From positions 220 through 64,219 of the forward strand of contig CAISZM010000027.1 of the NCBI GenBank assembly GCA_903889965.1: DNA of 64,000 nucleotides, in the 5' to 3' direction. The position numbers and the translations under genes were made by a program. Position 1 is the first letter of the stretch; each line of letters begins with the position of its first letter. Source of the DNA: an uncultured Elusimicrobia bacterium. Lineage in GTDB: Bacteria > Elusimicrobiota > Elusimicrobia > Elusimicrobiales > UBA9959. This document shows, piece by piece, positions 1 through 64,000 of this stretch. The notes under the pieces are model-generated. The model was not told where the DNA came from, did not search any database, and saw only the letters and a list, made by a program, of their open reading frames with translations.

Positions 1-269
1 GCGGCGAACATCTCGAGCGGCGTCTTCCAGTCGTCGCGCACGCCCTCTACAGCGGGGAACACCGTATGGCCGCCGCGCTCCAGCACGAAGCGGTAGAACT
101 TCATAGCGTGCGTCATCTCCTCCTGGGCCTGAACGTAAAGCCAGTTGGCCATACCCTTCAGGTTCATCTCGGTGCAGCGCGCCGACATACCCAGGTACAG
201 GTAGGCCGAGTAGATCTCGGCGTTGATCTGCTTATTTATAGCGTCTTCTATCTTTTGATTTATTTTCAT
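1..269 (-). CDS. Ferritin (non-heme, Ftn-like); N-terminal 89 codons only, 3' end runs off the window
   Basis: It is absent from the ORF track because it is truncated by the window edge. The reverse complement of 269..1 reads MKINQKIEDAINKQINAEIYSAYLYLGMSARCTEMNLKGMANWLYVQAQEEMTHAMKFYRFVLERGGHTVFPAVEG..., which carries ferritin diiron-site motifs (E..Y and QEEMTH). The ATG (269-267) is preceded by GGAGGA (rc of 275-280). Confidence 0.85.
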   Translation of the reverse strand, partial: MKINQKIEDAINKQINAEIYSAYLYLGMSARCTEMNLKGMANWLYVQAQEEMTHAMKFYRFVLERGGHTVFPAVEGVRDDWKTPLEMFA

Positions 270-455
270 ATATTCCTCCATACCAACTCCGCGCCGGACC
301 GGTTTCTGGCCGTAAAGGCGGCGGTAGATAATCCCCCCCATGATTATAATATAAAGCGCGTTAGAAAATAAGCCGCGTGCAATAATCCCCGCAACTGACT
401 CCCCTTCGCCCTTTTTTGTATCATAGGTTTTGGCGCCGGTGCGCGGTTTCCTGCG

Positions 456-956
456 ATGAAACACTTATTCAAACTAGAAGACTTCCTTGTTAAGGCTGAG
501 AAGGCCGCAGTGGTAGCGCTTATCTTCGCCATGGTGAGCCTCTCTTTTATGCAGGTGCTGCTGCGCATCTTCCTGCACTCAGGCATAGTCTGGCTGGACC
601 CGATGCTGCGCCACATGGTGCTCTGGGCCGGGCTGACCGGCGCGGCGCTGGCCGCGCGCTATTCGCGCCATTTCGCCCTGGAAGCCTTCGTAAAATTCGC
701 CCCCGCGCCCATGCACCGGCCGCTGGAGATCTTCGCCTCCGTTTTCACGGCGGCCGCCTCGGGCCTGCTCTTTTACGCCTCCTACAAATTCATACGCGAC
801 GAGTTCTCCTCCGGCTCGGTCGCCTTCTACATAAACAGTTTTCCCGTTAAAGGCGGCTGGGCCGAAATAATAATCCCGGCGGCTTTCGCGCTCATCGCTA
901 TCCATGCGCTGCTTTCCATCCTCAGGCCCAAAGACGCCGCTGGAGGCTGGATCTGA
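456..956 (+). CDS. dctQ: TRAP transporter small permease (DctQ family)
   Basis: The 166-aa hydrophobic ORF has about four TM segments and a DctQ-like sequence. Its stop overlaps the start of the downstream DctM ORF (TGATG at 954-958). Confidence 0.8.
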   Translation: MKHLFKLEDFLVKAEKAAVVALIFAMVSLSFMQVLLRIFLHSGIVWLDPMLRHMVLWAGLTGAALAARYSRHFALEAFVKFAPAPMHRPLEIFASVFTAAASGLLFYASYKFIRDEFSSGSVAFYINSFPVKGGWAEIIIPAAFALIAIHALLSILRPKDAAGGWI

Positions 957-2215
957 TGGGCATAGCGATAGGCCTTCTGATATTAGCCCTCGCCTTCCTC
1001 GGCGCGCCGGTGTTCACGCTGATAGGCACGGGTTCCATCTACCTCTTCTACAGCTCGCAGATAGACTCTTCGGCCGTGATAGTTGAAATGCTGCGGCTGG
1101 CCTCCCTGCCGGCTCTGATAGCTATACCGCTCTTCACCTTCTCGGGCTACATGCTGGCCGAAAGCCGCGCGCCGCAAAGGATGCTGGCGCTGGCGGAGGC
1201 GATGTTCGGGGCGCTGCCCGGCGGGCTCGCCATAGTGGCGCTCTTCACAACCGCGCTGTTTACGGCTTTCACCGGAGTTTCCGGCGTGACCATAATAGCG
1301 CTCGGCGGCCTGCTGTACCCCATGCTTTCGAAACAGGGCTACCCCGAAAAATTCACACTGGGCCTTCTCACCACTACCGGAAGCCTCGGCCTGCTTTTCC
1401 CCCCCAGCCTCCCTATCATCCTTTACGGCCTGGTGGCGAAGATCGACATAGACAAACTTTTCAAGGCCGGCCTGCTGCCCGGTGTACTGCTGCTGGCCGT
1501 ACTTTCGGTTTATGCCTTTTTCACGGCTAAAAGGTCCGGCGTAAAACCGACTCCTTTTTCATTCGCCGCGCTAAAGAGAGCCGCGCGGGCGGCGGCCTGG
1601 GAAATACCGCTGCCTTTCGTGATCATCGGCGGGATATACATGGGCCTGTTCACGGCAAGCGAGGCGGCCTCGGTGATGGCTTTTTATGTGCTGGTAGCGG
1701 AAGTGTTTATCTACAGGGATCTTGAACTCTTCAGGGACATACCGCATGTGGCGGTCAAGAGCATGCTGCTGGTGGGCGCGATCTTCATGGTGCTGGGCAC
1801 GGCGCTGGGCTTCACCAATTACCTGATAGACGCGCAGATACCAGACAGGATCTTCGCCTGGATACACATCTTCGTCTCCGGCAAGGTGATGTTCCTGGTC
1901 CTGCTCAACTCTTTCCTGCTGGTCATCAACATGATAGAGATCTTCTCGGCGATAATCATAGTGGTTCCCATCATCGTGCCGGTGGCCGCCCAGTACGGCA
2001 TAGACCCGGTGCACCTGGGGATAATTTTCCTGCTGAACCTGGAGATAGGGTATATGCTGCCGCCCCTCGGCCTGAACCTGTTCCTGGCGAGCTCCCGCTT
2101 CAACAGGAAACTGCCCGAGCTTTACCGCGCCACGGGACCTTTCCTGCTGATACTGCTGGGAATGCTCGCGCTGGTCACCTACCTGCCGGCCTTGAGCCTC
2201 ATAGGCGTGAAGTAA
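956..2215 (+). CDS. dctM: TRAP transporter large permease (DctM family)
   Basis: The 419-aa polytopic ORF has a typical DctM sequence (..FTFSGYMLAESRAPQRM.., ..NLEIGYMLPPLGLNLF..) and is translationally coupled to dctQ. Confidence 0.9.
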   Translation: MGIAIGLLILALAFLGAPVFTLIGTGSIYLFYSSQIDSSAVIVEMLRLASLPALIAIPLFTFSGYMLAESRAPQRMLALAEAMFGALPGGLAIVALFTTALFTAFTGVSGVTIIALGGLLYPMLSKQGYPEKFTLGLLTTTGSLGLLFPPSLPIILYGLVAKIDIDKLFKAGLLPGVLLLAVLSVYAFFTAKRSGVKPTPFSFAALKRAARAAAWEIPLPFVIIGGIYMGLFTASEAASVMAFYVLVAEVFIYRDLELFRDIPHVAVKSMLLVGAIFMVLGTALGFTNYLIDAQIPDRIFAWIHIFVSGKVMFLVLLNSFLLVINMIEIFSAIIIVVPIIVPVAAQYGIDPVHLGIIFLLNLEIGYMLPPLGLNLFLASSRFNRKLPELYRATGPFLLILLGMLALVTYLPALSLIGVK

Positions 2216-2219
2216 GCGC

Positions 2220-3227
2220 CTAGATCTCGCGGTCGGCCTTATCGAACCGCACCTCGGAATTTTCCCCCACGTTCAGGTGGTCCTTCCTGCCGGCCACGAC
2301 CGCGTTGGGCCCCACCAGCGAGCAGCACAGGCTCATGTCCGTTATCGTCGCGCCCTCGTTCACTATGGAGTCCGAGATTATGGAGGAGACTATCTTCGCG
2401 CCGTCGCCTATGGAGGCGTAGGGCCCCACTACGGAGTTCTCCACCCTTGCCGTAGGAGACACGTATACCGGCGGGATGAACACCGAGTTTTTGGCTTTCG
2501 GGTAGAATTTTTTCTTATCCAGCACGAAACGGTTGGTTTTCAGCAGGGTTTCCGGCTTGCCGCAATCGTACCAGCCCGCTATCGGCATCGCCTTTATTTT
2601 GTGGCCGCTTTTCACCATCAGGGCCAGCGCGTCGGTGAATTGTATCTCGCCCCGGGTGGTCCGTCCGGAATCCACCAGTTTCTCAAGACTCCGGTAGAGA
2701 AGCGAGGAATTGCGGAAGGCGTATATGCCCACTATCGCCAGGTTGGTCTTCGGCTTATCCGGTTTCTCCACCATGGCCGAAATATACTCCCCCTTTACCT
2801 CCACCACGCCGAAACGGCGCGGGTCCTCCACCGCTTTCACCGCTATGCAATCCTCTTTCGAAGCCATGAACCCGGGAAGGTCGGCATCGAATATCGTATC
2901 ACCCAGCACCACCATAAGCGGACCCGCCACGCAGCCGCGCGTCAGCCAGATAGCATGGCCAAGTCCCTTCGGTTCGCTCTGCTCCACGTAGGAGACTTCC
3001 AGGCGTTGATAGTTTTTTCCTACATATTCCTTTATCTTGTCGCCGAAGACGCCCGTGACCAGACATATCTTTTTTATCCCGGCGGCGGATAATTCATCGA
3101 GTATATGGCCGATTATCGGCTTGTCGCCCACGGTGAGCAGCACCTTGGGATAGGTATAGGTATGCGGGCGCAGACGTGTACCGGCCCCGGCCACGGGGAC
3201 CACCGCGGTGAATTGATCTTTTTTCAT
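2220..3227 (-). CDS. Sugar-1-phosphate nucleotidyltransferase with C-terminal left-handed beta-helix domain
   Basis: The N-terminus AVVPVAGAGTRLRPHTYTYPKVLL is the G-x-G-T-R-L NTP-transferase signature. The C-terminal third contains hexapeptide-like repeats (VGPYASIGDGAKIVSSIISDSIV..). Confidence 0.8.
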   Translation of the reverse strand: MKKDQFTAVVPVAGAGTRLRPHTYTYPKVLLTVGDKPIIGHILDELSAAGIKKICLVTGVFGDKIKEYVGKNYQRLEVSYVEQSEPKGLGHAIWLTRGCVAGPLMVVLGDTIFDADLPGFMASKEDCIAVKAVEDPRRFGVVEVKGEYISAMVEKPDKPKTNLAIVGIYAFRNSSLLYRSLEKLVDSGRTTRGEIQFTDALALMVKSGHKIKAMPIAGWYDCGKPETLLKTNRFVLDKKKFYPKAKNSVFIPPVYVSPTARVENSVVGPYASIGDGAKIVSSIISDSIVNEGATITDMSLCCSLVGPNAVVAGRKDHLNVGENSEVRFDKADREI

Positions 3228-3299
3228 AATACTCTCCCTCGCCTTTCCTTACTGTTATAAAAAACCGCGCCAACCTTTCCGGCTTGCCGCCCGCCCTCT

Positions 3300-4553
3300 T
3301 TAATCCGCCGTCAGCTGGCGGTGCACTTCCTGGTAGTCAGGCGCTTTTTTCAGGCCGGCCTTCGCGTATTTTTTGGAGTCCCAGAAATTGGGCCGTCCCG
3401 CCGCCGTCGCGTAGTCTTTCAGCGCGTCATCGCGCCGCCCGAGCAGGTCCAGCGCCTGCGCGCGGCGGAGGTAGCAATAAGTTACCCAGCCCTTTTCAGG
3501 GAAGATCGTTTTTTCTATCCCGGTCGTAAACCAGCCCATGGCCTCTTCATACCGGTTCAGCGCCAGGAGCGCGTCCCCGGCGGACAGGTAGATCATCGCC
3601 AGCTGCTGTTCGAGCCCCTTCTGCGGCTTGACCTGCCAGGCGCCGAGGAAAGCTTCGCACTCGTCCAGAACACCCTGCCAGTCCTGCGCGCTCAGATGCG
3701 TCATTATCTCGCCGAGCCTGAACAGCATATTGGTGGGGTCCATGGTTCGCAGTTCGCTGGTCTCTGCATAGGCCGCCTTAAAATCCTTCTCGTGCATGGA
3801 ATATATCTCCACGAGGAAGAACCGCGCCTCCACCTTGAAGAATCGTCCCTTATCCTTGGCGAGCTTCACATATTGTATGCCGCGCTCCCTGTCACCCCCC
3901 ACGAAAAGCCTGGCACCGAGGCCGAGCGCCCCGGGGAGCGTGGCCGCGTAGTAGTCGAAGATGCCCAGGCCCAGGTAAGCGTCGTAAACGGCGGGGTTCG
4001 TCTCTACGCATTTTTTCAGGAATTTGCGGCCCTTCTTGCCGCGCCGGTAGGCCTTGAACCAGCTGCGCTGCACGGCGAACCAGCGGCCCTGCAGGCCGTA
4101 TGCGCTGCCCATAAAAAAATAGGCCTGGTCGAGATTCCTGCCTTGCTTAACCATCTTCTCGGACAGTTCTATAACCTTGTCCGAATTGGTGATGAACTCG
4201 CCCTCGATCGCGTCGAAGCTGCCCTGCGTATCGAAATTCTGCGAATAGCGCCACCATGAAAGGGCGGCCAGCGCGAAATAACCGGCCGGACTTTCCGGGT
4301 CCAATTTAACTATCTCGCGGAATTCTTCATCGGCTTTTCCCAGCTCCAGCCGGTACATGTAAGCTATGCCGCGGTCATATCTCTCGTCGGCGCCGGGGCT
4401 GAGGGTGAAAGGCCTGGTGGAGGCGTTCAGGTCCACGAGCGCCGGCCCGAGGCCGTCATCGTCGGCACGGAACGAGTCGGCATCCCGCGGCGGCTGCGCG
4501 CAAACAGGTCCCGAGAGCAAAAACAGCAATAAGAATGTTCTCATAAATTTCAA
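3300..4553 (-). CDS. Exported all-helical TPR-like protein, function unknown
   Basis: The 417-aa ORF has a signal-peptide-like N-terminus (MKFMRTFLLLFLLSGPVCAQ) and helical-repeat character (..YEEAMGWF.., ..RRAQALDLLGRRDDALKDY..). It is co-directional with the DUF1634/TauE/patatin genes upstream. Confidence 0.6.
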   Translation of the reverse strand: MKFMRTFLLLFLLSGPVCAQPPRDADSFRADDDGLGPALVDLNASTRPFTLSPGADERYDRGIAYMYRLELGKADEEFREIVKLDPESPAGYFALAALSWWRYSQNFDTQGSFDAIEGEFITNSDKVIELSEKMVKQGRNLDQAYFFMGSAYGLQGRWFAVQRSWFKAYRRGKKGRKFLKKCVETNPAVYDAYLGLGIFDYYAATLPGALGLGARLFVGGDRERGIQYVKLAKDKGRFFKVEARFFLVEIYSMHEKDFKAAYAETSELRTMDPTNMLFRLGEIMTHLSAQDWQGVLDECEAFLGAWQVKPQKGLEQQLAMIYLSAGDALLALNRYEEAMGWFTTGIEKTIFPEKGWVTYCYLRRAQALDLLGRRDDALKDYATAAGRPNFWDSKKYAKAGLKKAPDYQEVHRQLTAD

Positions 4554-4557
4554 AGCC

Positions 4558-4839
4558 TCACACGAGCGCGGATACCGCCAGCAGCGCCAGCACCATTACG
4601 GAAGCAAGCGCGAAATAATCCTCCCCGCCCCGCCAGTAGCCGTAAACCAGCATGACCACGCGCGCGGCGGGAGTGAGCAGCAGCGCGAGGAGCCCCGCCT
4701 TAAGTATGCCTGCGCCCTGGGGAGAACCGGAGATCAAAAAAGCGAATCCGGTAAATATAAGCGCGGAGCTCAGGAATACCCCGGCCAGGAGCGTGCGCTG
4801 TATAAGTTTAGAAAATTTTTTATCGTTAAATGTATCCAT
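4558..4839 (-). CDS. Small membrane protein, DUF1634-like
   Basis: The 93-aa ORF has three hydrophobic segments. It lies immediately downstream of a TauE/SafE gene, which is the usual partner of DUF1634 proteins. Confidence 0.6.
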   Translation of the reverse strand: MDTFNDKKFSKLIQRTLLAGVFLSSALIFTGFAFLISGSPQGAGILKAGLLALLLTPAARVVMLVYGYWRGGEDYFALASVMVLALLAVSALV

Positions 4840-4858
4840 GACGCCCTCGCTGTCCCGC

Positions 4859-5704
4859 CTAGAACGCCGTCATCAGCATCTTCACACCCACAAGCAGCGT
4901 CAGCGCTGAAAAAGCCAGCTGCAGCTTCTCCGCCCTGACGCGGTACAGCGCGTACATGCCCAGGAACGAGCCTATAAGCACGCCCAGCACCGTAACGGCC
5001 GTAACCTCCAGCGGCATCAACCCCCTGCGGAAATAGACATACGCGCTGGCCGCGGCCGAGACGCCAATGATAAAGTTGCTCGTGGCGGCGGCGGCCTTCA
5101 TAGGCACGCCGCACATCAGGTTCATCACCGGCACCTGAACTATGCCGCCCCCTATGCCGAGCAGTCCGGACAGGGAGCCGGCCACAAAGGAAACTAAAGA
5201 GGCCGGTGCTATGTTGCGCACCCCGTACGAGGTATGCGCCGCCAGGGCCGGGTCGAAGAAGGCCGAATCGAAAGACGAACTTCCCCCCGCCCCGGGCGCG
5301 GCGGCGGAAACCGGCTTTTTCAGCGAATGCCTCCCCTTCATGAACATCAGGACCGACGCGGGGAAAAGCATGAGCGCGAACATCAGCTGCACGGAGCCTG
5401 CGTCGAGCCGGCTCGACACCAGCGCCCCGGCTATGGACCCCGCCGCGGTAGTGACCTCCAGCGTTATCCCGAGCCTGATGTTGGCGAGCCCGCGCTCGAC
5501 GTTCACCGCAGCGACGGCGCTTGACGTGGCTATTATGGCGGCGAGCGAGGCCGCCACCGCCTGGTGTATGGGTATCTTGAGGACAAGCACCAGGAAGGGC
5601 ACCATAAATATGCCGCCCCCTACACCCAGGGCGGACCCGAGAAGGCCCACAAAAACGCCCATGGCCAGCAGCATAATGAAATTAAACGCGGTAAGCTCGA
5701 ACAT
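4859..5704 (-). CDS. TauE/SafE family anion (sulfite/organosulfonate) exporter
   Basis: The 281-aa polytopic ORF has duplicated G-x-GGG motifs (LGSALGVGGGIFMVP and LSGLLGIGGGIVQVP), typical of TauE/SafE. Confidence 0.85.
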   Translation of the reverse strand: MFELTAFNFIMLLAMGVFVGLLGSALGVGGGIFMVPFLVLVLKIPIHQAVAASLAAIIATSSAVAAVNVERGLANIRLGITLEVTTAAGSIAGALVSSRLDAGSVQLMFALMLFPASVLMFMKGRHSLKKPVSAAAPGAGGSSSFDSAFFDPALAAHTSYGVRNIAPASLVSFVAGSLSGLLGIGGGIVQVPVMNLMCGVPMKAAAATSNFIIGVSAAASAYVYFRRGLMPLEVTAVTVLGVLIGSFLGMYALYRVRAEKLQLAFSALTLLVGVKMLMTAF

Positions 5705-5710
5705 GATTGC

Positions 5711-6640
5711 CTATGGCCGCTTCTCCATGCCGCTGAGGAACAGTTTAGCCTCGGCTTCGCCTATGTCGAAGGCTTTTTCGCACTTCGCCCCGTCGAATTC
5801 CAGCATATTAAGGCCGAGGTCGATCGGAGGCTTTATCAGGTGGACGTCCGGCTCGGATTTAATGAAGACGCGCGACTCGTATACCTTCTGCGTGTGTATG
5901 GCCAGCATACGCCGCGCCTTGCGTTCGAAATACCCGAACGGCCCCCTGGCGGGATAATCGAGGTCCGCGTCCCGCGAGTTGCCTATCATTATCACCGTGC
6001 GGCAGCCCTCAAAAAAGTTCAGGTTTATGGTGGCTATGCCTATCACGCCCCCGTCCACAAGGTGGTATTTACGCCCGTGCTCCACCACCGTCACCGGCGG
6101 GAACACCATCGGGATGGAGCAGCTGGCTACAAGCGCGTCCGTGAAGGAAAGGTTATGCCCCTGTGTAGAGCCGTCGAAAGCCGCTATGTAGGGGAGTTTG
6201 ATCTCGACGGCGTGGCTTATCACGTAGAACTTTATATTCCTCGGGAACTGGGGGCCGCTGCGCACCAGCCAGTTATTAAGCAGGTCGTAAAGCGGCTTAT
6301 TGGAGAAAAGGGTCAGCTTGGCCAGGCGGTTCTGAAAAAAGAAATTCGCCTTGTTCACTATGCTTCCGCCGTCATGCTGGTAAAGCTGCAGCGGTATGTT
6401 GTGATACCTGGGCCTCAGGTCCAGTATGGATGCCGGCTTCATGGCGCCCCAGATCCGGCGCAGGTCGCCGGTCTTGTTATAGCAGTACGCGGCTCCGTTC
6501 AGCGAGCCCACGCTGAATCCGGCCACGGCGTCGAAATGCACTCCCTGGCGGACCAGTTCGGTAAGCACCCCCGACTGCCAGGAACCCAGCGCTCCGCCGC
6601 CGCAAAGAAAAAGACCCACCGGCCCCTTGAATTTCGACAT
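5711..6640 (-). CDS. Patatin-like phospholipase (cytoplasmic type)
   Basis: It carries the oxyanion motif CGGGALGSW, the nucleophile elbow GFSVGSLNG (GxSxG) and the catalytic Asp motif LVDGGV. No signal peptide is present. Confidence 0.85.
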   Translation of the reverse strand: MSKFKGPVGLFLCGGGALGSWQSGVLTELVRQGVHFDAVAGFSVGSLNGAAYCYNKTGDLRRIWGAMKPASILDLRPRYHNIPLQLYQHDGGSIVNKANFFFQNRLAKLTLFSNKPLYDLLNNWLVRSGPQFPRNIKFYVISHAVEIKLPYIAAFDGSTQGHNLSFTDALVASCSIPMVFPPVTVVEHGRKYHLVDGGVIGIATINLNFFEGCRTVIMIGNSRDADLDYPARGPFGYFERKARRMLAIHTQKVYESRVFIKSEPDVHLIKPPIDLGLNMLEFDGAKCEKAFDIGEAEAKLFLSGMEKRP

Positions 6641-6743
6641 AATATTCTTAATCCGCTCTCAAAATAATAGAATATCATTGTAGCACAATGGGGCCTTTTC
6701 GGCCCGCGGCGCACGGCGGCGGTCGAAGCGTACTGAACCTTTT

Positions 6744-7793
6744 ATGTCTGACTACCTGATAATAGCGGGGCTTGCGGCGATAATGGGCCTGACACTGCTC
6801 CTCCCGTTTTCCGTGAAACGCGTGGAGGAGGACCTTGAAGCCTTCCTGTTCGTAATGGGCCTGGCCGCGGTCAGCATCTCGGGCCTGTGGAGCATCGGCC
6901 TCATCGAAAAAGCCTTCCGGGAACCCCTGGCTATAACGGCCGCCGTCGCCGTGGTCGGCTGGCTCTTCCGCCTGGCGCGCCCGCGCCTCCGGGGCTGGAT
7001 GGAGTCGCTCACCGGCATGTTGGGCCTCAACTGGTCCATATTCATCATAGTGGCCGTACTGGGCCTCGGCTCCAGCGTCTTCACGGCCATAGTGTCCGCC
7101 ATAATGCTGGCCGAAGTGGTGACCGTTCTCAAGCTTCCCCGCGCCTACGAGATAAAACTCACGGTTTACGCCTGCTACGCCATCGGCCTTGGGGCCGCCT
7201 TGACGCCGCTTGGCGAGCCGCTTTCCACGATAGTAATTTCAAAACTCAAAGGCCCGCCGCATGACGCTGACTTTTTTTACCTTGTGAGGCACCTGGGAGC
7301 GTGGATAGTGCCGGGAGTGTTGCTTTGCGCGGCGCTGGCCGCCCGCGGCGCCAAGAGCGCCGATACGGGCGCACCCGGTCTCAGCGAGGACGCGCACGAC
7401 TCCGGCAGGGACATCCTCAGGAGGGCCGGCAAAGTTTACATCTTCGTCGCGGCCCTGATATTCCTGGGCTCCGGCCTCACCCAGCTGGCCGAGCGTTTCG
7501 TGGCGCATCTGCCCACCTGGGCCCTTTTCTGGGCCAACTCCGTGTCCGCCATCCTGGACAACGCCACTCTGGCCGCCGCCGAGATAGCCCCCGTCATGAC
7601 GGACAGGCAGATAACTTTCATCCTGATGGGACTGCTGATCTCGGGCGGCATGCTTATCCCGGGCAATATCCCGAACATCGTAAGTTCGGCCAAGCTCAGG
7701 ATAAAGTCGCGGGAGTGGGCGAAAGCGGCTCTTCCCCTGGGCGGCGTACTGATGCTTGGTTATTTTATTTTGATGACGCTGATGGTACAATGA
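6744..7793 (+). CDS. Polytopic membrane protein, possibly DUF1646-type putative cation transporter
   Basis: The 349-aa ORF has about 10 hydrophobic segments. The family call rests on recalled resemblance only. Confidence 0.5.
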   Translation: MSDYLIIAGLAAIMGLTLLLPFSVKRVEEDLEAFLFVMGLAAVSISGLWSIGLIEKAFREPLAITAAVAVVGWLFRLARPRLRGWMESLTGMLGLNWSIFIIVAVLGLGSSVFTAIVSAIMLAEVVTVLKLPRAYEIKLTVYACYAIGLGAALTPLGEPLSTIVISKLKGPPHDADFFYLVRHLGAWIVPGVLLCAALAARGAKSADTGAPGLSEDAHDSGRDILRRAGKVYIFVAALIFLGSGLTQLAERFVAHLPTWALFWANSVSAILDNATLAAAEIAPVMTDRQITFILMGLLISGGMLIPGNIPNIVSSAKLRIKSREWAKAALPLGGVLMLGYFILMTLMVQ

Positions 7794-7820
7794 AGCGGGA
7801 ACATTAAGGAGACAACTTAC

Positions 7821-9206
7821 ATGGAACACGAATGGAAAACCATAATAGAGCCTTTCAAGATAAAGAGCGTCGAACCGCTGGGCCTGACTACCCGGGCGGA
7901 GCGGCTTGAGGCCCTGGAGCGGGCGCATTACAACCTTTTCAATATCAAGGCCGAGAAGGTGCTGATAGACCTTCTGACCGACAGCGGCACCGGCGCCATG
8001 AGCGCGGCCCAGTGGGGCGGGATAATGACGGGCGACGAATCCTACGCCGGCGCGCGCAGCTACTACAATTTCGAGAACGAGATACGCGCCCTGACCGGCT
8101 TCGACGAGATAATACCGGTGCACCAGGGCCGGGCCGCGGAGAAGATACTTTTCTCCGTGATAGGCGGGAAAGGCCGGTACATAATATCCAACTCCCACTT
8201 CGACACCACCCGCGCCAACGTGGAATTCTCGGGCGCGGAAGCCATGGACTTCCCGGTTAAAGAGGCCCTGGACTTCGACAAACCCGCCCCGTTCAAGGGC
8301 AACGCCGACGTACCCGCGATGGCGAAGTTCATCAAGGAAATAGGCGCGGCAAATATTCCCCTCTGCGTTATGACCGTCACCAACAACTCGCTGGGCGGCC
8401 AGCCGGTCTCCATGGAGAACCTGAAAGCCGTCCAGAACCTGTGCCGCAAGCACGGCATACCCATGTTCCTGGACTGCGCCCGCTTCGCCGAAAACGCCTA
8501 TTTAATAAAGCTGCGCGAGAAGGGCTACGCCCAGTGCCCAGTGCGCGAAATAGCGGAGGAGATGTTCGAGCTGGCGGACGGAGCCTGGATGAGCTGCAAA
8601 AAAGACGCGCTGGTGAACATCGGCGGTTTCCTCGCCATGAACAACCGCGAATGGTCGGGCAAAGCCCGCCAGCTGCTGATACTCACCGAAGGTTTCAGCA
8701 CCTACGGCGGCCTGGCCGGACGCGACCTGGAGGCCGTGGCCATAGGCCTGCGCGAGGTGCTGGACGAGAACTACCTGCGCTACCGCATACGCTCGGCGCA
8801 GTACCTGGGAGAAGGGCTGCTTAAGCACGGCGTGCCTATAATAAACCCTCCCGGCGGCCACGGCGTTTACGTCAACGCCAAGAAATTCCTGCCCCGCATT
8901 TCCCCCTCCAATTTCCCGGCCCAGGCCCTGGGCTGCGCGCTCTACCTCGAGGGAGGCATACGCGGCGTGGAGATAGGCACGCTGATGTTCGGCCGCCGCG
9001 ACCCGAAGGGCGCCTTCCTGCCGGCCCCCATGGAACTGCTGCGCCTGGCGATGCCGCGCCGCGTGTACACACAAAGCCATATAGACTACGTTATAGAGGT
9101 TTTCGGCTGGCTGGCGAAGAACAAGGAGTCAATAAAAGGCCTGGAAATAGTGGAGGCGCCGGCGATACTTCCGCACTTCACCGCCAAGCTGAAGCCGGCG
9201 AAATAG
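7821..9206 (+). CDS. tnaA: Tryptophanase (beta-eliminating lyase family, PLP-dependent)
   Basis: It shows end-to-end resemblance to TnaA/TPL: IIEPFKIKSVEP, DLLTDSGTGAMS, the PLP-Lys motif SCKKDALVNIGG, and the C-terminus LLRLAMPRRVYTQSHIDYVIE...LPHFTAKLK. The HFDTTR motif has Asp where tyrosine phenol-lyase has Thr. AAGGAG lies 9 nt upstream of the ATG. Confidence 0.78.
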   Translation: MEHEWKTIIEPFKIKSVEPLGLTTRAERLEALERAHYNLFNIKAEKVLIDLLTDSGTGAMSAAQWGGIMTGDESYAGARSYYNFENEIRALTGFDEIIPVHQGRAAEKILFSVIGGKGRYIISNSHFDTTRANVEFSGAEAMDFPVKEALDFDKPAPFKGNADVPAMAKFIKEIGAANIPLCVMTVTNNSLGGQPVSMENLKAVQNLCRKHGIPMFLDCARFAENAYLIKLREKGYAQCPVREIAEEMFELADGAWMSCKKDALVNIGGFLAMNNREWSGKARQLLILTEGFSTYGGLAGRDLEAVAIGLREVLDENYLRYRIRSAQYLGEGLLKHGVPIINPPGGHGVYVNAKKFLPRISPSNFPAQALGCALYLEGGIRGVEIGTLMFGRRDPKGAFLPAPMELLRLAMPRRVYTQSHIDYVIEVFGWLAKNKESIKGLEIVEAPAILPHFTAKLKPAK

Positions 9207-9266
9207 ATAAGGGCGCAAAGCGGTATATGCCGTCCCCCCGGACGCCGCGGGGACAGCTTAATTAAT

Positions 9267-11303
9267 ATGTTCAAAAGAAACAGGATACTTGCGATCAAGC
9301 CGGTGCTCGAGGCCATAGTCGGGCCGGAAAACGTGCGTACGGACGAAGCCGAGATACTGATGTATTCCTACGACGCCGGCATGGCCCGCGCGCGCCCTGA
9401 GGCCGTGATAAACTTCACGGACGCAAGCCAGGTGGCGCCGACGGTAAAAGCGCTTTACGCGGCCGGCATACCGTTCCTGCCGCGCCTCGCCGGCACCAAC
9501 CTTTCCGGCGGCACCGTGCCGCTCAAAGGCGGGGCCATACTCAACCTGGCCCGCCTGAAAAAGATACACCAGATAGACACCGCAGCGCATGTGGCCCTGG
9601 TAGAACCCGGGCTGGTGAACCTCGACCTGCAGAAAGCGCTGGAACCGTTCGGTTTATTCTATGCTCCGGACCCGGCCAGCCAGAAAGTATCCACAATAGG
9701 CGGCAATATCGGAGAAAATGCCGGCGGCCCGCTCTGCCTTAAATACGGTGTCACCGCGAACAACGTAGAGAAACTTGAAGTTGTGACTCCCGAAGGCGAA
9801 GTGAAGATCTGGTCACACCGCGATCCGGGGCCAGACCTGATGAGCCTAATAATCGGCTCGGAGGGTACGCTTGGCATAGTTACGCGCGCCTGGCTCAAAC
9901 TGAGGCCTATACCACCCCACATTAAAACCGCGGCCGTAGCTTTCACGTCCCTCGACGCCGCCATGAAGGCGGTCACGCGCATCATAAAGGAGGGAATAGT
10001 GCCGCGCGCGCTTGAGGCGATGGACAAGGTTTCCCTTGACGCCTCCCTCGAAGGAAAAGCCAACCCGTTCCCGGACGGGACAGCGGCCGCCCTTATAGTA
10101 GAGCTGGACGGCTCCGACGCGGGCGCCGTGAAAAAGGAACTGGAAACGGTGGAGAGGATCTGCGCGGCCGAATCCTGCGCGGTCTTCCGCGTTGCCTCCG
10201 ACGAAGCTGAACGCGACCTGTTGTGGCAGGCCCGCAAGGGAGCCTACCCGGCGATGGCCAGGCTGGCTCCGGACGTGCTTGTGGAGGACGGCGTCGTCCC
10301 CCGCCCCCGCCTGCCGGAAGCGCTGAGGGAAACCCGCGAGATACTTTCGAAATACAAGCTGACTGCCGGCCTTCTTTTTCACGCCGGCGACGGCAACCTC
10401 CACCCCAACATACTTTTCGACCGCCGGGACCTTCAGGAAGTGAAGCGCGTAAAAAAAGCCGGCTATGAGATACTGAAGGCCTGCATAAAACTGGGCGGCA
10501 CCATTTCCGGCGAGCACGGCATAGGGGTGGAAAAGCGCGTGGCGATGAACTGGCTTTATGGCCCGGGAGAACTCGCCTTTTTCCGCAGCATAAAGAACGC
10601 TTTCGATCCCAAGGACCTGGCGAATCCCGATAAGATACTTCCCGTGGCAGCCGACAAACCTTCTGAAACCTCCGGGCTCGCGGAGCGGGCCTCCCTGAGC
10701 CCCGAGGCCCGGACAATAATAGACGAATTGCGCCTGCGCTCGATGCGCGGCGCGCCCACCGCCGTAACCTGCCTTGGGACCCGGCTGAAACCGGAAACGA
10801 TCGCCGAGGGGGCAGCGCGCCTGGACCTGCGTCAGCTTTCCGGCGCGGCCGTTATAGACGCGGACAACCTGACGGCCAGGGCCGAAGCCGGACTGCCGAT
10901 GGAGGAGTTCCTCAAACAACTGAAGGACGCCGGCTTCCACCTGGACCTCCCGGAAACCGGCGGCAGCGTTGGGGGCGCTATCGCCTCGGCCTGTCCCGGC
11001 CTGCGGGAAATACTCCTTGGCCTCGAGATAGCCCGCTCCGACGGCTCGCTCCTCGACCTGGGCGGAAGGACCGTCAAGAACGTGGCAGGATACGACGCTG
11101 TAAGGCTGTTCTGCGGCTCGATGGGCGCCTACGGGGTGATACTGGCAGCCACCTTCTCGATTTCAGCCGGACCCCGCCGCGGCCGGGAACACGCCGGGCT
11201 CCCGGCCCCCGTAACTTTTAAGCCTGACAGCTACCACACAAGGCTTAAAAATGCGCTGGACCCCGAAAACCTCCTCAACCCGTGGATATACAGGAACAAA
11301 TGA
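9267..11303 (+). CDS. FAD-linked 2-hydroxyacid (glycolate/D-lactate) oxidase, GlcD-like, with a fused C-terminal GlcE-like FAD-binding domain
   Basis: Residues about 1-460 are GlcD-like (FAD_binding_4 plus FAD-oxidase C-terminal domain; ..GTISGEHGIGVEKR..). Residues about 480-678 form a second FAD_binding_4-like module (..NLTARAEAGLPMEEF...GGSVGGAIAS...GRTVKNVAGYD..). Confidence 0.8.
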   Translation: MFKRNRILAIKPVLEAIVGPENVRTDEAEILMYSYDAGMARARPEAVINFTDASQVAPTVKALYAAGIPFLPRLAGTNLSGGTVPLKGGAILNLARLKKIHQIDTAAHVALVEPGLVNLDLQKALEPFGLFYAPDPASQKVSTIGGNIGENAGGPLCLKYGVTANNVEKLEVVTPEGEVKIWSHRDPGPDLMSLIIGSEGTLGIVTRAWLKLRPIPPHIKTAAVAFTSLDAAMKAVTRIIKEGIVPRALEAMDKVSLDASLEGKANPFPDGTAAALIVELDGSDAGAVKKELETVERICAAESCAVFRVASDEAERDLLWQARKGAYPAMARLAPDVLVEDGVVPRPRLPEALRETREILSKYKLTAGLLFHAGDGNLHPNILFDRRDLQEVKRVKKAGYEILKACIKLGGTISGEHGIGVEKRVAMNWLYGPGELAFFRSIKNAFDPKDLANPDKILPVAADKPSETSGLAERASLSPEARTIIDELRLRSMRGAPTAVTCLGTRLKPETIAEGAARLDLRQLSGAAVIDADNLTARAEAGLPMEEFLKQLKDAGFHLDLPETGGSVGGAIASACPGLREILLGLEIARSDGSLLDLGGRTVKNVAGYDAVRLFCGSMGAYGVILAATFSISAGPRRGREHAGLPAPVTFKPDSYHTRLKNALDPENLLNPWIYRNK

Positions 11304-12784
11304 GAGACAACGACTATCAGGATCAGCGCGAGCCGGCCAGGGCCGGCATGGAGATGGACTCGACGGTAGTCACCTCCGCGTCTTCGCACATACACAGGGA
11401 GATAAACGAACTTTACGGCCACGAGCAGGCGGTCCGCCACCTGGGCTCGCTGCTGACCAACCTGGGAGAAAAAAGCCTTTACGACGCGGTGGCGCAGTGC
11501 AACCGCTGCGGATACTGCGAAACCTCCTGCCCCACCTACTCGATAACCGGCAGGGAGACGATCTCACCCCGCGGCCGCAACCAGTTCATGCGCATGCTGG
11601 TGGAAGGCCGGGCAAAGAACACGGCTTCGGCCGAAGAATCCCTGTCCACCTGCATGCTCTGCGGCGCCTGTTCCACGGCCTGCTACGCCAAAGTCCCCAC
11701 CGCCGACATAGTGCTGGAGGGCCGCAGGGCACTGAAAGGCTACGGCGATAATTTTTTCGCCCGCGCGGCCGTCGGCCTGATGCTGAACGCCCAGTGGCTG
11801 TTCGATCTCTGGCTTAAACTGGCGTACCTGGCCAAGCGGAGCGGGTTGCCGCGCCTGGCCGCCAAAATGGGACTTTATGACTTCGTCGGCATGCCGGGCC
11901 TGGCCGAGGCCGAACACGCGGTCCCGAAAGTTCCGCTGCGCTTCGCCGCGGAGCTGCTGCGCTCCGACCCTGCGCTCAAACCCGGGGGAAAGAGCTCGGT
12001 CGGCTGGGCTTATTTCGCGCCCTGCGGCCCCAACTACATCTTTACCGGCGTGGCGCTGGCCACGGTCCGGGTGCTTTCGCGGTTCTGCGGCGAAGGTGTA
12101 TTCATCGATAACCAGTGCTGCGGCCTGATGGCGCACAACTACGGCCGCCTGGAGGACGCGCGTGAATTCGCCAGGCGCAACATCTCCCGCTACGAGGAGC
12201 TGAAAGCCTTACTGGGGGATTTCCCTGTCATTGCGGACTGCTCCTCGTGCGCCGCCTTCATGAAATCCTACGAGCAGCTTTTTACCGCCGACCCGCTCTG
12301 GAGGGACCGCGCCCGGGCCTTCTCCGGAGCCGTGCGCGACATCCTTGAATTCATAACCCCGGAACAGACCGCCGCCGCGGCCGGTGACCAGGCGGCGGGG
12401 GGCGGCCGGGTGACCTACCACGACTCCTGCCGGGCCTGCCACGGGCAGGGCATAAGGCGCGAACCCAGGGAAATACTGCGGCAGCTGTCGGGCAGCCGCT
12501 ACGTAGAGCTGCCGGAAAGCGACTGGTGCTGCGGCGGGGCCGGGGCCTACGCTTTCACGCAGCCCGGGATCTCAAAACAGGTTTTGGACCGCAAGCTCCG
12601 CAACATCGCTTCCGTCCAGGCGGAGACCGTGGTGGCGGGCGGAACCTCCTGCCTGATACAGATCAACGCGGGCCTGAAAGCCGCCTACCCCTCGGCGAAA
12701 GCCGTCCATTACAGCGTTTTCATCGACGAAATGACGAGGGACAAAAAACAGCCGGACCGGGTGCCCCCTCCGGCTTCAGTGTAA
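11300..12784 (+). CDS. GlcF-like iron-sulfur subunit (2x4Fe-4S ferredoxin motifs plus two CCG domains)
   Basis: It contains CNRCGYCETSCP and CMLCGACSTAC cluster motifs and two CCG motifs (NQCCGLMAH and DWCCGGAGAY). I prefer the ATG at 11300 because it overlaps the GlcD stop in ATGA (11300-11303). The ORF-track start at 11282 is an in-frame GTG. Confidence 0.85.
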   Translation: MRDNDYQDQREPARAGMEMDSTVVTSASSHIHREINELYGHEQAVRHLGSLLTNLGEKSLYDAVAQCNRCGYCETSCPTYSITGRETISPRGRNQFMRMLVEGRAKNTASAEESLSTCMLCGACSTACYAKVPTADIVLEGRRALKGYGDNFFARAAVGLMLNAQWLFDLWLKLAYLAKRSGLPRLAAKMGLYDFVGMPGLAEAEHAVPKVPLRFAAELLRSDPALKPGGKSSVGWAYFAPCGPNYIFTGVALATVRVLSRFCGEGVFIDNQCCGLMAHNYGRLEDAREFARRNISRYEELKALLGDFPVIADCSSCAAFMKSYEQLFTADPLWRDRARAFSGAVRDILEFITPEQTAAAAGDQAAGGGRVTYHDSCRACHGQGIRREPREILRQLSGSRYVELPESDWCCGGAGAYAFTQPGISKQVLDRKLRNIASVQAETVVAGGTSCLIQINAGLKAAYPSAKAVHYSVFIDEMTRDKKQPDRVPPPASV

Positions 12785-12890
12785 ACGCGGCCCGGCCATG
12801 GGATCGCGGCCGCCGGACTTTAATATGCGCGGTTTACGGGCGAAAGACTTAACCATTAAACCGGCGCGCCGATAATGCTAAAATAAAACT

Positions 12891-14051
12891 ATGATCAGGG
12901 AAGAGGTACTGGAAAAACGCCTGCGGCTTCTGGTGAATTTCGGCGGGGTGGTCTCGAGGGAGACCAACTTGTCGAAACTCCTCGAACTCATCGCCGAGCA
13001 GGTAAAGAACATTATAGGCTGCGACCGCTGCAGCGTCTTCCTCATCGACCCGGAAACCAGGGAACTCTGGTCAAAAGTGGCGCTCGGCCTGCAGAACACC
13101 GAAATACGCGTACCTTTCGGCAAGGGTATCGTAGGGAACGTGGCCTCAACCGGGCAGACCATAAAGGTCCTGCACGTCGACCAGGACCCGCGCTTTACCC
13201 ACGACCTCGACCGAATGACGGGCTACCGCACGCGCAGCATACTCGCCGTCCCGCTGAAGAACGTCGCGGGCAAGATCATAGGCGTCTTCGAGGCGATGAA
13301 CAAGACCGGCACGGGTTTCGATGCCGAGGACGAGGGCATACTGCAGCTTATCAGCTCGCTCGCCGCCTCCGGCATAGAGAACGCCGAACTTTACCAGAGC
13401 CTTTCAAAATCCCAGCTTGAGACCATACAGCGCCTTGCCATAACCGCGGAATACCGCGACCAGCACGACGTCGTCATACACCTGCGCCACATACGGGACT
13501 ACTCCGCCCTCATCGCGCAGGGCCTGAGGATGCCGGAAGAAGAAGTGGAACTGATACGCTACGCCAGTCTGATGCACGATATCGGCAAGGTGGGTATAGC
13601 CGACGCCATACTCCTCAAGCCCGGCAAGCTTACGGCCGAGGAATACGAGGAGATGAAGAAACACACTCTTTACGGCGCCAAGATACTCTGCAACGCGGAA
13701 AGCGAGCTGCTGAAAGTAGCCTACAAGGTGGCTTCCTCCCACCACGAAAAAGTGGACGGAACAGGGTACCCGGCGCGCCTCAGGGACGGACAGATACCGA
13801 TATACGCTAAAATAGTCTCCGTGGCCGACGTGTTCGACGCGCTGTGCGCGCAGCGCGTCTACAAGCCGCGGTGGGAACCGGAAAAGGCCCGCGAGTACAT
13901 ACGGGGGGAAAGCGGCAAGTCCTTCGACCCCGTGGTCGTAGGTGCGTTCGAGAGGGTCTTCGACGAAATACTCAAAATTCACGCCCTGGGGGACGACAGG
14001 ACCACTATCTCCGCACAAATTATCAGGGAAACCAACGGCCACAGTTACTGA
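12891..14051 (+). CDS. GAF domain / HD-GYP domain protein (putative c-di-GMP phosphodiesterase)
   Basis: The N-terminal GAF-like domain contains ..CDRCSVFLID..GIVGNVASTG... The C-terminal domain has the HD motif (LMHDIGK) and the GYP motif (HHEKVDGTGYP). Confidence 0.85.
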   Translation: MIREEVLEKRLRLLVNFGGVVSRETNLSKLLELIAEQVKNIIGCDRCSVFLIDPETRELWSKVALGLQNTEIRVPFGKGIVGNVASTGQTIKVLHVDQDPRFTHDLDRMTGYRTRSILAVPLKNVAGKIIGVFEAMNKTGTGFDAEDEGILQLISSLAASGIENAELYQSLSKSQLETIQRLAITAEYRDQHDVVIHLRHIRDYSALIAQGLRMPEEEVELIRYASLMHDIGKVGIADAILLKPGKLTAEEYEEMKKHTLYGAKILCNAESELLKVAYKVASSHHEKVDGTGYPARLRDGQIPIYAKIVSVADVFDALCAQRVYKPRWEPEKAREYIRGESGKSFDPVVVGAFERVFDEILKIHALGDDRTTISAQIIRETNGHSY

Positions 14052-14077
14052 CCGTTCAACGCCGGAGCCGCATGGAC

Positions 14078-14105
14078 AAGCCTGAGACCTTTCAGGCTTT
14101 TTTTG
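14078..14105 (+). terminator. Intrinsic terminator-like hairpin downstream of the GAF/HD-GYP gene
   Basis: AAGCCTGA (14078-14085) pairs with TCAGGCTT (14093-14100) across a 7-nt loop and runs into a T tract (through 14105). It begins 27 nt after the stop codon. Confidence 0.55.
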
Positions 14106-14156
14106 CGTCCGGACGCCTGAAAGACGGCGGAGGAACGCCCGTAAAAGCGCGCCCCG

Positions 14157-15194
14157 TTATATTTTTATTTTGGCGATAGCCACGCTCACGAGCAGGACTT
14201 CCACCGCCAGGAAGATGGCTATCAGCACGCCCCAGGCGAGCGGAACCTGCGTCATAAGCCAGGCGAACGAGGAAAGGACCAGCGTGGCCAGGGACGCGAG
14301 CCAGACCACGCGCCTCCTGGAAAAGCCTATCTTTTCAAACCTCAAGGCGAAGTGGTCCCGGCTGGCCAGGAACGGGGAATGGCCGCGCCGCAGGCGCATT
14401 ACCGACACAAAGATAGTGTCGTATATGGGCACGGTCAGTATAAAGAGCGGGGCATAAACGCCCAGCGGGTTGACTGCGGTGTACCTGGTGCCCATCGCCA
14501 CCACCGCCAGCACATAGCCGCAAAAAAGGCTCCCGGAGTCGCCCATGAATATCTTGTATTTTTTGGAGAAGTTGTAAGGCAGAAAACCCAGCGCCGCGCC
14601 CGCGAGGGCAGCGGACGCGAAATTCACGTATATGGCTTCCGACGGAAAAGCTATCAGCAGGAAACCGAAAGCGGCCAGCGCCACCTGTCCCGAGGAAAGG
14701 CCGTCCATGATGTCTATTATATTGAACGCGTTGGAAACCCCCACTATCCATAATACGCTGAGCGCGAAAGCCAGGTGGTCCGGGTGTATGAAATTTATCC
14801 TTATCCCGCAGAGCGCGGTAAAGAAAGCCACCGCGAACTGCACGGCGAACTTGGTCTTTACCCCGAGCCCGTGGGGCTTGCGCATGTCGTCTATAAAGCC
14901 CAGCGCGAATATCACGCTTCCGCCTGCCAGTATAAGGCGCAGGTCCCGCAGCGTGCCCGTGGGAAAAGAGGTGTAAAAGCGCATTATCAAAAGCGAGGCC
15001 GTAAAGGCCGCGAAGATGGCCGCCCCGCCAAGGAGGGGCGTCGGCGCCCTGTGCCTCTTAATGTCGGTGGGCCTGTCCATATGCCCGAACCTCAGGGCCA
15101 ATATTCTGAAAAGCGGCGTGAGGCACACCGAAATAAGCAGCGGCAGCGCGAAAGCCAGCAGGTAAAGCCTGAAATGCCCCAGGAGATTATTCAT
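14157..15194 (-). CDS. Polyprenyl-phosphate HexNAc-1-phosphate transferase (WecA/MraY glycosyltransferase family 4)
   Basis: The 345-aa polytopic ORF carries WecA/MraY motifs (..NAFNIIDIMDGL.., ..FMGDSGSLF..). It is the last gene of a co-directional glycan operon and overlaps the upstream gene by 8 nt. Confidence 0.85.
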   Translation of the reverse strand: MNNLLGHFRLYLLAFALPLLISVCLTPLFRILALRFGHMDRPTDIKRHRAPTPLLGGAAIFAAFTASLLIMRFYTSFPTGTLRDLRLILAGGSVIFALGFIDDMRKPHGLGVKTKFAVQFAVAFFTALCGIRINFIHPDHLAFALSVLWIVGVSNAFNIIDIMDGLSSGQVALAAFGFLLIAFPSEAIYVNFASAALAGAALGFLPYNFSKKYKIFMGDSGSLFCGYVLAVVAMGTRYTAVNPLGVYAPLFILTVPIYDTIFVSVMRLRRGHSPFLASRDHFALRFEKIGFSRRRVVWLASLATLVLSSFAWLMTQVPLAWGVLIAIFLAVEVLLVSVAIAKIKI

Positions 15195-16059
15195 ATTGTT
15201 CTATTACCGCGGCTATTTTGGCAAGGCTCTCCGCCGTCGGCGGCAGACCGCGGCCAAGTCTTTTTACCAGTTTCCCGGTTTTAAGGCCGGCCTTCAGCGG
15301 CCTCGGCGCGCTCTGGCCCAGTTCCGAAGTCGGGCGAGGTTCGATGAAGCCGGGGTCGAAGCCGAACACGGAGCAGGCCTTGAGCGCGAATTCATAGCGG
15401 TTCATCCAATCCGGGCCCACCACATTATATATCCCCGCCGCGCCGCCGCCGGCCAGATCCAGCACCGCCGCCGCCAATTCGGGCGCGTAGGTCGGGTTGG
15501 AGTACTGGTCCAGCGGAACGCGCATTTTGGCCCCCGACCTGTAATTGCTGATCAACTGCATTATAAAATTTTTGGAGGCCGGGTTGTGGCTGTAAACCAC
15601 GGTGGTGCGCACGGCCAGGGACCCCTTCAGGTTCAGAACGGCGCGTTCCCCCCCCAGCTTGGTCCGCCCGTAAACGCTCACCGGGCTCACCGGGTCCTCT
15701 TCGCTGTAGGGACCGGCGGCCCCGTCAAAAACGTATTCCGTGGAAAAATAGACCAATTTGGAGCCTCGCCTGAGGCATTCCTCAGCCACCAGCCCGGGGC
15801 CTTGCGCGTTGACGAGCGTAGCAAGCCCCGGGTCCCGCTCGCAATTATCCACGTGCGTCATAGCCGAACACAGGAAAACGGTGTCGGGCGCGCTTTTTTC
15901 AAAGCCCGCGGCTATGGACGCTTTATCCGCCAGGTCCATGTACAGGAAACCCTGGCCCCGGCGTGAAGTGCCGTACACTTCTATCTTGCGCCGCACGCAG
16001 AGCGATGCCAGCGTCCCGCCAACCTGTCCGGAAGCGCCGATAATAAGAACTCGCTTCAC
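15187..16059 (-). CDS. RmlD-like NAD(P)-dependent sugar reductase (dTDP-4-dehydrorhamnose reductase family)
   Basis: It has the Rossmann motif ILIIGASGQVGG, STEYVFDG, and the catalytic YGRTKLGGE (YxxxK). I prefer the GTG at 16059, which is preceded by GGGAGGG, over the ORF-track start at 16095. Confidence 0.75.
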   Translation of the reverse strand: MKRVLIIGASGQVGGTLASLCVRRKIEVYGTSRRGQGFLYMDLADKASIAAGFEKSAPDTVFLCSAMTHVDNCERDPGLATLVNAQGPGLVAEECLRRGSKLVYFSTEYVFDGAAGPYSEEDPVSPVSVYGRTKLGGERAVLNLKGSLAVRTTVVYSHNPASKNFIMQLISNYRSGAKMRVPLDQYSNPTYAPELAAAVLDLAGGGAAGIYNVVGPDWMNRYEFALKACSVFGFDPGFIEPRPTSELGQSAPRPLKAGLKTGKLVKRLGRGLPPTAESLAKIAAVIEQYE

Positions 16060-16138
16060 AGGGCGGCCCTCCCGGCGGATACGAACCCGCCACATCGTAC
16101 CGGGGTAAGACTTTTCCGGGAACGGGCGTAAGCCGCGG

Positions 16139-16855
16139 TCATAATTTAAAATCCCCGCGCGCGAGAGTAAGGCGCATCTTCAGTATTTTCAGCACGCCTT
16201 TTACCGCGTCCCTGAAATTTATCTTTTTCCCCTCCAGGCGGGAACGCGAAGCGTAAACCACGGGAACTTCCTCGAAACGCAGGCCCAGGAACGCCGTTTT
16301 GCAGGAGATCTCCGCCTCTATCTCGAAGCCGGCGGAAACCAGGTTCATGGCACCCGGCAGCGGGGCCCTGAAAGCCTTGTAGCAGGTGTAGGAATCCGTC
16401 ATGGACGCGCCGAAAAGAAGGTTGATCAGGAAGGTCAGGAACTGGTTTCCCCAGAGGTAGAAAATATTATAAGTATCCGACTTGCCGGAAAGCAGGCGGG
16501 AGCCGAACACCACGTCGGCGCGCCCTTCCTCGATGGGCCTGACTATGGCGGGGATGTATTTGGGATCGTATTCCAGGTCGGCGTCCTGTATGATGATGAT
16601 TTCCCCGGAGGCGGCCCTGAAACCGGTTATAAGAGCCCCCCCTTTTCCGGTATTTTCCCCGTGCCTTAATACCTTCAGCTCATAAGGGAACTTCAGCTCC
16701 GCCGCCGCCTTATCCAGCCACTCCCGGGTGCCGTCGGTCGAACCATCGTCCACCACTATCACTTCTTTTTCCAGACTCAGGCCGCCCAGCCGGACCAGAA
16801 CGTCGGGCAGGGTTTTCAGCTCGTTGTACGCGGGAACCACGATCGAGATCTTCAT
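16139..16855 (-). CDS. Family 2 glycosyltransferase (polyprenyl-phosphate sugar synthase-like)
   Basis: It begins MKISIVVPAYNE, followed by VVDDGSTDGT and the QDADLEYDP (DxD region). Its 4-nt overlap with the upstream GT39-like gene suggests coupling. Confidence 0.85.
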   Translation of the reverse strand: MKISIVVPAYNELKTLPDVLVRLGGLSLEKEVIVVDDGSTDGTREWLDKAAAELKFPYELKVLRHGENTGKGGALITGFRAASGEIIIIQDADLEYDPKYIPAIVRPIEEGRADVVFGSRLLSGKSDTYNIFYLWGNQFLTFLINLLFGASMTDSYTCYKAFRAPLPGAMNLVSAGFEIEAEISCKTAFLGLRFEEVPVVYASRSRLEGKKINFRDAVKGVLKILKMRLTLARGDFKL

Positions 16856-18438
16856 TTTTTATAAACCTTAAGCACCAGTATATCGGGGTTCATGAAATTC
16901 ACCTGGTTGTCCATGTTCTGGTAGTTGAAAGGGAGCATATAGGCCGGAAGCTTCCGTGAAAACCGCTTCACCTCGCGCGTCCCGGCGAATATATCATCGA
17001 GCGCCTCGTTCCCGCGCGGATATTGCGCGGGGTGGGCCCGCATAAGGCTGTACTCCTGTTCGGACATCACCACGTAATCGGCCTGCCGGTATGTTTTGGA
17101 AAGGCCAAGGACTCCCTCCTCGATCGGCGCCTGGGATGGGGCCCCCTCGGAGATCCTGAACGGGCCGGTGTGCCGCCGTATGACGAACGGGGTCCAGGTA
17201 TCGTTTTTCGCTATGGCCAGGGCCGAGTCAGCCGGCAGGTTCTCCCGTATCCAGGAATCAGCCTCTTTTATGGTATAAGCGGAGAGATAATTCCCCTTTA
17301 TATAAAGCGTGAACAGCAGGGCCTGCAGCAGCACGGCCGAAACCAGGATTTTTCCGAAGCGGCGGTCCAGCATGGAGTCGGCAAGGTCGCCCGCCGCCAG
17401 AAAGAGGAAGGGGAGGACCGGGAGCGTGTAAAGCACGTATGTTCCGCTGGTGCTGCCGGCCCAGGCCATGAACAAGACGCAAAAAACGGCGGAGATCCTC
17501 TTTTCCGCGCGGCCTGAGAAAAGCCAGCGCGCCGCCCCGGCGAGGGCGAACGGCACCAGGGCCCAGCCCATGGCCGCCGGCAGAACGGAAAGGAAATATT
17601 CCTTATAGGAAACCAGGCCTTTCCACGAAACGGCGCCTTTCGAGACATTCCCCAGTATGATCCCGATCTCGTCTCCCGGCCTTATCAGGAAATATGGATT
17701 GCAGAGGAGGAAAGCGGCGGATCCGGCGCAGGCGAAGAGAAACACTTTTTTAAACCCCGACAAGGGGGCCCGGGCCTTGAGCGCGCTGCTCAAGTGGGCG
17801 GCCAGCGGGAAGAATATAAAGAGCGCCGCGCTGTACTTGGTGATAAACGCTAGCCCCGAAAAGAACCCGGCCAGCAGGTAATTCCTGGCCGAAGGCTCCC
17901 GCAGCAGGCGGAAGGAGAAATAGACGGCCGCAAGCGCCCAGAAGATCATGTTGCTGTCCGTCTTCACCAGGAAAGACGCCATTACGGGAGCCTGCGCCAC
18001 GGCCATCAACAGCGCCGAAACCAGGGCCGCACGCCTGGGCAGGAAAAGAGCGCCTGTCAAATACAAAAGCAGGACCGATAAAACGCCGTACAAAACCGAA
18101 AGCAGGCGGACGGCGAGGTACATCTTATCGGCCTCCCCGAGAGAGGCTTTAAGTTCCTCGCGGCCGCCTATCTTTATGACCCCCGCAAGCTGCAGGCTTT
18201 TAAGCAGCGCGCCGGAAGAGTACAGGTGAAAAGTGCCCCAGTTAAGCGCATCTCCCGGGAAAAAATCGAGTTTGCCCGGCTTCATCCGCTCGAGCGAGTA
18301 GAAGGTCACGGATTCGTCGGGGTGCAGCGTGGTAAGCCCGCCGGTTTCGGAAGGAAGGCCGAGCTTCAGGCCCGCCAGGCGCAACCCGAGGGCCGCGGTC
18401 AGAAACAAATAAAGAGGCAGGTTTTTTTTAAATTTCAT
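16852..18438 (-). CDS. GT39/ArnT-like membrane glycosyltransferase (PMT_2-type)
   Basis: The 528-aa ORF has a polytopic N-terminal two thirds and a soluble C-terminal domain. An early-loop acidic motif (LHPDES) and the overall ArnT/PMT-like architecture support the call, which is made from recalled resemblance. Confidence 0.7.
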   Translation of the reverse strand: MKFKKNLPLYLFLTAALGLRLAGLKLGLPSETGGLTTLHPDESVTFYSLERMKPGKLDFFPGDALNWGTFHLYSSGALLKSLQLAGVIKIGGREELKASLGEADKMYLAVRLLSVLYGVLSVLLLYLTGALFLPRRAALVSALLMAVAQAPVMASFLVKTDSNMIFWALAAVYFSFRLLREPSARNYLLAGFFSGLAFITKYSAALFIFFPLAAHLSSALKARAPLSGFKKVFLFACAGSAAFLLCNPYFLIRPGDEIGIILGNVSKGAVSWKGLVSYKEYFLSVLPAAMGWALVPFALAGAARWLFSGRAEKRISAVFCVLFMAWAGSTSGTYVLYTLPVLPFLFLAAGDLADSMLDRRFGKILVSAVLLQALLFTLYIKGNYLSAYTIKEADSWIRENLPADSALAIAKNDTWTPFVIRRHTGPFRISEGAPSQAPIEEGVLGLSKTYRQADYVVMSEQEYSLMRAHPAQYPRGNEALDDIFAGTREVKRFSRKLPAYMLPFNYQNMDNQVNFMNPDILVLKVYKK

Positions 18439-18656
18439 GCATTACCCCGCCGTTTTCCATCGGGAGACGGCGGGAATATCTTCGTCATTCCACTCTCATT
18501 TTACCTTCCCTTGCGGCCGTTGTCCAGTTTCCCGTCTTGCGGCGGCGGCCGGTTCCCGCGCCGGGGACGGCACGTTAACGTGCCCCCGCTGAAAGGGATC
18601 GACGCCGGCGGAAAAGCCCTGGCGGCCATGGGAAAACCGCACAGGCCATTTTTTTA

Positions 18657-18662
18657 TATAAT
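18657..18662 (+). promoter_or_regulatory. TATAAT -10-like hexamer upstream of degT-like gene
   Basis: An exact TATAAT follows a T-run (TTTTTTTATATAAT) in the 291-nt divergent spacer, 68 nt upstream of the ATG at 18730. There is no convincing -35. Confidence 0.3.
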
Positions 18663-18729
18663 TCAAGTTGTAGCAAGTCAGACGACCGAACAAACCGCCG
18701 AAGGCGGGGCTGTTCTTAAGGAGAACATT

Positions 18730-19848
18730 ATGAAAGTACCCATGGTAGACATGCTTGCCGGCTATCCCCCCATAAAGGACGAAATCGAAACGGCGGTGAA
18801 AAACGTTTTTAATAAAGCAAATTTCATACTGGGTGAAGAGGTTGCCAGGTTCGAGAAGGACTTCGCCGCGCACGTGGGCGCGAAGTACGCCGTAGGCGTA
18901 GCCAACGGCACGGACGCCCTGCGCCTCGCCATTATCGCGAGCGGGATAAAGCCCGGAGACGAGGTTATAACCTCGCCCTTCACCTTCATAGCCACCTCCG
19001 AGACCATCAGCCAGTGCGGCGCCATCCCGGTTTTCGCCGACATAGACCCGGTGACCTACAACCTGGACCCCAAGTCCGTTGAAAAGAAGATAACTAAAAA
19101 GACCAGGGGCATCATACCGGTACACCTCTACGGCATGCCCTGCGATATGGACGCCTTCACCGCCCTTGCCAAGAAACACAAGCTTAAGATCATCGAGGAC
19201 ACGGCGCAGGCCTTTACGGGAAAATACAAGCTGCGCGGCGACTGGAAATACCTGGGCTCCATAGGCGACTGCGGCACCTTCAGCTTCTTCCCGGCCAAGA
19301 ACCTCGGCGCTTTCGGGGACGGAGGCGCGGTAGCCACCAGCGACGACAGGATATACGAGGAACTTAAAGCGCTCAGGAACCACGGCAGCAAGGTCCGCTA
19401 CATGCACGAAATGGAAGGCTACAACTCCCGCCTCGACACCGTGCAGGCCGCCGTCCTTTCCGTGCGCCTCAAGCACGTGGAAAAATGGACCGAGATGCGC
19501 AATGCCGTGGCCGCGAAATACGCCGAAGCGCTCAAGGGCGTCTGCGTCACCCCGGTCGTGCCGTCGAACGCCAGGCACTCCTTCAACTACTACACGATAC
19601 GCTTCGACACCAAGGCCAAGCGCGATAACGCGCAGAAATACCTGACCGAGCAGGGCATAGCCAACCAGATATACTATCCCATAGCGCTGCACCTGCAGAA
19701 GGCCTACGCGCACCTCGGCGGCAGGAAAGGCGACCTGCCCGTTTGCGACCAGGTGCAGGACACGGTCTTCTCCCTTCCTATGTACCCGGAACTCACCGAC
19801 TCACAGATAAAGACCGTTACCGACGCGGTAAAAGCCTCGCTTAAATAA
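18730..19848 (+). CDS. DegT/DnrJ/EryC1/StrS family sugar aminotransferase
   Basis: I chose the ATG at 18730, preceded by AAGGAGAA (18718-18725). The sequence from MKVPMVDML..ILGEEVARFEKDFAAHVGAKYAVGVANGTDAL.. is typical for the family. The 168 upstream codons of the ORF-track entry (18226) look non-coding (Arg/Gly/Pro-rich). Confidence 0.9.
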   Translation: MKVPMVDMLAGYPPIKDEIETAVKNVFNKANFILGEEVARFEKDFAAHVGAKYAVGVANGTDALRLAIIASGIKPGDEVITSPFTFIATSETISQCGAIPVFADIDPVTYNLDPKSVEKKITKKTRGIIPVHLYGMPCDMDAFTALAKKHKLKIIEDTAQAFTGKYKLRGDWKYLGSIGDCGTFSFFPAKNLGAFGDGGAVATSDDRIYEELKALRNHGSKVRYMHEMEGYNSRLDTVQAAVLSVRLKHVEKWTEMRNAVAAKYAEALKGVCVTPVVPSNARHSFNYYTIRFDTKAKRDNAQKYLTEQGIANQIYYPIALHLQKAYAHLGGRKGDLPVCDQVQDTVFSLPMYPELTDSQIKTVTDAVKASLK

Positions 19849-19862
19849 GCAGCGGCGCGCGG

Positions 19863-19921
19863 CCGGTACCTGGAGGCCCTCCGCCGCCAGGTACCGGGGC
19901 GCGGCGGTCCGCGGCCGCGCC
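19863..19921 (+). other. Tandem GC-rich stem-loops between the degT-like gene and asnB
   Basis: CCGGTACCTGG (19863-19873) and CCAGGTACCGG (19887-19897) form a perfect 11-bp stem with a 13-nt loop. GGCGCGGC (19898-19905) and GCCGCGCC (19914-19921) form an 8-bp stem. No T tract follows in either orientation. Confidence 0.45.
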
Positions 19922-19947
19922 TAAAAACGAACCCGGGCACTGAACCT

Positions 19948-21807
19948 ATGTGCGGAATACTCGGAAAAATAAATTACGCTTCTAAGAAGCCTGTGCGCGA
20001 AGCCGAACTGAAGAGGCCCCTCTTCGAAATGCTGCACCGCGGCCCGGACGACGAAGGCGTACTGGCGGACCGCCATTGCGGCCTGGGTATGCGCCGCCTG
20101 AGCATCATCGACCTGGCCGGCGGGGGCCAGCCCGTATTCAACGAGAACCGCTCCCTGGCCGTGGTGCTGAACGGGGAGATATACAACTACCGCGAACTGC
20201 GCCGCGAGCTGGAACCGCGTCACACCTTCCGCACCAATTCCGACACCGAGGTGGTCGTGCACCTCTACGAGGAGCTGGGTGAGGCGTGCCTCGGGAAGCT
20301 GAACGGCATGTTCGCCTTCGCCATCTGGGACGCCGGGAAGGAAGAATTGTTCGTAGCGAGGGACCGCACCGGTATAAAGCCCCTTTTTTACGCCGACCTC
20401 GGCGGCTCGCTGTATTTCTCTTCCGAGATAAAGTCCCTGCTGGCCTTCAACGGCATGCCCCGGGAACTGGATCCGCAGGCCCTGGCAAATTACCTCTCCT
20501 TTTACTACATCTCTTCCCCCCGCTCCATCTTCCGCCACATACGCCGTCTGCCGCAGGGACACTACATAAAGGTGCGCGGGAAAATAGCGGAAATAAAACC
20601 CTATTGGCATTACAGGGCGCGGCCGGCAAAAATGACCGAGCGGGAAGCCGCCGGGCGCATAGAGGCCGCGCTTTTAAATTCCGTGAAACGGCAGCTGGTA
20701 AGCGACGTGCCGCTCGGGGTTTTCCTCTCGAGCGGCCTGGATTCTACGGCGATAGTGGCGATGATGTCCAAGCTGGGCGCGCGGCCCAAGACCTACACGG
20801 TGGGCTACGAGAACGGCGGCACCTATAACGAACTGGACGGGGCCCGCCTGGTGGCCGAGAAATACAATACCGACCACTCCGACTGCATTATGGGGCCGCG
20901 CGAGATAAAAGAGCGCCTGCCGCAGGTCATTAAGGCCTTCGCCGAACCGCACGGCGATTGGACCTACATGGCCATGCGCCATGTCTCGGAGCAGTCACGG
21001 AAAGATATAACCGTGGCGCTTACCGGCGCCGGCGGCGACGAGCTTTTCGCCGGCTATCCTACGCTGACAGCGGCCAAGGTGGGCCGCTTCTACCAGTACC
21101 TGCCGGGTCCCCTGAAAGCCGCCATACGCGCCGCCGCGGACCATTTGCCCGTTTCGACGAAACGGCTCAGCCTGGACTTTAAAATAAAATCGTTTACCCG
21201 CGGCGCGGCCTTCAAGCCGGAGCTGGCCCATCTTAAATACAAGGAAATACTTACCGGCGCCGAAATACGGGAATTCCTGCCAGGGCACAATGCCGCTGAC
21301 CCGTTCGAAGTTTTCGCCCAGCACCTCCCGGACGCGGCCTCGGCGCGGCTGCTGGACCGGCTTCTTTACCTTGACCTGAACGTCTTCCTCCCCTACTGCT
21401 CGATGCATTCCACCGACATGGTAACGATGCTTAACTCGCAGGAGGCCCGCGTGCCGTTCCTGGATAACGAGATGCTAGACCTTTCGGAGGAAATACCGCT
21501 GAGCCTGAAAATTAAAGGCTTTACGACCAAACACGTAATGCGCAAGGCGCTCAGCCGGTACCTGCCCGTGGAAATACTGAAGATGCCGAAGAAGGGCTTC
21601 GGCATGCCCACCGCGGAATGGCTTAAGGGAGAACTGAAGGATTTCACGCTGGACGCGATAAGCGCCGCCCGGGCGAAGAACCCGGACTTCTGCAATTACG
21701 CTTTCGCCGGGAAATTGCTGAAAGAACACCTGGACGGACGCAGGGACAACACCCGCAAGCTCACCTGCCTGGTTTCGCTGTTCCTCTGGCAGGCCGAATA
21801 CCTGTAG
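19948..21807 (+). CDS. asnB: Asparagine synthase (glutamine-hydrolysing) family amidotransferase
   Basis: The N-terminus MCGILG provides the Cys2 nucleophile of the Ntn amidotransferase domain. The PP-loop SSGLDS is present, and the 619-aa length is typical. Given its glycan-cluster context it may amidate a sugar acid rather than make Asn. Confidence 0.85.
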   Translation: MCGILGKINYASKKPVREAELKRPLFEMLHRGPDDEGVLADRHCGLGMRRLSIIDLAGGGQPVFNENRSLAVVLNGEIYNYRELRRELEPRHTFRTNSDTEVVVHLYEELGEACLGKLNGMFAFAIWDAGKEELFVARDRTGIKPLFYADLGGSLYFSSEIKSLLAFNGMPRELDPQALANYLSFYYISSPRSIFRHIRRLPQGHYIKVRGKIAEIKPYWHYRARPAKMTEREAAGRIEAALLNSVKRQLVSDVPLGVFLSSGLDSTAIVAMMSKLGARPKTYTVGYENGGTYNELDGARLVAEKYNTDHSDCIMGPREIKERLPQVIKAFAEPHGDWTYMAMRHVSEQSRKDITVALTGAGGDELFAGYPTLTAAKVGRFYQYLPGPLKAAIRAAADHLPVSTKRLSLDFKIKSFTRGAAFKPELAHLKYKEILTGAEIREFLPGHNAADPFEVFAQHLPDAASARLLDRLLYLDLNVFLPYCSMHSTDMVTMLNSQEARVPFLDNEMLDLSEEIPLSLKIKGFTTKHVMRKALSRYLPVEILKMPKKGFGMPTAEWLKGELKDFTLDAISAARAKNPDFCNYAFAGKLLKEHLDGRRDNTRKLTCLVSLFLWQAEYL

Positions 21808-22569
21808 TTATTTCAGACTCCGCCCTGTTATGTTGCCGACCACGCCGGCGGTCGCCGGGTTATTCATAAGCGCGGCAAGGATGTTCGGGTTGGTCAGGAC
21901 GGACAGGAGAGAGGGGTTCGCCGCCAGGACATCGGCAATGGCCGACGGGTCATTGAGGAGGCCGCGCCCTCCGGGAGTATCCAGCATGGCGCTGACAAGC
22001 TTGCTGGAGGCCACGGCGTCCACCATCTGCGAATTATTCATGCCGGCCCTGACGGAAGGGTTGCCCATGAATCCGGAAATATTGTCCGGGTTTTTAAGGT
22101 AGGCGGCCAGCGCCCTGGAATTTGCGGTAGCGGACTTAACCGTATCCCTCGCCATAAACCCGCCGACAACGTATTTATTGTTTAAAATGGCGGCGACAGC
22201 CCCGGGGTTTTTCATCAGACCTCCAACGGCGGCGAGGATGGCGCCGCGTTTTAACCCGAAATGCCTGCTCGTTTTAGGGCTCCCCAATTCTTTTATCCCG
22301 GCGGCGGCTGTTTCGGTTCCGGCCTCTTCGGTACTGGCCGGGGCGGCCAGGGGAACGGTAAGGCTTGATTTTGTTTCCGCATCCGACTGGGGAACGCTCT
22401 CTCCCTCGGTAGACTCATCCGGGGCGGCTTCCTCGTGGCCGGAATATTCCACCGTGACGGCCCTGGGCGCGGAATTTGAAAGCATGAAGTGCTTTACGCA
22501 GAGCATGCCGACCACCGCCGCGACGGCAAAAAATATCCAGATCACCGCTCCCATTTTATTCTCTTCCAT
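21808..22569 (-). CDS. Membrane-anchored hypothetical protein with acidic linker and NP-rich helical repeats
   Basis: GGAGAA lies 6 nt upstream of the ATG. The protein has one N-terminal TM segment (AVIWIFFAVAAVVGMLCV), an acidic Glu/Ser/Thr/Ala linker, and then repeated NPxxxxxx(L/M) motifs (KNPGAVAAILNN, KNPDNISGFMGNPSVRAGMNN, NDPSAIADVLAANPSLLSVLTNPNILAALMNNPATAG). Confidence 0.6.
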   Translation of the reverse strand: MEENKMGAVIWIFFAVAAVVGMLCVKHFMLSNSAPRAVTVEYSGHEEAAPDESTEGESVPQSDAETKSSLTVPLAAPASTEEAGTETAAAGIKELGSPKTSRHFGLKRGAILAAVGGLMKNPGAVAAILNNKYVVGGFMARDTVKSATANSRALAAYLKNPDNISGFMGNPSVRAGMNNSQMVDAVASSKLVSAMLDTPGGRGLLNDPSAIADVLAANPSLLSVLTNPNILAALMNNPATAGVVGNITGRSLK

Positions 22570-22589
22570 AATTTTCTCCAGGCGCGGCG

Positions 22590-23711
22590 TCAGCCGCAGA
22601 AAGCCCTGACCGCTTCTATGACCGCGCCCTGCTGATCCCCGGTCATCTCGGGGAATATCGGCAGGGAAAGCACCATGGATTGGTGCCTGAAAGCGTTGGG
22701 GTAATCCCCTGGCCGCGCTCCCAGCCGCGCGTAGGCCGGCAGGAAGGGCAGCGCCGCAGGGTAATTTATAACGGTTTCTATACCGCGCTCGGCCAGAAAC
22801 TTTTTAAGCTCGTCCCGCCGGGGATGCCGCACCGCGTAAAGGTGGTAAACGTGCTCGCGGCCGCCGGAGACTATAGGTATTTCAAGTTCGCTGAGCCCGG
22901 CCAGTTCCCTGTCGTAGACGGAAGCGAGCCGCCGCCGCGCGGCGGTCCAGGCCTCAAGGTGTTTCATCTTCACCGACAGTATTGCCGCCTGCAGGCCGTC
23001 CATCCTGCTGTTCATGCCCTCTATGCGGTGGTCGCCCTTCGAGAGGCCGCCATGCCGCGCGAACATGGCCATACGCTCCGCCAGCACGCCGTCCGCGGTA
23101 AGTATGGCGCCGGCGTCGCCCATGGCCCCGAGGTTCTTGCCGGGATAAAACGAGAAGGCGGCCGCGCTGCCGAAAGTGCCCGCGGCCTTGCCGGCGCAGC
23201 GCGCCAAGTGGGCCTGCGCGCAATCCTCAAGCACCCACAAGCGGTGTTTTGCCGCTATGGCCATGATAGCCGGCATGTCGGCCGGCTGGCCGTAGAGGTG
23301 CACCGGTATTATGCCGACCGTGCGCGGGTTTATCTTAGCCTCTATCAGCGCGGGGTCTATGGTAAAGGTGTCCAGGTCGGTATCGCAGAAAACCACGTTC
23401 CCGCCGGCCTGGGTTATGGTCTCGCTGGTGGATATCCAGGAATGGGCCGTCGTTATCACCTCGTCCCCGGATTTTACGCCCAGCGCGCGCATGGCTATGT
23501 AGAGCGCGTCGGTGCCGTTGCCGCAGGAGACGCAGTGCGCCGCGCCCGTCAGCGCCGCGAATTCTTTCTCAAAGGCGTCCACGTAGGGCCCGCGTATGAA
23601 GGCGGAGGAGCCTATCACGCCGCAGATGGCGGCGTCTATTTCCCGCTTTATCGAGAGATACTGGGCGTGCAGGTCGGCGAAAGGGACTTTGGCCGCGGGC
23701 TTTTCGCTCAT
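22590..23711 (-). CDS. DegT-family aminotransferase, WbpE/WlbC-like (3-oxo sugar aminotransferase)
   Basis: It is a typical DegT sequence (..IRGPYVDAFEKEFAALTGAAHCVSCGNGTDALYIA..) and lies in an operon with a Gfo/Idh/MocA oxidoreductase and an LbH acetyltransferase. Confidence 0.85.
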   Translation of the reverse strand: MSEKPAAKVPFADLHAQYLSIKREIDAAICGVIGSSAFIRGPYVDAFEKEFAALTGAAHCVSCGNGTDALYIAMRALGVKSGDEVITTAHSWISTSETITQAGGNVVFCDTDLDTFTIDPALIEAKINPRTVGIIPVHLYGQPADMPAIMAIAAKHRLWVLEDCAQAHLARCAGKAAGTFGSAAAFSFYPGKNLGAMGDAGAILTADGVLAERMAMFARHGGLSKGDHRIEGMNSRMDGLQAAILSVKMKHLEAWTAARRRLASVYDRELAGLSELEIPIVSGGREHVYHLYAVRHPRRDELKKFLAERGIETVINYPAALPFLPAYARLGARPGDYPNAFRHQSMVLSLPIFPEMTGDQQGAVIEAVRAFCG

Positions 23712-24175
23712 GCCAGCTCCCTCAGCAGCCTGGCCGGGTTTCCTGCGTATATGCCGGGCTTATTTATATCCTTGACGACCACCGCCCCCGCGCCGATGAC
23801 TGCCCCGTCGCAGATGCTGACGGGCAGGATGGTGGCGTTTGAACCGATGGATACCTTGTTGCCGACCCTGGTCGGCTTCCAGAGCTCCTTCCTGCCTCCG
23901 GCTGGCCCCCCGGAGGAAAAAGTGTCGTTTATGAACGCCACGCCGTGGCCGATAAAGCAATCGTCGCCTATGGAGACCAGTTCGCAGATAAAGGAGTGGG
24001 ATTGGACCTTGCAGCGCTTACCCACCACGGCGGACTTTTGTATTTCAACGAAGGGACCGATAAAGGTATCGTCGCCTATCTCGCAGCCGTAGAGATTGGA
24101 AGGACCGATTATTTTCACGCCTTCACCGAACTTTACGCCAGCTATGCCGGCTATCCTTATTTCAGGCTTGCCCAT
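23708..24175 (-). CDS. Left-handed beta-helix N-acetyltransferase, WbpD/WlbB-like
   Basis: The 155-aa ORF consists of hexapeptide repeats (IGDDTFIGPFVEI.., IGDDCFIGHGVAF.., IGSNATILPVSI.., IGAGAVVV). It overlaps both flanking genes (4 nt and 14 nt). Confidence 0.8.
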   Translation of the reverse strand: MGKPEIRIAGIAGVKFGEGVKIIGPSNLYGCEIGDDTFIGPFVEIQKSAVVGKRCKVQSHSFICELVSIGDDCFIGHGVAFINDTFSSGGPAGGRKELWKPTRVGNKVSIGSNATILPVSICDGAVIGAGAVVVKDINKPGIYAGNPARLLRELA

Positions 24176-25253
24176 GTATTCGGCCTCCCAGGCGGGTTTT
24201 CTTCGGCCGCGAGCGCAGGCTCACTTCGCGGCCGGTTTCTATAGATTCGTAAATGCCGGCTATCAGCTCCAGGCTTTTGCGCCCCTCGAGGCCGTCGACC
24301 AGCTGGCGGGTATTGTTCCTGACGCAGTCCACCACGTGCGCGTAATAAGCCCGGTGGCCGAAGCCATAAACGTCCGGCGGGTTCACGGAATATCTGGCCA
24401 TTACCTCGCCGTCTCCGGGCTCGGGCCTGGAGAAGCTCCAGGTCTTCATCTGGTTCACCGCGAAACCGGCGATCTCCACCGAGCCGGTCTCCCCTAAAAT
24501 AGATATCGACCCTTCCAGGTCCTTCGGACGGGCCGCGGTGGTGGCTTCTATCACTCCCAGGGCGCCGTTGCGGAAGCGCACGGTCACCACGGCCGTATCC
24601 TCGGTCTCGATCTTCACCAGCGCCGTGGCGGACATGGCGTACACGCCCTCCACCTCGCCCATCATCCATTCCAGCAGGTCCACGTGGTGGCTGGCCTGGT
24701 TGGCGAGCACTCCGCCGTCCAGCGCCCAGGTGCCGCGCCATTTGTCCTGGTCGTAATAGCTCTGCTCGCGGCACCAGCGCACGCGCACCGTGCCGAGCAC
24801 GAGCTTGCCGAAACGCCCGGCTTCGAGCGCGGAACGGAGCTTTGCCACCGGCACGTTGAACCTGTTCTGTTTCACCACAAAAAGCTTCACGCCCGCATCC
24901 GAGCAGGCCTTTATCATCGCATCAGCGTCGTCGAGCGTCAGCGCCATCGGTTTTTCCACTATTATGTGTTTCCCGAATTTAGCGAGCGCAACCACATGCC
25001 CGGCGTGGTTGCCGCTCTCCGTAAGCACGGAGACGGCGTCCACCGGCGTTTTAACCATCATCTCCGACATGTCGGTATAGTAAGGCACGCCGTACTGCTC
25101 TCCCAGGAGGCGGGCCTTCTCCGGCACTATATCGCACACGGCGGCCAGGCGCGCTCCGGGCACCTGGGCTTTCCCAAGCAGTTCCGCGTGCCTTTTGGCT
25201 ATGCGGCCGCAGCCCACAAGCGCGAATTTCAGGTCCGTTTTTGCGGTGGTCAT
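24162..25253 (-). CDS. Gfo/Idh/MocA family oxidoreductase, WbpB/WlbA-like
   Basis: It has the N-terminal Rossmann motif FALVGCGRIAKRH, the EKPMALT motif and a C-terminal alpha/beta domain. It is the first gene of the WbpB/D/E-like operon. Confidence 0.8.
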   Translation of the reverse strand: MTTAKTDLKFALVGCGRIAKRHAELLGKAQVPGARLAAVCDIVPEKARLLGEQYGVPYYTDMSEMMVKTPVDAVSVLTESGNHAGHVVALAKFGKHIIVEKPMALTLDDADAMIKACSDAGVKLFVVKQNRFNVPVAKLRSALEAGRFGKLVLGTVRVRWCREQSYYDQDKWRGTWALDGGVLANQASHHVDLLEWMMGEVEGVYAMSATALVKIETEDTAVVTVRFRNGALGVIEATTAARPKDLEGSISILGETGSVEIAGFAVNQMKTWSFSRPEPGDGEVMARYSVNPPDVYGFGHRAYYAHVVDCVRNNTRQLVDGLEGRKSLELIAGIYESIETGREVSLRSRPKKTRLGGRIHGQA

Positions 25254-25372
25254 ACAAGAATCCTATTGTATCATTATCTTATTGATAATTACCCGTTTGC
25301 CTAAACGGCTCAAAAGAGGATATTATATGGGAAAGCGCAAGGCCGCGGGGCCCGCGGCATGAGGGAGTTTAA

Positions 25373-26332
25373 ATGTACAGAGGCAACAAGATTTCGCTTG
25401 TAATACCGGCTTACAAAGAGGAAAAACTTATAGTCCACACGCTGGAAAGCGTGCCCCCCATGATCGACAGGATCTATGTTGTGGACGACGCGAGCCCGGA
25501 CGGGCAGGCCCAGGTGGTCCTGGAAATAGCGAAAAAAGATCCGCGCGTGACCCTGCTGCGCCACAGCGTGAACCAGGGACCGGGCGCGGGCATCATAACC
25601 GGCTACCGCCGGTCAGCCGCGGACGGCTACGATATAACCATGGTGGTGGGCGGCGACAACCAGATGCAGCTGGCCGAAGCCGCGCATTTCCTGGACCCGC
25701 TGATAGACGGCACAGCCGACTACGCCAAGGGCAACCGCTTCCTGGACGCCAATTTGGAAGACACCCTCTCGAAGATGCCGACGCTGCGCCTGTTCGCGAA
25801 CTGGCTCATAACGGCGCTGACAAAGATCGCCTCCGGCTATTACAAGACGATGGACGTGGTTGACGGCTACACGGCCATAACCCGGAAAGCGATCAAAACC
25901 ATAAACTGGGACCGCGCCTGGAAAGGTTACGGCTACCCGATGGACTTTTTGGTGCGGCTGAACGCCTACAGCATGCGCATAGTAGACATACCCCGGACGG
26001 CGGTTTACCTGCCGGGGGAACGGCAGTCGCAGATAAAGGGCTTCAGCTACGCCATGAAGGTTTCCCCGATGCTGGTGCGGAACTTCTTCTGGCGGCTCAA
26101 CTTCAAGTACATGTACCGTGATTTCCACCCCCTCGCTTTCTTCTACTACCTGGCCCTGTTGCTGCTGCCGGCGGGGTTGCTCGACGGCGCCTACCTGGTG
26201 TACGACAAGCTGTTCCGCGGAGGCTACGCCGTCACCGCCTCGCGCTCCATACTGGTGGCGCTGATGATAATTTCCGGCACGCAGTTCCTGCTGTTCGCCA
26301 TGCTTTTCGACATGGAGCAGAGCCAGAAATGA
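25373..26332 (+). CDS. Family 2 glycosyltransferase with C-terminal membrane segments
   Basis: The sequence contains ISLVIPAYKEE, VVDDASPDG and VGGDNQM (DxD-like region), plus two C-terminal TM segments. It overlaps the downstream gene by 4 nt. Confidence 0.85.
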   Translation: MYRGNKISLVIPAYKEEKLIVHTLESVPPMIDRIYVVDDASPDGQAQVVLEIAKKDPRVTLLRHSVNQGPGAGIITGYRRSAADGYDITMVVGGDNQMQLAEAAHFLDPLIDGTADYAKGNRFLDANLEDTLSKMPTLRLFANWLITALTKIASGYYKTMDVVDGYTAITRKAIKTINWDRAWKGYGYPMDFLVRLNAYSMRIVDIPRTAVYLPGERQSQIKGFSYAMKVSPMLVRNFFWRLNFKYMYRDFHPLAFFYYLALLLLPAGLLDGAYLVYDKLFRGGYAVTASRSILVALMIISGTQFLLFAMLFDMEQSQK

Positions 26333-28320
26333 TAAAGAAGATAACCGCCTGGTTATCCATTGAAAAGAACTACCTGCTGGCCTGGCTGGGCCTGGCCTTT
26401 CTGCTGAGGCTGGCGTACGTGATCAAGACGGGTTCGGGCGGGCTTTCCCCCGACGCCGAGTCCTGGATGAACGTGGGCTGGTCCATAGCCAGCGGGCAGG
26501 GTTTCGGCGGCTCCTGGCGCCCGCCGGGTTTCGCGTTCTTCCTCGCCGGTATTTTCGCCGTATTCGGGAAATCTATAATCGCCGTTAAACTCTCGCAGAC
26601 GGTTTTGGCCACGGCCACCTTGTACCTGGTCTACCGCACAGCCAGGGAACTTTTCAACGACCTGACCGCCCGAATAACACTCGCGCTGCTGAGCTTCTAC
26701 CCCTACCTGGTCGCTTATACCGCGGATGTTATAAGCGAAACTTTCCTGGCCTTCATGATCTCAGCTGCCGTCTATTGCGTGGTGCGCACGGTAAAAAAAC
26801 CCTCCTGGGGCAACCTTGCGCTGGCCGGTTTCCTCATCGGCTGCGCCGGCCTTACCAAGTCCGTGGTACTGCCCTTCTTCATGCTGGCCGGCGCCTGGAT
26901 CTGGTGGCGCTCCGGCAGCTTCAAGGCCGGTTTTATGGTCGGCGTTTTCGCGCTTCTTACCATAATGCCGTGGACGCTGCGCAATTATTTCCACTACGAC
27001 AAAAGCTACATCATGCCGGTTAGCACGCCGTGGTTCAGTCTTTACGGCTCCTCCTGCGACACGGCTTTCGTGCTGGAGCTGACCGGGGAATCCGACGCGC
27101 CGCAAAGCGCGGAGATATCCGCCGCGGCGCCGCCCAAGGATTGGGCGTACCTGTATTCGCTTCCCGTGCCGGAGCGCGACCGCATCTGCAAAGAAAAGGC
27201 TCTAGCCTGGATAAAAGCCGATAAGGGACGGTATTGCTACCTGCTGTACCTGCGCGCAAAACATTTCTGGCGGCTTTACCCGATGATGGCTTACCGGTGG
27301 CAGAAGTACGCCGCCATGGCCACCTCCGGGGTTTACATACCGCTGGCCTTCTTCGGGATACTGCTCTCCTGGCGGAACTTCCGCAACGCTATCCTGCCTC
27401 TGGCGCTTCTTGTCTCGTATACGGCAGTGCATCTTTTCTTTGCGACGTCACTGCGCTACAGGATACCGGTAGACCCCTACTTTATGATGTTTACCGCTTG
27501 TGCGCTGGCGCTGGCCTGGGCCCGCCTGAAAAAGGACAAAGGAGCGCAAGCCGGCATAGATGACACCGGCGAACGCTTCCTGCCCCAGACGATGTCTTCG
27601 GAGTACGAACGCTTCTGGTATTTCAGGCAGCTCTTCGGCTACGAATATGCGGTACGCCGGCTGCTGTCGGCCGGGGACACGGTTCTCGAGGTGGGCTCCG
27701 GAGAGGGCTATGGCGCCGACATTTTGTCCGCGGCCTGCGCCTGGCTTACGGCTTTGGATAGAAGCCCCGAAGCAGCCGCCCACGCGGCTGCCAAATACAA
27801 GCGCGAAAACCTTAACTATATGTCCTATGAAGGCGATAAACTGCCTTTTCCCGACGCATCCTTCGATAAAGTGGTAATGCTGCACTGCATAGAGCACGTG
27901 GCGGCAGCAGAGCCTTTCCTGTCCGAAGTTGCCCGCGTACTCAAGAAGGGCGGCAGACTGCTGATTTCCACCCCGAATAAGGCCTACCGCGTGCGTGAAT
28001 TCACCGGCCGGGAACTTGAAACAACGCTGAAAGTCGCTTTCCCTTCAGTGGAGCTCCTTTACCTGTCCGCCCCGGACAGGTTTTTCAACATGGAACTGCG
28101 GCTCACCCGCACAGGCAGACTTATACAACGCTTTGATGTGCTCGGGCTTTACCGCAGGGTACCTAACAAAGCGAAACAGGCATTCTTCAGATTTTTCAGT
28201 TTCCTCAACGGCGGCGCGAAGGCCGCCGGACCCGGGGCCGCGATCTCTACCGGGGATTTTTCGCTAACTACGGACGACGTGCGGGGACTTGACCTTTTCG
28301 CCGTCTGCACCAAGGACTGA
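26329..28320 (+). CDS. Fusion protein: GT39/ArnT-like membrane glycosyltransferase (N-terminal ~400 aa) plus class I SAM-dependent methyltransferase (C-terminal ~230 aa)
   Basis: A single 663-codon ORF encodes both parts. The N-terminal part is polytopic and ArnT/PMT_2-like. After the linker KKDKGAQAGIDD, the C-terminal part carries SAM-MT motif I VLEVGSGEGYG, motif II-like VVMLHCIEHV and post-motif GGRLLISTPN. Confidence 0.75.
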   Translation: MIKKITAWLSIEKNYLLAWLGLAFLLRLAYVIKTGSGGLSPDAESWMNVGWSIASGQGFGGSWRPPGFAFFLAGIFAVFGKSIIAVKLSQTVLATATLYLVYRTARELFNDLTARITLALLSFYPYLVAYTADVISETFLAFMISAAVYCVVRTVKKPSWGNLALAGFLIGCAGLTKSVVLPFFMLAGAWIWWRSGSFKAGFMVGVFALLTIMPWTLRNYFHYDKSYIMPVSTPWFSLYGSSCDTAFVLELTGESDAPQSAEISAAAPPKDWAYLYSLPVPERDRICKEKALAWIKADKGRYCYLLYLRAKHFWRLYPMMAYRWQKYAAMATSGVYIPLAFFGILLSWRNFRNAILPLALLVSYTAVHLFFATSLRYRIPVDPYFMMFTACALALAWARLKKDKGAQAGIDDTGERFLPQTMSSEYERFWYFRQLFGYEYAVRRLLSAGDTVLEVGSGEGYGADILSAACAWLTALDRSPEAAAHAAAKYKRENLNYMSYEGDKLPFPDASFDKVVMLHCIEHVAAAEPFLSEVARVLKKGGRLLISTPNKAYRVREFTGRELETTLKVAFPSVELLYLSAPDRFFNMELRLTRTGRLIQRFDVLGLYRRVPNKAKQAFFRFFSFLNGGAKAAGPGAAISTGDFSLTTDDVRGLDLFAVCTKD

Positions 28321-28325
28321 AGGGA

Positions 28326-29402
28326 ATGAAGATAGTCCTCCTATCGCTTAAAGGCCTGGGCGATACCCTGATCCAAATACCGCTGATACGCGCGATAAAA
28401 GCCGCGCGCCCCGACGCGCAAATGACCATACTGGTGCCGGACAGATCCTGCGCCGAGCTGTTCAGCGCCTGCCCCTACATGCGCCCGGTAGTAGTGCCTT
28501 TCCGCAAACCGGGCCTTAAATTAGCCGTAGATATTTTCAAGCTGCTGCTCTTCCTGCGCTCAGAGAAATTCGACATCGCCTTAACCACTTTCCCCTCCAA
28601 CAGGGTATGGTATAACCTGCTGGCTTTTTGGACAGGCGCCCCGAAGCGCATAACGCATTCCTACGGATACGCCGCGGCGAGGACCTTTTCTTTCCTTCAG
28701 AATTGCCGCGTCCCGGCCGGCCGGGCGAAGCACTCGGTAGAACATAACCTGGACCTGCTTGGGCCGCTCGGGATGGCAAGACCGGAACGGCCGGACATGA
28801 CGCCGTGGCTTTCCCCGGAGGACGAAGGATACGCCGATAATTTTTTAAAAGAGAACGGGCTGGGAGCCGGCGCAAGGATCGCGGGTATACAGGCGGCCAT
28901 AAATCCGGACCGGATGTACAAAGCCTGGGGACCGGAGAACATGGCGGTTTTCGCCGCGCTTATGGACTGGCTTAAAGAGACGGCGGGCGTAACCCCGCTG
29001 CTTTTCGCGGGCCCGGACGAGGAAAAAAGCGCCGCGCTCATCCTGGGCATGTCGAAATACCGCCATCTGGCCGCGCCCAGGGCGGGAGTGAATAAAATAG
29101 GCGCGCTTATGAAGCGGTGCGAACTTTTTATAAACACGGACTCCGGGCTTGGACACCTTGCCGCGGCGGTGGGAACCCCTACGGTTACCGCTTTCGGCCC
29201 GTCGAACCCGGCTCTTTCGGCGCCTTACGGCGGCAAGGGGATCGTGATAAATCCCGGATTAGCCTGCGCGCCCTGCTATTCTTATCCATATTCCAGCGTA
29301 CGGCCGCAGGCGGGCTGCGCGAAGCGCGAATGTCTGCGCCTCATAGATCTGGAAAAAATAAAGGATGCGGCCGCCGGCCAGTTGGGCCTGCCGTTACCTT
29401 AA
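28326..29402 (+). CDS. Family 9 glycosyltransferase (heptosyltransferase-like)
   Basis: The N-terminus is MKIVLLSLKGLGDTLIQIPLIRAIK, and the C-terminal region has ..INTDSGLGHLAAAVGTPTVTAFGPSNP.., both typical of GT9. Confidence 0.85.
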   Translation: MKIVLLSLKGLGDTLIQIPLIRAIKAARPDAQMTILVPDRSCAELFSACPYMRPVVVPFRKPGLKLAVDIFKLLLFLRSEKFDIALTTFPSNRVWYNLLAFWTGAPKRITHSYGYAAARTFSFLQNCRVPAGRAKHSVEHNLDLLGPLGMARPERPDMTPWLSPEDEGYADNFLKENGLGAGARIAGIQAAINPDRMYKAWGPENMAVFAALMDWLKETAGVTPLLFAGPDEEKSAALILGMSKYRHLAAPRAGVNKIGALMKRCELFINTDSGLGHLAAAVGTPTVTAFGPSNPALSAPYGGKGIVINPGLACAPCYSYPYSSVRPQAGCAKRECLRLIDLEKIKDAAAGQLGLPLP

Positions 29403-29473
29403 CAACAATACTGTTTGAATTGCGGTGCCCCGGCGCGCCAATGCGGCGGCGGCGCAAAGGCGCGTGCCGTATT

Positions 29474-30061
29474 TTACCGGCGCTTGACTTCTATATAGGA
29501 ATAGGTTCCCAGCAGCAGCCTGGAGAAGATAGAGCCCGGCCAAATACGCAGGATCGTCCGGTACGGCCTTTTTTTGTTCCCTATAGGCACGTCGTCGGAC
29601 AATTTTTTAGACACCAGAGAATCGTATACGTAGAAGACCCCTTCTTTGTCGTCATACCCCCACAGCGATATCCAATGGCTCCCGATTATCCCCTTTACCG
29701 GATTCCACTCCCCTGTCTCGCGGCTGAAGAAGTTGCCGACGCTTAGGATCACGGGGCTCCCCGCGGCGAGGAGCCCTTTAAGCAGGTTCAGCTTTTCCTC
29801 GTCGGACAGGCCGTTGGCGGACCTGCACCGGGCGTCCAGGCCATAAGATCTTAGAATTGCGGGATAGTAATCCTTTGAGATGCTGGACCCGGTCTTTAAG
29901 GAAATACGGCTGGTATGGAGTTCCCACGGTTCGCTGACATTGGGCAGGCCGTAGGCATTGAGCACAGCCTGCGCCGCGAAGGCCCCGCAGTGCAGCACCC
30001 CTTCCTGGTACGGGAACTCTTTAGGGCGGATGGGCAGCACGCAGCTTTCAGGAACGCTCAT
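29474..30061 (-). CDS. Papain-fold cysteine peptidase-like protein (C39-like)
   Basis: I chose the ATG at 30061 because AAGGAG (rc of 30069-30074) lies 7 nt upstream. Gln lies six residues before Cys (QEGVLHCGAFAAQ), followed by a GSHWISLWGYD...YVYDS His/Asp arrangement as in C39-type peptidases. No signal peptide is present. Confidence 0.55.
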   Translation of the reverse strand: MSVPESCVLPIRPKEFPYQEGVLHCGAFAAQAVLNAYGLPNVSEPWELHTSRISLKTGSSISKDYYPAILRSYGLDARCRSANGLSDEEKLNLLKGLLAAGSPVILSVGNFFSRETGEWNPVKGIIGSHWISLWGYDDKEGVFYVYDSLVSKKLSDDVPIGNKKRPYRTILRIWPGSIFSRLLLGTYSYIEVKRR

Positions 30062-31022
30062 ATCGGTTCTCCTTTGGGAGCACAAAAGTCTGTCCGATCA
30101 GGCGGACAGCCACCCGCCATTCTTCGCCGGCGGCGGCTGCGAGCAGCCGCCGCATGGGCTCGTCAATACGCTCTTCGGAAAGCTTGAACGTTCCCCAATG
30201 TATGGGGAAAAGGTAGCGGGCTCCAAGTTCCCGGCTCATCTTCCATACCTGTTCCGGGGTTGCATGGCTCCATATGAAAGGGTCGTAGCCGCCTATACCC
30301 ATTACCGCGACATCGACCCCGGACGGGGCCAGGCCCGGAGAAAAACGGGTGTCGGCGCTGTCCCCGGCGAAGAACACAGAGGACCCGCTCCTGGAGATCA
30401 GGTAGCCGTTGCAAGCCCGGTCCCCCTCCCTCTCCCATGGATCGCGCCGGCCGGAGTGCTCCACCTGTACCGCCGTGATAAGGGCGCCTCCAGCCTCGAT
30501 AGACTTTCCCCAAGCCAGCTCGCGGACGTCCTTGAAGCCGCAGCCGGCCGCGATACCGGCGCCGCCCGCCGGAACCACTACCGGTACCCCCTTCGGAAGC
30601 CGCCTCAGCGTCCCTTTGTCCATATGGTCCCGGTGCGCGTGGGAGATAAGGATAAGGTCCAGGGGTGGCAGCTCCGAAATGGAAAGGGCGGAAGGGGCCA
30701 GACGTTTCGGCCCGATAACGATGTTCTTGAATAGCCTGATACCCACGCGCTCCAGTAATGCGGGGTCGGTCAGGATCATCGTCCCGCGCAGTTTTATCAA
30801 GGTCGTGGAGTGCCCCAGGCAGGAGAGTGTAACGCCGTCCACGGACCAGGAACCCGGAATGGGTTTTTCCACAACGGGAGGATTTTTAAGGCAAAAAAAC
30901 AGCCTTTTCAGGAGGTTCCATGCTCTCTTCGGTAAGAAAGGCCTGCCGACAATGGGAGGGGTCATATATTCATTTAAAGGTCGGCCTGTGTATTTGCGGC
31001 CAGATCCGGCAGGCCGCGCCAT
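30048..31022 (-). CDS. Metallo-beta-lactamase fold hydrolase
   Basis: It has the HxHxDH motif (ISHAHRDHMD) and an MBL-type beta-sheet core sequence (LGHSTTLIKLRGTMILTDP). The start codon is uncertain (31022 or the internal Met at 30965). Confidence 0.72.
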   Translation of the reverse strand: MARPAGSGRKYTGRPLNEYMTPPIVGRPFLPKRAWNLLKRLFFCLKNPPVVEKPIPGSWSVDGVTLSCLGHSTTLIKLRGTMILTDPALLERVGIRLFKNIVIGPKRLAPSALSISELPPLDLILISHAHRDHMDKGTLRRLPKGVPVVVPAGGAGIAAGCGFKDVRELAWGKSIEAGGALITAVQVEHSGRRDPWEREGDRACNGYLISRSGSSVFFAGDSADTRFSPGLAPSGVDVAVMGIGGYDPFIWSHATPEQVWKMSRELGARYLFPIHWGTFKLSEERIDEPMRRLLAAAAGEEWRVAVRLIGQTFVLPKENRYERS

Positions 31023-31276
31023 TATTATACACTTTTTGCCAAAATCACTGATTTAACCGGTTCCTTCGGCGCTATGCCGCTTTAACGGGCTTAAGCCCGC
31101 ACGATCTAAAGAAGGAAGATCGTAGTCGGGCGCACATTGCCGGATCCGCGGAGAAGCGTGACGCCGCGCTCTATTAGTATAATGTTCTAAATAAGGATGG
31201 GCGTCGCCAGACCGGGGGCCGGCATATGCGTCTTGCCGCGGCCATACCCTCAAAGCAAAACTCTTTAGCCTTTAAA

Positions 31277-32578
31277 ATGATAAAAAAAGATGTACTTATA
31301 GTGGGAGCCGGCCTGGCCGGGCTATCGGCGGCGCGCGCCATTGAGAACAAAAAAACCTACCTGATGGCCGAAAAGGAAAACCGCCCCGGAGGGCTGGCTT
31401 CGACCGTAAAAAAAGGCGGTTTCAGCTTCGACTATTCCGGCCACCTCCTGCACCTGCGCTGGCCAAAGACCTCAAAACTTATATTGAACGCCCTGGGAGG
31501 CAACTGCGCCAGGATAAAGCGCGACGCGCGCGTCTTCGCGCATAAGAGCTGGACCCCGTACCCCTTCCAGGCGAACCTCTCCGGCATGCCTGACGAGGTG
31601 AAGGCCGAATGCGTAAGCGGCTTCCTGAAAGCCTACAACTCCGGCTTCGTGCCCGGAGCCGGGCCGGAAGTTTTCAGCCGCTGGACCAGGCGTGTTTTCG
31701 GCGGAGGCATCTCGCGGCATTTTATGCTTCCGTACAACGCCAAACTTTGGCAGTACCCGCTGGAGCGTCTCACCACCGAATGGTGCGCGCCTTTCGTGCC
31801 GATGCCTAAGCCGGAAGAGGTCGTCAAGGGCGCCTATGGCGGGCGCAACGAAGGCATCGGCTACAACACCGTCTTCCATTACCCCAGATCCGGCGGCATA
31901 GGCGCGCTGGCGAACGCCCTGGCCCAGAATTCCGAAGGCCTGCGGCTGGGCCTCGAGGTGGAGAGCATTAACCTCAAAAAGGGCGTTGCGAATATACGCT
32001 ACTTCGGCCCGGTCAGCTTCCGGCGGCTGATAAACACCATGCCGCTGGACGAATTTGTAGCCATGGCGGAAGACGCCCCGGTCTCCGTAAGGAGGGCCGC
32101 GGCGGCGCTGCGCCACAATACCGTTTACGTGCTGAACCTGGGGGTTAAGGGCCTTAAGTCGGATATGCACTGGGGCTATTTCCCCGGCGCCGAGTTTCCA
32201 TTCTACCGTGCCGGTATAGCCACCAACTTTTCAAAAGCGCTCGCGCCCCGGGGCTGCGCCTCGGTATACATCGAGATATCCACCTCCGGTGAGGCGCTGG
32301 ACCTGGCCTCGGCCGAAACCGCCGTGATAAAAGGTCTGAAAGCCTGCGGGCTGATACGGACCTCGGGGCAGGTCGTTGAGAAGATCTGGCTGAAGATACC
32401 CTGCGCCTACGTAATATTCAACAGGGAGCGCGCCAAGGCCCTGCCGGTAATTTTTGACTGGCTGAAAACCCGGAAGGTCCAGAGCATAGGCCGCTATGGA
32501 GCCTGGAAATATTCTTTCATGGAAGAAAGCGTGAAAGAGGGCCTGGAAGCCGGCGAGAGACTTAACGCCGGCTGGTAA
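31277..32578 (+). CDS. FAD-dependent oxidoreductase (amine oxidase / protoporphyrinogen oxidase-like fold)
   Basis: I chose the ATG at 31277 so that the dinucleotide-binding motif (DVLIVGAGLAGLSAA) sits at the N-terminus. The internal FHYPRSGGIGAL motif is typical of this superfamily. Confidence 0.72.
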   Translation: MIKKDVLIVGAGLAGLSAARAIENKKTYLMAEKENRPGGLASTVKKGGFSFDYSGHLLHLRWPKTSKLILNALGGNCARIKRDARVFAHKSWTPYPFQANLSGMPDEVKAECVSGFLKAYNSGFVPGAGPEVFSRWTRRVFGGGISRHFMLPYNAKLWQYPLERLTTEWCAPFVPMPKPEEVVKGAYGGRNEGIGYNTVFHYPRSGGIGALANALAQNSEGLRLGLEVESINLKKGVANIRYFGPVSFRRLINTMPLDEFVAMAEDAPVSVRRAAAALRHNTVYVLNLGVKGLKSDMHWGYFPGAEFPFYRAGIATNFSKALAPRGCASVYIEISTSGEALDLASAETAVIKGLKACGLIRTSGQVVEKIWLKIPCAYVIFNRERAKALPVIFDWLKTRKVQSIGRYGAWKYSFMEESVKEGLEAGERLNAGW

Positions 32579-32584
32579 ACATCC

Positions 32585-33403
32585 ATGTCAAAGTCCGGCA
32601 ACTTTTACCTCTTGGGAGGCCGGGAGCTCCGGCTTGCCGGCGCGCTGATAGGCCTTATCTTCCTCTCCGGGGCGGCCTATGTGCTCTGGCTGCCCGACGT
32701 TTCCGGTCTGAAGACCAAAAACCCGACAGAGACCTCCTACATGCGCATACGCACCCTGCAGGCCAAGGCACAGGGAAAGAAGGCGGAGCGGCAGTTCTAC
32801 TGGACCCCCTGGGACGGTATTTCCGAAAACCTGAAACACGCGGTGCTGGTGGCGGAGGACGGCGGCTTCTACCAGCACAAAGGCGTGGACTGGGAAAGCA
32901 CGCTCCAGGCGCTTAAGACCGACTGGAAGAAGCGGCGTTTCGCCAATGGCGGCAGCACGATCACTCAGCAGGTGGCCCGGAACCTCTACCTTTCTCCCTC
33001 CAAGAACCCCCTCAGGAAAATAAAGGAGATACTTATCGCCCGCAGGCTGGAGAGCGAGCTTGGCAAGCGGCGCATTTTCGAGATCTACCTCAATGTAGCG
33101 GAGTGGGGCAAGGGGATATACGGCGCCCAGGCCGCAGCGGAAGCCTACTTCGGTAAAAACGCCTCGGACCTGACGCCGGAAGAAGGGGCGGCGCTGGCGG
33201 CCGCGCTGCCGAGCCCGCGCCGTTACAATCCTGCCGGCGGAACGCGCTTCATGGAGCGCCGCATAGGCACTATAGTGGCCCGCATGCGCGCCTCCGGCTA
33301 CCTGCCGGAGGAAACCGACGACGGTCTTTTAGATGAAAACGAAGTGACAGGTTCAACAGAAACCGCCGCAACCCCCCAAGCAGCCCCAGAAACCACCCCT
33401 TAA
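32585..33403 (+). CDS. mtgA: Monofunctional biosynthetic peptidoglycan transglycosylase (GT51)
   Basis: It has an N-terminal TM anchor and the GT51 motifs EDGGFYQHKGVDW, GGSTITQQVARNL and RKIKEILIARRLE. Confidence 0.9.
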   Translation: MSKSGNFYLLGGRELRLAGALIGLIFLSGAAYVLWLPDVSGLKTKNPTETSYMRIRTLQAKAQGKKAERQFYWTPWDGISENLKHAVLVAEDGGFYQHKGVDWESTLQALKTDWKKRRFANGGSTITQQVARNLYLSPSKNPLRKIKEILIARRLESELGKRRIFEIYLNVAEWGKGIYGAQAAAEAYFGKNASDLTPEEGAALAAALPSPRRYNPAGGTRFMERRIGTIVARMRASGYLPEETDDGLLDENEVTGSTETAATPQAAPETTP

Positions 33404-33419
33404 TACACAATTTTGTGAC

Positions 33420-33483
33420 GGCAGGCCTGCAAGTGCGCTGGGGTCGGATGGGATATTCCCCTGCTCGCCCGGGAAGGGGAAAC
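33420..33483 (+). repeat. Conserved 64-nt module, copy A (inverted relative to copy B)
   Basis: The sequence is GGCAGGCCTGCAAGTGCGCTGGGGTCGGATGGGATATTCCCCTGCTCGCCCGGGAAGGGGAAAC. It aligns by hand with the reverse complement of 34751-34812 at 56 of 64 columns (6 mismatches and one 2-nt gap). Confidence 0.85.
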
Positions 33484-33662
33484 TTGGGTTCGCTGGTCAT
33501 GCCGGCGGGTTGGATTCATCAGGCACGCGGCGGCCACACCGTGGCCGCGCTCCGCACTCGGCCGCCGGGCTTATGCAACCGGCGGCCTCCGCGAGGGCCT
33601 TCTTCACCAACCCGCCGTCACCCGCTCCACAGATAGGCCTGCCGTTTCTGTTTTTATTTTTT
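33420..33662 (+). ncRNA. Candidate structured RNA / structured 3' element, copy A (unclassified)
   Basis: An 8-bp closing helix (33420-33427 with 33636-33643) is followed by GTTTCTGTTTTTATTTTTT. A 10-bp long-range helix (33504-33513 with 33607-33616) encloses perfect hairpins at 33530-33548 and 33560-33587. It lies downstream of mtgA on the same strand. Confidence 0.4.
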
Positions 33663-34544
33663 AATCTTCAATCCCGCCTTTATCAGGGCGGCTTTCAGCG
33701 GGGCGCGGCGGGGCTCCGTCAGCGTCGTGAGCGGCAGGCGCGGCTCTGGCCGGCATAGGCCGAGAAGTGAAGCTGCGTATTTTACCGGGATGGGGTTGGT
33801 TTCGGCGAAAAGCGCCTTTACCAGAGGGAACAGCTTGTGGTGGATAGCGGCCGCGCCCGCCGTATCGCCCTCCAGGAACCGGGCGCACATCCTGGCTGCC
33901 TCAGCCGGCGCGACGTTCGACACCACCGAAATTACCCCTTTCGCGCCCACCGCCATCATTGGCAGAGTAAGGGAATCGTCCCCGCTCATCACAGTAAAGC
34001 CATCGTCCGCCCCATTGATTATTTCGCTGACTTGGTCGAGATTGCCTGAGGCCTCCTTGATACCCACGATATGAGGGAACTTTCTGCGCAGGCCGAGAGT
34101 TGTAGCGGGCAGCATATTCACTCCGGTGCGGCCCGGGATATTGTAGAGCACGATAGGCAGGCGCGTGGCCCTGGCCAGTTCCGAAAAGTGCGCCGTCATC
34201 CCCTCCTGCGTGGGCTTATTGTAGTAGGGCACTATGGCCAGCAGGCCGTCCACTCCCAGCTTTGAAACACTTTTAACCATCTCTACCGATTTAGCGGTGG
34301 AATTGGTGCCGACACCGGGTATAACGGGAACCTTCCCTCCCGCGGCCGCGACTACCGTCTTTATGACGGCCAGGTATTCTTCCGTAGAAAGCGTGGCGGC
34401 CTCGCCGGTGGAGCCGCAAGGCACAAGCCCGCTAACCCCCCTCTCTATCTGGAAACGGACTATCTTTTTGAGGGCCTCCATATCCACCTTGCCGTTCCTG
34501 AACGGCGTGACTATGGCGGTAAAAGTTCCTTTCAATTTAAGCAT
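33654..34544 (-). CDS. dapA: 4-hydroxy-tetrahydrodipicolinate synthase
   Basis: The 296-aa ORF has typical DapA sequence (GTFTAIVTPF, GLVPCGSTGEAATLS, and the Schiff-base Lys region GIKEASGN). GGAGG (rc of 34549-34553) lies upstream of the ATG. Confidence 0.93.
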   Translation of the reverse strand: MLKLKGTFTAIVTPFRNGKVDMEALKKIVRFQIERGVSGLVPCGSTGEAATLSTEEYLAVIKTVVAAAGGKVPVIPGVGTNSTAKSVEMVKSVSKLGVDGLLAIVPYYNKPTQEGMTAHFSELARATRLPIVLYNIPGRTGVNMLPATTLGLRRKFPHIVGIKEASGNLDQVSEIINGADDGFTVMSGDDSLTLPMMAVGAKGVISVVSNVAPAEAARMCARFLEGDTAGAAAIHHKLFPLVKALFAETNPIPVKYAASLLGLCRPEPRLPLTTLTEPRRAPLKAALIKAGLKIKK

Positions 34545-34592
34545 GAAACCTCCAGTAAACTAAATTTATCCCTTCTGTGTTTGCCGCGCGCT

Positions 34593-34598
34593 ATTTTA
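34593..34598 (-). promoter_or_regulatory. TAAAAT -10-like hexamer between element B and the dapA RBS
   Basis: The reverse complement of 34593-34598 is TAAAAT, about 50 nt upstream of the dapA ATG. The best -35 candidate is weak (TTCGCC with an 18-nt spacer). Confidence 0.25.
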
Positions 34599-34812
34599 AG
34601 ATTTAAAAACAAGGCAGGCGAATAACAGGCGCGGGGGCCGGCGATTGTTGAGGACGGCCCTTGACCGGGAGGGCGGGGTGTTACCCTGAGCGCCCGTTGC
34701 GGAAAGGGGGCCCCGCCATCAAAGTCTGGCGGGGGGAAACCGACGCAAGGGTTTCCTCTTCCCGGGCGAGCAGGGTAATATCCCGCCCGACCCGCGCACC
34801 AGCAGGCCTGCC
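34599..34812 (-). ncRNA. Candidate structured RNA / leader or 3' element, copy B (unclassified)
   Basis: On the minus strand, the closing helix GGCAGGC (34812-34806) pairs with GCCTGCC (34619-34613) and is followed by TTGTTTTTAAATC. A second helix pairs GCGCGGG (34797-34791) with CCCGCGC (34635-34629). Internal perfect hairpins include 34756-34735 (7-bp stem). The element lies between dapF and dapA. Confidence 0.4.
34751..34812 (-). repeat. Conserved module, copy B
   Basis: The minus strand reads GGCAGGCCTGCTGGTGCGCGGGTCGGGCGGGATATTACCCTGCTCGCCCGGGAAGAGGAAAC. See copy A for the alignment. Confidence 0.85.
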
Positions 34813-34890
34813 GATAATTTGCCATATCGTTCAACTTGAAATCTTTCTCCTATAAAATAACTGCCATCCGTACGACAAAAAACGGAGAAC

Positions 34891-35697
34891 TTAAATCGTT
34901 ATATCTCCATTGAACACAATTTTCGCCGGGCCCTGTATGTAAATATCAGAGGCCCCCGCGCCGGCGGCCTTGAGCCAGACGCGGAAGGTCTCGCCGCTTC
35001 GCGCCACAAGCGTCACCGGGGCCTTCACCCGCCCCGCCAGAGTAAGCGCCACGGCGCTGGCCGTTATCCCCGTTCCGCAGGCGAGCGTCTCCGCCTCGAC
35101 ACCGCGCTCGTAGGTGCGCACATGTATTTTCCCGCCGCGGATGTGCACAAAATCCACATTGGTACCCTTCGGGCCGAAAGCCTTGTTATACCTGAGGGAA
35201 CGGCCAAGGTTATGCACGTCCGCATGCTCAAGCCCCCCCATAGGCACCACGGCGTGCGGCACGCCCGTGTTCAGGAAATACACCGTTTTCACACCGGCCG
35301 GATAACCGCCCCTGTGCCCGAGCTTCACGTCCCCGACGTCCGGCATCCGCATCCTGACGCTCTCCGGCCCCTTTATCTCCACCGGCAGTTCGCCGCTTAT
35401 CGTTTTCAACGTGAATTTTTTCCCTTTCACGAGCCCCGCGGAGTAAGCCCACCAGGCCGAACAGCGCGAACCGTTGCCGCAGAAGGCCTCGGATCCGTCC
35501 GAATTGAAATAACGCATGCTGACGGCGTTTTTCCCGGCGCCCCCCACATAGAGCAACCCGTCCGCGCCTACAGCCAGTTTCTGCGCGCAGAGCCTTATGG
35601 CCAGCTTTTTAAGGGTTCCAGTCCCAAGGCGCCCGCCGGTCAGCAGGACGAAATCGTTGCCCGCCCCGGACATTTTCCAGAAATTTATTTTTCGCAT
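34891..35697 (-). CDS. dapF: Diaminopimelate epimerase
   Basis: The 268-aa ORF has an N-terminal FWKMSGAGNDFVL motif and the two catalytic Cys motifs (FFNSDGSEAFCGNGSRC-type region and the ETLACGTGITA region). Confidence 0.92.
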   Translation of the reverse strand: MRKINFWKMSGAGNDFVLLTGGRLGTGTLKKLAIRLCAQKLAVGADGLLYVGGAGKNAVSMRYFNSDGSEAFCGNGSRCSAWWAYSAGLVKGKKFTLKTISGELPVEIKGPESVRMRMPDVGDVKLGHRGGYPAGVKTVYFLNTGVPHAVVPMGGLEHADVHNLGRSLRYNKAFGPKGTNVDFVHIRGGKIHVRTYERGVEAETLACGTGITASAVALTLAGRVKAPVTLVARSGETFRVWLKAAGAGASDIYIQGPAKIVFNGDITI

Positions 35698-36656
35698 GAG
35701 CCCTCCGGCCTTTCCACCTTACCCCCGAGAAAGGAATCTGCTATCCTGGCCGTGAAAGGCCCGCCTTTTGCGGCTATCTTAAAATACACGGCCGCCTCGT
35801 CTTTACGCTTGAGCGCGTAAAGGGCCATCCCCTTTACCTCGGAGGCGAGAGGGTCGCCCTTGTCAGCCGCCAGCTCGGCGTCGGCCGCGGCCGCGGCGCG
35901 TTCCGGCAGGCCGCCCAAGAGCAGGTAGAGCGCCCGTTCAAGGCGCAAGCGCCTTGAAGGCTCAAGATCTATGGCCTTGTCCACAGCCTCAACGGCCTTG
36001 CTATAATCGCCCTTCCCGGCCATAACACGGGCCTCCACGAGCGACCAGGACGCGGAGCCCGGCTCCGCCTTAGCGCCCCGGCCGGCTATATAAAGCGCCT
36101 CGTTCCAGTCCCTTTTTTTAAGCATGCAAAAGGCGTATTCGCGCAGTGCCGCCGCGTCGGAAAAGTCCGTAAAGATAGCGGCCCGCGAATAATAGGTTTT
36201 AGCCCTGGAATAGAAGCCAAGCGCGGCGTAAGAACGCGCAAGGCCCAGGTTGGCCTCCATATCGTCGGACCTCGTGTTCAGTACCTTCAGGAAAAGCGGA
36301 ACTGCGTTCCCGAAAAAACCGGCCTTGTTGTAGATAAGCGCGAGGCGCAGGGCGAACAGGCTGTTGGCGGGGTAAAGACCCGAAGCCAGCTTGTAAAGGC
36401 TTATGGCTTTATCTGTCGCCCCGCCCGCCTCGTAGCAGCGACCCATGTAACCGTAGGCCTCCTCGCGCAGGTTGGCCGCGGGCTTTTCGATAAGGAAACC
36501 GGACGAGGTATCCATCACCGAAGCGCAGTCGCCGCGCGCGAAAGAGTCGCGCATGCCGTTCAGCATGGAAACCGCTTTCTTCTCCGAGGGCACGCCGAAA
36601 AGAAAGGCCCGGGCCGGGACGGCGCCGCAGAGCAGTATGGCGAGGACGAGCCTCAT
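35685..36656 (-). CDS. Exported TPR-repeat protein
   Basis: It has a signal-peptide-like N-terminus (MRLVLAILLCGAVPARA) and multiple TPR-like 34-residue repeats (..EAYGYMGRCYEAGGATDKAISLYKLA.., ..ANLGLARSYAALGFYSRAKTYYSRA..). Its start overlaps the patatin stop (ATGA at 36653-36656), and its 3' end overlaps dapF by 13 nt. Confidence 0.75.
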   Translation of the reverse strand: MRLVLAILLCGAVPARAFLFGVPSEKKAVSMLNGMRDSFARGDCASVMDTSSGFLIEKPAANLREEAYGYMGRCYEAGGATDKAISLYKLASGLYPANSLFALRLALIYNKAGFFGNAVPLFLKVLNTRSDDMEANLGLARSYAALGFYSRAKTYYSRAAIFTDFSDAAALREYAFCMLKKRDWNEALYIAGRGAKAEPGSASWSLVEARVMAGKGDYSKAVEAVDKAIDLEPSRRLRLERALYLLLGGLPERAAAAADAELAADKGDPLASEVKGMALYALKRKDEAAVYFKIAAKGGPFTARIADSFLGGKVERPEGSCEK

Positions 36657-37600
36657 AATTTCTCCACCAGCCGGGGCGCCGAGAAAACGAGGAAAGCCTC
36701 CTTGGCCGCGTTTATGCTCCTGGAAGCGCCGGTAAGGCCGGCCTCGCCAGCTTCGACGCAGCGGTTAAAATCCGCCACGGAGATGTCGCCGACCTCGGAC
36801 TTTACCACGAAATCCGCCTTTTTTTCCGACGCCAGCGCCAGGAGCGAACCTCGTATGTCGATCACATGCAATAGCGACATCAGCACATTGTCCGGCATCT
36901 GGCCGTAGTCGCTTTCCGTAACGCTGGCCAGCACCCAGTCGGCGCCGAGTCCGCGGGCGGCGTCCACGGGGATAAAGTCAACTACGCCCCCGTCGACCAG
37001 GTAGCGCTGCCGGTACTGCACCGGCGCGAAAATTCCGGGCAGGGTTACGCTGGCCCTGACGGCCATGGACAGGGATCCTTCGGTGAAGATTATTTTCTCG
37101 CCGCTGCGCATATCCATGGCCGTGCAGGCGAAGGGCTTTTTCAGGCCGCTGAAAGAGAGCCCGCCCAGGCTTCCGTCGATAAAGCGGTCTATATAGGTCG
37201 GAGTTATCAGCTTATCGGTAATAAGCAGGCGCAGCAGCTTTATGTTTTTAAAATCGCGGGAAACCTTCAGCTTGTCGGCGTTCCGGCCGAAGCCCCATAT
37301 CTCGTCCACCGATTGCCCGGAAGCGTAGAGCGAGCCTATAAGCGAGCCCATGGAAGTTCCGGAAACATAGTCCACCGGGAAACCGGCGTACTCAAGCGCC
37401 TCAAGCACGCCGGTGTGCGCGAAGGCCCGCGCGCCTCCCCCCGAAAGCGCCAGGCCCACGGTCGGGCGCGAACCGGGCCCGGCCGAAGCCGCGCGCGTCC
37501 AGAGGGTGTCACGCAGCACATCATCGTCCGTTTCCTGGGAGAAAGCCGGAGCCGCCGCCAGGACCAGCGCGAGAGTTGTTATCGTCAATAAAAAACGCAT
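36653..37600 (-). CDS. Exported patatin-like phospholipase
   Basis: It has a signal peptide (MRFLLTITTLALVLAAAPAFSQ), the oxyanion motif SGGGARAFAH, the nucleophile elbow GTSMGS and the catalytic Asp motif LVDGGV. Confidence 0.85.
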   Translation of the reverse strand: MRFLLTITTLALVLAAAPAFSQETDDDVLRDTLWTRAASAGPGSRPTVGLALSGGGARAFAHTGVLEALEYAGFPVDYVSGTSMGSLIGSLYASGQSVDEIWGFGRNADKLKVSRDFKNIKLLRLLITDKLITPTYIDRFIDGSLGGLSFSGLKKPFACTAMDMRSGEKIIFTEGSLSMAVRASVTLPGIFAPVQYRQRYLVDGGVVDFIPVDAARGLGADWVLASVTESDYGQMPDNVLMSLLHVIDIRGSLLALASEKKADFVVKSEVGDISVADFNRCVEAGEAGLTGASRSINAAKEAFLVFSAPRLVEKL

Positions 37601-37653
37601 TGCAGATCAACCTTCCCCGGCGCAGCGGACGCCGTAGAATGTAAAAAACGTCC

Positions 37654-38973
37654 CTAATTTACACCGCCGTTCGACCGCGGCCCCGGATCCTGATCCGCAA
37701 AATCCTGCCCGCGCGCCCATTCCAGGCGCGCGCGCGCAAGCAGCTGGTTGTACACGGCGTCGATAGATTTTTTTTCAAAGTCGCAGAGGGTGCAGAGGGA
37801 GCGCAGCGCCGTCATGGAAGGCCGCGAGGCCTTCAAGGCGGCCTCGTAATCCGCCTCCGCCCGCGCGGTTTCGGCGGCGAGTCTCCCGGCTTCCGCCTGC
37901 CAGAAAGCCGACTCTTTATGGGCTGAAATTATTTCAAAGCGCACCTCGTCCTGCAGCTCCACCCGCTTCAATTCGCCCTGGCGCTGCTGGGCCCTGCGCT
38001 GCTGGACCTGGGTCCACACGTCGTAGGAAAGCGGGAAGCGTATGGCCACCGAGGCCAGCCAGTTGTTGGCGCGCACCGAATTATCGGTCATGTCGGAGAT
38101 CCTGTAGGCGTTCATGTCATAACTTGCGCCCAGATAAATGGTGGGGTAGCGGCGCACCATGGCCAGATTTACGGATATATCGTCTATCTGCGCCTTGAAA
38201 AGCTCGCTTTTAAGCTCCGGGCGCGCCTCCATGGCCGTTACCAGGCTGCGCGTAACATCCTCATCAACGGGGCGCGGTTCAAAAACCCCTTCCACTTCCG
38301 CATGGTAACCCGGTTCGCGGTTGAGCGCCTTCAGGAGTTCGGTGCCGGCCGCGTCCATCCCGCTTTCCGCCTGCTCGAGCTTGTCGGACAGCCCTGAGAG
38401 CAGCATGGAAGCTTCCAGTTCCTCGAAAGCGTCCTTCCGCATTGACGTGTTAAGCGCGGTAGCCAGGGAGAGCCATTTAGCACAGGCCTCCTTAAGGCGG
38501 CGCTGGTAAAGGAGAGAATAAAATGCTTTTTTGGCGGCTAAAGCCGCGTCCGCCTTTACGGCTTCGTAATTGACCTGGGCCTGGGTATGGGAGGCCTTGG
38601 CAAGTTTGAGCATGTTCGTGTTCTTGCCGCCGGTATAAAGCGGCTGGAGGGCCTGCGCGCGAAGCGTGTAAAAAGCGTCCCTGATGGATGGGTCCAGGTA
38701 CCTCTCCCCCATTTCCGGCCCCAGCACCACGGGATACTCCAGATCGACCTGGCTCATCGTGCCGGAAAGAGTGAATTGAGGGAACGCCAGAAAACGCGCC
38801 TCGCGCACGCGCTGCCTGGCTATGTTGATATCCTGTTCGGCGGCCAGGACCGCCGGACTGTTCCTGACGGCCAGCGAGACAACTTCGTCGAGCGTCAGGG
38901 CTTCCTTATTCTCCTGGGCCGCGGCCGGAACCGGGGCCAGGGCCAGGGCTGCGGCTAACGCTATAAATAGCAT
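37654..38973 (-). CDS. TolC-family outer membrane channel protein
   Basis: The 439-aa ORF has a signal peptide (MLFIALAAALALAPVPAAAQ). A duplicated OEP-type repeat structure begins with LTLDEVVSLAVRNSP.., and coiled-coil-rich segments follow. Confidence 0.85.
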   Translation of the reverse strand: MLFIALAAALALAPVPAAAQENKEALTLDEVVSLAVRNSPAVLAAEQDINIARQRVREARFLAFPQFTLSGTMSQVDLEYPVVLGPEMGERYLDPSIRDAFYTLRAQALQPLYTGGKNTNMLKLAKASHTQAQVNYEAVKADAALAAKKAFYSLLYQRRLKEACAKWLSLATALNTSMRKDAFEELEASMLLSGLSDKLEQAESGMDAAGTELLKALNREPGYHAEVEGVFEPRPVDEDVTRSLVTAMEARPELKSELFKAQIDDISVNLAMVRRYPTIYLGASYDMNAYRISDMTDNSVRANNWLASVAIRFPLSYDVWTQVQQRRAQQRQGELKRVELQDEVRFEIISAHKESAFWQAEAGRLAAETARAEADYEAALKASRPSMTALRSLCTLCDFEKKSIDAVYNQLLARARLEWARGQDFADQDPGPRSNGGVN

Positions 38974-38974
38974 C

Positions 38975-39520
38975 TTACACCTTGAATTCCGGCATTATCT
39001 CCGCGACTTTGTCGCGCAGGGCGTCGGCCTTGTCCTTCATTCCGGCGGCTGAAACCTCGGAGCGGAATTTTTCGTACTCGCGCACCACCGCGTGCACGGA
39101 GCCGGCCATCTCGTTGAACTCATCCTGCAGGTCGGTAAGATGATCGCCTTTCCGCAGAGCCACGCGGCAAGTCAGGTCGCCCTCGGCCATCGAGACGCAG
39201 GTGTTCTCGAACTTAAAGATGGGCCCGGCCATCCGGTGCGATATCACCGCGGACACGATCAGGACCATCACCAGGTACATCGCTATCTTTATGCCGAACA
39301 TCGGCATCATCGCGGCCATCTCCTCCATGAGCGGCTGCATCATCGGGTGCTCGCTGACCACCTTTGAGACCGTCCAGAGCATATCCAGCCCCACCACCAT
39401 GAAGGCCAGCAGGGCGCTGGCTACTATCAGCGCCATGTAGTGGTACTGCAGGCGCTTCTTTATCAGTATGGTTTTGCGCTGGAAATGCGCCGGCTTCTTT
39501 ACCTTTGTATTTTCAGTCAT
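38975..39520 (-). CDS. Small two-TM membrane protein with a cytoplasmic HAMP domain and no output domain
   Basis: I chose the ATG at 39520, which is preceded by GAGGAG (rc of 39524-39529). The predicted topology is basic N-terminus, TM1, a 20-residue Met-rich loop, TM2, and then a HAMP-like segment (RMAGPIFKFENTCVSMAEGDLTCRVALRKGDHLTDLQDEFNEMAGSV). Its stop lies 1 nt from the TolC start. Confidence 0.7.
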   Translation of the reverse strand: MTENTKVKKPAHFQRKTILIKKRLQYHYMALIVASALLAFMVVGLDMLWTVSKVVSEHPMMQPLMEEMAAMMPMFGIKIAMYLVMVLIVSAVISHRMAGPIFKFENTCVSMAEGDLTCRVALRKGDHLTDLQDEFNEMAGSVHAVVREYEKFRSEVSAAGMKDKADALRDKVAEIMPEFKV

Positions 39521-39616
39521 AGACTCCTCGCGGCAAGTTAAAGAGTTTCGAAATAGCGGGGCGTTCCGAAAATAGCGATGGCCCCGGCCCTCAAAACTCA
39601 ACCACTCCAGAAACTA

Positions 39617-40651
39617 TCAGAACAGAACTTCCATCAGGTCGAACCACTCCTTGGAGACGGTCTTAAGCGCGCCTGTGGCGCTCTCGAGCGGCACGCCCAC
39701 GAACTGGTTCCCCACCATCGCGCTCATCATGCCGAACTGGCCCGTATGCACCAGTTCCGCGGCCTTCAGGCCCACGCGCGTGGCCAGCATCCTGTCGAAA
39801 AGCGTCGGGGCGCCGCCTCGCTGCATGTGGCCGATAACCGCCTGGCGGGTCTCTATGCCCGTGTTCTTCTCTATGAACTGGGCTATGTGCTCGCCCATAC
39901 CCCTGTCCTTTAGAATGCGGTGGCCGAACTGGTCCAGCGCGTGCTTGATCTTATCCTCGCCGACTTCAGGCATTTCCGCGGCCTCGCTGGTCACCACAAG
40001 GGCGAACCGCTTCCTGGCGTAGGATTCTTTTATCTTCCTGATCATCTCGTCGGTGTTTATCTTCCGCTCAGGGATGCAGACATAGTCCGCCGCCGTGGCG
40101 ATGGCCGTGTAGAGCGCCACCCAGCCGGCGTGCCTGCCCATGACTTCCATCACCATGATGCGGTGATGGCTGGCGCCGGTGTCCATCAGGGACTGCGCGG
40201 CTTCCATGGCGCGCGTAACGGAGGTATCGAAGCCGAAAGTGAAGTCGGTTACGCTGAGGTCGTTGTCCATGGTCTTGGGCACGCCCACGACGTTAAGCTT
40301 ATGGTCCTTGTAAAGCCTGGTGGCTACGCCCAGGGTGTCGTCCCCGCCCATCGCTACCAGGGCGTGAAGGCCCAGCTTCTTGAAATTATCAAGGCATTTC
40401 TGAACGCCGCCCTCTATCTTAAAGGGATTGGTGCGGGAAGTGCCCAGGATGGTGCCGCCCTTCATGATGATGTATTCCGTTATCTCCCGGCTCAGCGGGA
40501 TGGTGGTTCCCTCCACCAGGCCCTTCCAGCCGTCGGTTACGCCTACGCATTCGTAGCCGTATTTCTCCGCGGCGTACACGCAGCCGCGTATGGCGGGGTT
40601 AAGCCCGGGGCAATCCCCTCCGCCCGTCAAGATCCCTATTTTCTTTTTCAT
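39617..40651 (-). CDS. 6-phosphofructokinase, PfkA family (sequence signature suggests PPi-dependence)
   Basis: The N-terminus is KIGILTGGGDCPGLNPAIRG. The motifs are GGDDT and GVPKTMDND, where the ATP-dependent E. coli enzyme has GGDGS and PGTIDND. Confidence 0.88.
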   Translation of the reverse strand: MKKKIGILTGGGDCPGLNPAIRGCVYAAEKYGYECVGVTDGWKGLVEGTTIPLSREITEYIIMKGGTILGTSRTNPFKIEGGVQKCLDNFKKLGLHALVAMGGDDTLGVATRLYKDHKLNVVGVPKTMDNDLSVTDFTFGFDTSVTRAMEAAQSLMDTGASHHRIMVMEVMGRHAGWVALYTAIATAADYVCIPERKINTDEMIRKIKESYARKRFALVVTSEAAEMPEVGEDKIKHALDQFGHRILKDRGMGEHIAQFIEKNTGIETRQAVIGHMQRGGAPTLFDRMLATRVGLKAAELVHTGQFGMMSAMVGNQFVGVPLESATGALKTVSKEWFDLMEVLF

Positions 40652-40684
40652 ATTTCCTCCTGGTTTAAATGTTCACGCCCTGCG

Positions 40685-41431
40685 TCAAAAGCTGGTATTG
40701 TACCTCAGCTGCACTATGCGCTCCGCCTTGCGCGGGAGCCCGCCCTTAAAAGTTCCGTCGCGTCCTATTTCGCGCACGGCCAGGTCAAGCTGGAAGTACG
40801 GCGTTATATAAATGCGCGTTCCGGCGTTGAGCCTGGCCGGGTCGTTGGAATGGAACAGGCTGTCGTATTCCAGCATGAAGGCCACCTTTTCTTCCAGCGT
40901 GTAATTAACCCCCAGGAAGCCGAAAAGGTAGTTATTATCGAAGTCCGGCACGTTGAAACCGCCGTGCAGCACAAGGCCGGGAACCCCCAGCTCTTTCGAG
41001 CCGACCAGGTACAGTCCCTTGCCTTTCTCCAGGTATTTCTTGTCGGCGGCGCTGTAGTAGTAACCCTGGCTGTCGTAACCCGCGGCCAGGGCTGGAATAT
41101 AGTAGCCGCCGTCGTAAAACCGGAACTTCACCTGGATCTCCGGCCGCCGCATCTTGGGAGACTCCGAGCCGATCAGGCCGTCGGAGGTCATGGCCGCTCC
41201 CAGGTTAAGCCGTTCGAGCACGCCGAAATTGAGCGAGCCCAGCACGCCCCCGCCCGAATAGAAGCGGGTCTTCACCATAAAACCGTAATAGTCAAGTATG
41301 CCCGCGGTCGGGACGTCGATCATTTCCACGTCCGGCAGGACCGCCGCCTCGTCCTTACTTTTGTCTTTAGCGGCCGAAACGGGGACCGCGGCCAGCAGCA
41401 GCAGCGAGAGAACGATTTTCACCTTTTTCAT
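40685..41431 (-). CDS. Small outer-membrane beta-barrel protein, function unknown
   Basis: It has a signal peptide (MKKVKIVLSLLLLAAVPVSAA), alternating hydrophobic/aromatic beta-strand patterning, and a C-terminal ...VQLRYNTSF with terminal Phe. Confidence 0.6.
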   Translation of the reverse strand: MKKVKIVLSLLLLAAVPVSAAKDKSKDEAAVLPDVEMIDVPTAGILDYYGFMVKTRFYSGGGVLGSLNFGVLERLNLGAAMTSDGLIGSESPKMRRPEIQVKFRFYDGGYYIPALAAGYDSQGYYYSAADKKYLEKGKGLYLVGSKELGVPGLVLHGGFNVPDFDNNYLFGFLGVNYTLEEKVAFMLEYDSLFHSNDPARLNAGTRIYITPYFQLDLAVREIGRDGTFKGGLPRKAERIVQLRYNTSF

Positions 41432-41461
41432 TTTGCCTTCCTTCCACAGAGTTTTACCGAA

Positions 41462-41833
41462 CTATTCCAAAGCCGCCTTCACCTTAGCGTCAAGCTCCTC
41501 GAGCGTGAACGGTTTCTGTACCGCGTCCATGGCCCCGCTGAGCAGCGCTATTCCTTTTTCGCTGCCCACGTCGCGCGAAGTCATTATTATTATCTTCGGC
41601 GCCTCGGATCCCTGCCGCGAGGAGATCTCGCTGGCGACGTGGTAGCCGTCGATATAAGGCATCATAACGTCAAGCAGCACCAGGTCGAATTTTTCGGCCT
41701 CGGCCGCCTGCAGCGCCTCCTTACCGTTCACTTTGGCGGTGACACGGTACCCCGCGTTCTGGAAATAAGATTCCAGCAGGTCTATTATGTCGGGGTCGTC
41801 GTCGGCTATCAGAATCCGCTTTCCAGTTTCCAT
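41462..41833 (-). CDS. Single-domain response regulator (CheY-like receiver only)
   Basis: The 123-aa ORF has the acidic pocket ILIADDD, the phospho-acceptor LVLLDVMMP, and conserved MTS and KPF motifs. Its start lies 25 nt inside the 3' end of dnaE. Confidence 0.85.
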   Translation of the reverse strand: METGKRILIADDDPDIIDLLESYFQNAGYRVTAKVNGKEALQAAEAEKFDLVLLDVMMPYIDGYHVASEISSRQGSEAPKIIIMTSRDVGSEKGIALLSGAMDAVQKPFTLEELDAKVKAALE

Positions 41834-44800
41834 GTTTTATCCCCTAGCAGTTTTTCTATCCCGCGCAGCAGGTGGTCGTTCAACCCCACCCGCTCCGTGG
41901 TTTCTATCATGTAAGCGCCGCGCCCCTTGGCGTTCACCTGGAAATAGACCGGGCACATGCCGTGGTTCTTTCCCAGTTCGGATTTCAGTTCATGCAGCTG
42001 CTTCTCGTCGAAAAGTATGCCTTCCGGCAGGTTGATTATAAGTCCCCGGGCCCACTTGTTCATGGCGTCGAAAAGGCCGTACGCCTCCTCGGCTATCAGT
42101 TCGTAGTTCTGCTCGCCGAAATCCGATTTTTGAACCTTACCCGAGACAACGACCACTTTATTAGGCCCCAGGCTGGCCCCGTACATCTTATATTTCCTGG
42201 GGAACAGGCAGACCCCGATATTGCCGGTGAGATCCTCCACCTCGAACTTGGCCATGGCCTCCCCGGTCTTCTTGGTCTGCATGTTCTTGAATTGCGTAAC
42301 TATGCCGGCCACGCGCACCATATCCCCTTCCGCAAAGCCGCCGGCCAGCAGCTTGTCCGCCTGCGCGTTGGAAACCATCGAAAGGTGGCGCCGGTAGCTG
42401 TTGAGTGGATGTCCGGAAAAATAGAAACCCAGCACTTCGTGCTCGTTCTTGAGCAGGAGGTGCTCGCTCATCTCGGCGGCGGCCTTCTTCTCCTCTCCGA
42501 AGAGCATGGCCTGGTTGGAATCCCGGCCGCCGCCGCCGCAGAAAAGCTCGACCGCCTCCATCGCCCTGGAGCGGGATATCTCCGGCTTCTCCGCCGGGTA
42601 GAAGCAGTCGAAGCAGCCGCCCTTGGCCAGCGACTCCACTACGCGCTTGTTAAGCTGTTTCGAATCCGCGCGCAGGGTGAACTCCTCGAAAGAGCGGAAT
42701 TGCCCGTTCCTCACGCGCTCGGCGGCTATGCCTTCCGCCACCCCCTCTCCGACGTTCTTAACGGCCGTCAGGGCGAAGCGTATGGCCGGTTTGCCGCCCC
42801 TGGTTTCTATGGAAAATTTCTTATTGGAGCTGTTCACGCTGGGACCCAGTATCTCTATCTCCATGTCCTGGGCTTCTCCGATGTAGGTGACCAGTTTATT
42901 CTCCTTGTCCTCGGAACCGATCGGGCTGTGGCCGATCTCGCTCGTCAGGAGCGCGGCCATGAACTCCACCGGATAATTGGCCTTCAGCCAGGCCGTCTGG
43001 TACGCCACCAGCGCGTAGGCGACCGAGTGGGACTTATTGAAACCGTAGCCGGCGAATTCCACGATCTGGTCGAAGATCTTGGTGGCCAGCTTGTTCGGGA
43101 TATCATTCTTGGACCTGGCCTGGTCGACGAACTTGGCCCGCATCTGCTCCATCACCTCGGCCTTCTTCTTGCCCATGGCCTTACGGAAGCCGTCGGCCTC
43201 TCCCGGCGTGAAGCCGGAAAGGCTCTTCGAAATTTCCATCACCTGCTCCTGGTACACCATCGTGCCGTAGGTGTCTTTGAGGATGGGCTCCATAAGCGGG
43301 TGGTCGTAGACTATCTTCTTCCTGCCGTGCTTGCGCTCCACGAACATCTCCAGCATGCCGCTCTGTATCGGGCCCGGGCGGTAGAGCGCCACCAGCGCGG
43401 CGATGTCGCTGAAAGCGGAAGGCTTCAGCCCCTTCACCAGCTTTTTCATGCCGTCGCTTTCCAGCTGGAACACCCCGGTGGTGCGGCCCTCGCACAGCAG
43501 GTCGAAGGTCTTGCTGTCGTCCAGTTTTATGGAGTAGATGTCGAAATCTTTCAGCGCCCCTTCCCGTATGAACTCCGAGGCGGTCTCGATGACCGAAAGC
43601 GTGCGCAGCCCGAGGAAGTCCACCTTGAGCATCCCGAGGTTCGGCAGCATGTTGCCGTCGTACTGGGTGGTCACTATCTCCTTGGTGTTGCGGTTGGAAA
43701 GAGGGACGTAGTCCGTGATGTCGTCCTTGGAAATTACCACGCCGGCGGCGTGCACCCCGGTATGGCGGCGGAGGCCCTCCACTTTTACGGCTATGTCGAA
43801 CATCTTCTTAAGCTTAGGGTCGCGGGCGTATTCCTTGAGCTCGTTGACCTCGTTCAAGGCCTTATAAAGTTTGGCCTTCGGGTCGGAGGGCACGAGCTTC
43901 GCTATGGCGTTCACTTCCGTAAGGGGTATGCTCATCACGCGGCAAACGTCGCGCACCGCGCTCTTGGCCTTTATGGTGCCGTAGGTGATGATGTTCGCAA
44001 CGCGCGAGGCGCCGTATTTCTCGCGCACATACTGCACCACCTGCTCCCGCCCGGAATCGGAGAAGTCTATGTCCAGGTCGGGCATGCTCTTGCGGTCCGG
44101 GTTCAGGAACCGCTCGAAAAGCAAATTGTTCACTATGGGGTCCACGCGGGTAATATCGAGCGTGAACGCGACCAGCGCGCCGGCGCCGGAGCCGCGGCCG
44201 GGCCCCACGGGTATGCCGTGGGCGCGGGCGAAATTTATAAAATCCATCACTATCAGGAAGTAACTTGAAAAGCCCATCCGCCTGATCACGCTCAGCTCGT
44301 ACTCGAGGCGCTTGCGGTAATCGTCGCCGGCGTTAGGCACCTTTTTTTTAAGGCCCGCATCGCAAAGGTCCCTGAGGTAATAAAAATCGCCTTCGGAAGG
44401 ATGCTTATCCTTGTAACCCTGCGGTATGTCGAAAGCCGGCAGGTGCAGTTTGCCCGTGTCCACCTTAACCTCGCACATCCCGGCTATGGCCAGCGTGTTC
44501 GCCACCGCCTCCGGCGAGTGGGAGAAAAGTTTTATCATCTCCTCCGGCGACTTGTAATAGAGCTCATGCGTGGTCATGCGCATGCGGTTCGGGTCGTCCA
44601 TCAGCGAGCCGGTGGAGATGCAGATATGGGCGTCGTGCGCCTCCCAGTCTTCCTTCTTCTGGTAGTGGCAGTCGTTGGTGGCCACGAGCGGGATGCCGGT
44701 GCGCTTCGCCACCTCCAGGAGGCCGGCCATGGCGGCCTGCTCCTCCGGTATATTGTGGTCCATCAGTTCCAGGTAATAATTGCCCTTTCCCAGGATGTCG

Positions 44801-45315
44801 TTGTACTCCGAGGCCAGCTTAACGGCCTCGTCCAGGCGGCCCTCGGCGCAGGCGCGCGACAGATGGGACTTGAGGCAGCCGGAAAGCACGATCAGGCCAT
44901 CGGCGTGCTTGGCCAGGAGCTCGCTGTCGATGCGCGGGTCGTGGTAGAAGCCCTCGAGGTAGGCGGCCGAGACCATCTTCATCAGGTTGTGGTAGCCGGC
45001 GTTGTTTTTGGCCAGCACGGTCATGTGGCCGTTGTCCCGGCGGCCGGAACTTTTGTCGCGGTCCTTGCGCGACCCCTTCGCCACGTACACCTCGCAGCCG
45101 ATGATGGGCTTCAGCCCTACGGACAGCGCCGTAAAATAGAACTCCATAGCCCCGTACATGTTGCCATGGTCCGTGATGGCCAGGGCGTTGCCGTTCTGCG
45201 CGGCCAGGCCCTTAAGGAATTCGGAGGGGTGACCGTCGCCGTCGGTAATGCGCAGCATCCCGTCGAGCAGCGAGTACTCGGAGTGGTTGTGAAGGTGTAT
45301 GAACCGGGGTTGCAT
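41809..45315 (-). CDS. dnaE: DNA polymerase III alpha subunit
   Basis: The 1168-aa ORF begins with a PHP domain (FIHLHNHSEYSLLDG). The polymerase core motifs are ..GPGRGSGAGALVAF.. and ..PDLDIDF.., and an OB-fold region lies near the C-terminus. Confidence 0.95.
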   Translation of the reverse strand: MQPRFIHLHNHSEYSLLDGMLRITDGDGHPSEFLKGLAAQNGNALAITDHGNMYGAMEFYFTALSVGLKPIIGCEVYVAKGSRKDRDKSSGRRDNGHMTVLAKNNAGYHNLMKMVSAAYLEGFYHDPRIDSELLAKHADGLIVLSGCLKSHLSRACAEGRLDEAVKLASEYNDILGKGNYYLELMDHNIPEEQAAMAGLLEVAKRTGIPLVATNDCHYQKKEDWEAHDAHICISTGSLMDDPNRMRMTTHELYYKSPEEMIKLFSHSPEAVANTLAIAGMCEVKVDTGKLHLPAFDIPQGYKDKHPSEGDFYYLRDLCDAGLKKKVPNAGDDYRKRLEYELSVIRRMGFSSYFLIVMDFINFARAHGIPVGPGRGSGAGALVAFTLDITRVDPIVNNLLFERFLNPDRKSMPDLDIDFSDSGREQVVQYVREKYGASRVANIITYGTIKAKSAVRDVCRVMSIPLTEVNAIAKLVPSDPKAKLYKALNEVNELKEYARDPKLKKMFDIAVKVEGLRRHTGVHAAGVVISKDDITDYVPLSNRNTKEIVTTQYDGNMLPNLGMLKVDFLGLRTLSVIETASEFIREGALKDFDIYSIKLDDSKTFDLLCEGRTTGVFQLESDGMKKLVKGLKPSAFSDIAALVALYRPGPIQSGMLEMFVERKHGRKKIVYDHPLMEPILKDTYGTMVYQEQVMEISKSLSGFTPGEADGFRKAMGKKKAEVMEQMRAKFVDQARSKNDIPNKLATKIFDQIVEFAGYGFNKSHSVAYALVAYQTAWLKANYPVEFMAALLTSEIGHSPIGSEDKENKLVTYIGEAQDMEIEILGPSVNSSNKKFSIETRGGKPAIRFALTAVKNVGEGVAEGIAAERVRNGQFRSFEEFTLRADSKQLNKRVVESLAKGGCFDCFYPAEKPEISRSRAMEAVELFCGGGGRDSNQAMLFGEEKKAAAEMSEHLLLKNEHEVLGFYFSGHPLNSYRRHLSMVSNAQADKLLAGGFAEGDMVRVAGIVTQFKNMQTKKTGEAMAKFEVEDLTGNIGVCLFPRKYKMYGASLGPNKVVVVSGKVQKSDFGEQNYELIAEEAYGLFDAMNKWARGLIINLPEGILFDEKQLHELKSELGKNHGMCPVYFQVNAKGRGAYMIETTERVGLNDHLLRGIEKLLGDKTWKLESGF

Positions 45316-45442
45316 TAAATTTGCCGAAAACAGAAACTTCCGCGGCCGGAACGAACCGCTTCTATAATTATATAAATTAAAGGCGGCATAAAAAACCGCG
45401 ATGGCGGGCCAGCCTTTACGCAGGAAATTATATAATTACGAT

Positions 45443-46012
45443 ATGACAAGAAAGCCAGTACGTGCCGCGCACGCGGGCCTTACGGAAAAGCCCCACCGCA
45501 CCAGGCTGCTATTCTCGGGCACCGTCAACTTCAGGGCCGACACCGTGGTGCTGCCCAACGGAAAAAAAGCCACGCGGGAATTCATGTCGCATCCGGGCGC
45601 GGTGGCCGTTCTGCCGGTCCTGCCGGACGGCAGGATAATTTTCGTGCGCCAGTACCGCTACCCGGTCAGGAAAGCGACGCTGGAAATACCGGCCGGGAAG
45701 CTCCATTCGGCCTCTGACAAACCGCTCCTCAGGGCGAAGGCGGAGCTGAAAGAGGAAACCGGCTACACCGCGTCTTCCGTCAGGCCCCTGCTTTCCTACT
45801 GGCCAACGCCGGCTTTTTCGGACGAGGTGCTGCACATCTTCACCGCCACCGGCCTGCGCGGCGGCGCGGCGTCCCCGGACGAGGACGAATTTTTGCTCGT
45901 TGAGACGCTCACTTTTAAAAAAGCCTGGCGCCTGGTGAAAAGCGGCGCGATAAGGGATTCAAAGACCCTCCTGGCCCTCCAGGCCTGGAAGATCAAAATG
46001 CTTGAAACTTAA
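45443..46012 (+). CDS. Nudix hydrolase (ADP-ribose pyrophosphatase-like)
   Basis: It has a Nudix box-like segment [24 protein letters not shown] and an NudF-like N-terminal beta region. The start is ambiguous: ATG 45443 lies 6 nt after an exact TATAAT (45431-45436), and the ORF-track start is 45401. Confidence 0.78.
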
Positions 46013-46023
46013 CCGGAGACAAA

Positions 46024-47988
46024 ATGAAATTCGACCAGACGGACACCCTTTGCGTTAACACGATACGGACCATGGCTATCGACATGGTGGGCCGGGCCAA
46101 CTCCGGCCACCCGGGCCTGCCGCTCGGCGCGGCCCCGATGGCCTACTCACTGTGGGCTGGCCACCTGAAATTCTCCCCCCAGAACCCTTCCTGGTTCGAC
46201 AGGGACCGTTTCGTGCTGTCGGCAGGGCACGGTTCGGCGATGCTTTACTCCATGCTCCATCTCTACGGCTACGGCCTCACGATAGATGACCTTAAGAACT
46301 TCCGCCAGCTAGGCAGCAAAACCCCCGGCCATCCCGAATACGGCCACACGGCCGGGGTGGAAGCCACCACGGGCCCGCTGGGCCAGGGTTTCGCGAACGC
46401 GGTGGGCATGGCGCTGGCCGAAAAACTGACAGCTGAAAAGCTTAATACCCCGGAGTTCCGGCTGGTGGACCACCATACCTACGTGATAGCCGGGGACGGA
46501 GATCTTATGGAGGGCGTCTCCTACGAGGCGGCCTCGCTCGCCGGGACCATGAAACTGGGGAAACTCATCTGCCTTTACGATTCCAACGGCATAACTATAG
46601 AGGGCTCCACCAGCCTGGCCTTCACCGAGGACGTGAAACAGCGCTTCCTGGCGCAGGGCTGGCAGGTGATAGGCGTGGAGGACGGGAACTCCCTGGATGA
46701 GCTGGACTCGGCGATAAAAAAAGCCAGGCGCGAAACAGAAAAACCTTCCCTGATAATAGCCAAAACGCACATAGGTTTCGGCAGCCCCAAGCAGGACAGG
46801 AACTCGGTACACGGCGAGCCGCTGAAACCCGATGAGATCCTGGCCACGAAGAAGGCTCTGGGCTGGACTTCCGCCGAGCCGTTCTTCGCTCCGGAAGAGG
46901 CGCGCGCGCGCTTTGCCCAGCAGGCCGGGGAGGGAGACAAAGCGCACAAGCGCTGGCTGAAGCTCTGGAAAAAATACAGCGAGGCCGCGCCGGCTATGGC
47001 GGACCTGGCCAAGGCCATGCTGGGGCGGGAAATACCCGAGGACCTGTTCAAGCCGGAGGATTCGTTCTTCGAAAAACCCCTGGCGACCAGGGAGGCTTCC
47101 GGCAGGGTCATAAACCTGATGGCCGCAAAACTCCCGGGGCTGGCCGGGGGCGCGGCTGACCTTGGCCCCTCCACCAAGACTGATTTTACCGCGGCACCGG
47201 CGCGCACGCTGCACTTCGGCATACGCGAGCACGCGATGGGGGCCATAGTTAACGGCCTGGCGCTGCACGGAGGGCTTATACCCTTCGGCGCCACTTTCCT
47301 GGTATTCTCGGACTATATGCGGCCCGCCCTGCGCCTGGCCGCCATGATGCAGATCCCTTCGGTGTTCGTTTTCACCCACGACAGCGTCGGCTTGGGAGAG
47401 GACGGCCCCACGCACCAGCCGGTGGAGCAGCTGATGAGCCTGCGCCTTATCCCGGGCCTGCTGGTAATGCGCCCGGCCGACGCCTGGGAGACGCTCTACG
47501 CCTGGGAGACGGTCCTGCGCCTGAAGCGCCCGGCTTGCCTGGCGCTCTCGCGGCAAACGCTGCCGCTGCTGACCCAGTACAGGGAGAAAATGACATCCGG
47601 GGTCGGGCGCGGCGCTTACCTGCTGCGCGGCCCGTCCACGGTACCGTCGATAGAATTGATAGCTTCCGGCTCGGAAATTTCCCTGCTCTTCGAGGCCGCC
47701 GCCCTGCTGGAGAAAAAGGGAATAGCCGCGCGCATAATCTCCGTGCCCTCGTTCGAGCTGTTCAGGGAACAGGACCGGGCCTACAGGGACTCCGTCCTGA
47801 TACCGGGCCTGCCCAAGCTTTGCGTGGAGGCCGGGAGATCGGCCGGGTGGAGCGAACTGGCGGGGACGGACGCCTGCGTGATGGGCATCGAGACCTTCGG
47901 GCTATCGGCGCCGGCGAGCCGGGTTTTCGAGTCGCTGGGACTTACCGCTGAAAAGGTGGCCGAAGCCGCCGGAAAGATGGTGAAGTAG
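46024..47988 (+). CDS. tkt: Transketolase
   Basis: The 654-aa ORF contains [16 protein letters not shown], the ThDP motif [13 protein letters not shown], and the C-terminal domain. Confidence 0.95.
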
Positions 47989-48007
47989 GGCCGCTTTTAC
48001 CCGTAGC

Positions 48008-49096
48008 TTAAATGGCCTTGGCCCGCCGCAGGCCCCAAAGCGACAGCAGCCCGAAGAAAAGCGCCGGCGCAAGCCCGGCCGCTAGAGGCGGGAGCAGCTC
48101 GGCGCTGCCGGCCTCCTGCGCCATTATCATAACCGCCCAGAAAAAGAAACCGAATCCCAGCGCTATCCCGAAACTGAAAAACTTGTTGTTCCTGCGCACG
48201 AGAAGGACCATGGCCGCGCCTATCAGGGCCATGGCCGGATTGGCCAGCGGCGCCGACAATTTTACCCAGAAAAGAGTGCGCTCCACGGCGGAGGGAGCCC
48301 CCACTTCATTAAGGCGGCGGAGTCGCCTCAGGACCTCCAGTGAGGAAACCCCCTCCGGCACGAGTTTTTCCAGCACCAGGTTTTCCGGCGGCACCGAGAT
48401 GGCGGACTGGGACACGGCAAGGCGCGTGGTTAAAGGCTTAAGGTCCGAATCGTAATTTATCAGGACGCAGTCGTGCAGCACCCATCGCCTGACATCCTTC
48501 TGCCACAGCGCGGAAGCCGCGTTTATTTCCCTGAAAAGCCGGTCCTCCCTGTAAGTACTGATCGTCACATGCTCCATGACGCCCCGGCGCCCGTCGAAAA
48601 GATGGGCCGTAACGATCACGTCCCTCCCCGCGGAAAAAGCCACGTCTTCCCTGACCAGGCGCTGCCAGTCCTCTTTTCCGCGCAGCTTGCCCTGGAACAG
48701 GTACTCCGAGCGCATGAAATATTCAGGCGCCACGGTCTCCTGCAGCACGAACTGAACGGCCCCCGCCGCCACGGCGCACACAAGCAGCGGCTTGATCATG
48801 TCGAAAGGACGCCACCCGCCGGCTAACCCCGCCTTCCATTCTCCGTTAGACAGCATCCCGCCGAGCGCGAAAAGCACGGCCATCATGGTGGCTATCGGGG
48901 TCATCTTCACCATGAAATAAGGGGCCTGGTAGATCACATAGCGAAAGAAAACCCCGGCGCCGGCCCCGCTCTTCAGGAAGGGGCTGAGGTTGTCGAAAAG
49001 GCTGCCGAAGAGCAGCATCAGGCAGAACACGGCGAGGCCGAAACCGAAGGGGCCCCAGAAGCTGCGCGCGATGTACCTGTAAAATATCTTGTTCAT
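48008..49096 (-). CDS. lptG: LPS export ABC transporter permease, LptF/LptG (YjgP/YjgQ) family; second gene of the pair
   Basis: The 362-aa ORF has the N-terminus YRYIARSFWGPFGFGL typical of the family and six TM segments flanking a periplasmic beta-jellyroll-sized loop. The lptG label is assigned from gene order only. Confidence 0.75.
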   Translation of the reverse strand: MNKIFYRYIARSFWGPFGFGLAVFCLMLLFGSLFDNLSPFLKSGAGAGVFFRYVIYQAPYFMVKMTPIATMMAVLFALGGMLSNGEWKAGLAGGWRPFDMIKPLLVCAVAAGAVQFVLQETVAPEYFMRSEYLFQGKLRGKEDWQRLVREDVAFSAGRDVIVTAHLFDGRRGVMEHVTISTYREDRLFREINAASALWQKDVRRWVLHDCVLINYDSDLKPLTTRLAVSQSAISVPPENLVLEKLVPEGVSSLEVLRRLRRLNEVGAPSAVERTLFWVKLSAPLANPAMALIGAAMVLLVRRNNKFFSFGIALGFGFFFWAVMIMAQEAGSAELLPPLAAGLAPALFFGLLSLWGLRRAKAI

Positions 49097-49129
49097 AAAT
49101 AGCCGCGATTACGGCGTTGTTCCGAAAAT

Positions 49130-50248
49130 TTACTTCCCGTACAGCTTGCGCGACCACAGCCACAGCCCGGCCGCGCCGGTGAGCAGCGCCGGCGCGAACA
49201 CGGCCCAGGGGAAAAGCGCTTCGTATTTGCGGGCCAGCACCATCCCCGTTATGGTGAGCCCGTAGTAAAAGAATATTATCACCAGCGTGATGGCAAAACC
49301 CGCGGAGCGGCCGCGCTTGTCCAGCGCTATACCCAGCGGCGCCCCGACGAGGAAGAAGACCAGCGGCGCGAGCGCGAGAGCGAAGCGTGACGCCACTTCT
49401 ATGCGGTACCTGGCCGCGTTCTGCGGATCCTTTACCCCGGCCCTCAGCCTTTCTATGAGCCCTAAAGTGGGGATCTCCCGCTGGCTAAGTTCGCGGCCCT
49501 GCGCGCTTACGGACAAAAAAGGCAGCAGCGTGGCGTAAGACGAGAATTTTCCGGACAATATCTTCTCCGGGTACTTATAGTCCGTCTGGCTGAACTGGCC
49601 GCTGGAAAGCTCCATTTCCAGCCCCTGCTCCTGCTTCACATGGTAACTGCCGGAGGCGGCGTTTATCTTGGTGAGAAAAGCCGGATCCGCGCCCTTATTT
49701 ATGCGGCGCAGCAGTTTAACGCCGCGCATTGTGCCGTTTATGCTGTTGACCTCGGCCGCGTAAAGGACCCAGTCCGAGACCTGCTGGAAAGTGCGCGGCT
49801 TCAGGTCTATTTTCGTGACGCGGTTCAGCATGGTCATGGTATAGTCGGTTGAGCGCTTTACGGACCGCGGGCCTATCCAGTTATTCACAGCCACGAGCAG
49901 CAGCGAGGCCGCCACGGCGGCGAGGGCGACGTAAGAAAGTATTTCGTAAAAAGAGTACCCGCCGGCGCGCAGCGCCACTATCTCGCCGTCCTGCGACATC
50001 TGCCCGAGGCTTAAAAGCATCGCCAGCAGAAAAGCCAGCGGCAGGGAGGTCGCGACTATGTTGGGCAGCAGGTAGACGATGCTTTTCAGCAGGAAATAGA
50101 ATGAAAAACCGGCCAGCACCCCCTGATTTACCACCTGCACGAAGTCCAGGGTTATGAGCAGCGCGACAAAAACAAAAAGGGCCAGCGCGAGGAACCGCGC
50201 GAAAACGCGCAGTATGTAGAGGCGGGCAACGGAACTAGGCACACGCAT
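49130..50248 (-). CDS. lptF: LPS export ABC transporter permease, LptF/LptG (YjgP/YjgQ) family; first gene of the pair
   Basis: The 372-aa ORF has the N-terminus LYILRVFARFLALALFVF and the same architecture as the downstream paralog. The lptF label is assigned from gene order only. Confidence 0.75.
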   Translation of the reverse strand: MRVPSSVARLYILRVFARFLALALFVFVALLITLDFVQVVNQGVLAGFSFYFLLKSIVYLLPNIVATSLPLAFLLAMLLSLGQMSQDGEIVALRAGGYSFYEILSYVALAAVAASLLLVAVNNWIGPRSVKRSTDYTMTMLNRVTKIDLKPRTFQQVSDWVLYAAEVNSINGTMRGVKLLRRINKGADPAFLTKINAASGSYHVKQEQGLEMELSSGQFSQTDYKYPEKILSGKFSSYATLLPFLSVSAQGRELSQREIPTLGLIERLRAGVKDPQNAARYRIEVASRFALALAPLVFFLVGAPLGIALDKRGRSAGFAITLVIIFFYYGLTITGMVLARKYEALFPWAVFAPALLTGAAGLWLWSRKLYGK

Positions 50249-50278
50249 TTATTTATTCTATTATATATCGACGGTGCC

Positions 50279-53200
50279 GTGGAACGCTTCTCGCTCTCTG
50301 CGCGGGCGGTTTCCGTTCGCCCGGAAAGAGGATTTCAGAGAACAGTGAAAGCGACCACAACGATACTGCCGCTCCTGGCCCTGGCCATATTCGCCGCCCC
50401 CTCCCGCGCGGCCGATTTCGCCGTTCCGAAACCGGACGGCGGACGTTTCCTGCTGCTTGACAGGCAGGAAGGCGGGAACATACTCGAGGAACCCGAAATA
50501 TCCACCGAAGCCGATAGCGGCGACCTGGAAAAGATATCCGGGGAGCTTCCTTTCTCCTATAGCGAGGATTCGTGGAATTCCGCGCGCGAAGCCGTGGAAA
50601 CGGGCCGTTTCGGGAGCGATGAACTTGCCGCGCCGGCGCCGGCGGAAGCGTCCGCGGAGGAACCGCTGGAGCCCGAGCCGCAGGTTGAGTTCACCGAGTC
50701 GGGAACCAGCCTTTCCGTGACCGGCCGCAAGATAATAACGGTCAACTACAGCGGCAAAAAATACCTGAGCAGCCAGACCACCCTGACGCGCGCGCGCTCG
50801 CTGAGCCTGTTCGAGATAACGCAGCAGATGCAGGTGCGCATGCAGGGCAAGGTGGGACAGAAGATCAGCGTCAACGTCGACTACGACGACACCAAGCAGG
50901 ACAAGCAGGACATCTCGGTAGTCTACCAGGGAGACCCCAACGAGGTGGTGCAGAACGTCTCCTTCGGCGACATTGACCTTTCGCTTCCGGCCACCGAGTT
51001 CGTCTCCTACAACAAGCAGTTGTTCGGCATCCGGACGGACCTGAAGACCAAGAGCCTCAAATTCACCTTCGTAGGGTCCCGCACAAAAGGCCAGAGCAAG
51101 ACCAAGCAGTTCACCGGGAACACCCAGTTCCAGGCCGTTGACCTGCTCGACACCAGCTACCTGCGCCGCAAATACTACGACGTGACCTTCGGCTGCAATA
51201 CGGTTTCCTGCATGCGCCTGCCCATAAAGTCCGGAACGGAGCGCATCTATATAGACCAGCAGACGCAGGCCCAGGTGGACGGGATCTCAGTACTGGCCCT
51301 TACGGGCAAGGACATGGCGGTGCAGTCCACCGGCTACACGGGCCGCTTCCAGCTTATGAGCCCCGGTATAGATTACGTGATGGACTACTCCAAGGGCCTG
51401 GTGACTTTCAACCGCAACCTGAACCCCCAGGACGTCGTCATGATCGACTTCCAGAACGCCGACGGCACCCGCCTGTCCCAGAACGGGTCTCCCCTGTCGA
51501 CTACGGCCGACGCCCTTCCCGGGGAAATACTCCCGGCCATAATAAAGCCGCCCAGCGACATCGCGCTGTCCTCTGTTACGGCCATAGCCGACCTGCAGGT
51601 CTCGCACAAGCGTGAACTCAAGACCTACTACGCCATAGGCCAGACCAATATAGTGCGCGACAACGGCAACGGCAATTTTACGCTTAAGGTGCAGGACCTC
51701 AACCGCAATTCCGTCAGCGTTGCCGGGTACAACCCCTCGGAGGGCAACCCGGCTATAAAATACCCCGACACGGTAGAGGTGGATTTCGAACAGGGAATAA
51801 TACACCTGAAAAACCCGTTCATGTCGGATTCGTCCCCCGGCACTATGGACGAACAGGTCTACTCCGCCGCGCCGGTGTCGAAACGCATAATCCGGGTCGA
51901 GTATTCCTACCGCTTCAAGACCTTCCTGCTGGAGCCGAGCATAGTGCTGCAGTCGGAGTCGGTCCGCGTTGACGGGAAGAAGCTGGGCCGCAACGAGGAT
52001 TATTTCATAGACTACGACTCCGGCTTCATCACCTTCTACTACCCCGATCGCATCGGGCAGGACTCGAAGATAGACATAACCTACGAAGTTTCCCAGTTCG
52101 GCGGCATGGGCAACCAGTCGCTGGTCGGAGGCCGGATCTCCTACGATTTCGGCACCCACTTCTCGCTCGGTTCCACGGTACTCTACCAGGGAGGCGTAAA
52201 GACCAACTCCGTCCCCAACGTGACCGACCTGACCAACAGCATGCTTGTTTACGAGGGCGACGCGCAGCTGAAGGGCCTGAACCTCCTGGGTCTGCACAGC
52301 ACCCTCGGCGCGGAGGCCGCCCAGAGCCGGCTTAACCCGAACCTGAACAGCTTCGCGCTGATAGACAACATGGAGGGCGTGAAGCAGGAAGATTCCCCGT
52401 CGATGGACAAGAACTACTGGTTCATCGCCGCCAACCCCGGGGTCCCGGCAGACCCGCTGGCGCTGGACTGGTACAACGAGAACATGAAATCCATAGACAT
52501 AAACCCCGCGGCCACCTCGGACGGCACGCAGCAGGTGCTGAGCATAAATTATGATTTCCGCGTTTCCTCCGAAGTTTCAATAGTCTACCCCCTTTCGCTC
52601 ACCGGGCTGGACTTCTCGCAGAAGAACATGCTGGAACTGGTGGTGCACGGGGAGAATTCGCCCTCGGACGCCGGTCCGCAGATCAATATACACCTCGGGC
52701 AGATAAGCGAGGACGCGGACGGCGCGGGCGGGCAGAACTTCGTCTGCGCCTCCGGGTTGGCCCTGACCGGCTCTCCGAAAAGCGAGGACCTGAACTGCGA
52801 CTCACAGGTTTCAAGCTCGGAAGATATCGGCTGGCTGTACGCCCCGGCGGCCTCCGCGCACACGAAACGCTACGGAGCCGCTAACGGCCGCCTGGACTCG
52901 GAAGACCTCAACAAGAACGGCCGCCTGGATTACGGCGATTTCACGGGCGGCGATTTCGGCTACGTGAACGGCACAGAATTCAAGGATACGGACCCGTCCG
53001 AGGCCCCGAAGAACTATGTCGATTTCAACGGCTGGCACACGCTTTATATGCCCCTGGTGATAACTTCCACCGACACTTTCAAATGGAACGCGGTAAAGCA
53101 GGTGCGCCTTTCGCTCAGGCAGAGACCCGGCGGCGCCGACCACGGCGTGATAAAATTCGCCCGCATCTCCGCGGTGGGAAATACCTGGACCGTTATGACC

Positions 53201-55738
53201 AGCACCGCCGCCGGCCTGATGCAGGCGGTGGCCGTGAACAACCTGGACAACGTATACACCCCTATCTACGAGGCAGGAGGGGACGCCACCGCGGTATTCA
53301 ACGACCTTTACGGCTCGGTTTCGGAACTGCGGCAGAAGAGCAACTCCAACAACATAACGGAGCAGTCTTTGTCGATGATATACGACAACATCTGCTCCAC
53401 TTCCACGGTCTACGTTTACCGCAAGTTCACGGTCGCCGTAGACATCTCCCAGCACGCCGAACTCCGCTTTCTGGTGCGCGGCCCCAACAACGATGCGGCG
53501 GTCACCGACCCCGACGCCCCTGGCTCCAGCTTCTACATAAAGGCCGGTGACGCTAACAATTATTTCAAGGCTTCCATCCCGCTTAACTTTACCGGGTGGA
53601 AACTGGTAAAGATCAGCCAGCAGGACCTGACCGGTGACAAGGTGCCGGACGTCTGGGCCCCGCTCACCCCGGGAGTGGAGATCTCCTCCCGCGGCACCCC
53701 AAGCCTGCAGCAGGTGCCCCAGTTCATAGTCGGGGTGGAGTCCAACGACGGCAACTGCCACTCCGGCACCGCGTATTTCAACGAGCTGCACCTGTCCGGG
53801 CCTATTTCGCGCACGGGCAACGCGCGCAAGGTGGAGGGCTCTTTCGAGATCCCCGGCTGGCTCAATTTCGGCGGCAAGCACAGGTTCATTGACCGCAGCT
53901 TCCAGACGCCGGTGACCGCCATAACCAACCAGGACAACGAGCAGCAGACCGGCTATCTCAACATAACCCGCCTGCCCTTCTTCCCGGTCAACGTCACGGC
54001 GTCGCACCAGATAACCGTAACCCCCAACGCCCTGGTTACAGGGGCAAACAACCTGGTCAACTCGCTGCAGCAGGGACGCGTCAAAAAATTCGACGGAACG
54101 GCCGCCGGTTCGCTCAGCCTCAGCTACCTGCCGAAACTCGGGCTTAACTACACCAAGGGGATAACCGACTACGACCTGCTCAGCCGCAGGGACGACAATG
54201 ACCTTTACGCCGCCAGCCTCTCTTACACGGTTCCGGGCACGCTGGCGATAACCCCGCGCACGATAAACCTCGATTACTCCCTGGGCCGCAGCAAGGTAGG
54301 TTACGACTCCAGCCGCCTGATACTCCTGGGAGGGCTTTTCAATACGGACGACCGCACCGACATATACAGCGGGAAGTTCTCCTTCGTCCCCTGGAACGGT
54401 TCTTCGTTCAACCCCAGCTACAGCCTGCAGACGGCCCGCGAGGAGCGTTCCCCCCTCTCGGACCCGCTGGCGGTCGAGCGCTATCCAAAATCCATGCAGC
54501 AGACCGCGGACTTCAACTCCAATTTCCTTCTCACGCGCTGGCTGAACCCGTCGGTTAATTACTCCGTGAGCACCATAGAGAACAATAATCTCAACATCAC
54601 CACGGTAACCATCGCCCAATCCTCCCAGACATTCACCGCGGGGCAGATAAAGAGCGTTAACCGCAGCGCCCAGGGCGGGGTAAGCCTTACCCTGAGCATG
54701 AACAGCTTTCTGCCCGCGAACCGCCTCCTGCGCTCCATGGTGTTCTCTTCCAACTACCAGATACAGGACGGCGACTCCTGGGAGAATGTGGAAAAAGGCT
54801 TCGACACCAAAGCGCGCCTCTGGCTGAGGGACTCGTTCAAGCCCTCCAGCCCCTTCGCCCAGAGGACCTCCATAACGCTGCGCGACACGGTCAGCTCCTC
54901 GCAGCGGTGGCAGCCTTTCGAAGGCTACGGCTTCAAGGGACCGGCGTCGTCGCTGAACACGCTGTCCCTGACCAATAATTTCACGAACTCGGTACAGCGT
55001 TCCGAGGTGACCGGCACCGTCTCGCGGAGCGTAAACCGGACCTTCCCCGATATGATATTTTCAATATCGCAGCTGGAGGCGCTGACGCGCACAAGGCGCT
55101 GGGCACAGAACGCCACGCTTAACCTGAAGTATTCGCGCAACACCAACGAAGCGCAGCGTGTTTCGCTGGATGAATCAAGCGCCTACGGCATGGACCTGCG
55201 CTTCAAGCTGCTGAACTGCGTGGACGCGGCCACCAGCTACAATACGCGCCTGGCCGAAAAGCGGGACCTGCGCGTAAACCAGCTGACGCAGAGCTCGCGC
55301 CACGACGACGCCACCCTGCAGGGAACCTTCGACTACAAGAAGTTCCGCTTCACGCCCAAAACCGACTTCGTTTCCGACAAAGCGGAAGGCACGCTGGGAG
55401 TGGTGACGCAAAACACGCGTACGATAACGCCAAGCCTCCTGATAAAGTCGGACTTCCAGCTGCCCAAGGGACTCAAGCTGCCGTTCACGAACAGGACGAT
55501 CATATTCACCAACCGCATCGTGTGGACCACCACGCTGAGCTACGCCATCAAGACCTCCCCCATCACCATTGCCGACAACAACAGGCTTTTCTCGCTCAAC
55601 TCGAACGCCGACTACGAGGCATCCAAGAACCTGCGGCTGTCCTTCAACCTAGGGCTGCAGCGGCTATGGAACAAATACCTCAAGCAGGAAGAGTATGTTT
55701 CCTACCAGGCCGGCAGCACCCTGACTTTCCAGTTCTAG
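50279..55738 (+). CDS. Giant (1819 aa) outer-membrane beta-barrel protein, SprA/Sov-like (type IX secretion translocon family) by recalled motif resemblance
   Basis: It has a signal-peptide-like segment KATTTILPLLALAIFAAPSRA|ADF; an alternative GTG start at 50345 would put it at the N-terminus. An acidic linker follows. The C-terminal beta-signal is ...YQAGSTLTFQF. The blocks GKVGQKISVNVDYDD, VVYQGDPNEVVQNVSFGDIDLSLP, NKQLFGIRTDLK, LGQISEDADG and VIKFARISAVGNTW resemble conserved SprA blocks as I remember them. That this is a real CDS is near certain; the family call is tentative. Confidence 0.6.
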   Translation: MERFSLSARAVSVRPERGFQRTVKATTTILPLLALAIFAAPSRAADFAVPKPDGGRFLLLDRQEGGNILEEPEISTEADSGDLEKISGELPFSYSEDSWNSAREAVETGRFGSDELAAPAPAEASAEEPLEPEPQVEFTESGTSLSVTGRKIITVNYSGKKYLSSQTTLTRARSLSLFEITQQMQVRMQGKVGQKISVNVDYDDTKQDKQDISVVYQGDPNEVVQNVSFGDIDLSLPATEFVSYNKQLFGIRTDLKTKSLKFTFVGSRTKGQSKTKQFTGNTQFQAVDLLDTSYLRRKYYDVTFGCNTVSCMRLPIKSGTERIYIDQQTQAQVDGISVLALTGKDMAVQSTGYTGRFQLMSPGIDYVMDYSKGLVTFNRNLNPQDVVMIDFQNADGTRLSQNGSPLSTTADALPGEILPAIIKPPSDIALSSVTAIADLQVSHKRELKTYYAIGQTNIVRDNGNGNFTLKVQDLNRNSVSVAGYNPSEGNPAIKYPDTVEVDFEQGIIHLKNPFMSDSSPGTMDEQVYSAAPVSKRIIRVEYSYRFKTFLLEPSIVLQSESVRVDGKKLGRNEDYFIDYDSGFITFYYPDRIGQDSKIDITYEVSQFGGMGNQSLVGGRISYDFGTHFSLGSTVLYQGGVKTNSVPNVTDLTNSMLVYEGDAQLKGLNLLGLHSTLGAEAAQSRLNPNLNSFALIDNMEGVKQEDSPSMDKNYWFIAANPGVPADPLALDWYNENMKSIDINPAATSDGTQQVLSINYDFRVSSEVSIVYPLSLTGLDFSQKNMLELVVHGENSPSDAGPQINIHLGQISEDADGAGGQNFVCASGLALTGSPKSEDLNCDSQVSSSEDIGWLYAPAASAHTKRYGAANGRLDSEDLNKNGRLDYGDFTGGDFGYVNGTEFKDTDPSEAPKNYVDFNGWHTLYMPLVITSTDTFKWNAVKQVRLSLRQRPGGADHGVIKFARISAVGNTWTVMTSTAAGLMQAVAVNNLDNVYTPIYEAGGDATAVFNDLYGSVSELRQKSNSNNITEQSLSMIYDNICSTSTVYVYRKFTVAVDISQHAELRFLVRGPNNDAAVTDPDAPGSSFYIKAGDANNYFKASIPLNFTGWKLVKISQQDLTGDKVPDVWAPLTPGVEISSRGTPSLQQVPQFIVGVESNDGNCHSGTAYFNELHLSGPISRTGNARKVEGSFEIPGWLNFGGKHRFIDRSFQTPVTAITNQDNEQQTGYLNITRLPFFPVNVTASHQITVTPNALVTGANNLVNSLQQGRVKKFDGTAAGSLSLSYLPKLGLNYTKGITDYDLLSRRDDNDLYAASLSYTVPGTLAITPRTINLDYSLGRSKVGYDSSRLILLGGLFNTDDRTDIYSGKFSFVPWNGSSFNPSYSLQTAREERSPLSDPLAVERYPKSMQQTADFNSNFLLTRWLNPSVNYSVSTIENNNLNITTVTIAQSSQTFTAGQIKSVNRSAQGGVSLTLSMNSFLPANRLLRSMVFSSNYQIQDGDSWENVEKGFDTKARLWLRDSFKPSSPFAQRTSITLRDTVSSSQRWQPFEGYGFKGPASSLNTLSLTNNFTNSVQRSEVTGTVSRSVNRTFPDMIFSISQLEALTRTRRWAQNATLNLKYSRNTNEAQRVSLDESSAYGMDLRFKLLNCVDAATSYNTRLAEKRDLRVNQLTQSSRHDDATLQGTFDYKKFRFTPKTDFVSDKAEGTLGVVTQNTRTITPSLLIKSDFQLPKGLKLPFTNRTIIFTNRIVWTTTLSYAIKTSPITIADNNRLFSLNSNADYEASKNLRLSFNLGLQRLWNKYLKQEEYVSYQAGSTLTFQF

Positions 55739-55747
55739 GCAAAGGTT

Positions 55748-56476
55748 ATGGCGATAAATTTCCGAAAGGGCGGAAGATACCTTCTGAACGTCCTGCTCCC
55801 GAGGACCTGCGCCCACTGCGCGGCGGACCTGCACTATCTCGAGGAACGGCCGCTCTGCCCGGGCTGCGCCGGGGCCCTGGAGCCGCTGCCGGCGCTTCAC
55901 TGCTCTACCTGCGGACTGCCTCTTTCATCCGGGGGACAGTCCTGCTACGACTGCAGGGGAGCCGCTCCCCGCAGCCTTTCGCTCGCAAGGTCGGCGTTCG
56001 TGTTCAACCCGCAGCTCCGTTCGCTTGTACACGCCTTCAAATACCTGGGAAGGGAAGACCTCGGCGGCTTCCTGGCCGGCCGGATGGCCGAGGCGCTTCC
56101 CCGCTTCCCGGAACTCGCGCCCTACAATTTTACGGCCGCCGTGCCGCTTCACCCCGCGAAGCTGCGCGAAAGGGGTTTTAACCAGGCCGAAGTTCTCGCC
56201 AAGCGGACCGCCGCACTGGCCAACCTGTTCCACCTGGAAGGAGCGGCCCGGCGCCTGAAAAACACGAAAAGCCAGACTTCCCTGTCAAAAACGGACAGGC
56301 GCAGGAATATGACCGGGGTCTTCGCGGTCGAAAGGCCGGAGCTGGTGCGGGGGAGGCGGATACTCCTGGTGGACGACGTTGCCACTACCCTGGCTACGCT
56401 GGAATCACTGGCGGCGGAATTTAAAAAAGCCGGCGCCGTCTCTGTGGCGGCGTACACGCTGGCCCGGGAACCATAG
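55748..56476 (+). CDS. comF: ComF family protein (double zinc-ribbon plus phosphoribosyltransferase domain)
   Basis: It has N-terminal Cys pairs (CAHCAADL..CPGC and CSTCGLP..CYDC), a PRTase fold and the PRPP-loop ILLVDDVATTLATL. It starts 9 nt after the giant ORF. Confidence 0.8.
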   Translation: MAINFRKGGRYLLNVLLPRTCAHCAADLHYLEERPLCPGCAGALEPLPALHCSTCGLPLSSGGQSCYDCRGAAPRSLSLARSAFVFNPQLRSLVHAFKYLGREDLGGFLAGRMAEALPRFPELAPYNFTAAVPLHPAKLRERGFNQAEVLAKRTAALANLFHLEGAARRLKNTKSQTSLSKTDRRRNMTGVFAVERPELVRGRRILLVDDVATTLATLESLAAEFKKAGAVSVAAYTLAREP

Positions 56477-56562
56477 CGGTTCGGAATTCGCGGGAACGCG
56501 GCTTGCTTTCCGCGCACTTTCCGGCAGGGAACTTCAGGAAGGTAAGCAGCAGGCCGCCTGCG

Positions 56563-58716
56563 CTACTTTAACTGCTCCCAAAAATACACATATTCACGCG
56601 CGTCGTGCTTTGCCTTTTCCTCCGGATCCTCGCTGCCCGTATGTCCTCCGGACGGCGTTTCAAGAAAATAGACGGGATTGCCCGTTTCCAGCAAATGCAG
56701 CGCCATTTTCCTCGAATGTACCGGGAAAACATGAGTATCGTCCGTGCGCGCTTCAAGGAACGCCCTGGGATATACGGCTCCGGGGCGCAGATTATGGTAG
56801 GGCGAATAAGAGGCCAGGACAGCGCGCATTTTCCCGTCTTTAGGGTCGCCATATTCGTCCAGCTGCCCCTGGCCGCCGTAGAACTCCGGATAGCGGAGCA
56901 TATCGTGGAGCCCCGACTCGCTGTGCATCGCGCCGAAAAGCTCCGGCCGCTTCGCGTACACGGCGGAAACCAGCAGCCCGCCGTTGCTTATCCCTTTTAT
57001 GCCCAGGTGCCGCGGCGAAGTTATACCGCGGCTTATCAAAGCCTCGGCCACTGAGATAAGATCCTCAAAGGAGCGGGGCCGGTTTTCCCTGACCGCGGCC
57101 GTGTGCCATTCAGGGCCGAATTCCCCCCCGCCCCTGATGTTGGCCTGCACGTATATCCCTCCCCGCTCAAGCCAGAGTTTACCGGCGATATCCTGGTAAA
57201 GCTGCGTTTCTTTGGCCCCGAAACCGCCGTAAGCGTAAAGGATCACGGGATTAGAACCGTCCAGTTTTGCGTCTTTAGCTTTCACCACGAAATAGGGTAT
57301 CGCGGCCAGGCCGTCTTTCGACGGCGCGTTCGCGCGCAGGACTTCATATTTCGAGCCGTCGAACGACGCCGGTCCCGATTTGATCTTTATCGCGGATATT
57401 TTCCTGCCAAGCCTCACAAGATAAAGCGAGGGCGGTTTGATAAAATTCTGATAACTTACAAGGACCTCATCGTTAAAACAGTTTTCGCCGAACAGGGGGG
57501 CTCCGCCGGGCCCGGCGCTGCCGTAGATCTCGAGCGAACCGTCGACAGGGACGGGCAGGGTTTCAGGTTTCGCCGGAAGAGAGCGGTATATCAATATTTT
57601 TTCACGGATATCGTCCAGGATCTTGACCAGCAGGCCCTGTCTCGTGACCGAAACGGCAGAAACGGAATCCCGCCCGGACGGCGACCACACTTTAACAGCT
57701 TTACCGGGGGCATCCGCATTCAGCGCTACCAGCGCGCCGGCCGTCATACCCCGCCACGGCTCCGTTAACAGGAATATCAGGTTGCCGCGGAACCAGCCCT
57801 CGAATTGGGCTGTGGAGGGAACATTTATCTTTTTGGCTTTGGCGGTTTTAACGGCCACCGAACTGTAAGCGGTGGCGTCGAGGCTTGGATGCTCGCGGAC
57901 GACCAGGGAACCTCCGCCCGATCCCCCGCCGAACGCGTCAAATTCCATGAACAATATCCCGGCGCCGCCCGCGAACAGCGTTTTGGCTTTTTCGGAAGGC
58001 TCGCCCCTCCGGAGGAGCTTGATGAAACGCGGAAAAGCGGGAACCCCGTCCGTGAAGGACCCGGGACCGAAATCGGCCAGCGCGGCTACGGAATCCGGAC
58101 CCGTCCAGGCGGCTATGTTCAGGTCGCCTTTGAGGTTCTTGAGGTCGAACCCGTCCACGAAGCGTTTTTTCACCGTGTCAAATTCGCGTATATCGGTACG
58201 CCCCGCGCTTACCAGCGCGCCCTTGTCGTCGAGCCTGGAAAGCGAAAGAGATACGAGGCACCGGGTTCCGTCGGAAAGGCAGACGGGCATTCCGTTCGGG
58301 GTCCAGAATTCGTTTTTTTCCGGGCTCGAAAGTTCGGAAAGGGCGATCAGTCCCTCCCAGGCCATATTCCCGTTTTTAAAATCCTTAAGCGAAAGCTTCC
58401 CCCAGAACGGTCTGCCTTGCGCGTCGCTGTATACTCCGTATATGTACCCGTTCTTAAGGGACTGCTCGCGCAGCTGGCCGGGGTCCGTATAAACGGCCAG
58501 CGCCTCCTCCTTTAATTTCGCATAGAGGGGGTCGGCCTCGAAATGGGCGAGCGTGATATTGTTCTGCTCTTCTATCCATTTCGAAAGCGCCGGGTCGCCG
58601 GAGCGTATCTCAAACCTGGTGTCGGTGGAAGCTGTTATCGGTGATGGATCATCCTGCGCACTGCAGTGCGCGGATAAAAGGACAAGAACGGCGGCGGCCA
58701 GCAGACATTTTGTCAT
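56563..58716 (-). CDS. Prolyl oligopeptidase family serine peptidase (S9A), exported
   Basis: The 717-aa ORF has a signal peptide (MTKCLLAAAVLVLLSAHCSA) and an N-terminal propeller-sized region. The C-terminal alpha/beta hydrolase domain has the nucleophile motif GISNGGLL and the His region GGHTGS. Confidence 0.85.
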   Translation of the reverse strand: MTKCLLAAAVLVLLSAHCSAQDDPSPITASTDTRFEIRSGDPALSKWIEEQNNITLAHFEADPLYAKLKEEALAVYTDPGQLREQSLKNGYIYGVYSDAQGRPFWGKLSLKDFKNGNMAWEGLIALSELSSPEKNEFWTPNGMPVCLSDGTRCLVSLSLSRLDDKGALVSAGRTDIREFDTVKKRFVDGFDLKNLKGDLNIAAWTGPDSVAALADFGPGSFTDGVPAFPRFIKLLRRGEPSEKAKTLFAGGAGILFMEFDAFGGGSGGGSLVVREHPSLDATAYSSVAVKTAKAKKINVPSTAQFEGWFRGNLIFLLTEPWRGMTAGALVALNADAPGKAVKVWSPSGRDSVSAVSVTRQGLLVKILDDIREKILIYRSLPAKPETLPVPVDGSLEIYGSAGPGGAPLFGENCFNDEVLVSYQNFIKPPSLYLVRLGRKISAIKIKSGPASFDGSKYEVLRANAPSKDGLAAIPYFVVKAKDAKLDGSNPVILYAYGGFGAKETQLYQDIAGKLWLERGGIYVQANIRGGGEFGPEWHTAAVRENRPRSFEDLISVAEALISRGITSPRHLGIKGISNGGLLVSAVYAKRPELFGAMHSESGLHDMLRYPEFYGGQGQLDEYGDPKDGKMRAVLASYSPYHNLRPGAVYPRAFLEARTDDTHVFPVHSRKMALHLLETGNPVYFLETPSGGHTGSEDPEEKAKHDAREYVYFWEQLK

Positions 58717-58809
58717 CAGGTTTTCCTTTCGCTGAAAACAGCAGGGGTCTGGGATTTACGGGTTCCGGGGGAAACGGCGGGCCGAGCACAGTTCCGCCGG
58801 CGCGGCGGG

Positions 58810-60306
58810 CTAGAATTCAACGTCGAAGATGTAGGCGCAATACGGGGGGATCTGGCGCAGCTTCAGGCCGCCGGCCAGTTCCTCGGCCTTGAATGAGAAG
58901 AACCGGTCGGAAAGCTCTTCGAAAATGGCCGTGCTTTCGCCCTCGCTCTTAATGGACACGTTGACCACGCCGCAGGAAGTCTCGGTCGAATAATTTACCA
59001 CGATCACCTTCAGGGTGCGCCGCTGGGCCCAGGACCAGGCCAGGATATTGGCGTTGGAGTGGTTATCAGGGTCGCACTGCCGGACGTCCAGCAGGCTCCA
59101 TTCCCCGCCGTGGAAAGCCGGATGATCCGTTATCTTCAGGAGCTTGGCGTAAAATTTGCTGACCTCGAGGTCCGGAACGCGCTCGTAAAGCTCTTTGAGC
59201 TGGAGCGGCGGCCGGACCTTTATACCGGCTATCTGGTTATCGCTGTAAAAACGAAGCCCCTTTATGGTGGAGATGACCACCCCGGCCGCCAGCGCCTTCT
59301 GCCGCCCGAAAGTGACCAGAGAGGACTGCTCGTCGTGGTTGTCGATGAAGCGCGCGGAGCGCTTCTGGTAAAGCTTTTCTGCGCGCAGGTGCCCGCGCAC
59401 CTCCTGAGGGCCCTGGTAACGCAGGCGGTCGTACGTTCCCTTGTCGTAGGTGTAGTCAAAACCTATCTGCTGCACCCGCCACTCCAGGCCCCAGTAAACT
59501 TCCGCGAGCAATACGAATTTGGGGTGCTTTTCCTTCACGGCGCGTATGGCGTCCTCCCAGAACTCGCCCTGCGGACGCGCATAGCCAGCGGGCTTGAGCA
59601 GCCAGCCCCAGGTGGTCTCGTGTATCTCGTTAAGGGTGAGCATGACCATGTCGCAGCGCACGCCGTCGGCCATGTCGGCTATGCGCATCAGGACGGAGAG
59701 CATCCGTTCCCTGGTTGCGGGATTGAAATAGTTGAGCTGCGCGCTGTCGGTCCAGGCCGGGAAATTGGGGTCCCTGCCGTAGGCTATGTAGCGCTTCTTG
59801 TCCCCGTCGGCGACCTCGAAGAACCAGTCGGGATGCGCCTTAAAATCTGCCTCCGTGCCGTTTATGAAACAGTCCGGATTTTCTTTTATGTAGGGGTTGT
59901 CGCGGGAGGTATGGTTGGACACCAGGTCCACCATCAGTTTCATTCCCATGGAATTCAGCTTTTCCCTTAAGGCCTTGAGCTCCCATTCAAAACCGAGCTC
60001 GGGGTTAAGCCGGTACCAGTGAACCGAGTAAGGGGAGGGGCCCACGGCCTCGGGGCCGAAACCCGGGGGCAGCGACCGCAGTTCTTCGAGCAGGGGCTTG
60101 TCCTGCTTCGCTATACGCTCCGATTCCGGGCTTGGCTCCCAGACGCCGACCAGCCAGACTATATCGAAACCCAGGTGGCGCAGTTCAAGCCATTCGTCGT
60201 CCGGAACGGAAGAAAGCGTCATCTCCGGAAGGGAATATTTGACCCGCAGCTGCTTCAGCCACAGCCGGGTATTGATCTCTATCAAATGAGGGTTTGAGCG
60301 AAGCAC
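58810..60306 (-). CDS. GH13 alpha-amylase family enzyme (cytoplasmic)
   Basis: All four conserved GH13 regions are present: VDLVSNHTS (I), GVRCDMVM (II), LLAEVYW (III) and FIDNHDE (IV). No signal peptide is present. Confidence 0.8.
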   Translation of the reverse strand: MLRSNPHLIEINTRLWLKQLRVKYSLPEMTLSSVPDDEWLELRHLGFDIVWLVGVWEPSPESERIAKQDKPLLEELRSLPPGFGPEAVGPSPYSVHWYRLNPELGFEWELKALREKLNSMGMKLMVDLVSNHTSRDNPYIKENPDCFINGTEADFKAHPDWFFEVADGDKKRYIAYGRDPNFPAWTDSAQLNYFNPATRERMLSVLMRIADMADGVRCDMVMLTLNEIHETTWGWLLKPAGYARPQGEFWEDAIRAVKEKHPKFVLLAEVYWGLEWRVQQIGFDYTYDKGTYDRLRYQGPQEVRGHLRAEKLYQKRSARFIDNHDEQSSLVTFGRQKALAAGVVISTIKGLRFYSDNQIAGIKVRPPLQLKELYERVPDLEVSKFYAKLLKITDHPAFHGGEWSLLDVRQCDPDNHSNANILAWSWAQRRTLKVIVVNYSTETSCGVVNVSIKSEGESTAIFEELSDRFFSFKAEELAGGLKLRQIPPYCAYIFDVEF

Positions 60307-60377
60307 GATTCACCTTTAAAAACGCCCTATTTACGGTATCCGAGAAAGCTGCCCCGGCTAATTATAGCAAATGCCGG

Positions 60378-62366
60378 TCATTTAAGGTCCAGGAGCCTGT
60401 ACTCCCCGGGCTCAAGGCTGCCGCTGAAACCGGCCTGCGGAACGTCGGCGCGCGTGCCGCCGGAGGTTATATTAGCGATAACGGCCTTGCGCAGGGCGGG
60501 GTTCGCCTTGGACCTCATTATATAGCCCGCCCAGGCCTGTCCGGGGGCCGGCCATATCGGTTCGATATCGTAATCGCCCAATTCGGCGCGCACCCGCGCG
60601 GACAGAGCGAATATTTCCCTGTACGTATCCTTTACCGCCGGCGAGCCGCCGTTCCAGTTTATAGAACAGGGAACGCTGAAGGGCAGCGGCTTCTGCTCAG
60701 TGGGCACGGCCGCGTCATATCCTATTTCTGCCCCCGAATAAACCATGACCGAGCCCGGATAGAGCAGCGTGAGCGCCAGGGCGGCCGGCAGACGCCTGCC
60801 GTATACCTTCTCCGGTGCCGCCTCGTCATGATTGCCGTCGAACAGCACAGCCCCGGCCCCGCCGGATTGCCACGCGAGGAAAGCGGCGCGGTTCACGGAA
60901 CTCTGTATATCGCTGGCGTTGCCGGACTCCGTGGCGTTATACCAGCCGGTCTGTCCTTCCGGCCGGGCCGTCTCGTATTTGCTGTAGATGGTGTCAAAGC
61001 CGCAGGCGCTGAGGTCCTCCTGGTAGGCGTAAGCCTCGGCCATGAAAGCCGCGGACGGCTTGGCCGCCTTAACCGCCCAGATCAGCTGGCGGTAGAACTC
61101 GCCCGGCGGCATGGTCTTCTGCCAGGTGCGGGCAAAAACATTATTCAGGGCGAGGTAGGCCATGTCCACCCGGAAACCGTCGACGTCGAACTTGGTCACC
61201 CAGCCCTTCACTATTTCCGTCATCCTGTCCCGCAGGGCGGTGTTGGAGTAGTTTATCTGGGCCGTATCGATCCAGCTTGACACCCCGCCGCCGTATTCGA
61301 AGCCGCCGTGATGCACGCAGTACTTTTGACCTTTCCAGAAGCTTTCGAAATACCCGTCCTTCGGGCAGGCCCCGTCGTAACGGAAGCTGACGAAATAATC
61401 CGGATTCTCGGCCAGCAGCTTGGAATCGATAGAGGTGTGGTTGACCACGAAATCGACTATCACCCTGAGCCCGGCCTGGTGCGCCTTCCTTACAAAACCC
61501 TTAAAATCTTCCTCGGAACCGAGGTCCGGATTGACGGTGGAATGGTCGCTTATGGAATACGGGGACCCGCCGCCTGTTCCTGTCTGCCCCCGCTCTCCTA
61601 TAGGCAATATGCCCATCGGCCAGACCGCGTCAAAACCCATGCGCTTGATAACATCAAAATCCGAAACCTGGAAATCCCGGAAGAAAAGGGTCCTGGCTGG
61701 ATCCGCCGGGGACTTGAATCCCTGCGATCCGCGGCGGCCGGCCAGGTTGTAGGCGCGGGGAAAAAGCTCATATATGCGGGCTTTCTTCGCCCACCCGGCC
61801 ATGTCGAATTTCTGCATGTTGACCTGCAGCCCGGAAACGTAGTTTTCCAGCATCGCGTTAAGGCGCTCGTTCTTCTCCGCGTCCGGCAGCTGGGAGTCGC
61901 GCAAATTTTTAAGCGCGCCGCGAAGCTCGCCGGTCCAGGATACCGGCTTCAGGAGGTCGTCGAGATATGTAAAATAGTCGTTAAGCTGTCCGTAGTAAGG
62001 CTGCGCCCCGTACCGTCCCTCAAGTTCCTCCTTGGTCCAGAGAAAACCCTCGAGCCCCACGCTCTGGGCCTGGGCTGTCCAGCCCCCCGAGGCGTTCCGG
62101 AAGACGAACTGGCGGGTCTGGGGATTGGGGCCGTTCCAGGCGCCGGCGGAAAGCACCTGCTTCATCTGCAGGAGGAAATCGGTACCCGCGTCACGGCTGG
62201 TTTCCCGGTCCGGAGACGCGTAGGGAGGGAGCGGAAGGCTGCCGTCAAAGAGCTCACCCGCGCGCTCGCGGGCGGATTCAAGCTCTGAAGCGCTAACGGC
62301 GCACGTCGGCGTCAGCAGCAGCAAAGCCAGCAATAAGCGGTAAAAAAGCATCGTTAAGTTATACAC
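60378..62366 (-). CDS. GH13 alpha-amylase family enzyme (exported)
   Basis: It has a signal peptide (..LLLALLLLTPTCAVSA) and the GH13 regions VIVDFVVNHTS (I), GFRVDMAYL (II), FMAEAY (III) and LFDGNHDE (IV). Confidence 0.8.
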   Translation of the reverse strand: MYNLTMLFYRLLLALLLLTPTCAVSASELESARERAGELFDGSLPLPPYASPDRETSRDAGTDFLLQMKQVLSAGAWNGPNPQTRQFVFRNASGGWTAQAQSVGLEGFLWTKEELEGRYGAQPYYGQLNDYFTYLDDLLKPVSWTGELRGALKNLRDSQLPDAEKNERLNAMLENYVSGLQVNMQKFDMAGWAKKARIYELFPRAYNLAGRRGSQGFKSPADPARTLFFRDFQVSDFDVIKRMGFDAVWPMGILPIGERGQTGTGGGSPYSISDHSTVNPDLGSEEDFKGFVRKAHQAGLRVIVDFVVNHTSIDSKLLAENPDYFVSFRYDGACPKDGYFESFWKGQKYCVHHGGFEYGGGVSSWIDTAQINYSNTALRDRMTEIVKGWVTKFDVDGFRVDMAYLALNNVFARTWQKTMPPGEFYRQLIWAVKAAKPSAAFMAEAYAYQEDLSACGFDTIYSKYETARPEGQTGWYNATESGNASDIQSSVNRAAFLAWQSGGAGAVLFDGNHDEAAPEKVYGRRLPAALALTLLYPGSVMVYSGAEIGYDAAVPTEQKPLPFSVPCSINWNGGSPAVKDTYREIFALSARVRAELGDYDIEPIWPAPGQAWAGYIMRSKANPALRKAVIANITSGGTRADVPQAGFSGSLEPGEYRLLDLK

Positions 62367-62451
62367 CGCGCGCGGAGCGCGCTCAAGTGCGGAAGGTCCC
62401 TTGGAAAACTTCCCAAAAGACCTATACCTGGCCGAACCGGCTGAGGCCGGA

Positions 62452-63393
62452 TTATACCGTCCCGGGCCCCTTTCCGACCCATTGCAGGGCCAGGAAGTAG
62501 GACATTACCCCCAGGATGATGATGATGCAGATGCCGGAAAAGAACACCCGGCGCGCCCAGGAAAAGGACCTGCCGGCCCGGAGGCTGTCGGCGTTCACTA
62601 TCTCGTACATCCACCATTTGGAGCCGCCCACGTTCGACACGGAAACAAGGTAGGCGCGCCCGTTGAGCCGGACCTGACCGGATAAATTATCGTACTCCTG
62701 CGCGGCGCAGTCCGAAAGCATGCGTAAGACCTGCGGCGGGGCCTTAAGCCCGGGCTTAAGTATGGACATGCTCTTGGAATCGGCTATTATCTGCCCGCCG
62801 CCGTCCACCAGGCCTAAATTACCCGAAGAATTCCTGCCCATCAGCCGCACGACTTCGCCCAGGTACGCCAGGCTCAGCCTGCCGGCCACATAGAACTGCG
62901 GCTTGCTCCCGGACCCTGGCACAGGCTCCACCAGGACCAGCGCCGGGGGCGTATATGTCCCGTACTCCACGGCCCCGGCAGGAGCCGTCGAAGCCTTCGC
63001 CTCGGAGAACATTGGGGATTTGCCGTATTCTACGGGGATCTTAAGGTTCTTCTCGGCGGAAAAACGCGCCAGTTCCGAACCGGAAGCCGACAGCAGCGCC
63101 AGCTCCGAGTAAATAAAAGGGTTCTCCTTCACGCGGCGGCCCAGCTCCCGCTTGAGCTCCGCCGCCCCGGAAACCGACGGCGCGCCAGGGGAACGCGACA
63201 GGCTGTAATTGAGGTTAAGTACGCCCGAAATTATGCCGGCCCCAGCGCGGGTGCGGAGTTCCAGGTAGTTAAGGGTATCGTTCCTCTGAAGCGCCTTAAC
63301 CCCCGAAAAGAAATGCCTTGCCAAAAGCAGGAAAGGCACCATAAAAAGGAGCGTTACCACCACTATGAATTTGTACCCGTTCTTATTAGGCAT
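62452..63393 (-). CDS. Membrane protein with a periplasmic sensor-like (possibly Cache-like) domain between two TM helices and no output domain
   Basis: I chose the ATG at 63393, preceded by GGGAGA. TM1 is FIVVVTLLFMVPFLLLA, followed by about 250 extracytoplasmic residues and TM2 (VFFSGICIIIILGVMSYFLAL). Only about 10 residues follow TM2. The Cache assignment is a guess from architecture. Confidence 0.5.
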   Translation of the reverse strand: MPNKNGYKFIVVVTLLFMVPFLLLARHFFSGVKALQRNDTLNYLELRTRAGAGIISGVLNLNYSLSRSPGAPSVSGAAELKRELGRRVKENPFIYSELALLSASGSELARFSAEKNLKIPVEYGKSPMFSEAKASTAPAGAVEYGTYTPPALVLVEPVPGSGSKPQFYVAGRLSLAYLGEVVRLMGRNSSGNLGLVDGGGQIIADSKSMSILKPGLKAPPQVLRMLSDCAAQEYDNLSGQVRLNGRAYLVSVSNVGGSKWWMYEIVNADSLRAGRSFSWARRVFFSGICIIIILGVMSYFLALQWVGKGPGTV

Positions 63394-63427
63394 ATGATCT
63401 CCCGTATCCTGTCCTGATTCTACCAAA

Positions 63428-64000
63428 TTAGGCCCCGCCGGCCGCTCCATATTTTTCACCCAGGGTTTTTTCAAGCCAGCCCAGGGTTTCCTGAAACCCG
63501 AACCCCGCCAGGGCGCACATTCCCCAAAGCGCCCAGAGATAATACCGCAGCTCTATTCCGCCCGTTGCGGCGAATTGACGTATGGGCGCCAGCGGGATGG
63601 CGGGCAGCAGCGCCGCCGCGAAAAAGAAGATAAGAAAATTTTTTTTAAGCGCGGCAGCCGCGTAAAAACCCAGGAAGACCAGCACCATCATGAACTTATA
63701 ATAGAGCGCCCGCGGCAGCTCGTGGGCGAAGGCCCTCCACAGGCCGGAGAAAAGGCCCCGCAAAGCTCCGGACGGACCGTTCCTGAACACGAACCCGGCG
63801 GTGCCGAGCGGGGATGACGGCACGTCTCCGGCCGGCCGGTAACCGTAGCGGTCTATATTAGCCCAGCGCCTGAGCCTGAGCTCCTGACCGTAAAAAATAT
63901 TCCCGTACCTCGCGCCCTGATAAGCGAGGTAGGGAGAGGTCAGCGCGGCGCACAAGGCCAGCGCGATCGCGATTGAACGCAGCCCCCCGGGAACCCGCCG
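63428..64000 (-). CDS. Polytopic membrane protein, 5' end outside the window
   Basis: The frame stays open to the window edge: the upstream codons read RRVPGGLRSIAIALA before the ORF-track TTG start at 63955. Several hydrophobic segments are present (..MMVLVFLGFYAAAAL.., ..LIFFFAAALLPAIPLAPI.., ..LWALWGMCALAGFGF..). I recognise no family. Confidence 0.5.
   Translation of the reverse strand, partial: RRVPGGLRSIAIALALCAALTSPYLAYQGARYGNIFYGQELRLRRWANIDRYGYRPAGDVPSSPLGTAGFVFRNGPSGALRGLFSGLWRAFAHELPRALYYKFMMVLVFLGFYAAAALKKNFLIFFFAAALLPAIPLAPIRQFAATGGIELRYYLWALWGMCALAGFGFQETLGWLEKTLGEKYGAAGGA

Follow-up and report, generated by a model that had tools for sequence, protein, structure and literature searches.

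Bacterial MITEs and REP sequences are described as G+C-rich repeats with terminal inverted repeats, long stem-loops and no transposase gene, with a bias for convergent genes and with effects on mRNA stability (PMC3184786). The two elements reported here, A and B, which lie on either side of dapA in an uncultured Elusimicrobia bacterium, share several properties with MITEs such as Correia/NEMIS, ERIC and RUP (PMC3184786). These are likewise non-coding, intergenic sequences of ~200 nt with terminal inverted repeats; they form long stem-loops of high stability, occupy orthologous sites in some close relatives but not in others, and can alter adjacent gene ends and transcription units. A and B are within the size range of MITEs (about 50-400 bp), lack conserved coding capacity, end in inverted repeats, though short ones, and belong to a family whose orthologous sites are filled in some relatives and empty in others. 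They differ from MITEs in being seen as two copies, in having terminal inverted repeats of 7-8 bp that are part of a palindrome, in the absence of a cognate transposase among the genes found, and in a centre that is swapped between A and B. REP, BIME and REPIN sequences (PMC3116915, PMC3337134, PMC3733652) resemble A and B as G+C-rich imperfect palindromes of modular build that occur in both orientations, prefer the spacers of convergent genes, form strand-symmetric hairpins at the DNA level and have been proposed to act in termination and in stabilizing the 3' ends of mRNAs, and mosaic modules in both orientations were also found in the A/B family. While REP units are 20-40 nt long, carry a GTAG/CGTC tag and occur in hundreds of copies, A and B are low-copy, multi-hairpin domains of ~200 nt without an evident terminal GTAG/CGTC tag and without a RAYT gene in the surrounding 64 kb. 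Lastly, the 3' end of SPRITE (Streptococcus pneumoniae Rho-independent terminator-like element; PMC3184786) resembles an intrinsic terminator, i.e. a helix followed by a U run, as do the 3' ends of A and B, so that each insertion would bring a transcription stop with it. SPRITE is, however, a multi-copy, simple hairpin of ~105 nt, whereas the U run of A and B comes after a helix closing a branched domain of 200 nt and is missing from their counterparts in the relatives L126 and L147.

On balance, we lean towards regarding A and B as members of a small, Elusimicrobia-specific family of low-copy, GC-rich palindromic mosaics of ~200 nt, which would be MITE/REP/BIME-like DNA insertions and act as bulky terminator or insulator structures. 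Both were found in one 64-kb stretch of DNA, hereafter the window, and the features of the locus are listed in Table 1.

Table 1. Genes, elements and element parts around dapA (positions in the window).
Feature	Position	Strand	Basis or remark
mtgA (monofunctional peptidoglycan transglycosylase)	32585..33403	+	TIGR02070, 206.5 bits; upstream of A
Element A, full repeated unit (5' palindrome to end of T-rich tail)	33420..33668	+	Homology to B from GGCAGGCC to AATCTT
A 5' arm (64-nt module)	33420..33483	+	88% identical to B arm; local fold UUCCCCU..AGGGGAA, without internal partner
A core, type 1	33484..33592	+	Homologous to dapA-mtgA spacer of relative L126 (GWA2_62_23)
A 3' module, closing strand GGCCTGCC	33593..33643	+	Common to B, L126 and L147
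A T-rich tail (GTTTCTGTTTTTATTTTTTAATCTT)	33644..33668	+	Other strand encodes the four final codons of dapA (KIKK) and its stop
dapA (4-hydroxy-tetrahydrodipicolinate synthase)	33654..34544	-	TIGR00674, 356.7 bits; A and B on either side
Lineage-specific insertion, dapF/dapA junction	34545..34896	-	Junctions of five relatives compared; genes called in 11 relatives
Element B, full repeated unit including tail TTGTTTTTAAATCTTAA	34596..34812	-	Covariance model R1, score 228.6 bits
B 3' module, closing strand GCCTGCC	34613..34662	-	Alignment with A, L126 and L147
B internal 3' arm (CAGGGTAACACCCCGCCC)	34671..34688	-	Self inverted repeat, 84.6% over 26 nt; fold; covariation
B core type 2, two hairpins (GGAAACC/GGUUUCC, CCCCGCC/GGCGGGG)	34710..34756	-	Both kept in L147 via compensatory changes
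B 5' arm (module)	34751..34812	-	Alignment with A arm
dapF (diaminopimelate epimerase)	34891..35697	-	TIGR00652, 204.7 bits; upstream of B

A and B are real, paralogous and strongly structured. Their units, 249 and 217 nt long, respectively, are 1.27 kb apart and inverted relative to each other. The match of the 5' arms reported in the first-pass annotation, i.e. 56 of 64 columns between 33420-33483 (+) and 34812-34751 (-), was reproduced by alignment, with one 2-nt indel, and by blastn (87.7% over 65 nt, E=7e-17). A repeat search of the window identified a 43-nt inverted arm of 91% identity between A and B, and the window has exactly two occurrences of the 27-mer core GGGATATTNCCCTGCTCGCCCGGGAAG, where 100 shuffles gave an expectation of 0. 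The interiors, earlier described as not aligning, indeed cannot be aligned over a centre of ~90-110 nt (55% identity, against 51 +/- 3% in shuffles), but the 3' 78 columns including the tail can, with 51 of 78 positions identical (65%; shuffles 47 +/- 4%). The T-rich run that had been noted after the closing helix is present in both copies (U runs at 33644-33662 in A and 34612-34596 in B); this tail, TGTTTTTA..AATCTT, belongs to the unit common to A and B and is found solely on the module-first strand. B, previously placed after the dapF operon, is also directly upstream of dapA, on the dapA strand. The 88% identity of the arms may result from a recent copy or from gene conversion between nearby inverted elements, rather than from a motif conserved for its function.

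The terminal inverted repeats consist of GGCAGGCC/GGCCTGCC in A and GGCAGGC/GCCTGCC in B, and the L126 element closes with CCUGUUGCC/GGCAACAGG. In A, AGGCCTGC occurs as a direct repeat at the two ends (33423-33430 and 33635-33642). Possible target-site duplications elsewhere are six of the eight positions of AGGCCTGC in B and GGCCTGG at each end of the L147 element; the motif is palindromic and is absent from the empty site of L146. Since the element ends are palindromic, target-site duplication is ambiguous, which counts against a MITE/REP-like origin.

In 11 relatives, with dapA 83-86% identical, the dapF/dapA junction is empty and the two genes overlap by 1-7 nt, and therefore the entire 346-nt spacer containing B is a lineage-specific insertion. 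In it, B is framed by AT-rich flanks of 85 and 68 nt, both outside the repeat, and consequently the insertion is not explained by simply cutting and pasting the 217-nt unit. The 68-nt flank holds a new GGAGG ribosome-binding site for dapA, while the two final codons and the stop codon of dapF are contributed by the insertion. At the other end, dapA terminates in ..IKAGLKIKK* in the window and in ..IKAGLLD* in the relatives. Judged by these junctions, insertions rewrote the ends of neighboring genes, B that of dapF and the tail of A that of dapA, and B split the ancestral dapF/dapA overlap, uncoupling dapA from dapF.

The spacer between dapA and mtgA was found empty in L143 (9 nt), L146 (23 nt) and L121 (63 nt, with a plain hairpin terminator), filled with family elements in L126 and L147 (179-199 nt) and occupied by a truncated element in L148. 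Elements are thus present, absent, truncated or flipped among genomes with dapA 92-97% identical, and by comparison of these sites they are insertions relative to related genomes, in either orientation. Those of L126 and L147 are inverted relative to each other: their 3' ends, which share 88% identity across 41 nt, are on different strands, one at each end of the spacer. The core of A matched the L126 spacer by blastn (70% over 134 nt, E=1e-7 to 1e-9), while both the arm and the core of B match the L147 element. A is accordingly a mosaic of a B-like 5' arm, an L126-like core (type 1) and the common 3' module, and B of an A-like 5' arm, an L147-like core (type 2) and the same 3' module; the L126 element lacks the 64-nt module, and neither it nor the L147 element has a U tail. 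As aligned here, the family is built of interchangeable modules, namely 5' arm, core type 1 or 2, common 3' module and CAGGCCTG-type terminal palindromes.

Both elements fold more stably than dinucleotide shuffles (z = -3.63 for A and -5.10 for B). Their MFE folds contain the closing helices already proposed from the sequence, as well as the proposed internal ones, i.e. in A the helix 33504-33513 with 33607-33616, enclosing two hairpins, and in B the hairpin 34756-34735. In B, 34671-34688 pairs with 34771-34788 of the module, forming a long helix that L147 has in different sequence. The 64-nt module does not adopt one fold throughout: in B and L147 it is the 5' arm of this long helix, and in A, which lacks the partner strand, it folds locally. 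Between B and L147, 38 pairs are kept, 11 of them through double (compensatory) changes, and none is broken; among 200 column shuffles only 2 attain this number of double changes, and the alignment has a consensus energy of -49.9, compared with -17.1 in shuffles. The structure thus appears constrained, which is equally compatible with an RNA-level function and to that extent weakens a MITE/REP-like reading, the covariation comparison resting on two to four sequences. A consensus structure of A and L126 (MAFFT alignment) was no better than column shuffles, and the individual folds of these two have an identical three-way-junction layout. The helices are nearly pure Watson-Crick, only 1-6 of ~65 pairs being G-U, and hence the two strands give equivalent folds, those of the reverse complements being at least as good. 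This argues for palindromy at the DNA level and leaves no strand signal of an RNA gene. Of the first-pass interpretation as paralogous structured RNAs, paralogy and structure therefore hold, together with the compensatory changes between B and L147, but the idea that the 5' module marks a functional RNA under conservation is not supported, given that the B spacer is missing in 11 relatives, that the dapA-mtgA elements are patchy, and that the module has no common fold and the structure is strand-symmetric.

We find it unlikely that A and B are paralogous stand-alone sRNAs of ~220 nt, each with its own promoter, a functional 5' module (seed or protein-binding) and an end at the closing helix and U tail. 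Strong folds, a U-rich tail confined to the module-first strand in both copies, a B/L147 structure maintained via 11 compensatory pairs, an orientation independent of neighboring genes, as in free-standing genes, and the lack of a match to any known family would all suit such sRNAs. A consensus scan of positions 33000-35200 nevertheless found no sigma-70-like promoter, although Elusimicrobia promoters may differ. Furthermore, the module folds differently in A and B, L126 lacks it altogether, L126 and L147 are without U tails, the strands fold equally with rare G-U pairs, most close relatives have no element, and the tail of A is inside the dapA coding sequence.

The compensatory changes between B and L147 are nearly all from Watson-Crick to Watson-Crick, as would also be expected from a functionless by-product, i.e. 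a local inverted duplication or template switch across dapA with later gene conversion keeping the 64-nt arm, in which helices persist because palindromes are self-correcting. The presence of only two copies, inverted, 1.27 kb apart and flanking a single gene, the patchy identity (arm 88%, 3' end 65%, centre none) and the orphaned arm of A are consistent with such an origin. We nonetheless consider it improbable: the core of B is not derived from A and matches the L147 type from another genome, so that at least two element types pre-existed, and no source for the AT-rich flanks of B was found near A.

When transcribed, a MITE/REP-like element of this family would form a bulky multi-hairpin domain with a GGCAGGC/GCCUGCC closure followed by U's, and the folded element might stop transcription or protect 3' ends. 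A would terminate transcription of mtgA, and the complement of A would give structure to the 3' end of dapA. Transcripts from dapF would be terminated or attenuated by B, in which case dapA would rely on read-through or on a new start, with its own GGAGG site replacing translational coupling. The scan of 33000-35200 identified no canonical intrinsic terminator. Such terminators are compact GC-rich hairpins with loops of 3-8 nt directly before a U run, while the helix before the U runs of A and B closes a domain of ~200 nt. This is a point against the proposed role, in which termination by the helix closing so large a domain is an inference. Ordinary terminators of this genome consist of a small hairpin with T's after it (e.g. 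14080-14106).

As for known RNA families, the first-pass annotation had recognized none, in agreement with Rfam, which returned no match at gathering score in the 64-kb window. At E<=10, only chance-level matches were found in 33300-34900, and neither the Lysine riboswitch (RF00168) nor any other riboswitch was among them; the elements of L126 and L147 gave nothing credible either. A literature search on structured RNAs in Elusimicrobia yielded nothing relevant. The candidates 6S RNA, retron msr-msd, IS200/IS605 guide RNA and integron attC were dropped from anatomy alone, there being no conservation in relatives, no adjacent reverse transcriptase, TnpB or integrase, and no Rfam match.

Lysine riboswitches have dapA and lysC as classic targets, and B, like an L-box, is a structured sequence of ~200 nt in the dapA orientation that ends in a helix and a U run, 68 nt ahead of the dapA start. 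It could accordingly be a cis-regulatory dapA leader (riboswitch or attenuator, e.g. lysine-responsive), with A as a decayed or duplicated copy, yet we hold this to be very unlikely. B has neither sequence nor structure match to the lysine riboswitch, even at E<=10, and its position upstream of dapA is kept in no relative, dapA being translationally coupled to dapF in the 11 relatives that lack a dapF-dapA spacer. In addition, the closest relative of B, the L147 element, is downstream of dapA, A and the elements of L126 and L147 are upstream of no gene, and the structure is strand-symmetric.

In rRNA operons, inverted repeats on both sides of the transcribed region pair into processing stems for RNase III, and the B arm and the complement of the A arm (62-64 nt) are predicted to form a duplex of -121.7 kcal/mol. 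The inverted pair might thus act jointly on dapA, either as an mRNA-end clamp of 62-64 nt (RNase III processing stem or stabilizer) or through inversion of dapA. This seems highly improbable, as the B arm is already paired within B, perfect identity between the arms extends over 18 nt at most, a short tract for inversion by RecA, and relatives manage dapA without such a pair. The other contigs with this dapA, one of 33.6 kb and one of 4.3 kb (L001), also have identical gene order and orientation around it.

Open forward frames of 73 aa (33415-33636, +) and 100 aa (34532-34834, -) run through A and B and share the peptide GYxPARPGRGN, both reading the module in one frame downstream of the 2-nt indel, which would suit small proteins. 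That they encode such proteins can practically be dismissed: a word-indexed search of 5.8 billion proteins gave no homolog, and full HMMER against 1.84 billion representatives gave one marginal match (E=1e-4) to five stretches of a 671-aa protein, which is probably low-complexity. Neither frame is called in public assemblies of this contig, and Arg/Pro/Gly-rich peptides are expected of a random frame at ~67% GC. Two further long spacers of the window (4554-4769 and 5115-5563) lack structure, with z about -0.3, and probably encode protein.

Further copies were searched for with nhmmer (A3 alignment) and covariance model R1 in the window and ~217 kb of related loci, and only the known elements were recovered; the search covered ~280 kb of Elusimicrobia DNA, the related part being mostly one syntenic region. 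The 18-mer CCCTGCTCGCCCGGGAAG had at least 119 matches in reference genome contigs, all chance among the matches listed and from GC-rich genomes, the exact 19-mer GGGATATTNCCCTGCTCGCC had 13 matches in metagenome contigs, all chance, and the common 3' module had none in viral contigs. Multi-copy dispersal is a hallmark of MITE/REP-like repeats, and the finding of two copies in 64 kb, both adjoining dapA, speaks against such a reading, as does the absence of transposase, integrase and RAYT genes in the Pfam/NCBIfam annotation of ~50 window ORFs.

The family might instead be a mobile, RNA-level functional module of Elusimicrobia, i.e. a portable structured insulator/terminator or an sRNA gene with helices under selection, as the 11 compensatory pairs between B and L147 would suggest, recruited on both sides of dapA, a proposal that we regard as quite unlikely. 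It would release dapA from its translational coupling to dapF and make it a unit under separate control, and the predicted pairing of ~62 nt between the 5' and 3' UTRs of that unit (-122 kcal/mol) could serve as an mRNA-end clamp or RNase III processing stem.

The phylum Elusimicrobia is known mainly through metagenomes. If A and B are MITE/REP-like insertions, they provide a first sketch of palindromic mosaic elements of this kind in the phylum, and a clean natural case of an insertion that breaks the coupled dapF/dapA pair and rewrites the final codons of two genes. The locus would carry more weight if the elements were portable terminators or jointly controlled dapA. It also advises caution in RNA-motif discovery, since strand-symmetric palindromic DNA can give rise to conserved blocks, closing helices and compensatory changes alike. 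Further long palindromic elements were observed in the mtgA-side spacers of two other relatives, L129 and L125.

The 64-column match between the 5' arms of elements A and B, which lie on opposite strands on either side of dapA, is upheld: 33420-33483 (+) and 34812-34751 (-) are identical at 56 of 64 columns, with one 2-nt indel. By blastn this module gives 87.7% over 65 nt (E=7e-17). The 64-kb window contains two copies of its 27-nt core GGGATATTNCCCTGCTCGCCCGGGAAG and no more, where chance predicts none. The minimum-free-energy folds contain the proposed closing helices of A (GGCAGGCC/GGCCUGCC) and B (GGCAGGC/GCCUGCC) together with the internal helices named in the first-pass annotation, and both folds are more stable than dinucleotide shuffles (z = -3.63 and -5.10 for A and B, respectively). 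That the interiors do not align is true of the centre (55% identity vs 51 +/- 3% in shuffles) but not of the 3' 78 columns, T-rich tail included, which are homologous (65% vs 47 +/- 4%). The placing of B after the dapF operon needs correction, as it shares the strand of dapA and immediately precedes that gene.

Positions in the window of the two elements, their neighbors and other features discussed
Feature	Position	Strand	Source
Stretch without chosen ORF	17518-18225		
540-aa ORF	18226-19848	+	
Arms of longest inverted repeat	19108-19179 / 23244-23315		
GT2/GFO_IDH spacer	25254-25372		
mtgA	32585-33403	+	gene call
Element A	33420-33668	+	
dapA	33654-34544	-	gene call
Insert at dapF/dapA junction	34545-34896		homology breaks
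Element B	34596-34812	-	
Hairpin past dapF stop	34845-34897	-	
dapF	34891-35697	-	gene call
1819-aa ORF	50279-55738	+	

TPR and patatin genes come after dapF on the minus strand, and the remaining window is of housekeeping character (cell-envelope glycosylation, lptF/G, transketolase, PFK, dnaE), with no transposase, integrase or Y1/RAYT gene in it. The dapA homologs (72-86% identity) carry names of Elusimicrobia or Elusimicrobiales MAG proteins. In the dapA loci of 11 relatives, with 11 different dapA proteins, the order dnaE, response regulator, PFK, OEP, patatin, TPR, dapF, dapA is conserved, with mtgA on the opposite strand, and dapF and dapA overlap by 1-7 nt in every case (11/11), the dapA ribosome-binding site and ATG lying inside the dapF end (..GAAGGAGAGATAAAATGCTGA..). 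The spacing in the window is 346 nt. Here homology to the relatives ends after GGAGATATAA and picks up again at ATGCTTAAA, which therefore delimit an insert in which element B is preceded by 85 nt of AT-rich sequence and followed by 68 nt with a new GGAGG ribosome-binding site. The last two dapF codons and the stop also come from the insert (..GDITI* vs ..GEIKC* in the relatives). Since their junction lacks the insert, B is a lineage-specific insertion and not an ancestral dapA leader. A dapA riboswitch or leader is very unlikely, being absent from all relatives compared and without an Rfam match (none at the gathering score in the whole window, and only chance-level ones at E<=10), while the homologs of the elements are located downstream of genes.

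On the other side of dapA, the spacer to mtgA differs between the related loci (L numbers). It measures 9 nt in L143, 23 nt in L146 and 63 nt in L121, where it holds a plain hairpin-plus-T terminator, as compared to 179 nt in L126 (GWA2_62_23) and 199 nt in L147, whose dapA proteins are 97% identical; L146 (dapA 92%) has an empty spacer and L148 a truncated copy of the element. Extra genes occur in L125, L127, L128, L129, L144 and L145, namely a 136-aa response regulator gene in L125 and an unannotated gene of ~525 aa with a faint Glyco_transf_22 match in the other five. In close Elusimicrobia this junction is a hot spot for changes in gene content: it can be empty or hold an extra gene, a palindromic element or a hairpin terminator. 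The window's dapA has the ending ..IKAGLKIKK* vs ..IKAGLLD* in the nearest group. It is the complement of the T-rich tail of A that provides the stop and the four new codons before it, and the dapA 3' end was therefore rewritten by the arrival of A or by its tail.

The L126 spacer (fold z = -7.2) is homologous to the centre and 3' end of A (70% over 134 nt, E about 1e-7 to 1e-9), lacks the module and has a closing helix of its own, CCUGUUGCC/GGCAACAGG. In the L147 spacer (z = -7.8) the element is inverted with respect to the flanking genes; it aligns with B in its 5' part and centre, and its last 41 nt are 88% identical to those of the L126 element. These alignments therefore give two architectures with swapped cores: A combines a B-type 5' arm with core type 1 (L126-like), and B a 5' arm with core type 2 (L147-like), each followed by a shared 3' module and a T tail. 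A CAGGCCTG-type palindrome stands at or near both ends in 4/4 elements. The direct repeat of AGGCCTGC in A (33423-33430 and 33635-33642) could be a target-site duplication, which is indistinguishable from a terminal inverted repeat because the motif is palindromic.

In B and L147 the module pairs, as 5' strand, with a 3' strand inside the same element to give a long helix (in B, 34771-34788 with 34671-34688 in the predicted fold). In A this partner is missing, and the module is predicted to fold on itself as UUCCCCU..AGGGGAA. Two of the eight A/B differences sit in the helix-pairing region, each improving the helix of its own copy. The differing folds and copy-specific fits therefore suggest that the 88% identity more probably reflects recent copying from one nearby inverted element to the other, or gene conversion between them, than a functional motif under conservation. 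A functionless local duplication with gene conversion would account for the patchy identity and the orphan arm, but it is rather improbable, as the core of B matches a type found in another genome. Highly improbable is a joint role of the pair, as mRNA-end clamp or invertible segment; the clamp would profit from a predicted duplex of -121.7 kcal/mol, but B's arm is already paired inside B.

The B/L147 consensus structure has 38 pairs, none of them broken; in 11 both partners differ between the two elements, and in one a single partner does. Its energy is -49.9 kcal/mol vs -17.1 (minimum -29.0) in 200 column shuffles, only two of which reached 11 compensatory pairs. Therefore either constraint acts on the structure or a process that preserves palindromes maintains it. 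The A/L126 consensus (MAFFT alignment) is no better than shuffles, and the individual folds of A and L126 have the same three-way-junction layout. Reverse complements fold equally well or better in all five elements tested, G-U pairs number only 1-6 out of about 65 on each strand, and the compensatory B/L147 changes are almost all from Watson-Crick to Watson-Crick. Such a pattern marks inverted repeats at the DNA level, or elements used in both directions as happens between convergent genes, and not a one-strand RNA gene. Of the original reading as paralogous structured RNAs, the paralogy, the strong folds and the lack of an Rfam match are retained; the module has no common fold, and neither strand stands out as that of an RNA gene. 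Stand-alone sRNA paralogs, for which the U tails and covariation speak, are unlikely given the strand symmetry, the patchy presence, a module without common fold and no promoter found.

Copies were searched for by nhmmer with an A/B/L126 alignment and by a covariance model from B and L147, and only the known elements were recovered from the window and about 217 kb of related loci, mostly of the same syntenic region, which makes this a weak test. The module's exact 19-mer had only chance matches in JGI metagenomes, an 18-mer, too unspecific as a query, gave no further copy among the matches listed for reference genomes, and the 3' module is absent from IMG/VR. A forward frame is open through both A and B. 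Among 5.8 billion proteins no homolog of its translations was found, and 1.84 billion representatives gave one marginal match, probably low-complexity; with no credible protein homolog, A and B are therefore not coding. No ORFs were called over other copies, and an encoded small protein has a negligible probability.

The elements are inserted, mosaic, flipped in orientation and strand-symmetric, and they rewrite gene ends; on balance, we hold A and B to be insertion elements of the MITE/REP/BIME kind, palindromic and mosaic, present at low copy and specific to the lineage (class properties, also of SPRITE elements, in PMC3184786; REPINs in PMC3116915). They match no known family. Intergenic palindromic mosaic repeats are well known as a class; new here are the phylum and the sequence family, and the set has so far been seen only at low copy. 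SPRITE-like terminator repeats share the built-in U-rich tail of A and B in this genome. Once transcribed, such an element would fold into a bulky domain with GGCAGGC/GCCUGCC as its closing helix and U's after it, and might stop transcription or protect the 3' end. This would be the role of A for mtgA and of its complement for dapA. At B the dapF transcript would end or be attenuated, leaving dapA uncoupled, with its own GGAGG site. This terminator role is putative: the consensus scan called no canonical terminator at A or B, and the L126 and L147 elements lack the U run. Just past the dapF stop, within the insert and upstream of B, is a weak hairpin, GGAGA(15 nt)TCTCC, with GTTTTTTG after it; it was not called by the scan either and may be what really terminates dapF.

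A sliding-window fold scan of about 206 kb found structured spacers like A and B to be rare and clustered around mtgA and dapA, including unrelated long palindromes in L129 and L125. Both of these occupy the spacer between an amine-oxidase gene and mtgA. The one in L129:13285-13511 (GCA_028688015.1) is a ~190-nt element of 69% GC and unrelated sequence, with a perfect 20-bp closing helix (GGAACCGGAGGGCCCGCUGC/GCAGCGGGCCCUCCGGUUCC) and z about -6.5 on both strands, having only the motif CCTATTATTCGG in common with the dapA-linked family. That in L125:12196-12290 (GCA_001799795.1), the second strongest structural outlier of the scan, is an AT-rich perfect inverted repeat of about 27 bp (GGGGACGCTCTTAGTTAATTAGTTTTT ... 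AAAAACTAATTAACTAAGAGCGTCCCC). Divergent GT2/GFO_IDH spacers in L126:17199-17674 and L121:16346-16550, also strong fold outliers, have a conserved start (..CTATTGA..TCTATATGATATCCTCTTTTGCCC) and a common long inverted repeat, GGGGTCAGGTCTTGA...TCAAGACCTGACCCC, which the 119-nt window counterpart lacks.

Elsewhere in the window, the 1819-aa ORF has no Pfam match at E<=1e-5. The DegT/DnrJ/EryC1 domain of the 540-aa ORF begins only at residue 183, downstream of 708 nt without a chosen ORF, and the gene model at 17518-19848 is uncertain; it could involve a fused N-terminal domain or a mis-set start. The longest inverted repeat (72 nt, 71% complementary, arms 4 kb apart) has both arms in coding regions; chance or related coding sequences probably explain it.

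What the first reader, a model, noticed from the sequence alone, without database searches (positions are those of the whole stretch)
50279..55738. Orphan, shortened SprA/Sov-like giant outer-membrane barrel back-to-back with lptFG
Seen in the sequence: one uninterrupted 1819-codon ORF. It has a signal-peptide-like segment (KATTTILPLLALAIFAAPSRA|ADF) and then an acidic Pro/Glu/Ala linker. Long stretches are rich in N, S, T and Y with alternating polarity, and the C-terminus ends ...YQAGSTLTFQF, a classic OMP beta-signal with terminal Phe. Recalled but not computed: several blocks look like the conserved blocks of Flavobacterium SprA and Porphyromonas Sov, the T9SS translocon. These are GKVGQKISVNVDYDD..ISVVYQGDPNEVVQNVSFGDIDLSLP..NKQLFGIRTDLK, LGQISEDADG, and WNAVKQVRLSL..VIKFARISAVGNTW. 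Three things are unusual. The protein is roughly a quarter shorter than the characterised ~2400-aa SprA proteins. None of gldK/L/M/N, porV, porU, sprE, sprT or a recognisable T9SS C-terminal-domain cargo occurs in the 64 kb. The gene is divergent from lptF by only 30-96 bp and is followed 9 bp later by comF. It is therefore either a minimal or orphan T9SS-type translocon in an unexpected setting, or a new giant-barrel family that only superficially resembles SprA.
Basis: partly seen in the sequence, partly recalled or inferred. Interest (0 to 1): 0.78.

Follow-up and report, generated by a model that had tools for sequence, protein, structure and literature searches.

The report
Compact SprA-type secretion pore in Elusimicrobia
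This 1,800-residue gene encodes a real but very divergent and compact relative of SprA/Sov, the giant outer-membrane pore of the type IX secretion system. It sits in a phylum (Elusimicrobiota) where the papers I found do not describe that system, and some relatives carry PorV-like carrier genes and cargo-like genes beside it.

Summary
There is one uninterrupted ORF at 50279-55738 (+). Its real start is probably GTG 50345 (1797 aa). It has a signal peptide, an acidic/Pro-rich linker and a terminal-Phe beta-signal. It lies divergent from lptF/lptG and 9 bp upstream of comF.

The SprA assignment is supported. TIGR04189 matches at E 1.2e-37 but scores 128.8 bits, below the curated cutoff of 200, and Pfam SprA_N does not match. 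A family profile hits only F. johnsoniae SprA in the PDB, in four colinear blocks. AlphaFold models of both halves (pLDDT 85.5 and 77.5) hit only SprA strongly (Foldseek E 6e-41 and 1.6e-48). About 34-38 long strands are predicted, so the shortening appears to come from smaller inserts, not a smaller barrel.

The gene is widespread in Elusimicrobiota (at least 198 species genomes) and is always named 'hypothetical protein'. Relatives occur in Aerophobetes, Desantisbacteria and Firestonebacteria.

'Orphan' is true of this window but not of the phylum. In 7 related loci a PorV/PorQ- or TraF_2-type barrel gene lies within 10 kb. Two loci also carry large secreted proteins with sub-threshold T9SS-CTD-like tails.

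Whether a GldKLMN motor and ring or PorU exist could not be tested. Verdict: a new variant of a known kind.

The parts
50236..50264 (+). Promoter-like site (TAGGCA-17-TATTAT) in the AT-rich lptF / SprA-like intergenic region
   Evidence: Consensus scan. This is a pattern match only. It favours the downstream GTG 50345 as the start.
50279..55738 (+). SprA/Sov-family giant outer-membrane beta-barrel gene (ORF as reported; the likely true start is 50345, giving 1797 aa)
   Evidence: P0001 is 1797 aa. TIGR04189 E 1.2e-37, 128.8 bits. PDB profile hit to SprA only. Foldseek to SprA at E 6e-41 and 1.6e-48.
50345..50410 (+). Sec signal peptide, (M)KATTTILPLLALAIFAAPSRA, with predicted cleavage before ADF
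   Evidence: Read directly from the sequence. The start agrees with the database gene call.
50411..50680 (+). Disordered acidic Pro/Glu/Ala-rich linker (residues about 45-134), probably periplasmic
   Evidence: pLDDT below 50 over most of this stretch in the N-terminal model. It is variable among orthologues.
50693..51178 (+). Most conserved block (residues 139-300), equivalent to the SprA N-terminal region. It includes the first long barrel strands (143-161, 174-192).
   Evidence: Best stretch against TIGR04189 is 139-300 to model positions 93-254. Profile block 148-275 aligns to SprA 160-288. It has the densest invariant columns.
51179..52108 (+). Inserted beta-rich domain(s), residues about 300-610
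   Evidence: DSSP of the N-terminal model. The second colinear SprA block (profile 523-602 to SprA 701-780) starts near the end of this stretch and runs on into the next part (about residues 565-644).
52118..52336 (+). Four long strands (residues 614-624, 628-638, 654-669, 672-686), probably barrel hairpins
   Evidence: The same strands are predicted in both overlapping models.
52352..53743 (+). Inserted beta-sandwich domains (residues about 692-1155), which I read as the counterpart of the SprA cap. They hold a conserved Cys pair (C823, C840) and Asp/Asn/Gly-rich loops (DLNKNGRLD, EDADG).
   Evidence: Models, with pLDDT mostly 80-93. Colinear SprA blocks at profile 881-1062 to SprA 1213-1403 and 1088-1162 to 1467-1542. 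Invariant C823, C840, D812, D814, D873 and D876. A calcium-binding role for the loops is my inference.
53759..55735 (+). C-terminal run of 28 long antiparallel strands (residues 1161-1817), the bulk of the barrel wall
   Evidence: DSSP of the C-terminal model, with pLDDT mostly 85-96. Foldseek TM-score 0.58 (query-normalised) to SprA.
55703..55735 (+). C-terminal beta-signal YQAGSTLTFQF
   Evidence: Read from the sequence. Y1809, G1812, Q1818 and F1819 are invariant.
49130..50248 (-). lptF, divergently transcribed. This neighbour is conserved.
   Evidence: Pfam LptF_LptG E 1.7e-63. An lptF/lptG-cluster ORF is the called upstream neighbour in 34 of 60 related loci. That is a lower bound, because antisense ORFs were picked in some GC-rich loci.
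48008..49096 (-). lptG
   Evidence: Pfam LptF_LptG E 1.1e-62.
55748..56476 (+). ComF-type protein (double zinc ribbon plus phosphoribosyltransferase), 9 bp downstream and probably co-transcribed
   Evidence: Pfam DZR_2 and Pribosyltran. It is the immediate downstream neighbour on the same strand in 36 of 67 related loci. It is still linked in the distant clade.

Best explanation
The gene encodes the Elusimicrobiota orthologue of SprA/Sov, the giant outer-membrane beta-barrel that serves as the protein-conducting channel of type IX secretion.

Shown here: it is a true homologue of SprA, and the predicted fold is the SprA fold.

Inferred mechanism: the precursor crosses the inner membrane by Sec (signal peptide) and is inserted into the outer membrane by BAM (terminal-Phe beta-signal). 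It forms a barrel of roughly 36 strands. Its extracellular side is covered by inserted beta-sandwich domains (a cap).

It then lets folded periplasmic proteins that carry a C-terminal Ig-like sorting domain (FlgD_ig / Por_Secre_tail-like) leave the cell. Small PorV/PorQ-family barrels would act as carriers or anchors, as PorV and PorP do in Bacteroidota.

Compared with the 2403-aa F. johnsoniae SprA it is compact, apparently because the inserts and loops are smaller.

In this genome the partners are not within the 64 kb. The gene sits in a housekeeping envelope cluster (lptG-lptF <> sprA-like > comF). How transport is powered, and whether a GldLM/GldKN-type motor and ring exist, is unknown.
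For: Homology to SprA:
- TIGR04189 (Sov/SprA) matches at E 1.2e-37 in 4 stretches.
- A profile of 24 orthologues finds only F. johnsoniae SprA in the PDB (E 1.8e-16). The four blocks are colinear and span SprA 160-1542.

Fold:
- The AlphaFold2 model of residues 620-1819 (pLDDT 85.5) gives Foldseek E 6e-41 and TMq 0.58 to SprA chains. The next best target, LptD, scores only 6.5e-6 with TMq 0.17.
- The model of residues 45-1244 (pLDDT 77.5) gives E 1.6e-48 to SprA. The next best is 1e-4.
- Counting long strands in the DSSP output gives 28 + 4 + about 2-6. That is compatible with SprA's 36 strands (PMC10994853).

Continuum with accepted SprA:
- The profile finds 2188 cluster representatives (729 at E <= 1e-30). 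Most of the 150 best are 1550-2490 aa long, apart from fragments.
- Two of the longer relatives pass the TIGR04189 cutoff: P0344 at 211 bits and P0332 at 265 bits.

Partners in relatives:
- L052/L084 has, all on one strand, SprA-like > YjbQ > 178 aa > a gene NCBI names 'PorV/PorQ family protein' > 202 aa > a 1621-aa beta-propeller protein > comF. The beta-propeller protein has a TIGR04183 Por_Secre_tail match at 22.3 bits against a cutoff of 23.
- L039 has the same lptGF-sprA-comF synteny as the window. It carries a 1120-aa VWA/Ig protein whose FlgD_ig tail also matches the C-terminal end of the PorU model. Beside it lie a PorV/PorQ-like barrel (NF033709, E 1.3e-19) and an OmpA-family protein.
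- PorV-like or TraF_2-type barrels lie within 10 kb of the SprA-like gene in 7 loci, in different arrangements.
- The profile of these barrels hits only F. johnsoniae PorV in the PDB (E 3.9e-11).
Against: - The TIGR04189 score (128.8) is below NCBI's equivalog cutoff (200), and Pfam SprA_N does not match this protein.
- No PorV-like gene, CTD-bearing protein or GldK/L/M/N gene is in the 64-kb window. None appears in the flanks of its closest relatives either, apart from L039.
- The CTD-like matches in relatives are all sub-threshold. PorV/PorQ-family (FadL-like, UPF0164) barrels are not exclusive to T9SS.
- The most conserved neighbours are lptFG, comF and polysaccharide genes, not secretion genes.
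- The existence of a power source (GldLM/PorLM) in this phylum was not tested.
Confidence: 0.62

Rival explanations
1. It has the SprA fold but a different job: a housekeeping outer-membrane biogenesis or export channel for LPS, O-antigen, another surface polysaccharide or lipid, working with the neighbouring Lpt and glycan genes.
For: - The divergent lptF-lptG pairing is conserved across much of the phylum.
- In the distant clade the gene is flanked by Wzy_C, GT4, Bac_transf, DegT and UDP-sugar dehydrogenase/epimerase genes.
- The window itself is rich in LPS and glycan genes.
- The gene is widespread in the phylum, with one hit per assembly among the loci shown, like a housekeeping gene.
- LptD chains account for most of the second-tier Foldseek hits.
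Against: - The LptD similarity is generic to big barrels (E about 1e-5, TMq 0.15-0.17, against 6e-41 and 0.58 for SprA).
- No known SprA homologue moves glycolipid.
- Synteny with lptFG is lost in many lineages (L049-L065).
- In Bacteroidota, T9SS cargo is itself anchored to LPS (PMC7468200, listed), so glycan neighbours also fit the secretion model.
- PorV-like and CTD-like neighbours are not predicted by this idea.
Confidence: 0.2
2. It is an uptake channel for large substrates. One version is DNA uptake linked to the co-transcribed comF gene; another is polymer import.
For: comF follows 9 bp downstream and stays linked even in the 44-47% identity clade. Amylase-family genes follow in many loci.
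Against: - ComF-type proteins act on the cytoplasmic side. Known outer-membrane DNA-uptake channels are secretins, not SprA-like barrels (my general knowledge).
- The amylase-family neighbours are on the opposite strand.
- There is no TonB box or plug-domain signature in the Pfam or NCBIfam results.
Confidence: 0.07
3. It is a new giant-barrel family that only superficially resembles SprA, or a decaying relic with no function.
For: The score is below the curated TIGR04189 cutoff, there is no Pfam SprA_N hit, and sequence identity to SprA in structural alignments is only 11-14%.
Against: - There are four colinear sequence blocks.
- Both model halves hit SprA and nothing else comparably.
- Intermediate relatives pass the SprA cutoff.
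- The ORF is intact, with hundreds of invariant columns across 43-76% identical orthologues in at least 198 genomes. That excludes decay.
Confidence: 0.03

Closest known systems
SprA (Flavobacterium johnsoniae Fjoh_1653; PDB 6H3I, 6H3J, 8GL6, 8GL8) and Sov (Porphyromonas gingivalis), the T9SS outer-membrane translocon (TIGR04189)
   Same: - It has a signal peptide and a giant beta-barrel with a predicted strand count compatible with 36.
- The order of conserved blocks is colinear: an N-terminal SprA_N-like block, mid-barrel hairpins, inserted beta-sandwich (cap) domains and a long C-terminal strand run.
- SprA is the only strong structural match for both halves.
- PorV-family genes are associated with it in some genomes.
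   Different: - It is about 600 residues shorter. By the offsets of the aligned blocks, the missing residues are spread over four places: about 170, 150, 40 and 250 aa.
- It scores 128.8 bits against the cutoff of 200, with no Pfam SprA_N hit, and is 11-14% identical in structural alignment.
- The host phylum lies outside Bacteroidota and the FCB group.
- Its conserved neighbours are lptFG and comF.
- Partners such as GldKLMN, SprE/PorW, PPI, Plug and PorU have not been seen.
PorV / PorQ / PorP-SprF carrier and anchor barrels with their CTD cargo (T9SS type A and type B modules; PMC9143113)
   Same: - Relatives of this locus encode PorV/PorQ-family barrels directly beside large secreted proteins with C-terminal Ig-like tails.
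- One such module also has an OmpA-family protein, which resembles the cargo / PorP-like / PorE-like arrangement.
- The only PDB match of the barrel profile is PorV.
   Different: - None of these genes is in this window.
- The scores are sub-threshold for the T9SS-specific models (NF033709 at 71 against 90; TIGR04183 at 22.3 against 23).
- Four of the seven neighbouring barrels are of the TraF_2 (PF13729) type, which NCBI names 'conjugal transfer protein TraF'.
LptD (26-strand LPS translocon)
   Same: It is a very large outer-membrane barrel, and this gene lies next to Lpt genes. LptD chains make up most of the second-tier Foldseek hits.
   Different: The TM-score is 0.15-0.17 and E about 1e-5 to 1e-4, against 0.58 and 6e-41 for SprA. 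There is no LptD or OstA family hit.

Membership tests
SprA/Sov (TIGR04189, T9SS translocon) | Whole-protein score above the curated NCBIfam cutoff (200 bits) | tested here: not met
   128.8 bits, E 1.2e-37, 4 stretches. Relatives from other phyla score 135-265 bits, and two pass the cutoff.
SprA/Sov (TIGR04189, T9SS translocon) | Pfam SprA_N domain (PF14349) | tested here: not met
   No hit at E <= 1 for this protein. PF14349 is precomputed for several orthologues, including P0094, P0141, P0151, P0158 and P0234, so this protein lies just beyond that model's reach.
SprA/Sov (TIGR04189, T9SS translocon) | Giant (36-strand) beta-barrel fold with inserted extracellular cap domains | tested here: met
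   Two overlapping AlphaFold2 models (pLDDT 85.5 and 77.5) hit only SprA chains strongly (E 6e-41 with TMq 0.58; E 1.6e-48). The strand count from DSSP is about 34-38, which is approximate because I had no coordinates and no full-length model.
SprA/Sov (TIGR04189, T9SS translocon) | Colinear sequence homology along the protein | tested here: met
   Four blocks in the same order, covering profile positions 148-1162 and SprA 160-1542. Total E 1.8e-16, and SprA is the only PDB hit.
SprA/Sov (TIGR04189, T9SS translocon) | Lateral opening of the barrel to the membrane surface, closed by PorV or Plug | not testable with these tools
Type IX secretion system (as a system) | PorV-family carrier present and linked | tested here: inconclusive
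   Absent from the 64-kb window. Present within 10 kb of the orthologue in 7 related loci. One is named 'PorV/PorQ family protein' by NCBI. The profile hits only PorV in the PDB.
Type IX secretion system (as a system) | Cargo with a C-terminal sorting domain (TIGR04183 type A or TIGR04131 type B) | tested here: inconclusive
   None was found in the window. In relatives the matches are: TIGR04183 at 22.3 bits against a cutoff of 23 on a 1621-aa protein (L052); a tail matching FlgD_ig (25.8 bits, Pfam cutoff 27) and the C-terminal end of the PorU model on a 1120-aa protein (L039).
Type IX secretion system (as a system) | GldK/L/M/N (PorK/L/M/N) motor and ring, PorU/PorZ attachment complex, SprE/PorW | not testable with these tools
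   Only the window and 10-kb flanks of relatives could be read, so no whole-genome scan of an Elusimicrobiota genome was possible. None is present among the window ORFs scanned with Pfam.
Type IX secretion system (as a system) | Host in Bacteroidota or the FCB group, as the literature states | tested here: not met
   All named close homologues are from Elusimicrobiota. Its lineage is Bacteria; Pseudomonadati; Elusimicrobiota. The papers retrieved describe T9SS as confined to Bacteroidota or the FCB group (PMC7906972, PMC12398890, PMC10994853).
LptD/OstA | LptD or OstA family match, or an LptD-like fold | tested here: not met
   No Pfam or NCBIfam LptD hit. Foldseek TMq 0.15-0.17.

The most novel reading that the evidence does not exclude
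Elusimicrobiota, and also Firestonebacteria, Desantisbacteria and Aerophobetes, may run a minimal, ancestral-type 'T9SS-like' export pathway. It would consist of a compact SprA-family pore, PorV/PorQ-type carrier barrels encoded next to their cargo, and FlgD_ig-type C-terminal sorting domains, without the Bacteroidota GldKLMN motor and ring. If so, the translocon module exists outside the FCB group and may be older than it, and it can be powered or gated in another way.
Probability: 0.3. Interest if true: 0.8.

Novelty: new variant of a known kind. Interest (0 to 1): 0.6.

Why it matters
Every T9SS paper retrieved here describes the system as confined to Bacteroidota or the FCB group. SprA is described there as its 36-strand outer-membrane channel.

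A compact SprA orthologue that is widespread in Elusimicrobiota and uniformly labelled 'hypothetical protein' would widen that picture. This is more so because it occasionally sits in one gene cluster with a PorV-family barrel and a CTD-like cargo.

If confirmed, it would extend the phylogenetic range of the translocon. It would give a smaller (about 1,750-residue mature) natural variant for structural and mechanistic work. It would also turn two open questions into something testable by genome scans of already sequenced isolates: which parts of the T9SS are the ancient core, and whether the pore can work without the GldLM/GldKN machinery.

It also offers a better annotation for several hundred 'hypothetical' giant proteins in candidate phyla.

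Tried and rejected
- Single-sequence phmmer against the PDB found nothing. A profile was needed.
- Pfam on the protein gave only noise: TgMIC1 and FlgD_tudor at E above 0.2.
I rebuilt it from accepted sequences.
- Four literature searches combining Elusimicrobia/Elusimicrobiota or other candidate phyla with T9SS, SprA, PorV or Gld terms found no paper on the subject. The two papers that hold both 'Elusimicrobia' and 'T9SS' did not help. In PMC12204202 the two topics are unrelated. The other (PMC8542988) I judged irrelevant from its title and abstract and did not open.
- My greedy ORF calling in GC-rich loci sometimes picked antisense ORFs (clusters c13, c40, c288). The synteny counts are therefore lower bounds.
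- An HMM built from the two CTD-like tails found no further copies in the roughly 1.5 Mb of loci.
- The Pfam scan of 149 C-terminal fragments lists only the 25 commonest of 100 matched families. A single Por_Secre_tail hit could have been hidden, so I followed up with motif searches and NCBIfam.
- The conserved neighbours w340, c7 and c8 are not secretion genes. They are a weak Cache-like protein, a PMT_2 glycosyltransferase and a tRNA methyltransferase.
- I rejected the LptD-replacement idea as the main explanation because of the Foldseek scores.
- I rejected pseudogene or chance ORF because of the conservation.
Full report
**Observation.** The window holds one uninterrupted ORF at 50279-55738 on the + strand, 1819 codons from a GTG. 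The same protein in the public collection is 1797 aa (P0001). That corresponds to a start at GTG 50345, which gives a canonical signal peptide, (M)KATTTILPLLALAIFAAPSRA|ADF. A purine-rich ribosome-binding site lies upstream of it, and a promoter-like site lies at 50236-50264 in the AT-rich spacer.

The acidic Pro/Glu/Ala stretch that follows is disordered in the model. The C-terminus ...YQAGSTLTFQF is invariant at Y, G, Q and F in 24 orthologues. The neighbours are as stated: lptF (49130-50248, -) and lptG (48008-49096, -) are divergent, and a ComF-type gene begins 9 bp after the stop.

**Organism and distribution.** All named close homologues (43-76% identity, 1640-1990 aa) come from Elusimicrobiota metagenome-assembled genomes. 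Every one that carries a name is called 'hypothetical protein'. A scan of one genome per GTDB species found 198 encoding stretches. The best 80 all come from different assemblies; most are labelled Elusimicrobia or Elusimicrobiota, a few only 'bacterium', and one is labelled Endomicrobium trichonymphae. This is a lower bound, because the scan relied on two peptide patterns. Elusimicrobiota is not part of the FCB group.

**Is it SprA?**
- Pfam gives nothing, not even SprA_N.
- NCBIfam TIGR04189 (Sov/SprA) matches at E 1.2e-37 but at 128.8 bits, below the curated 200-bit cutoff.
- Single-sequence search of the PDB finds nothing.
- A profile of 24 orthologues finds exactly one protein, F. johnsoniae SprA, at E 1.8e-16. 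The four blocks are in the same order in both proteins: profile 148-275 to SprA 160-288, 523-602 to 701-780, 881-1062 to 1213-1403, and 1088-1162 to 1467-1542.
- The protein exceeds the 1200-aa modelling limit, so I modelled two overlapping halves with 53-sequence alignments.
- Residues 620-1819 gave mean pLDDT 85.5. Foldseek E-values to the four SprA chains are 6e-41 to 1.5e-33, with TM-score 0.57-0.59. The next target, LptD, is at 6.5e-6 with TM-score 0.17.
- Residues 45-1244 gave pLDDT 77.5. Foldseek E-values to SprA are 1.6e-48 to 1e-33, and the next target is at 1e-4.

The protein is therefore a genuine SprA-family member by descent and by fold. The alternative that it only superficially resembles SprA is rejected.

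**Anatomy.**
- The DSSP strings of the two models agree where they overlap.
- After the linker come two long strands (143-161 and 174-192) and several shorter ones within the most conserved block (139-300).
- A beta-rich insert follows (about 300-610).
- Then come four long strands (614-686).
- A second set of inserted beta-sandwich domains follows (about 692-1155). It holds an invariant Cys pair and Asp/Asn/Gly-rich loops.
- An unbroken run of 28 long strands then reaches the C-terminus (1161-1817).

That adds up to roughly 34-38 transmembrane strands, compatible with the 36 of SprA (PMC10994853). The offsets between aligned blocks place the missing ~600 residues in four places, about 170, 150, 40 and 250 aa. 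The protein therefore appears short because its inserts and loops are small, not because the barrel is truncated. The exact strand count and the lateral opening could not be checked, because I had no access to coordinates.

**A wider family.** A profile of residues 130-1250 was run against 1.84 billion cluster representatives. It found 2188 proteins at E <= 1e-3 and 729 at <= 1e-30. Most of the best 150 are 1550-2490 aa long and cover the whole profile. The named members are from:
- Elusimicrobiota
- Candidatus Aerophobetes (1567 aa)
- Candidatus Desantisbacteria (2056 aa)
- Candidatus Firestonebacteria (1636-1723 aa)
- unclassified 'bacterium' entries

Nearly all that carry a name are 'hypothetical protein'; one JGI member is called 'LysM repeat protein'. 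Their TIGR04189 scores run from 135 to 265 bits, and two pass the cutoff. There is thus a continuum between this compact form and proteins that NCBI's model would accept as SprA.

**Context.**
- Pfam scans of about 50 ORFs show no T9SS component in the window. What is there: a TRAP transporter; many LPS and polysaccharide genes (GT2, GT4, GT9, DegT, ArnT-like, a WbpB/D/E-like trio); a TolC-like protein; DapA/DapF; PFK; DnaE; Tkt; LptF/G; ComF; an S9 peptidase; and amylase-family genes.
- Among 80 related loci, the arrangement lptG-lptF <> sprA-like > comF is the rule in the clade that holds this window. It recurs in part in the 44-47% identity clade and is lost elsewhere.
- In the distant clade the gene is often flanked by O-antigen or polysaccharide genes.

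**Not an orphan at phylum level.**
- A screen of C-terminal fragments of neighbouring proteins and a motif search led to two loci.
- In L052/L084 the genes on one strand are SprA-like (1843 aa), YjbQ, a 178-aa protein, a 301-aa barrel that NCBI itself names 'PorV/PorQ family protein', a 202-aa protein, a 1621-aa beta-propeller protein, and comF. The tail of the beta-propeller protein matches TIGR04183 at 22.3 bits against a cutoff of 23.
- L039 shares the window's synteny. A few kb downstream of its sprA-like gene lies an operon of three genes. The first is a 1120-aa VWA/Ig protein with a tail matching FlgD_ig (25.8 bits, just under Pfam's 27-bit cutoff) that also matches the C-terminal end of the PorU model. 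The second is a 427-aa PorV/PorQ-like barrel (NF033709, E 1.3e-19, 71 bits against a cutoff of 90). The third is an OmpA-family protein.
- A local HMM finds such barrels within 10 kb of the SprA-like gene in 7 loci, in different arrangements. Three are short PorV/PorQ-type and four are the longer TraF_2 (PF13729) type.
- The profile of these barrels hits only F. johnsoniae PorV in the PDB (E 3.9e-11).
- The module of PorV-like barrel, ~200-aa protein and large beta-propeller protein also occurs away from sprA-like. PorV-like genes also sit beside giant Kelch/Ig proteins on contigs of unnamed origin. This recalls the cargo-plus-PorP-like pairs of Bacteroidota (PMC9143113).
- None of these genes is in the window. 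Its downstream end carries the same PMT_2-like gene as its closest relatives.

**Interpretation.** The best-supported reading is a compact SprA-type outer-membrane protein translocon (confidence about 0.6 for the function, above 0.9 for family and fold).

Homology, fold, signal peptide, beta-signal, conservation, and recurrent linkage to PorV-family barrels and CTD-like cargo in relatives are shown here. That cargo passes through this pore, that the inserts form a cap with a lateral gate, and how transport is powered are all inferred.

The main rival is a housekeeping envelope or glycolipid function, suggested by the lptFG and glycan neighbourhood (about 0.2). It is weakened by the SprA-specific fold, and by the fact that T9SS cargo is itself LPS-anchored in Bacteroidota. 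An uptake or competence channel is unlikely (about 0.07).

**Limits.**
- I could not scan any whole Elusimicrobiota genome for GldKLMN, PorU/Z or SprE. That is the decisive missing test.
- The CTD-like hits are sub-threshold.
- PorV/PorQ-family barrels are not unique to T9SS.
- The paper library covers only open-access papers and bioRxiv. It held no paper linking Elusimicrobia to T9SS, but absence there is not proof of novelty.

**Verdict.** The finding is real. The SprA assignment is right, and the 'orphan' label is right for this window only. I rate it a new variant of a known kind, with moderately high interest.

Noticed in passing
L052:10001-23625 (= L084:3367-17153), JACRDQ010000008.1: One-strand cluster: SprA-like > YjbQ > 178 aa > PorV/PorQ family protein (P0512) > 202 aa with a FlgD-Ig-like sequence > 1621-aa beta-propeller protein with a near-threshold Por_Secre_tail > comF. 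This is the clearest translocon-carrier-cargo linkage I found in the phylum.
   Followed up: partly
L039:18674-24500 (-), JBAYJD010000034.1: Operon of three genes: a 1120-aa VWA/Big_7 protein with a FlgD_ig / PorU-CTD-like tail, a 427-aa PorV/PorQ-like barrel that itself has a C-terminal FlgD-Ig-like domain, and a 394-aa OmpA-family protein. It resembles the type-B cargo / PorP / PorE modules of Bacteroidota.
   Followed up: partly
L041:1188-2834, L047:3773-5092, L063:12214-13653, L073:4733-6028: Barrels of about 420-550 aa of Pfam TraF_2 (PF13729) type, which NCBI names 'conjugal transfer protein TraF'. They are very common in Elusimicrobia (about 100 clusters among the 120 hits listed). They share the N-terminal G-x-R-A-x-G-M-G-G-A...W-N-P-A-G-L motif with PorV. 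There is no conjugation context, so the name looks like a misnomer.
   Followed up: partly
window:22590-25253 (-): A WbpE-like DegT aminotransferase, a WbpD-like hexapeptide acetyltransferase and a WbpB-like GFO/IDH/MocA oxidoreductase lie in a row. This is the enzyme set of the Wbp pathway, which in P. gingivalis makes the linking sugar of T9SS cargo (PMC7468200). Here it is 25 kb from the SprA-like gene and may simply serve O-antigen synthesis.
   Followed up: no
P0386 (2486 aa, 'bacterium', MEW5767629.1), residues 168-239: A SprA-family relative with an N-terminal region matching the T9SS PorG model (E 2.3e-11, 43.9 bits, cutoff 130). It may be a fusion of a small outer-membrane barrel to the translocon, or a generic OMP match.
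   Followed up: no
L085:1-10891 and L088:2703-10888 (JGI sample 3300045502): PorV-like 295-aa barrels encoded immediately after giant Kelch/Ig-repeat proteins (4954 aa and 2433 aa) on contigs of unnamed origin. These are cargo-carrier pairs of the same style.
   Followed up: no
window:5711-6640 (-) and 36653-37600 (-): Two patatin-like phospholipase genes. The second has a signal peptide and lies next to a TPR protein and a TolC-like outer-membrane factor (37654-38973).
   Followed up: no
window:62452-63474 (-) and its orthologues (cluster 'w340', 31 loci): A conserved membrane-anchored protein of about 310-340 aa with only a weak Cache-domain match (E 0.002). It travels with the sprA-like/comF/amylase block in the Elusimicrobiales-like clade. 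Its function is unknown.
   Followed up: partly
L027:about 8500-15217: The longest ORF for the SprA-like gene in this locus is 2230 aa, about 440 residues longer at the N-terminus than its relatives. This is either an ORF-calling artefact in GC-rich DNA or a real N-terminal extension.
   Followed up: no
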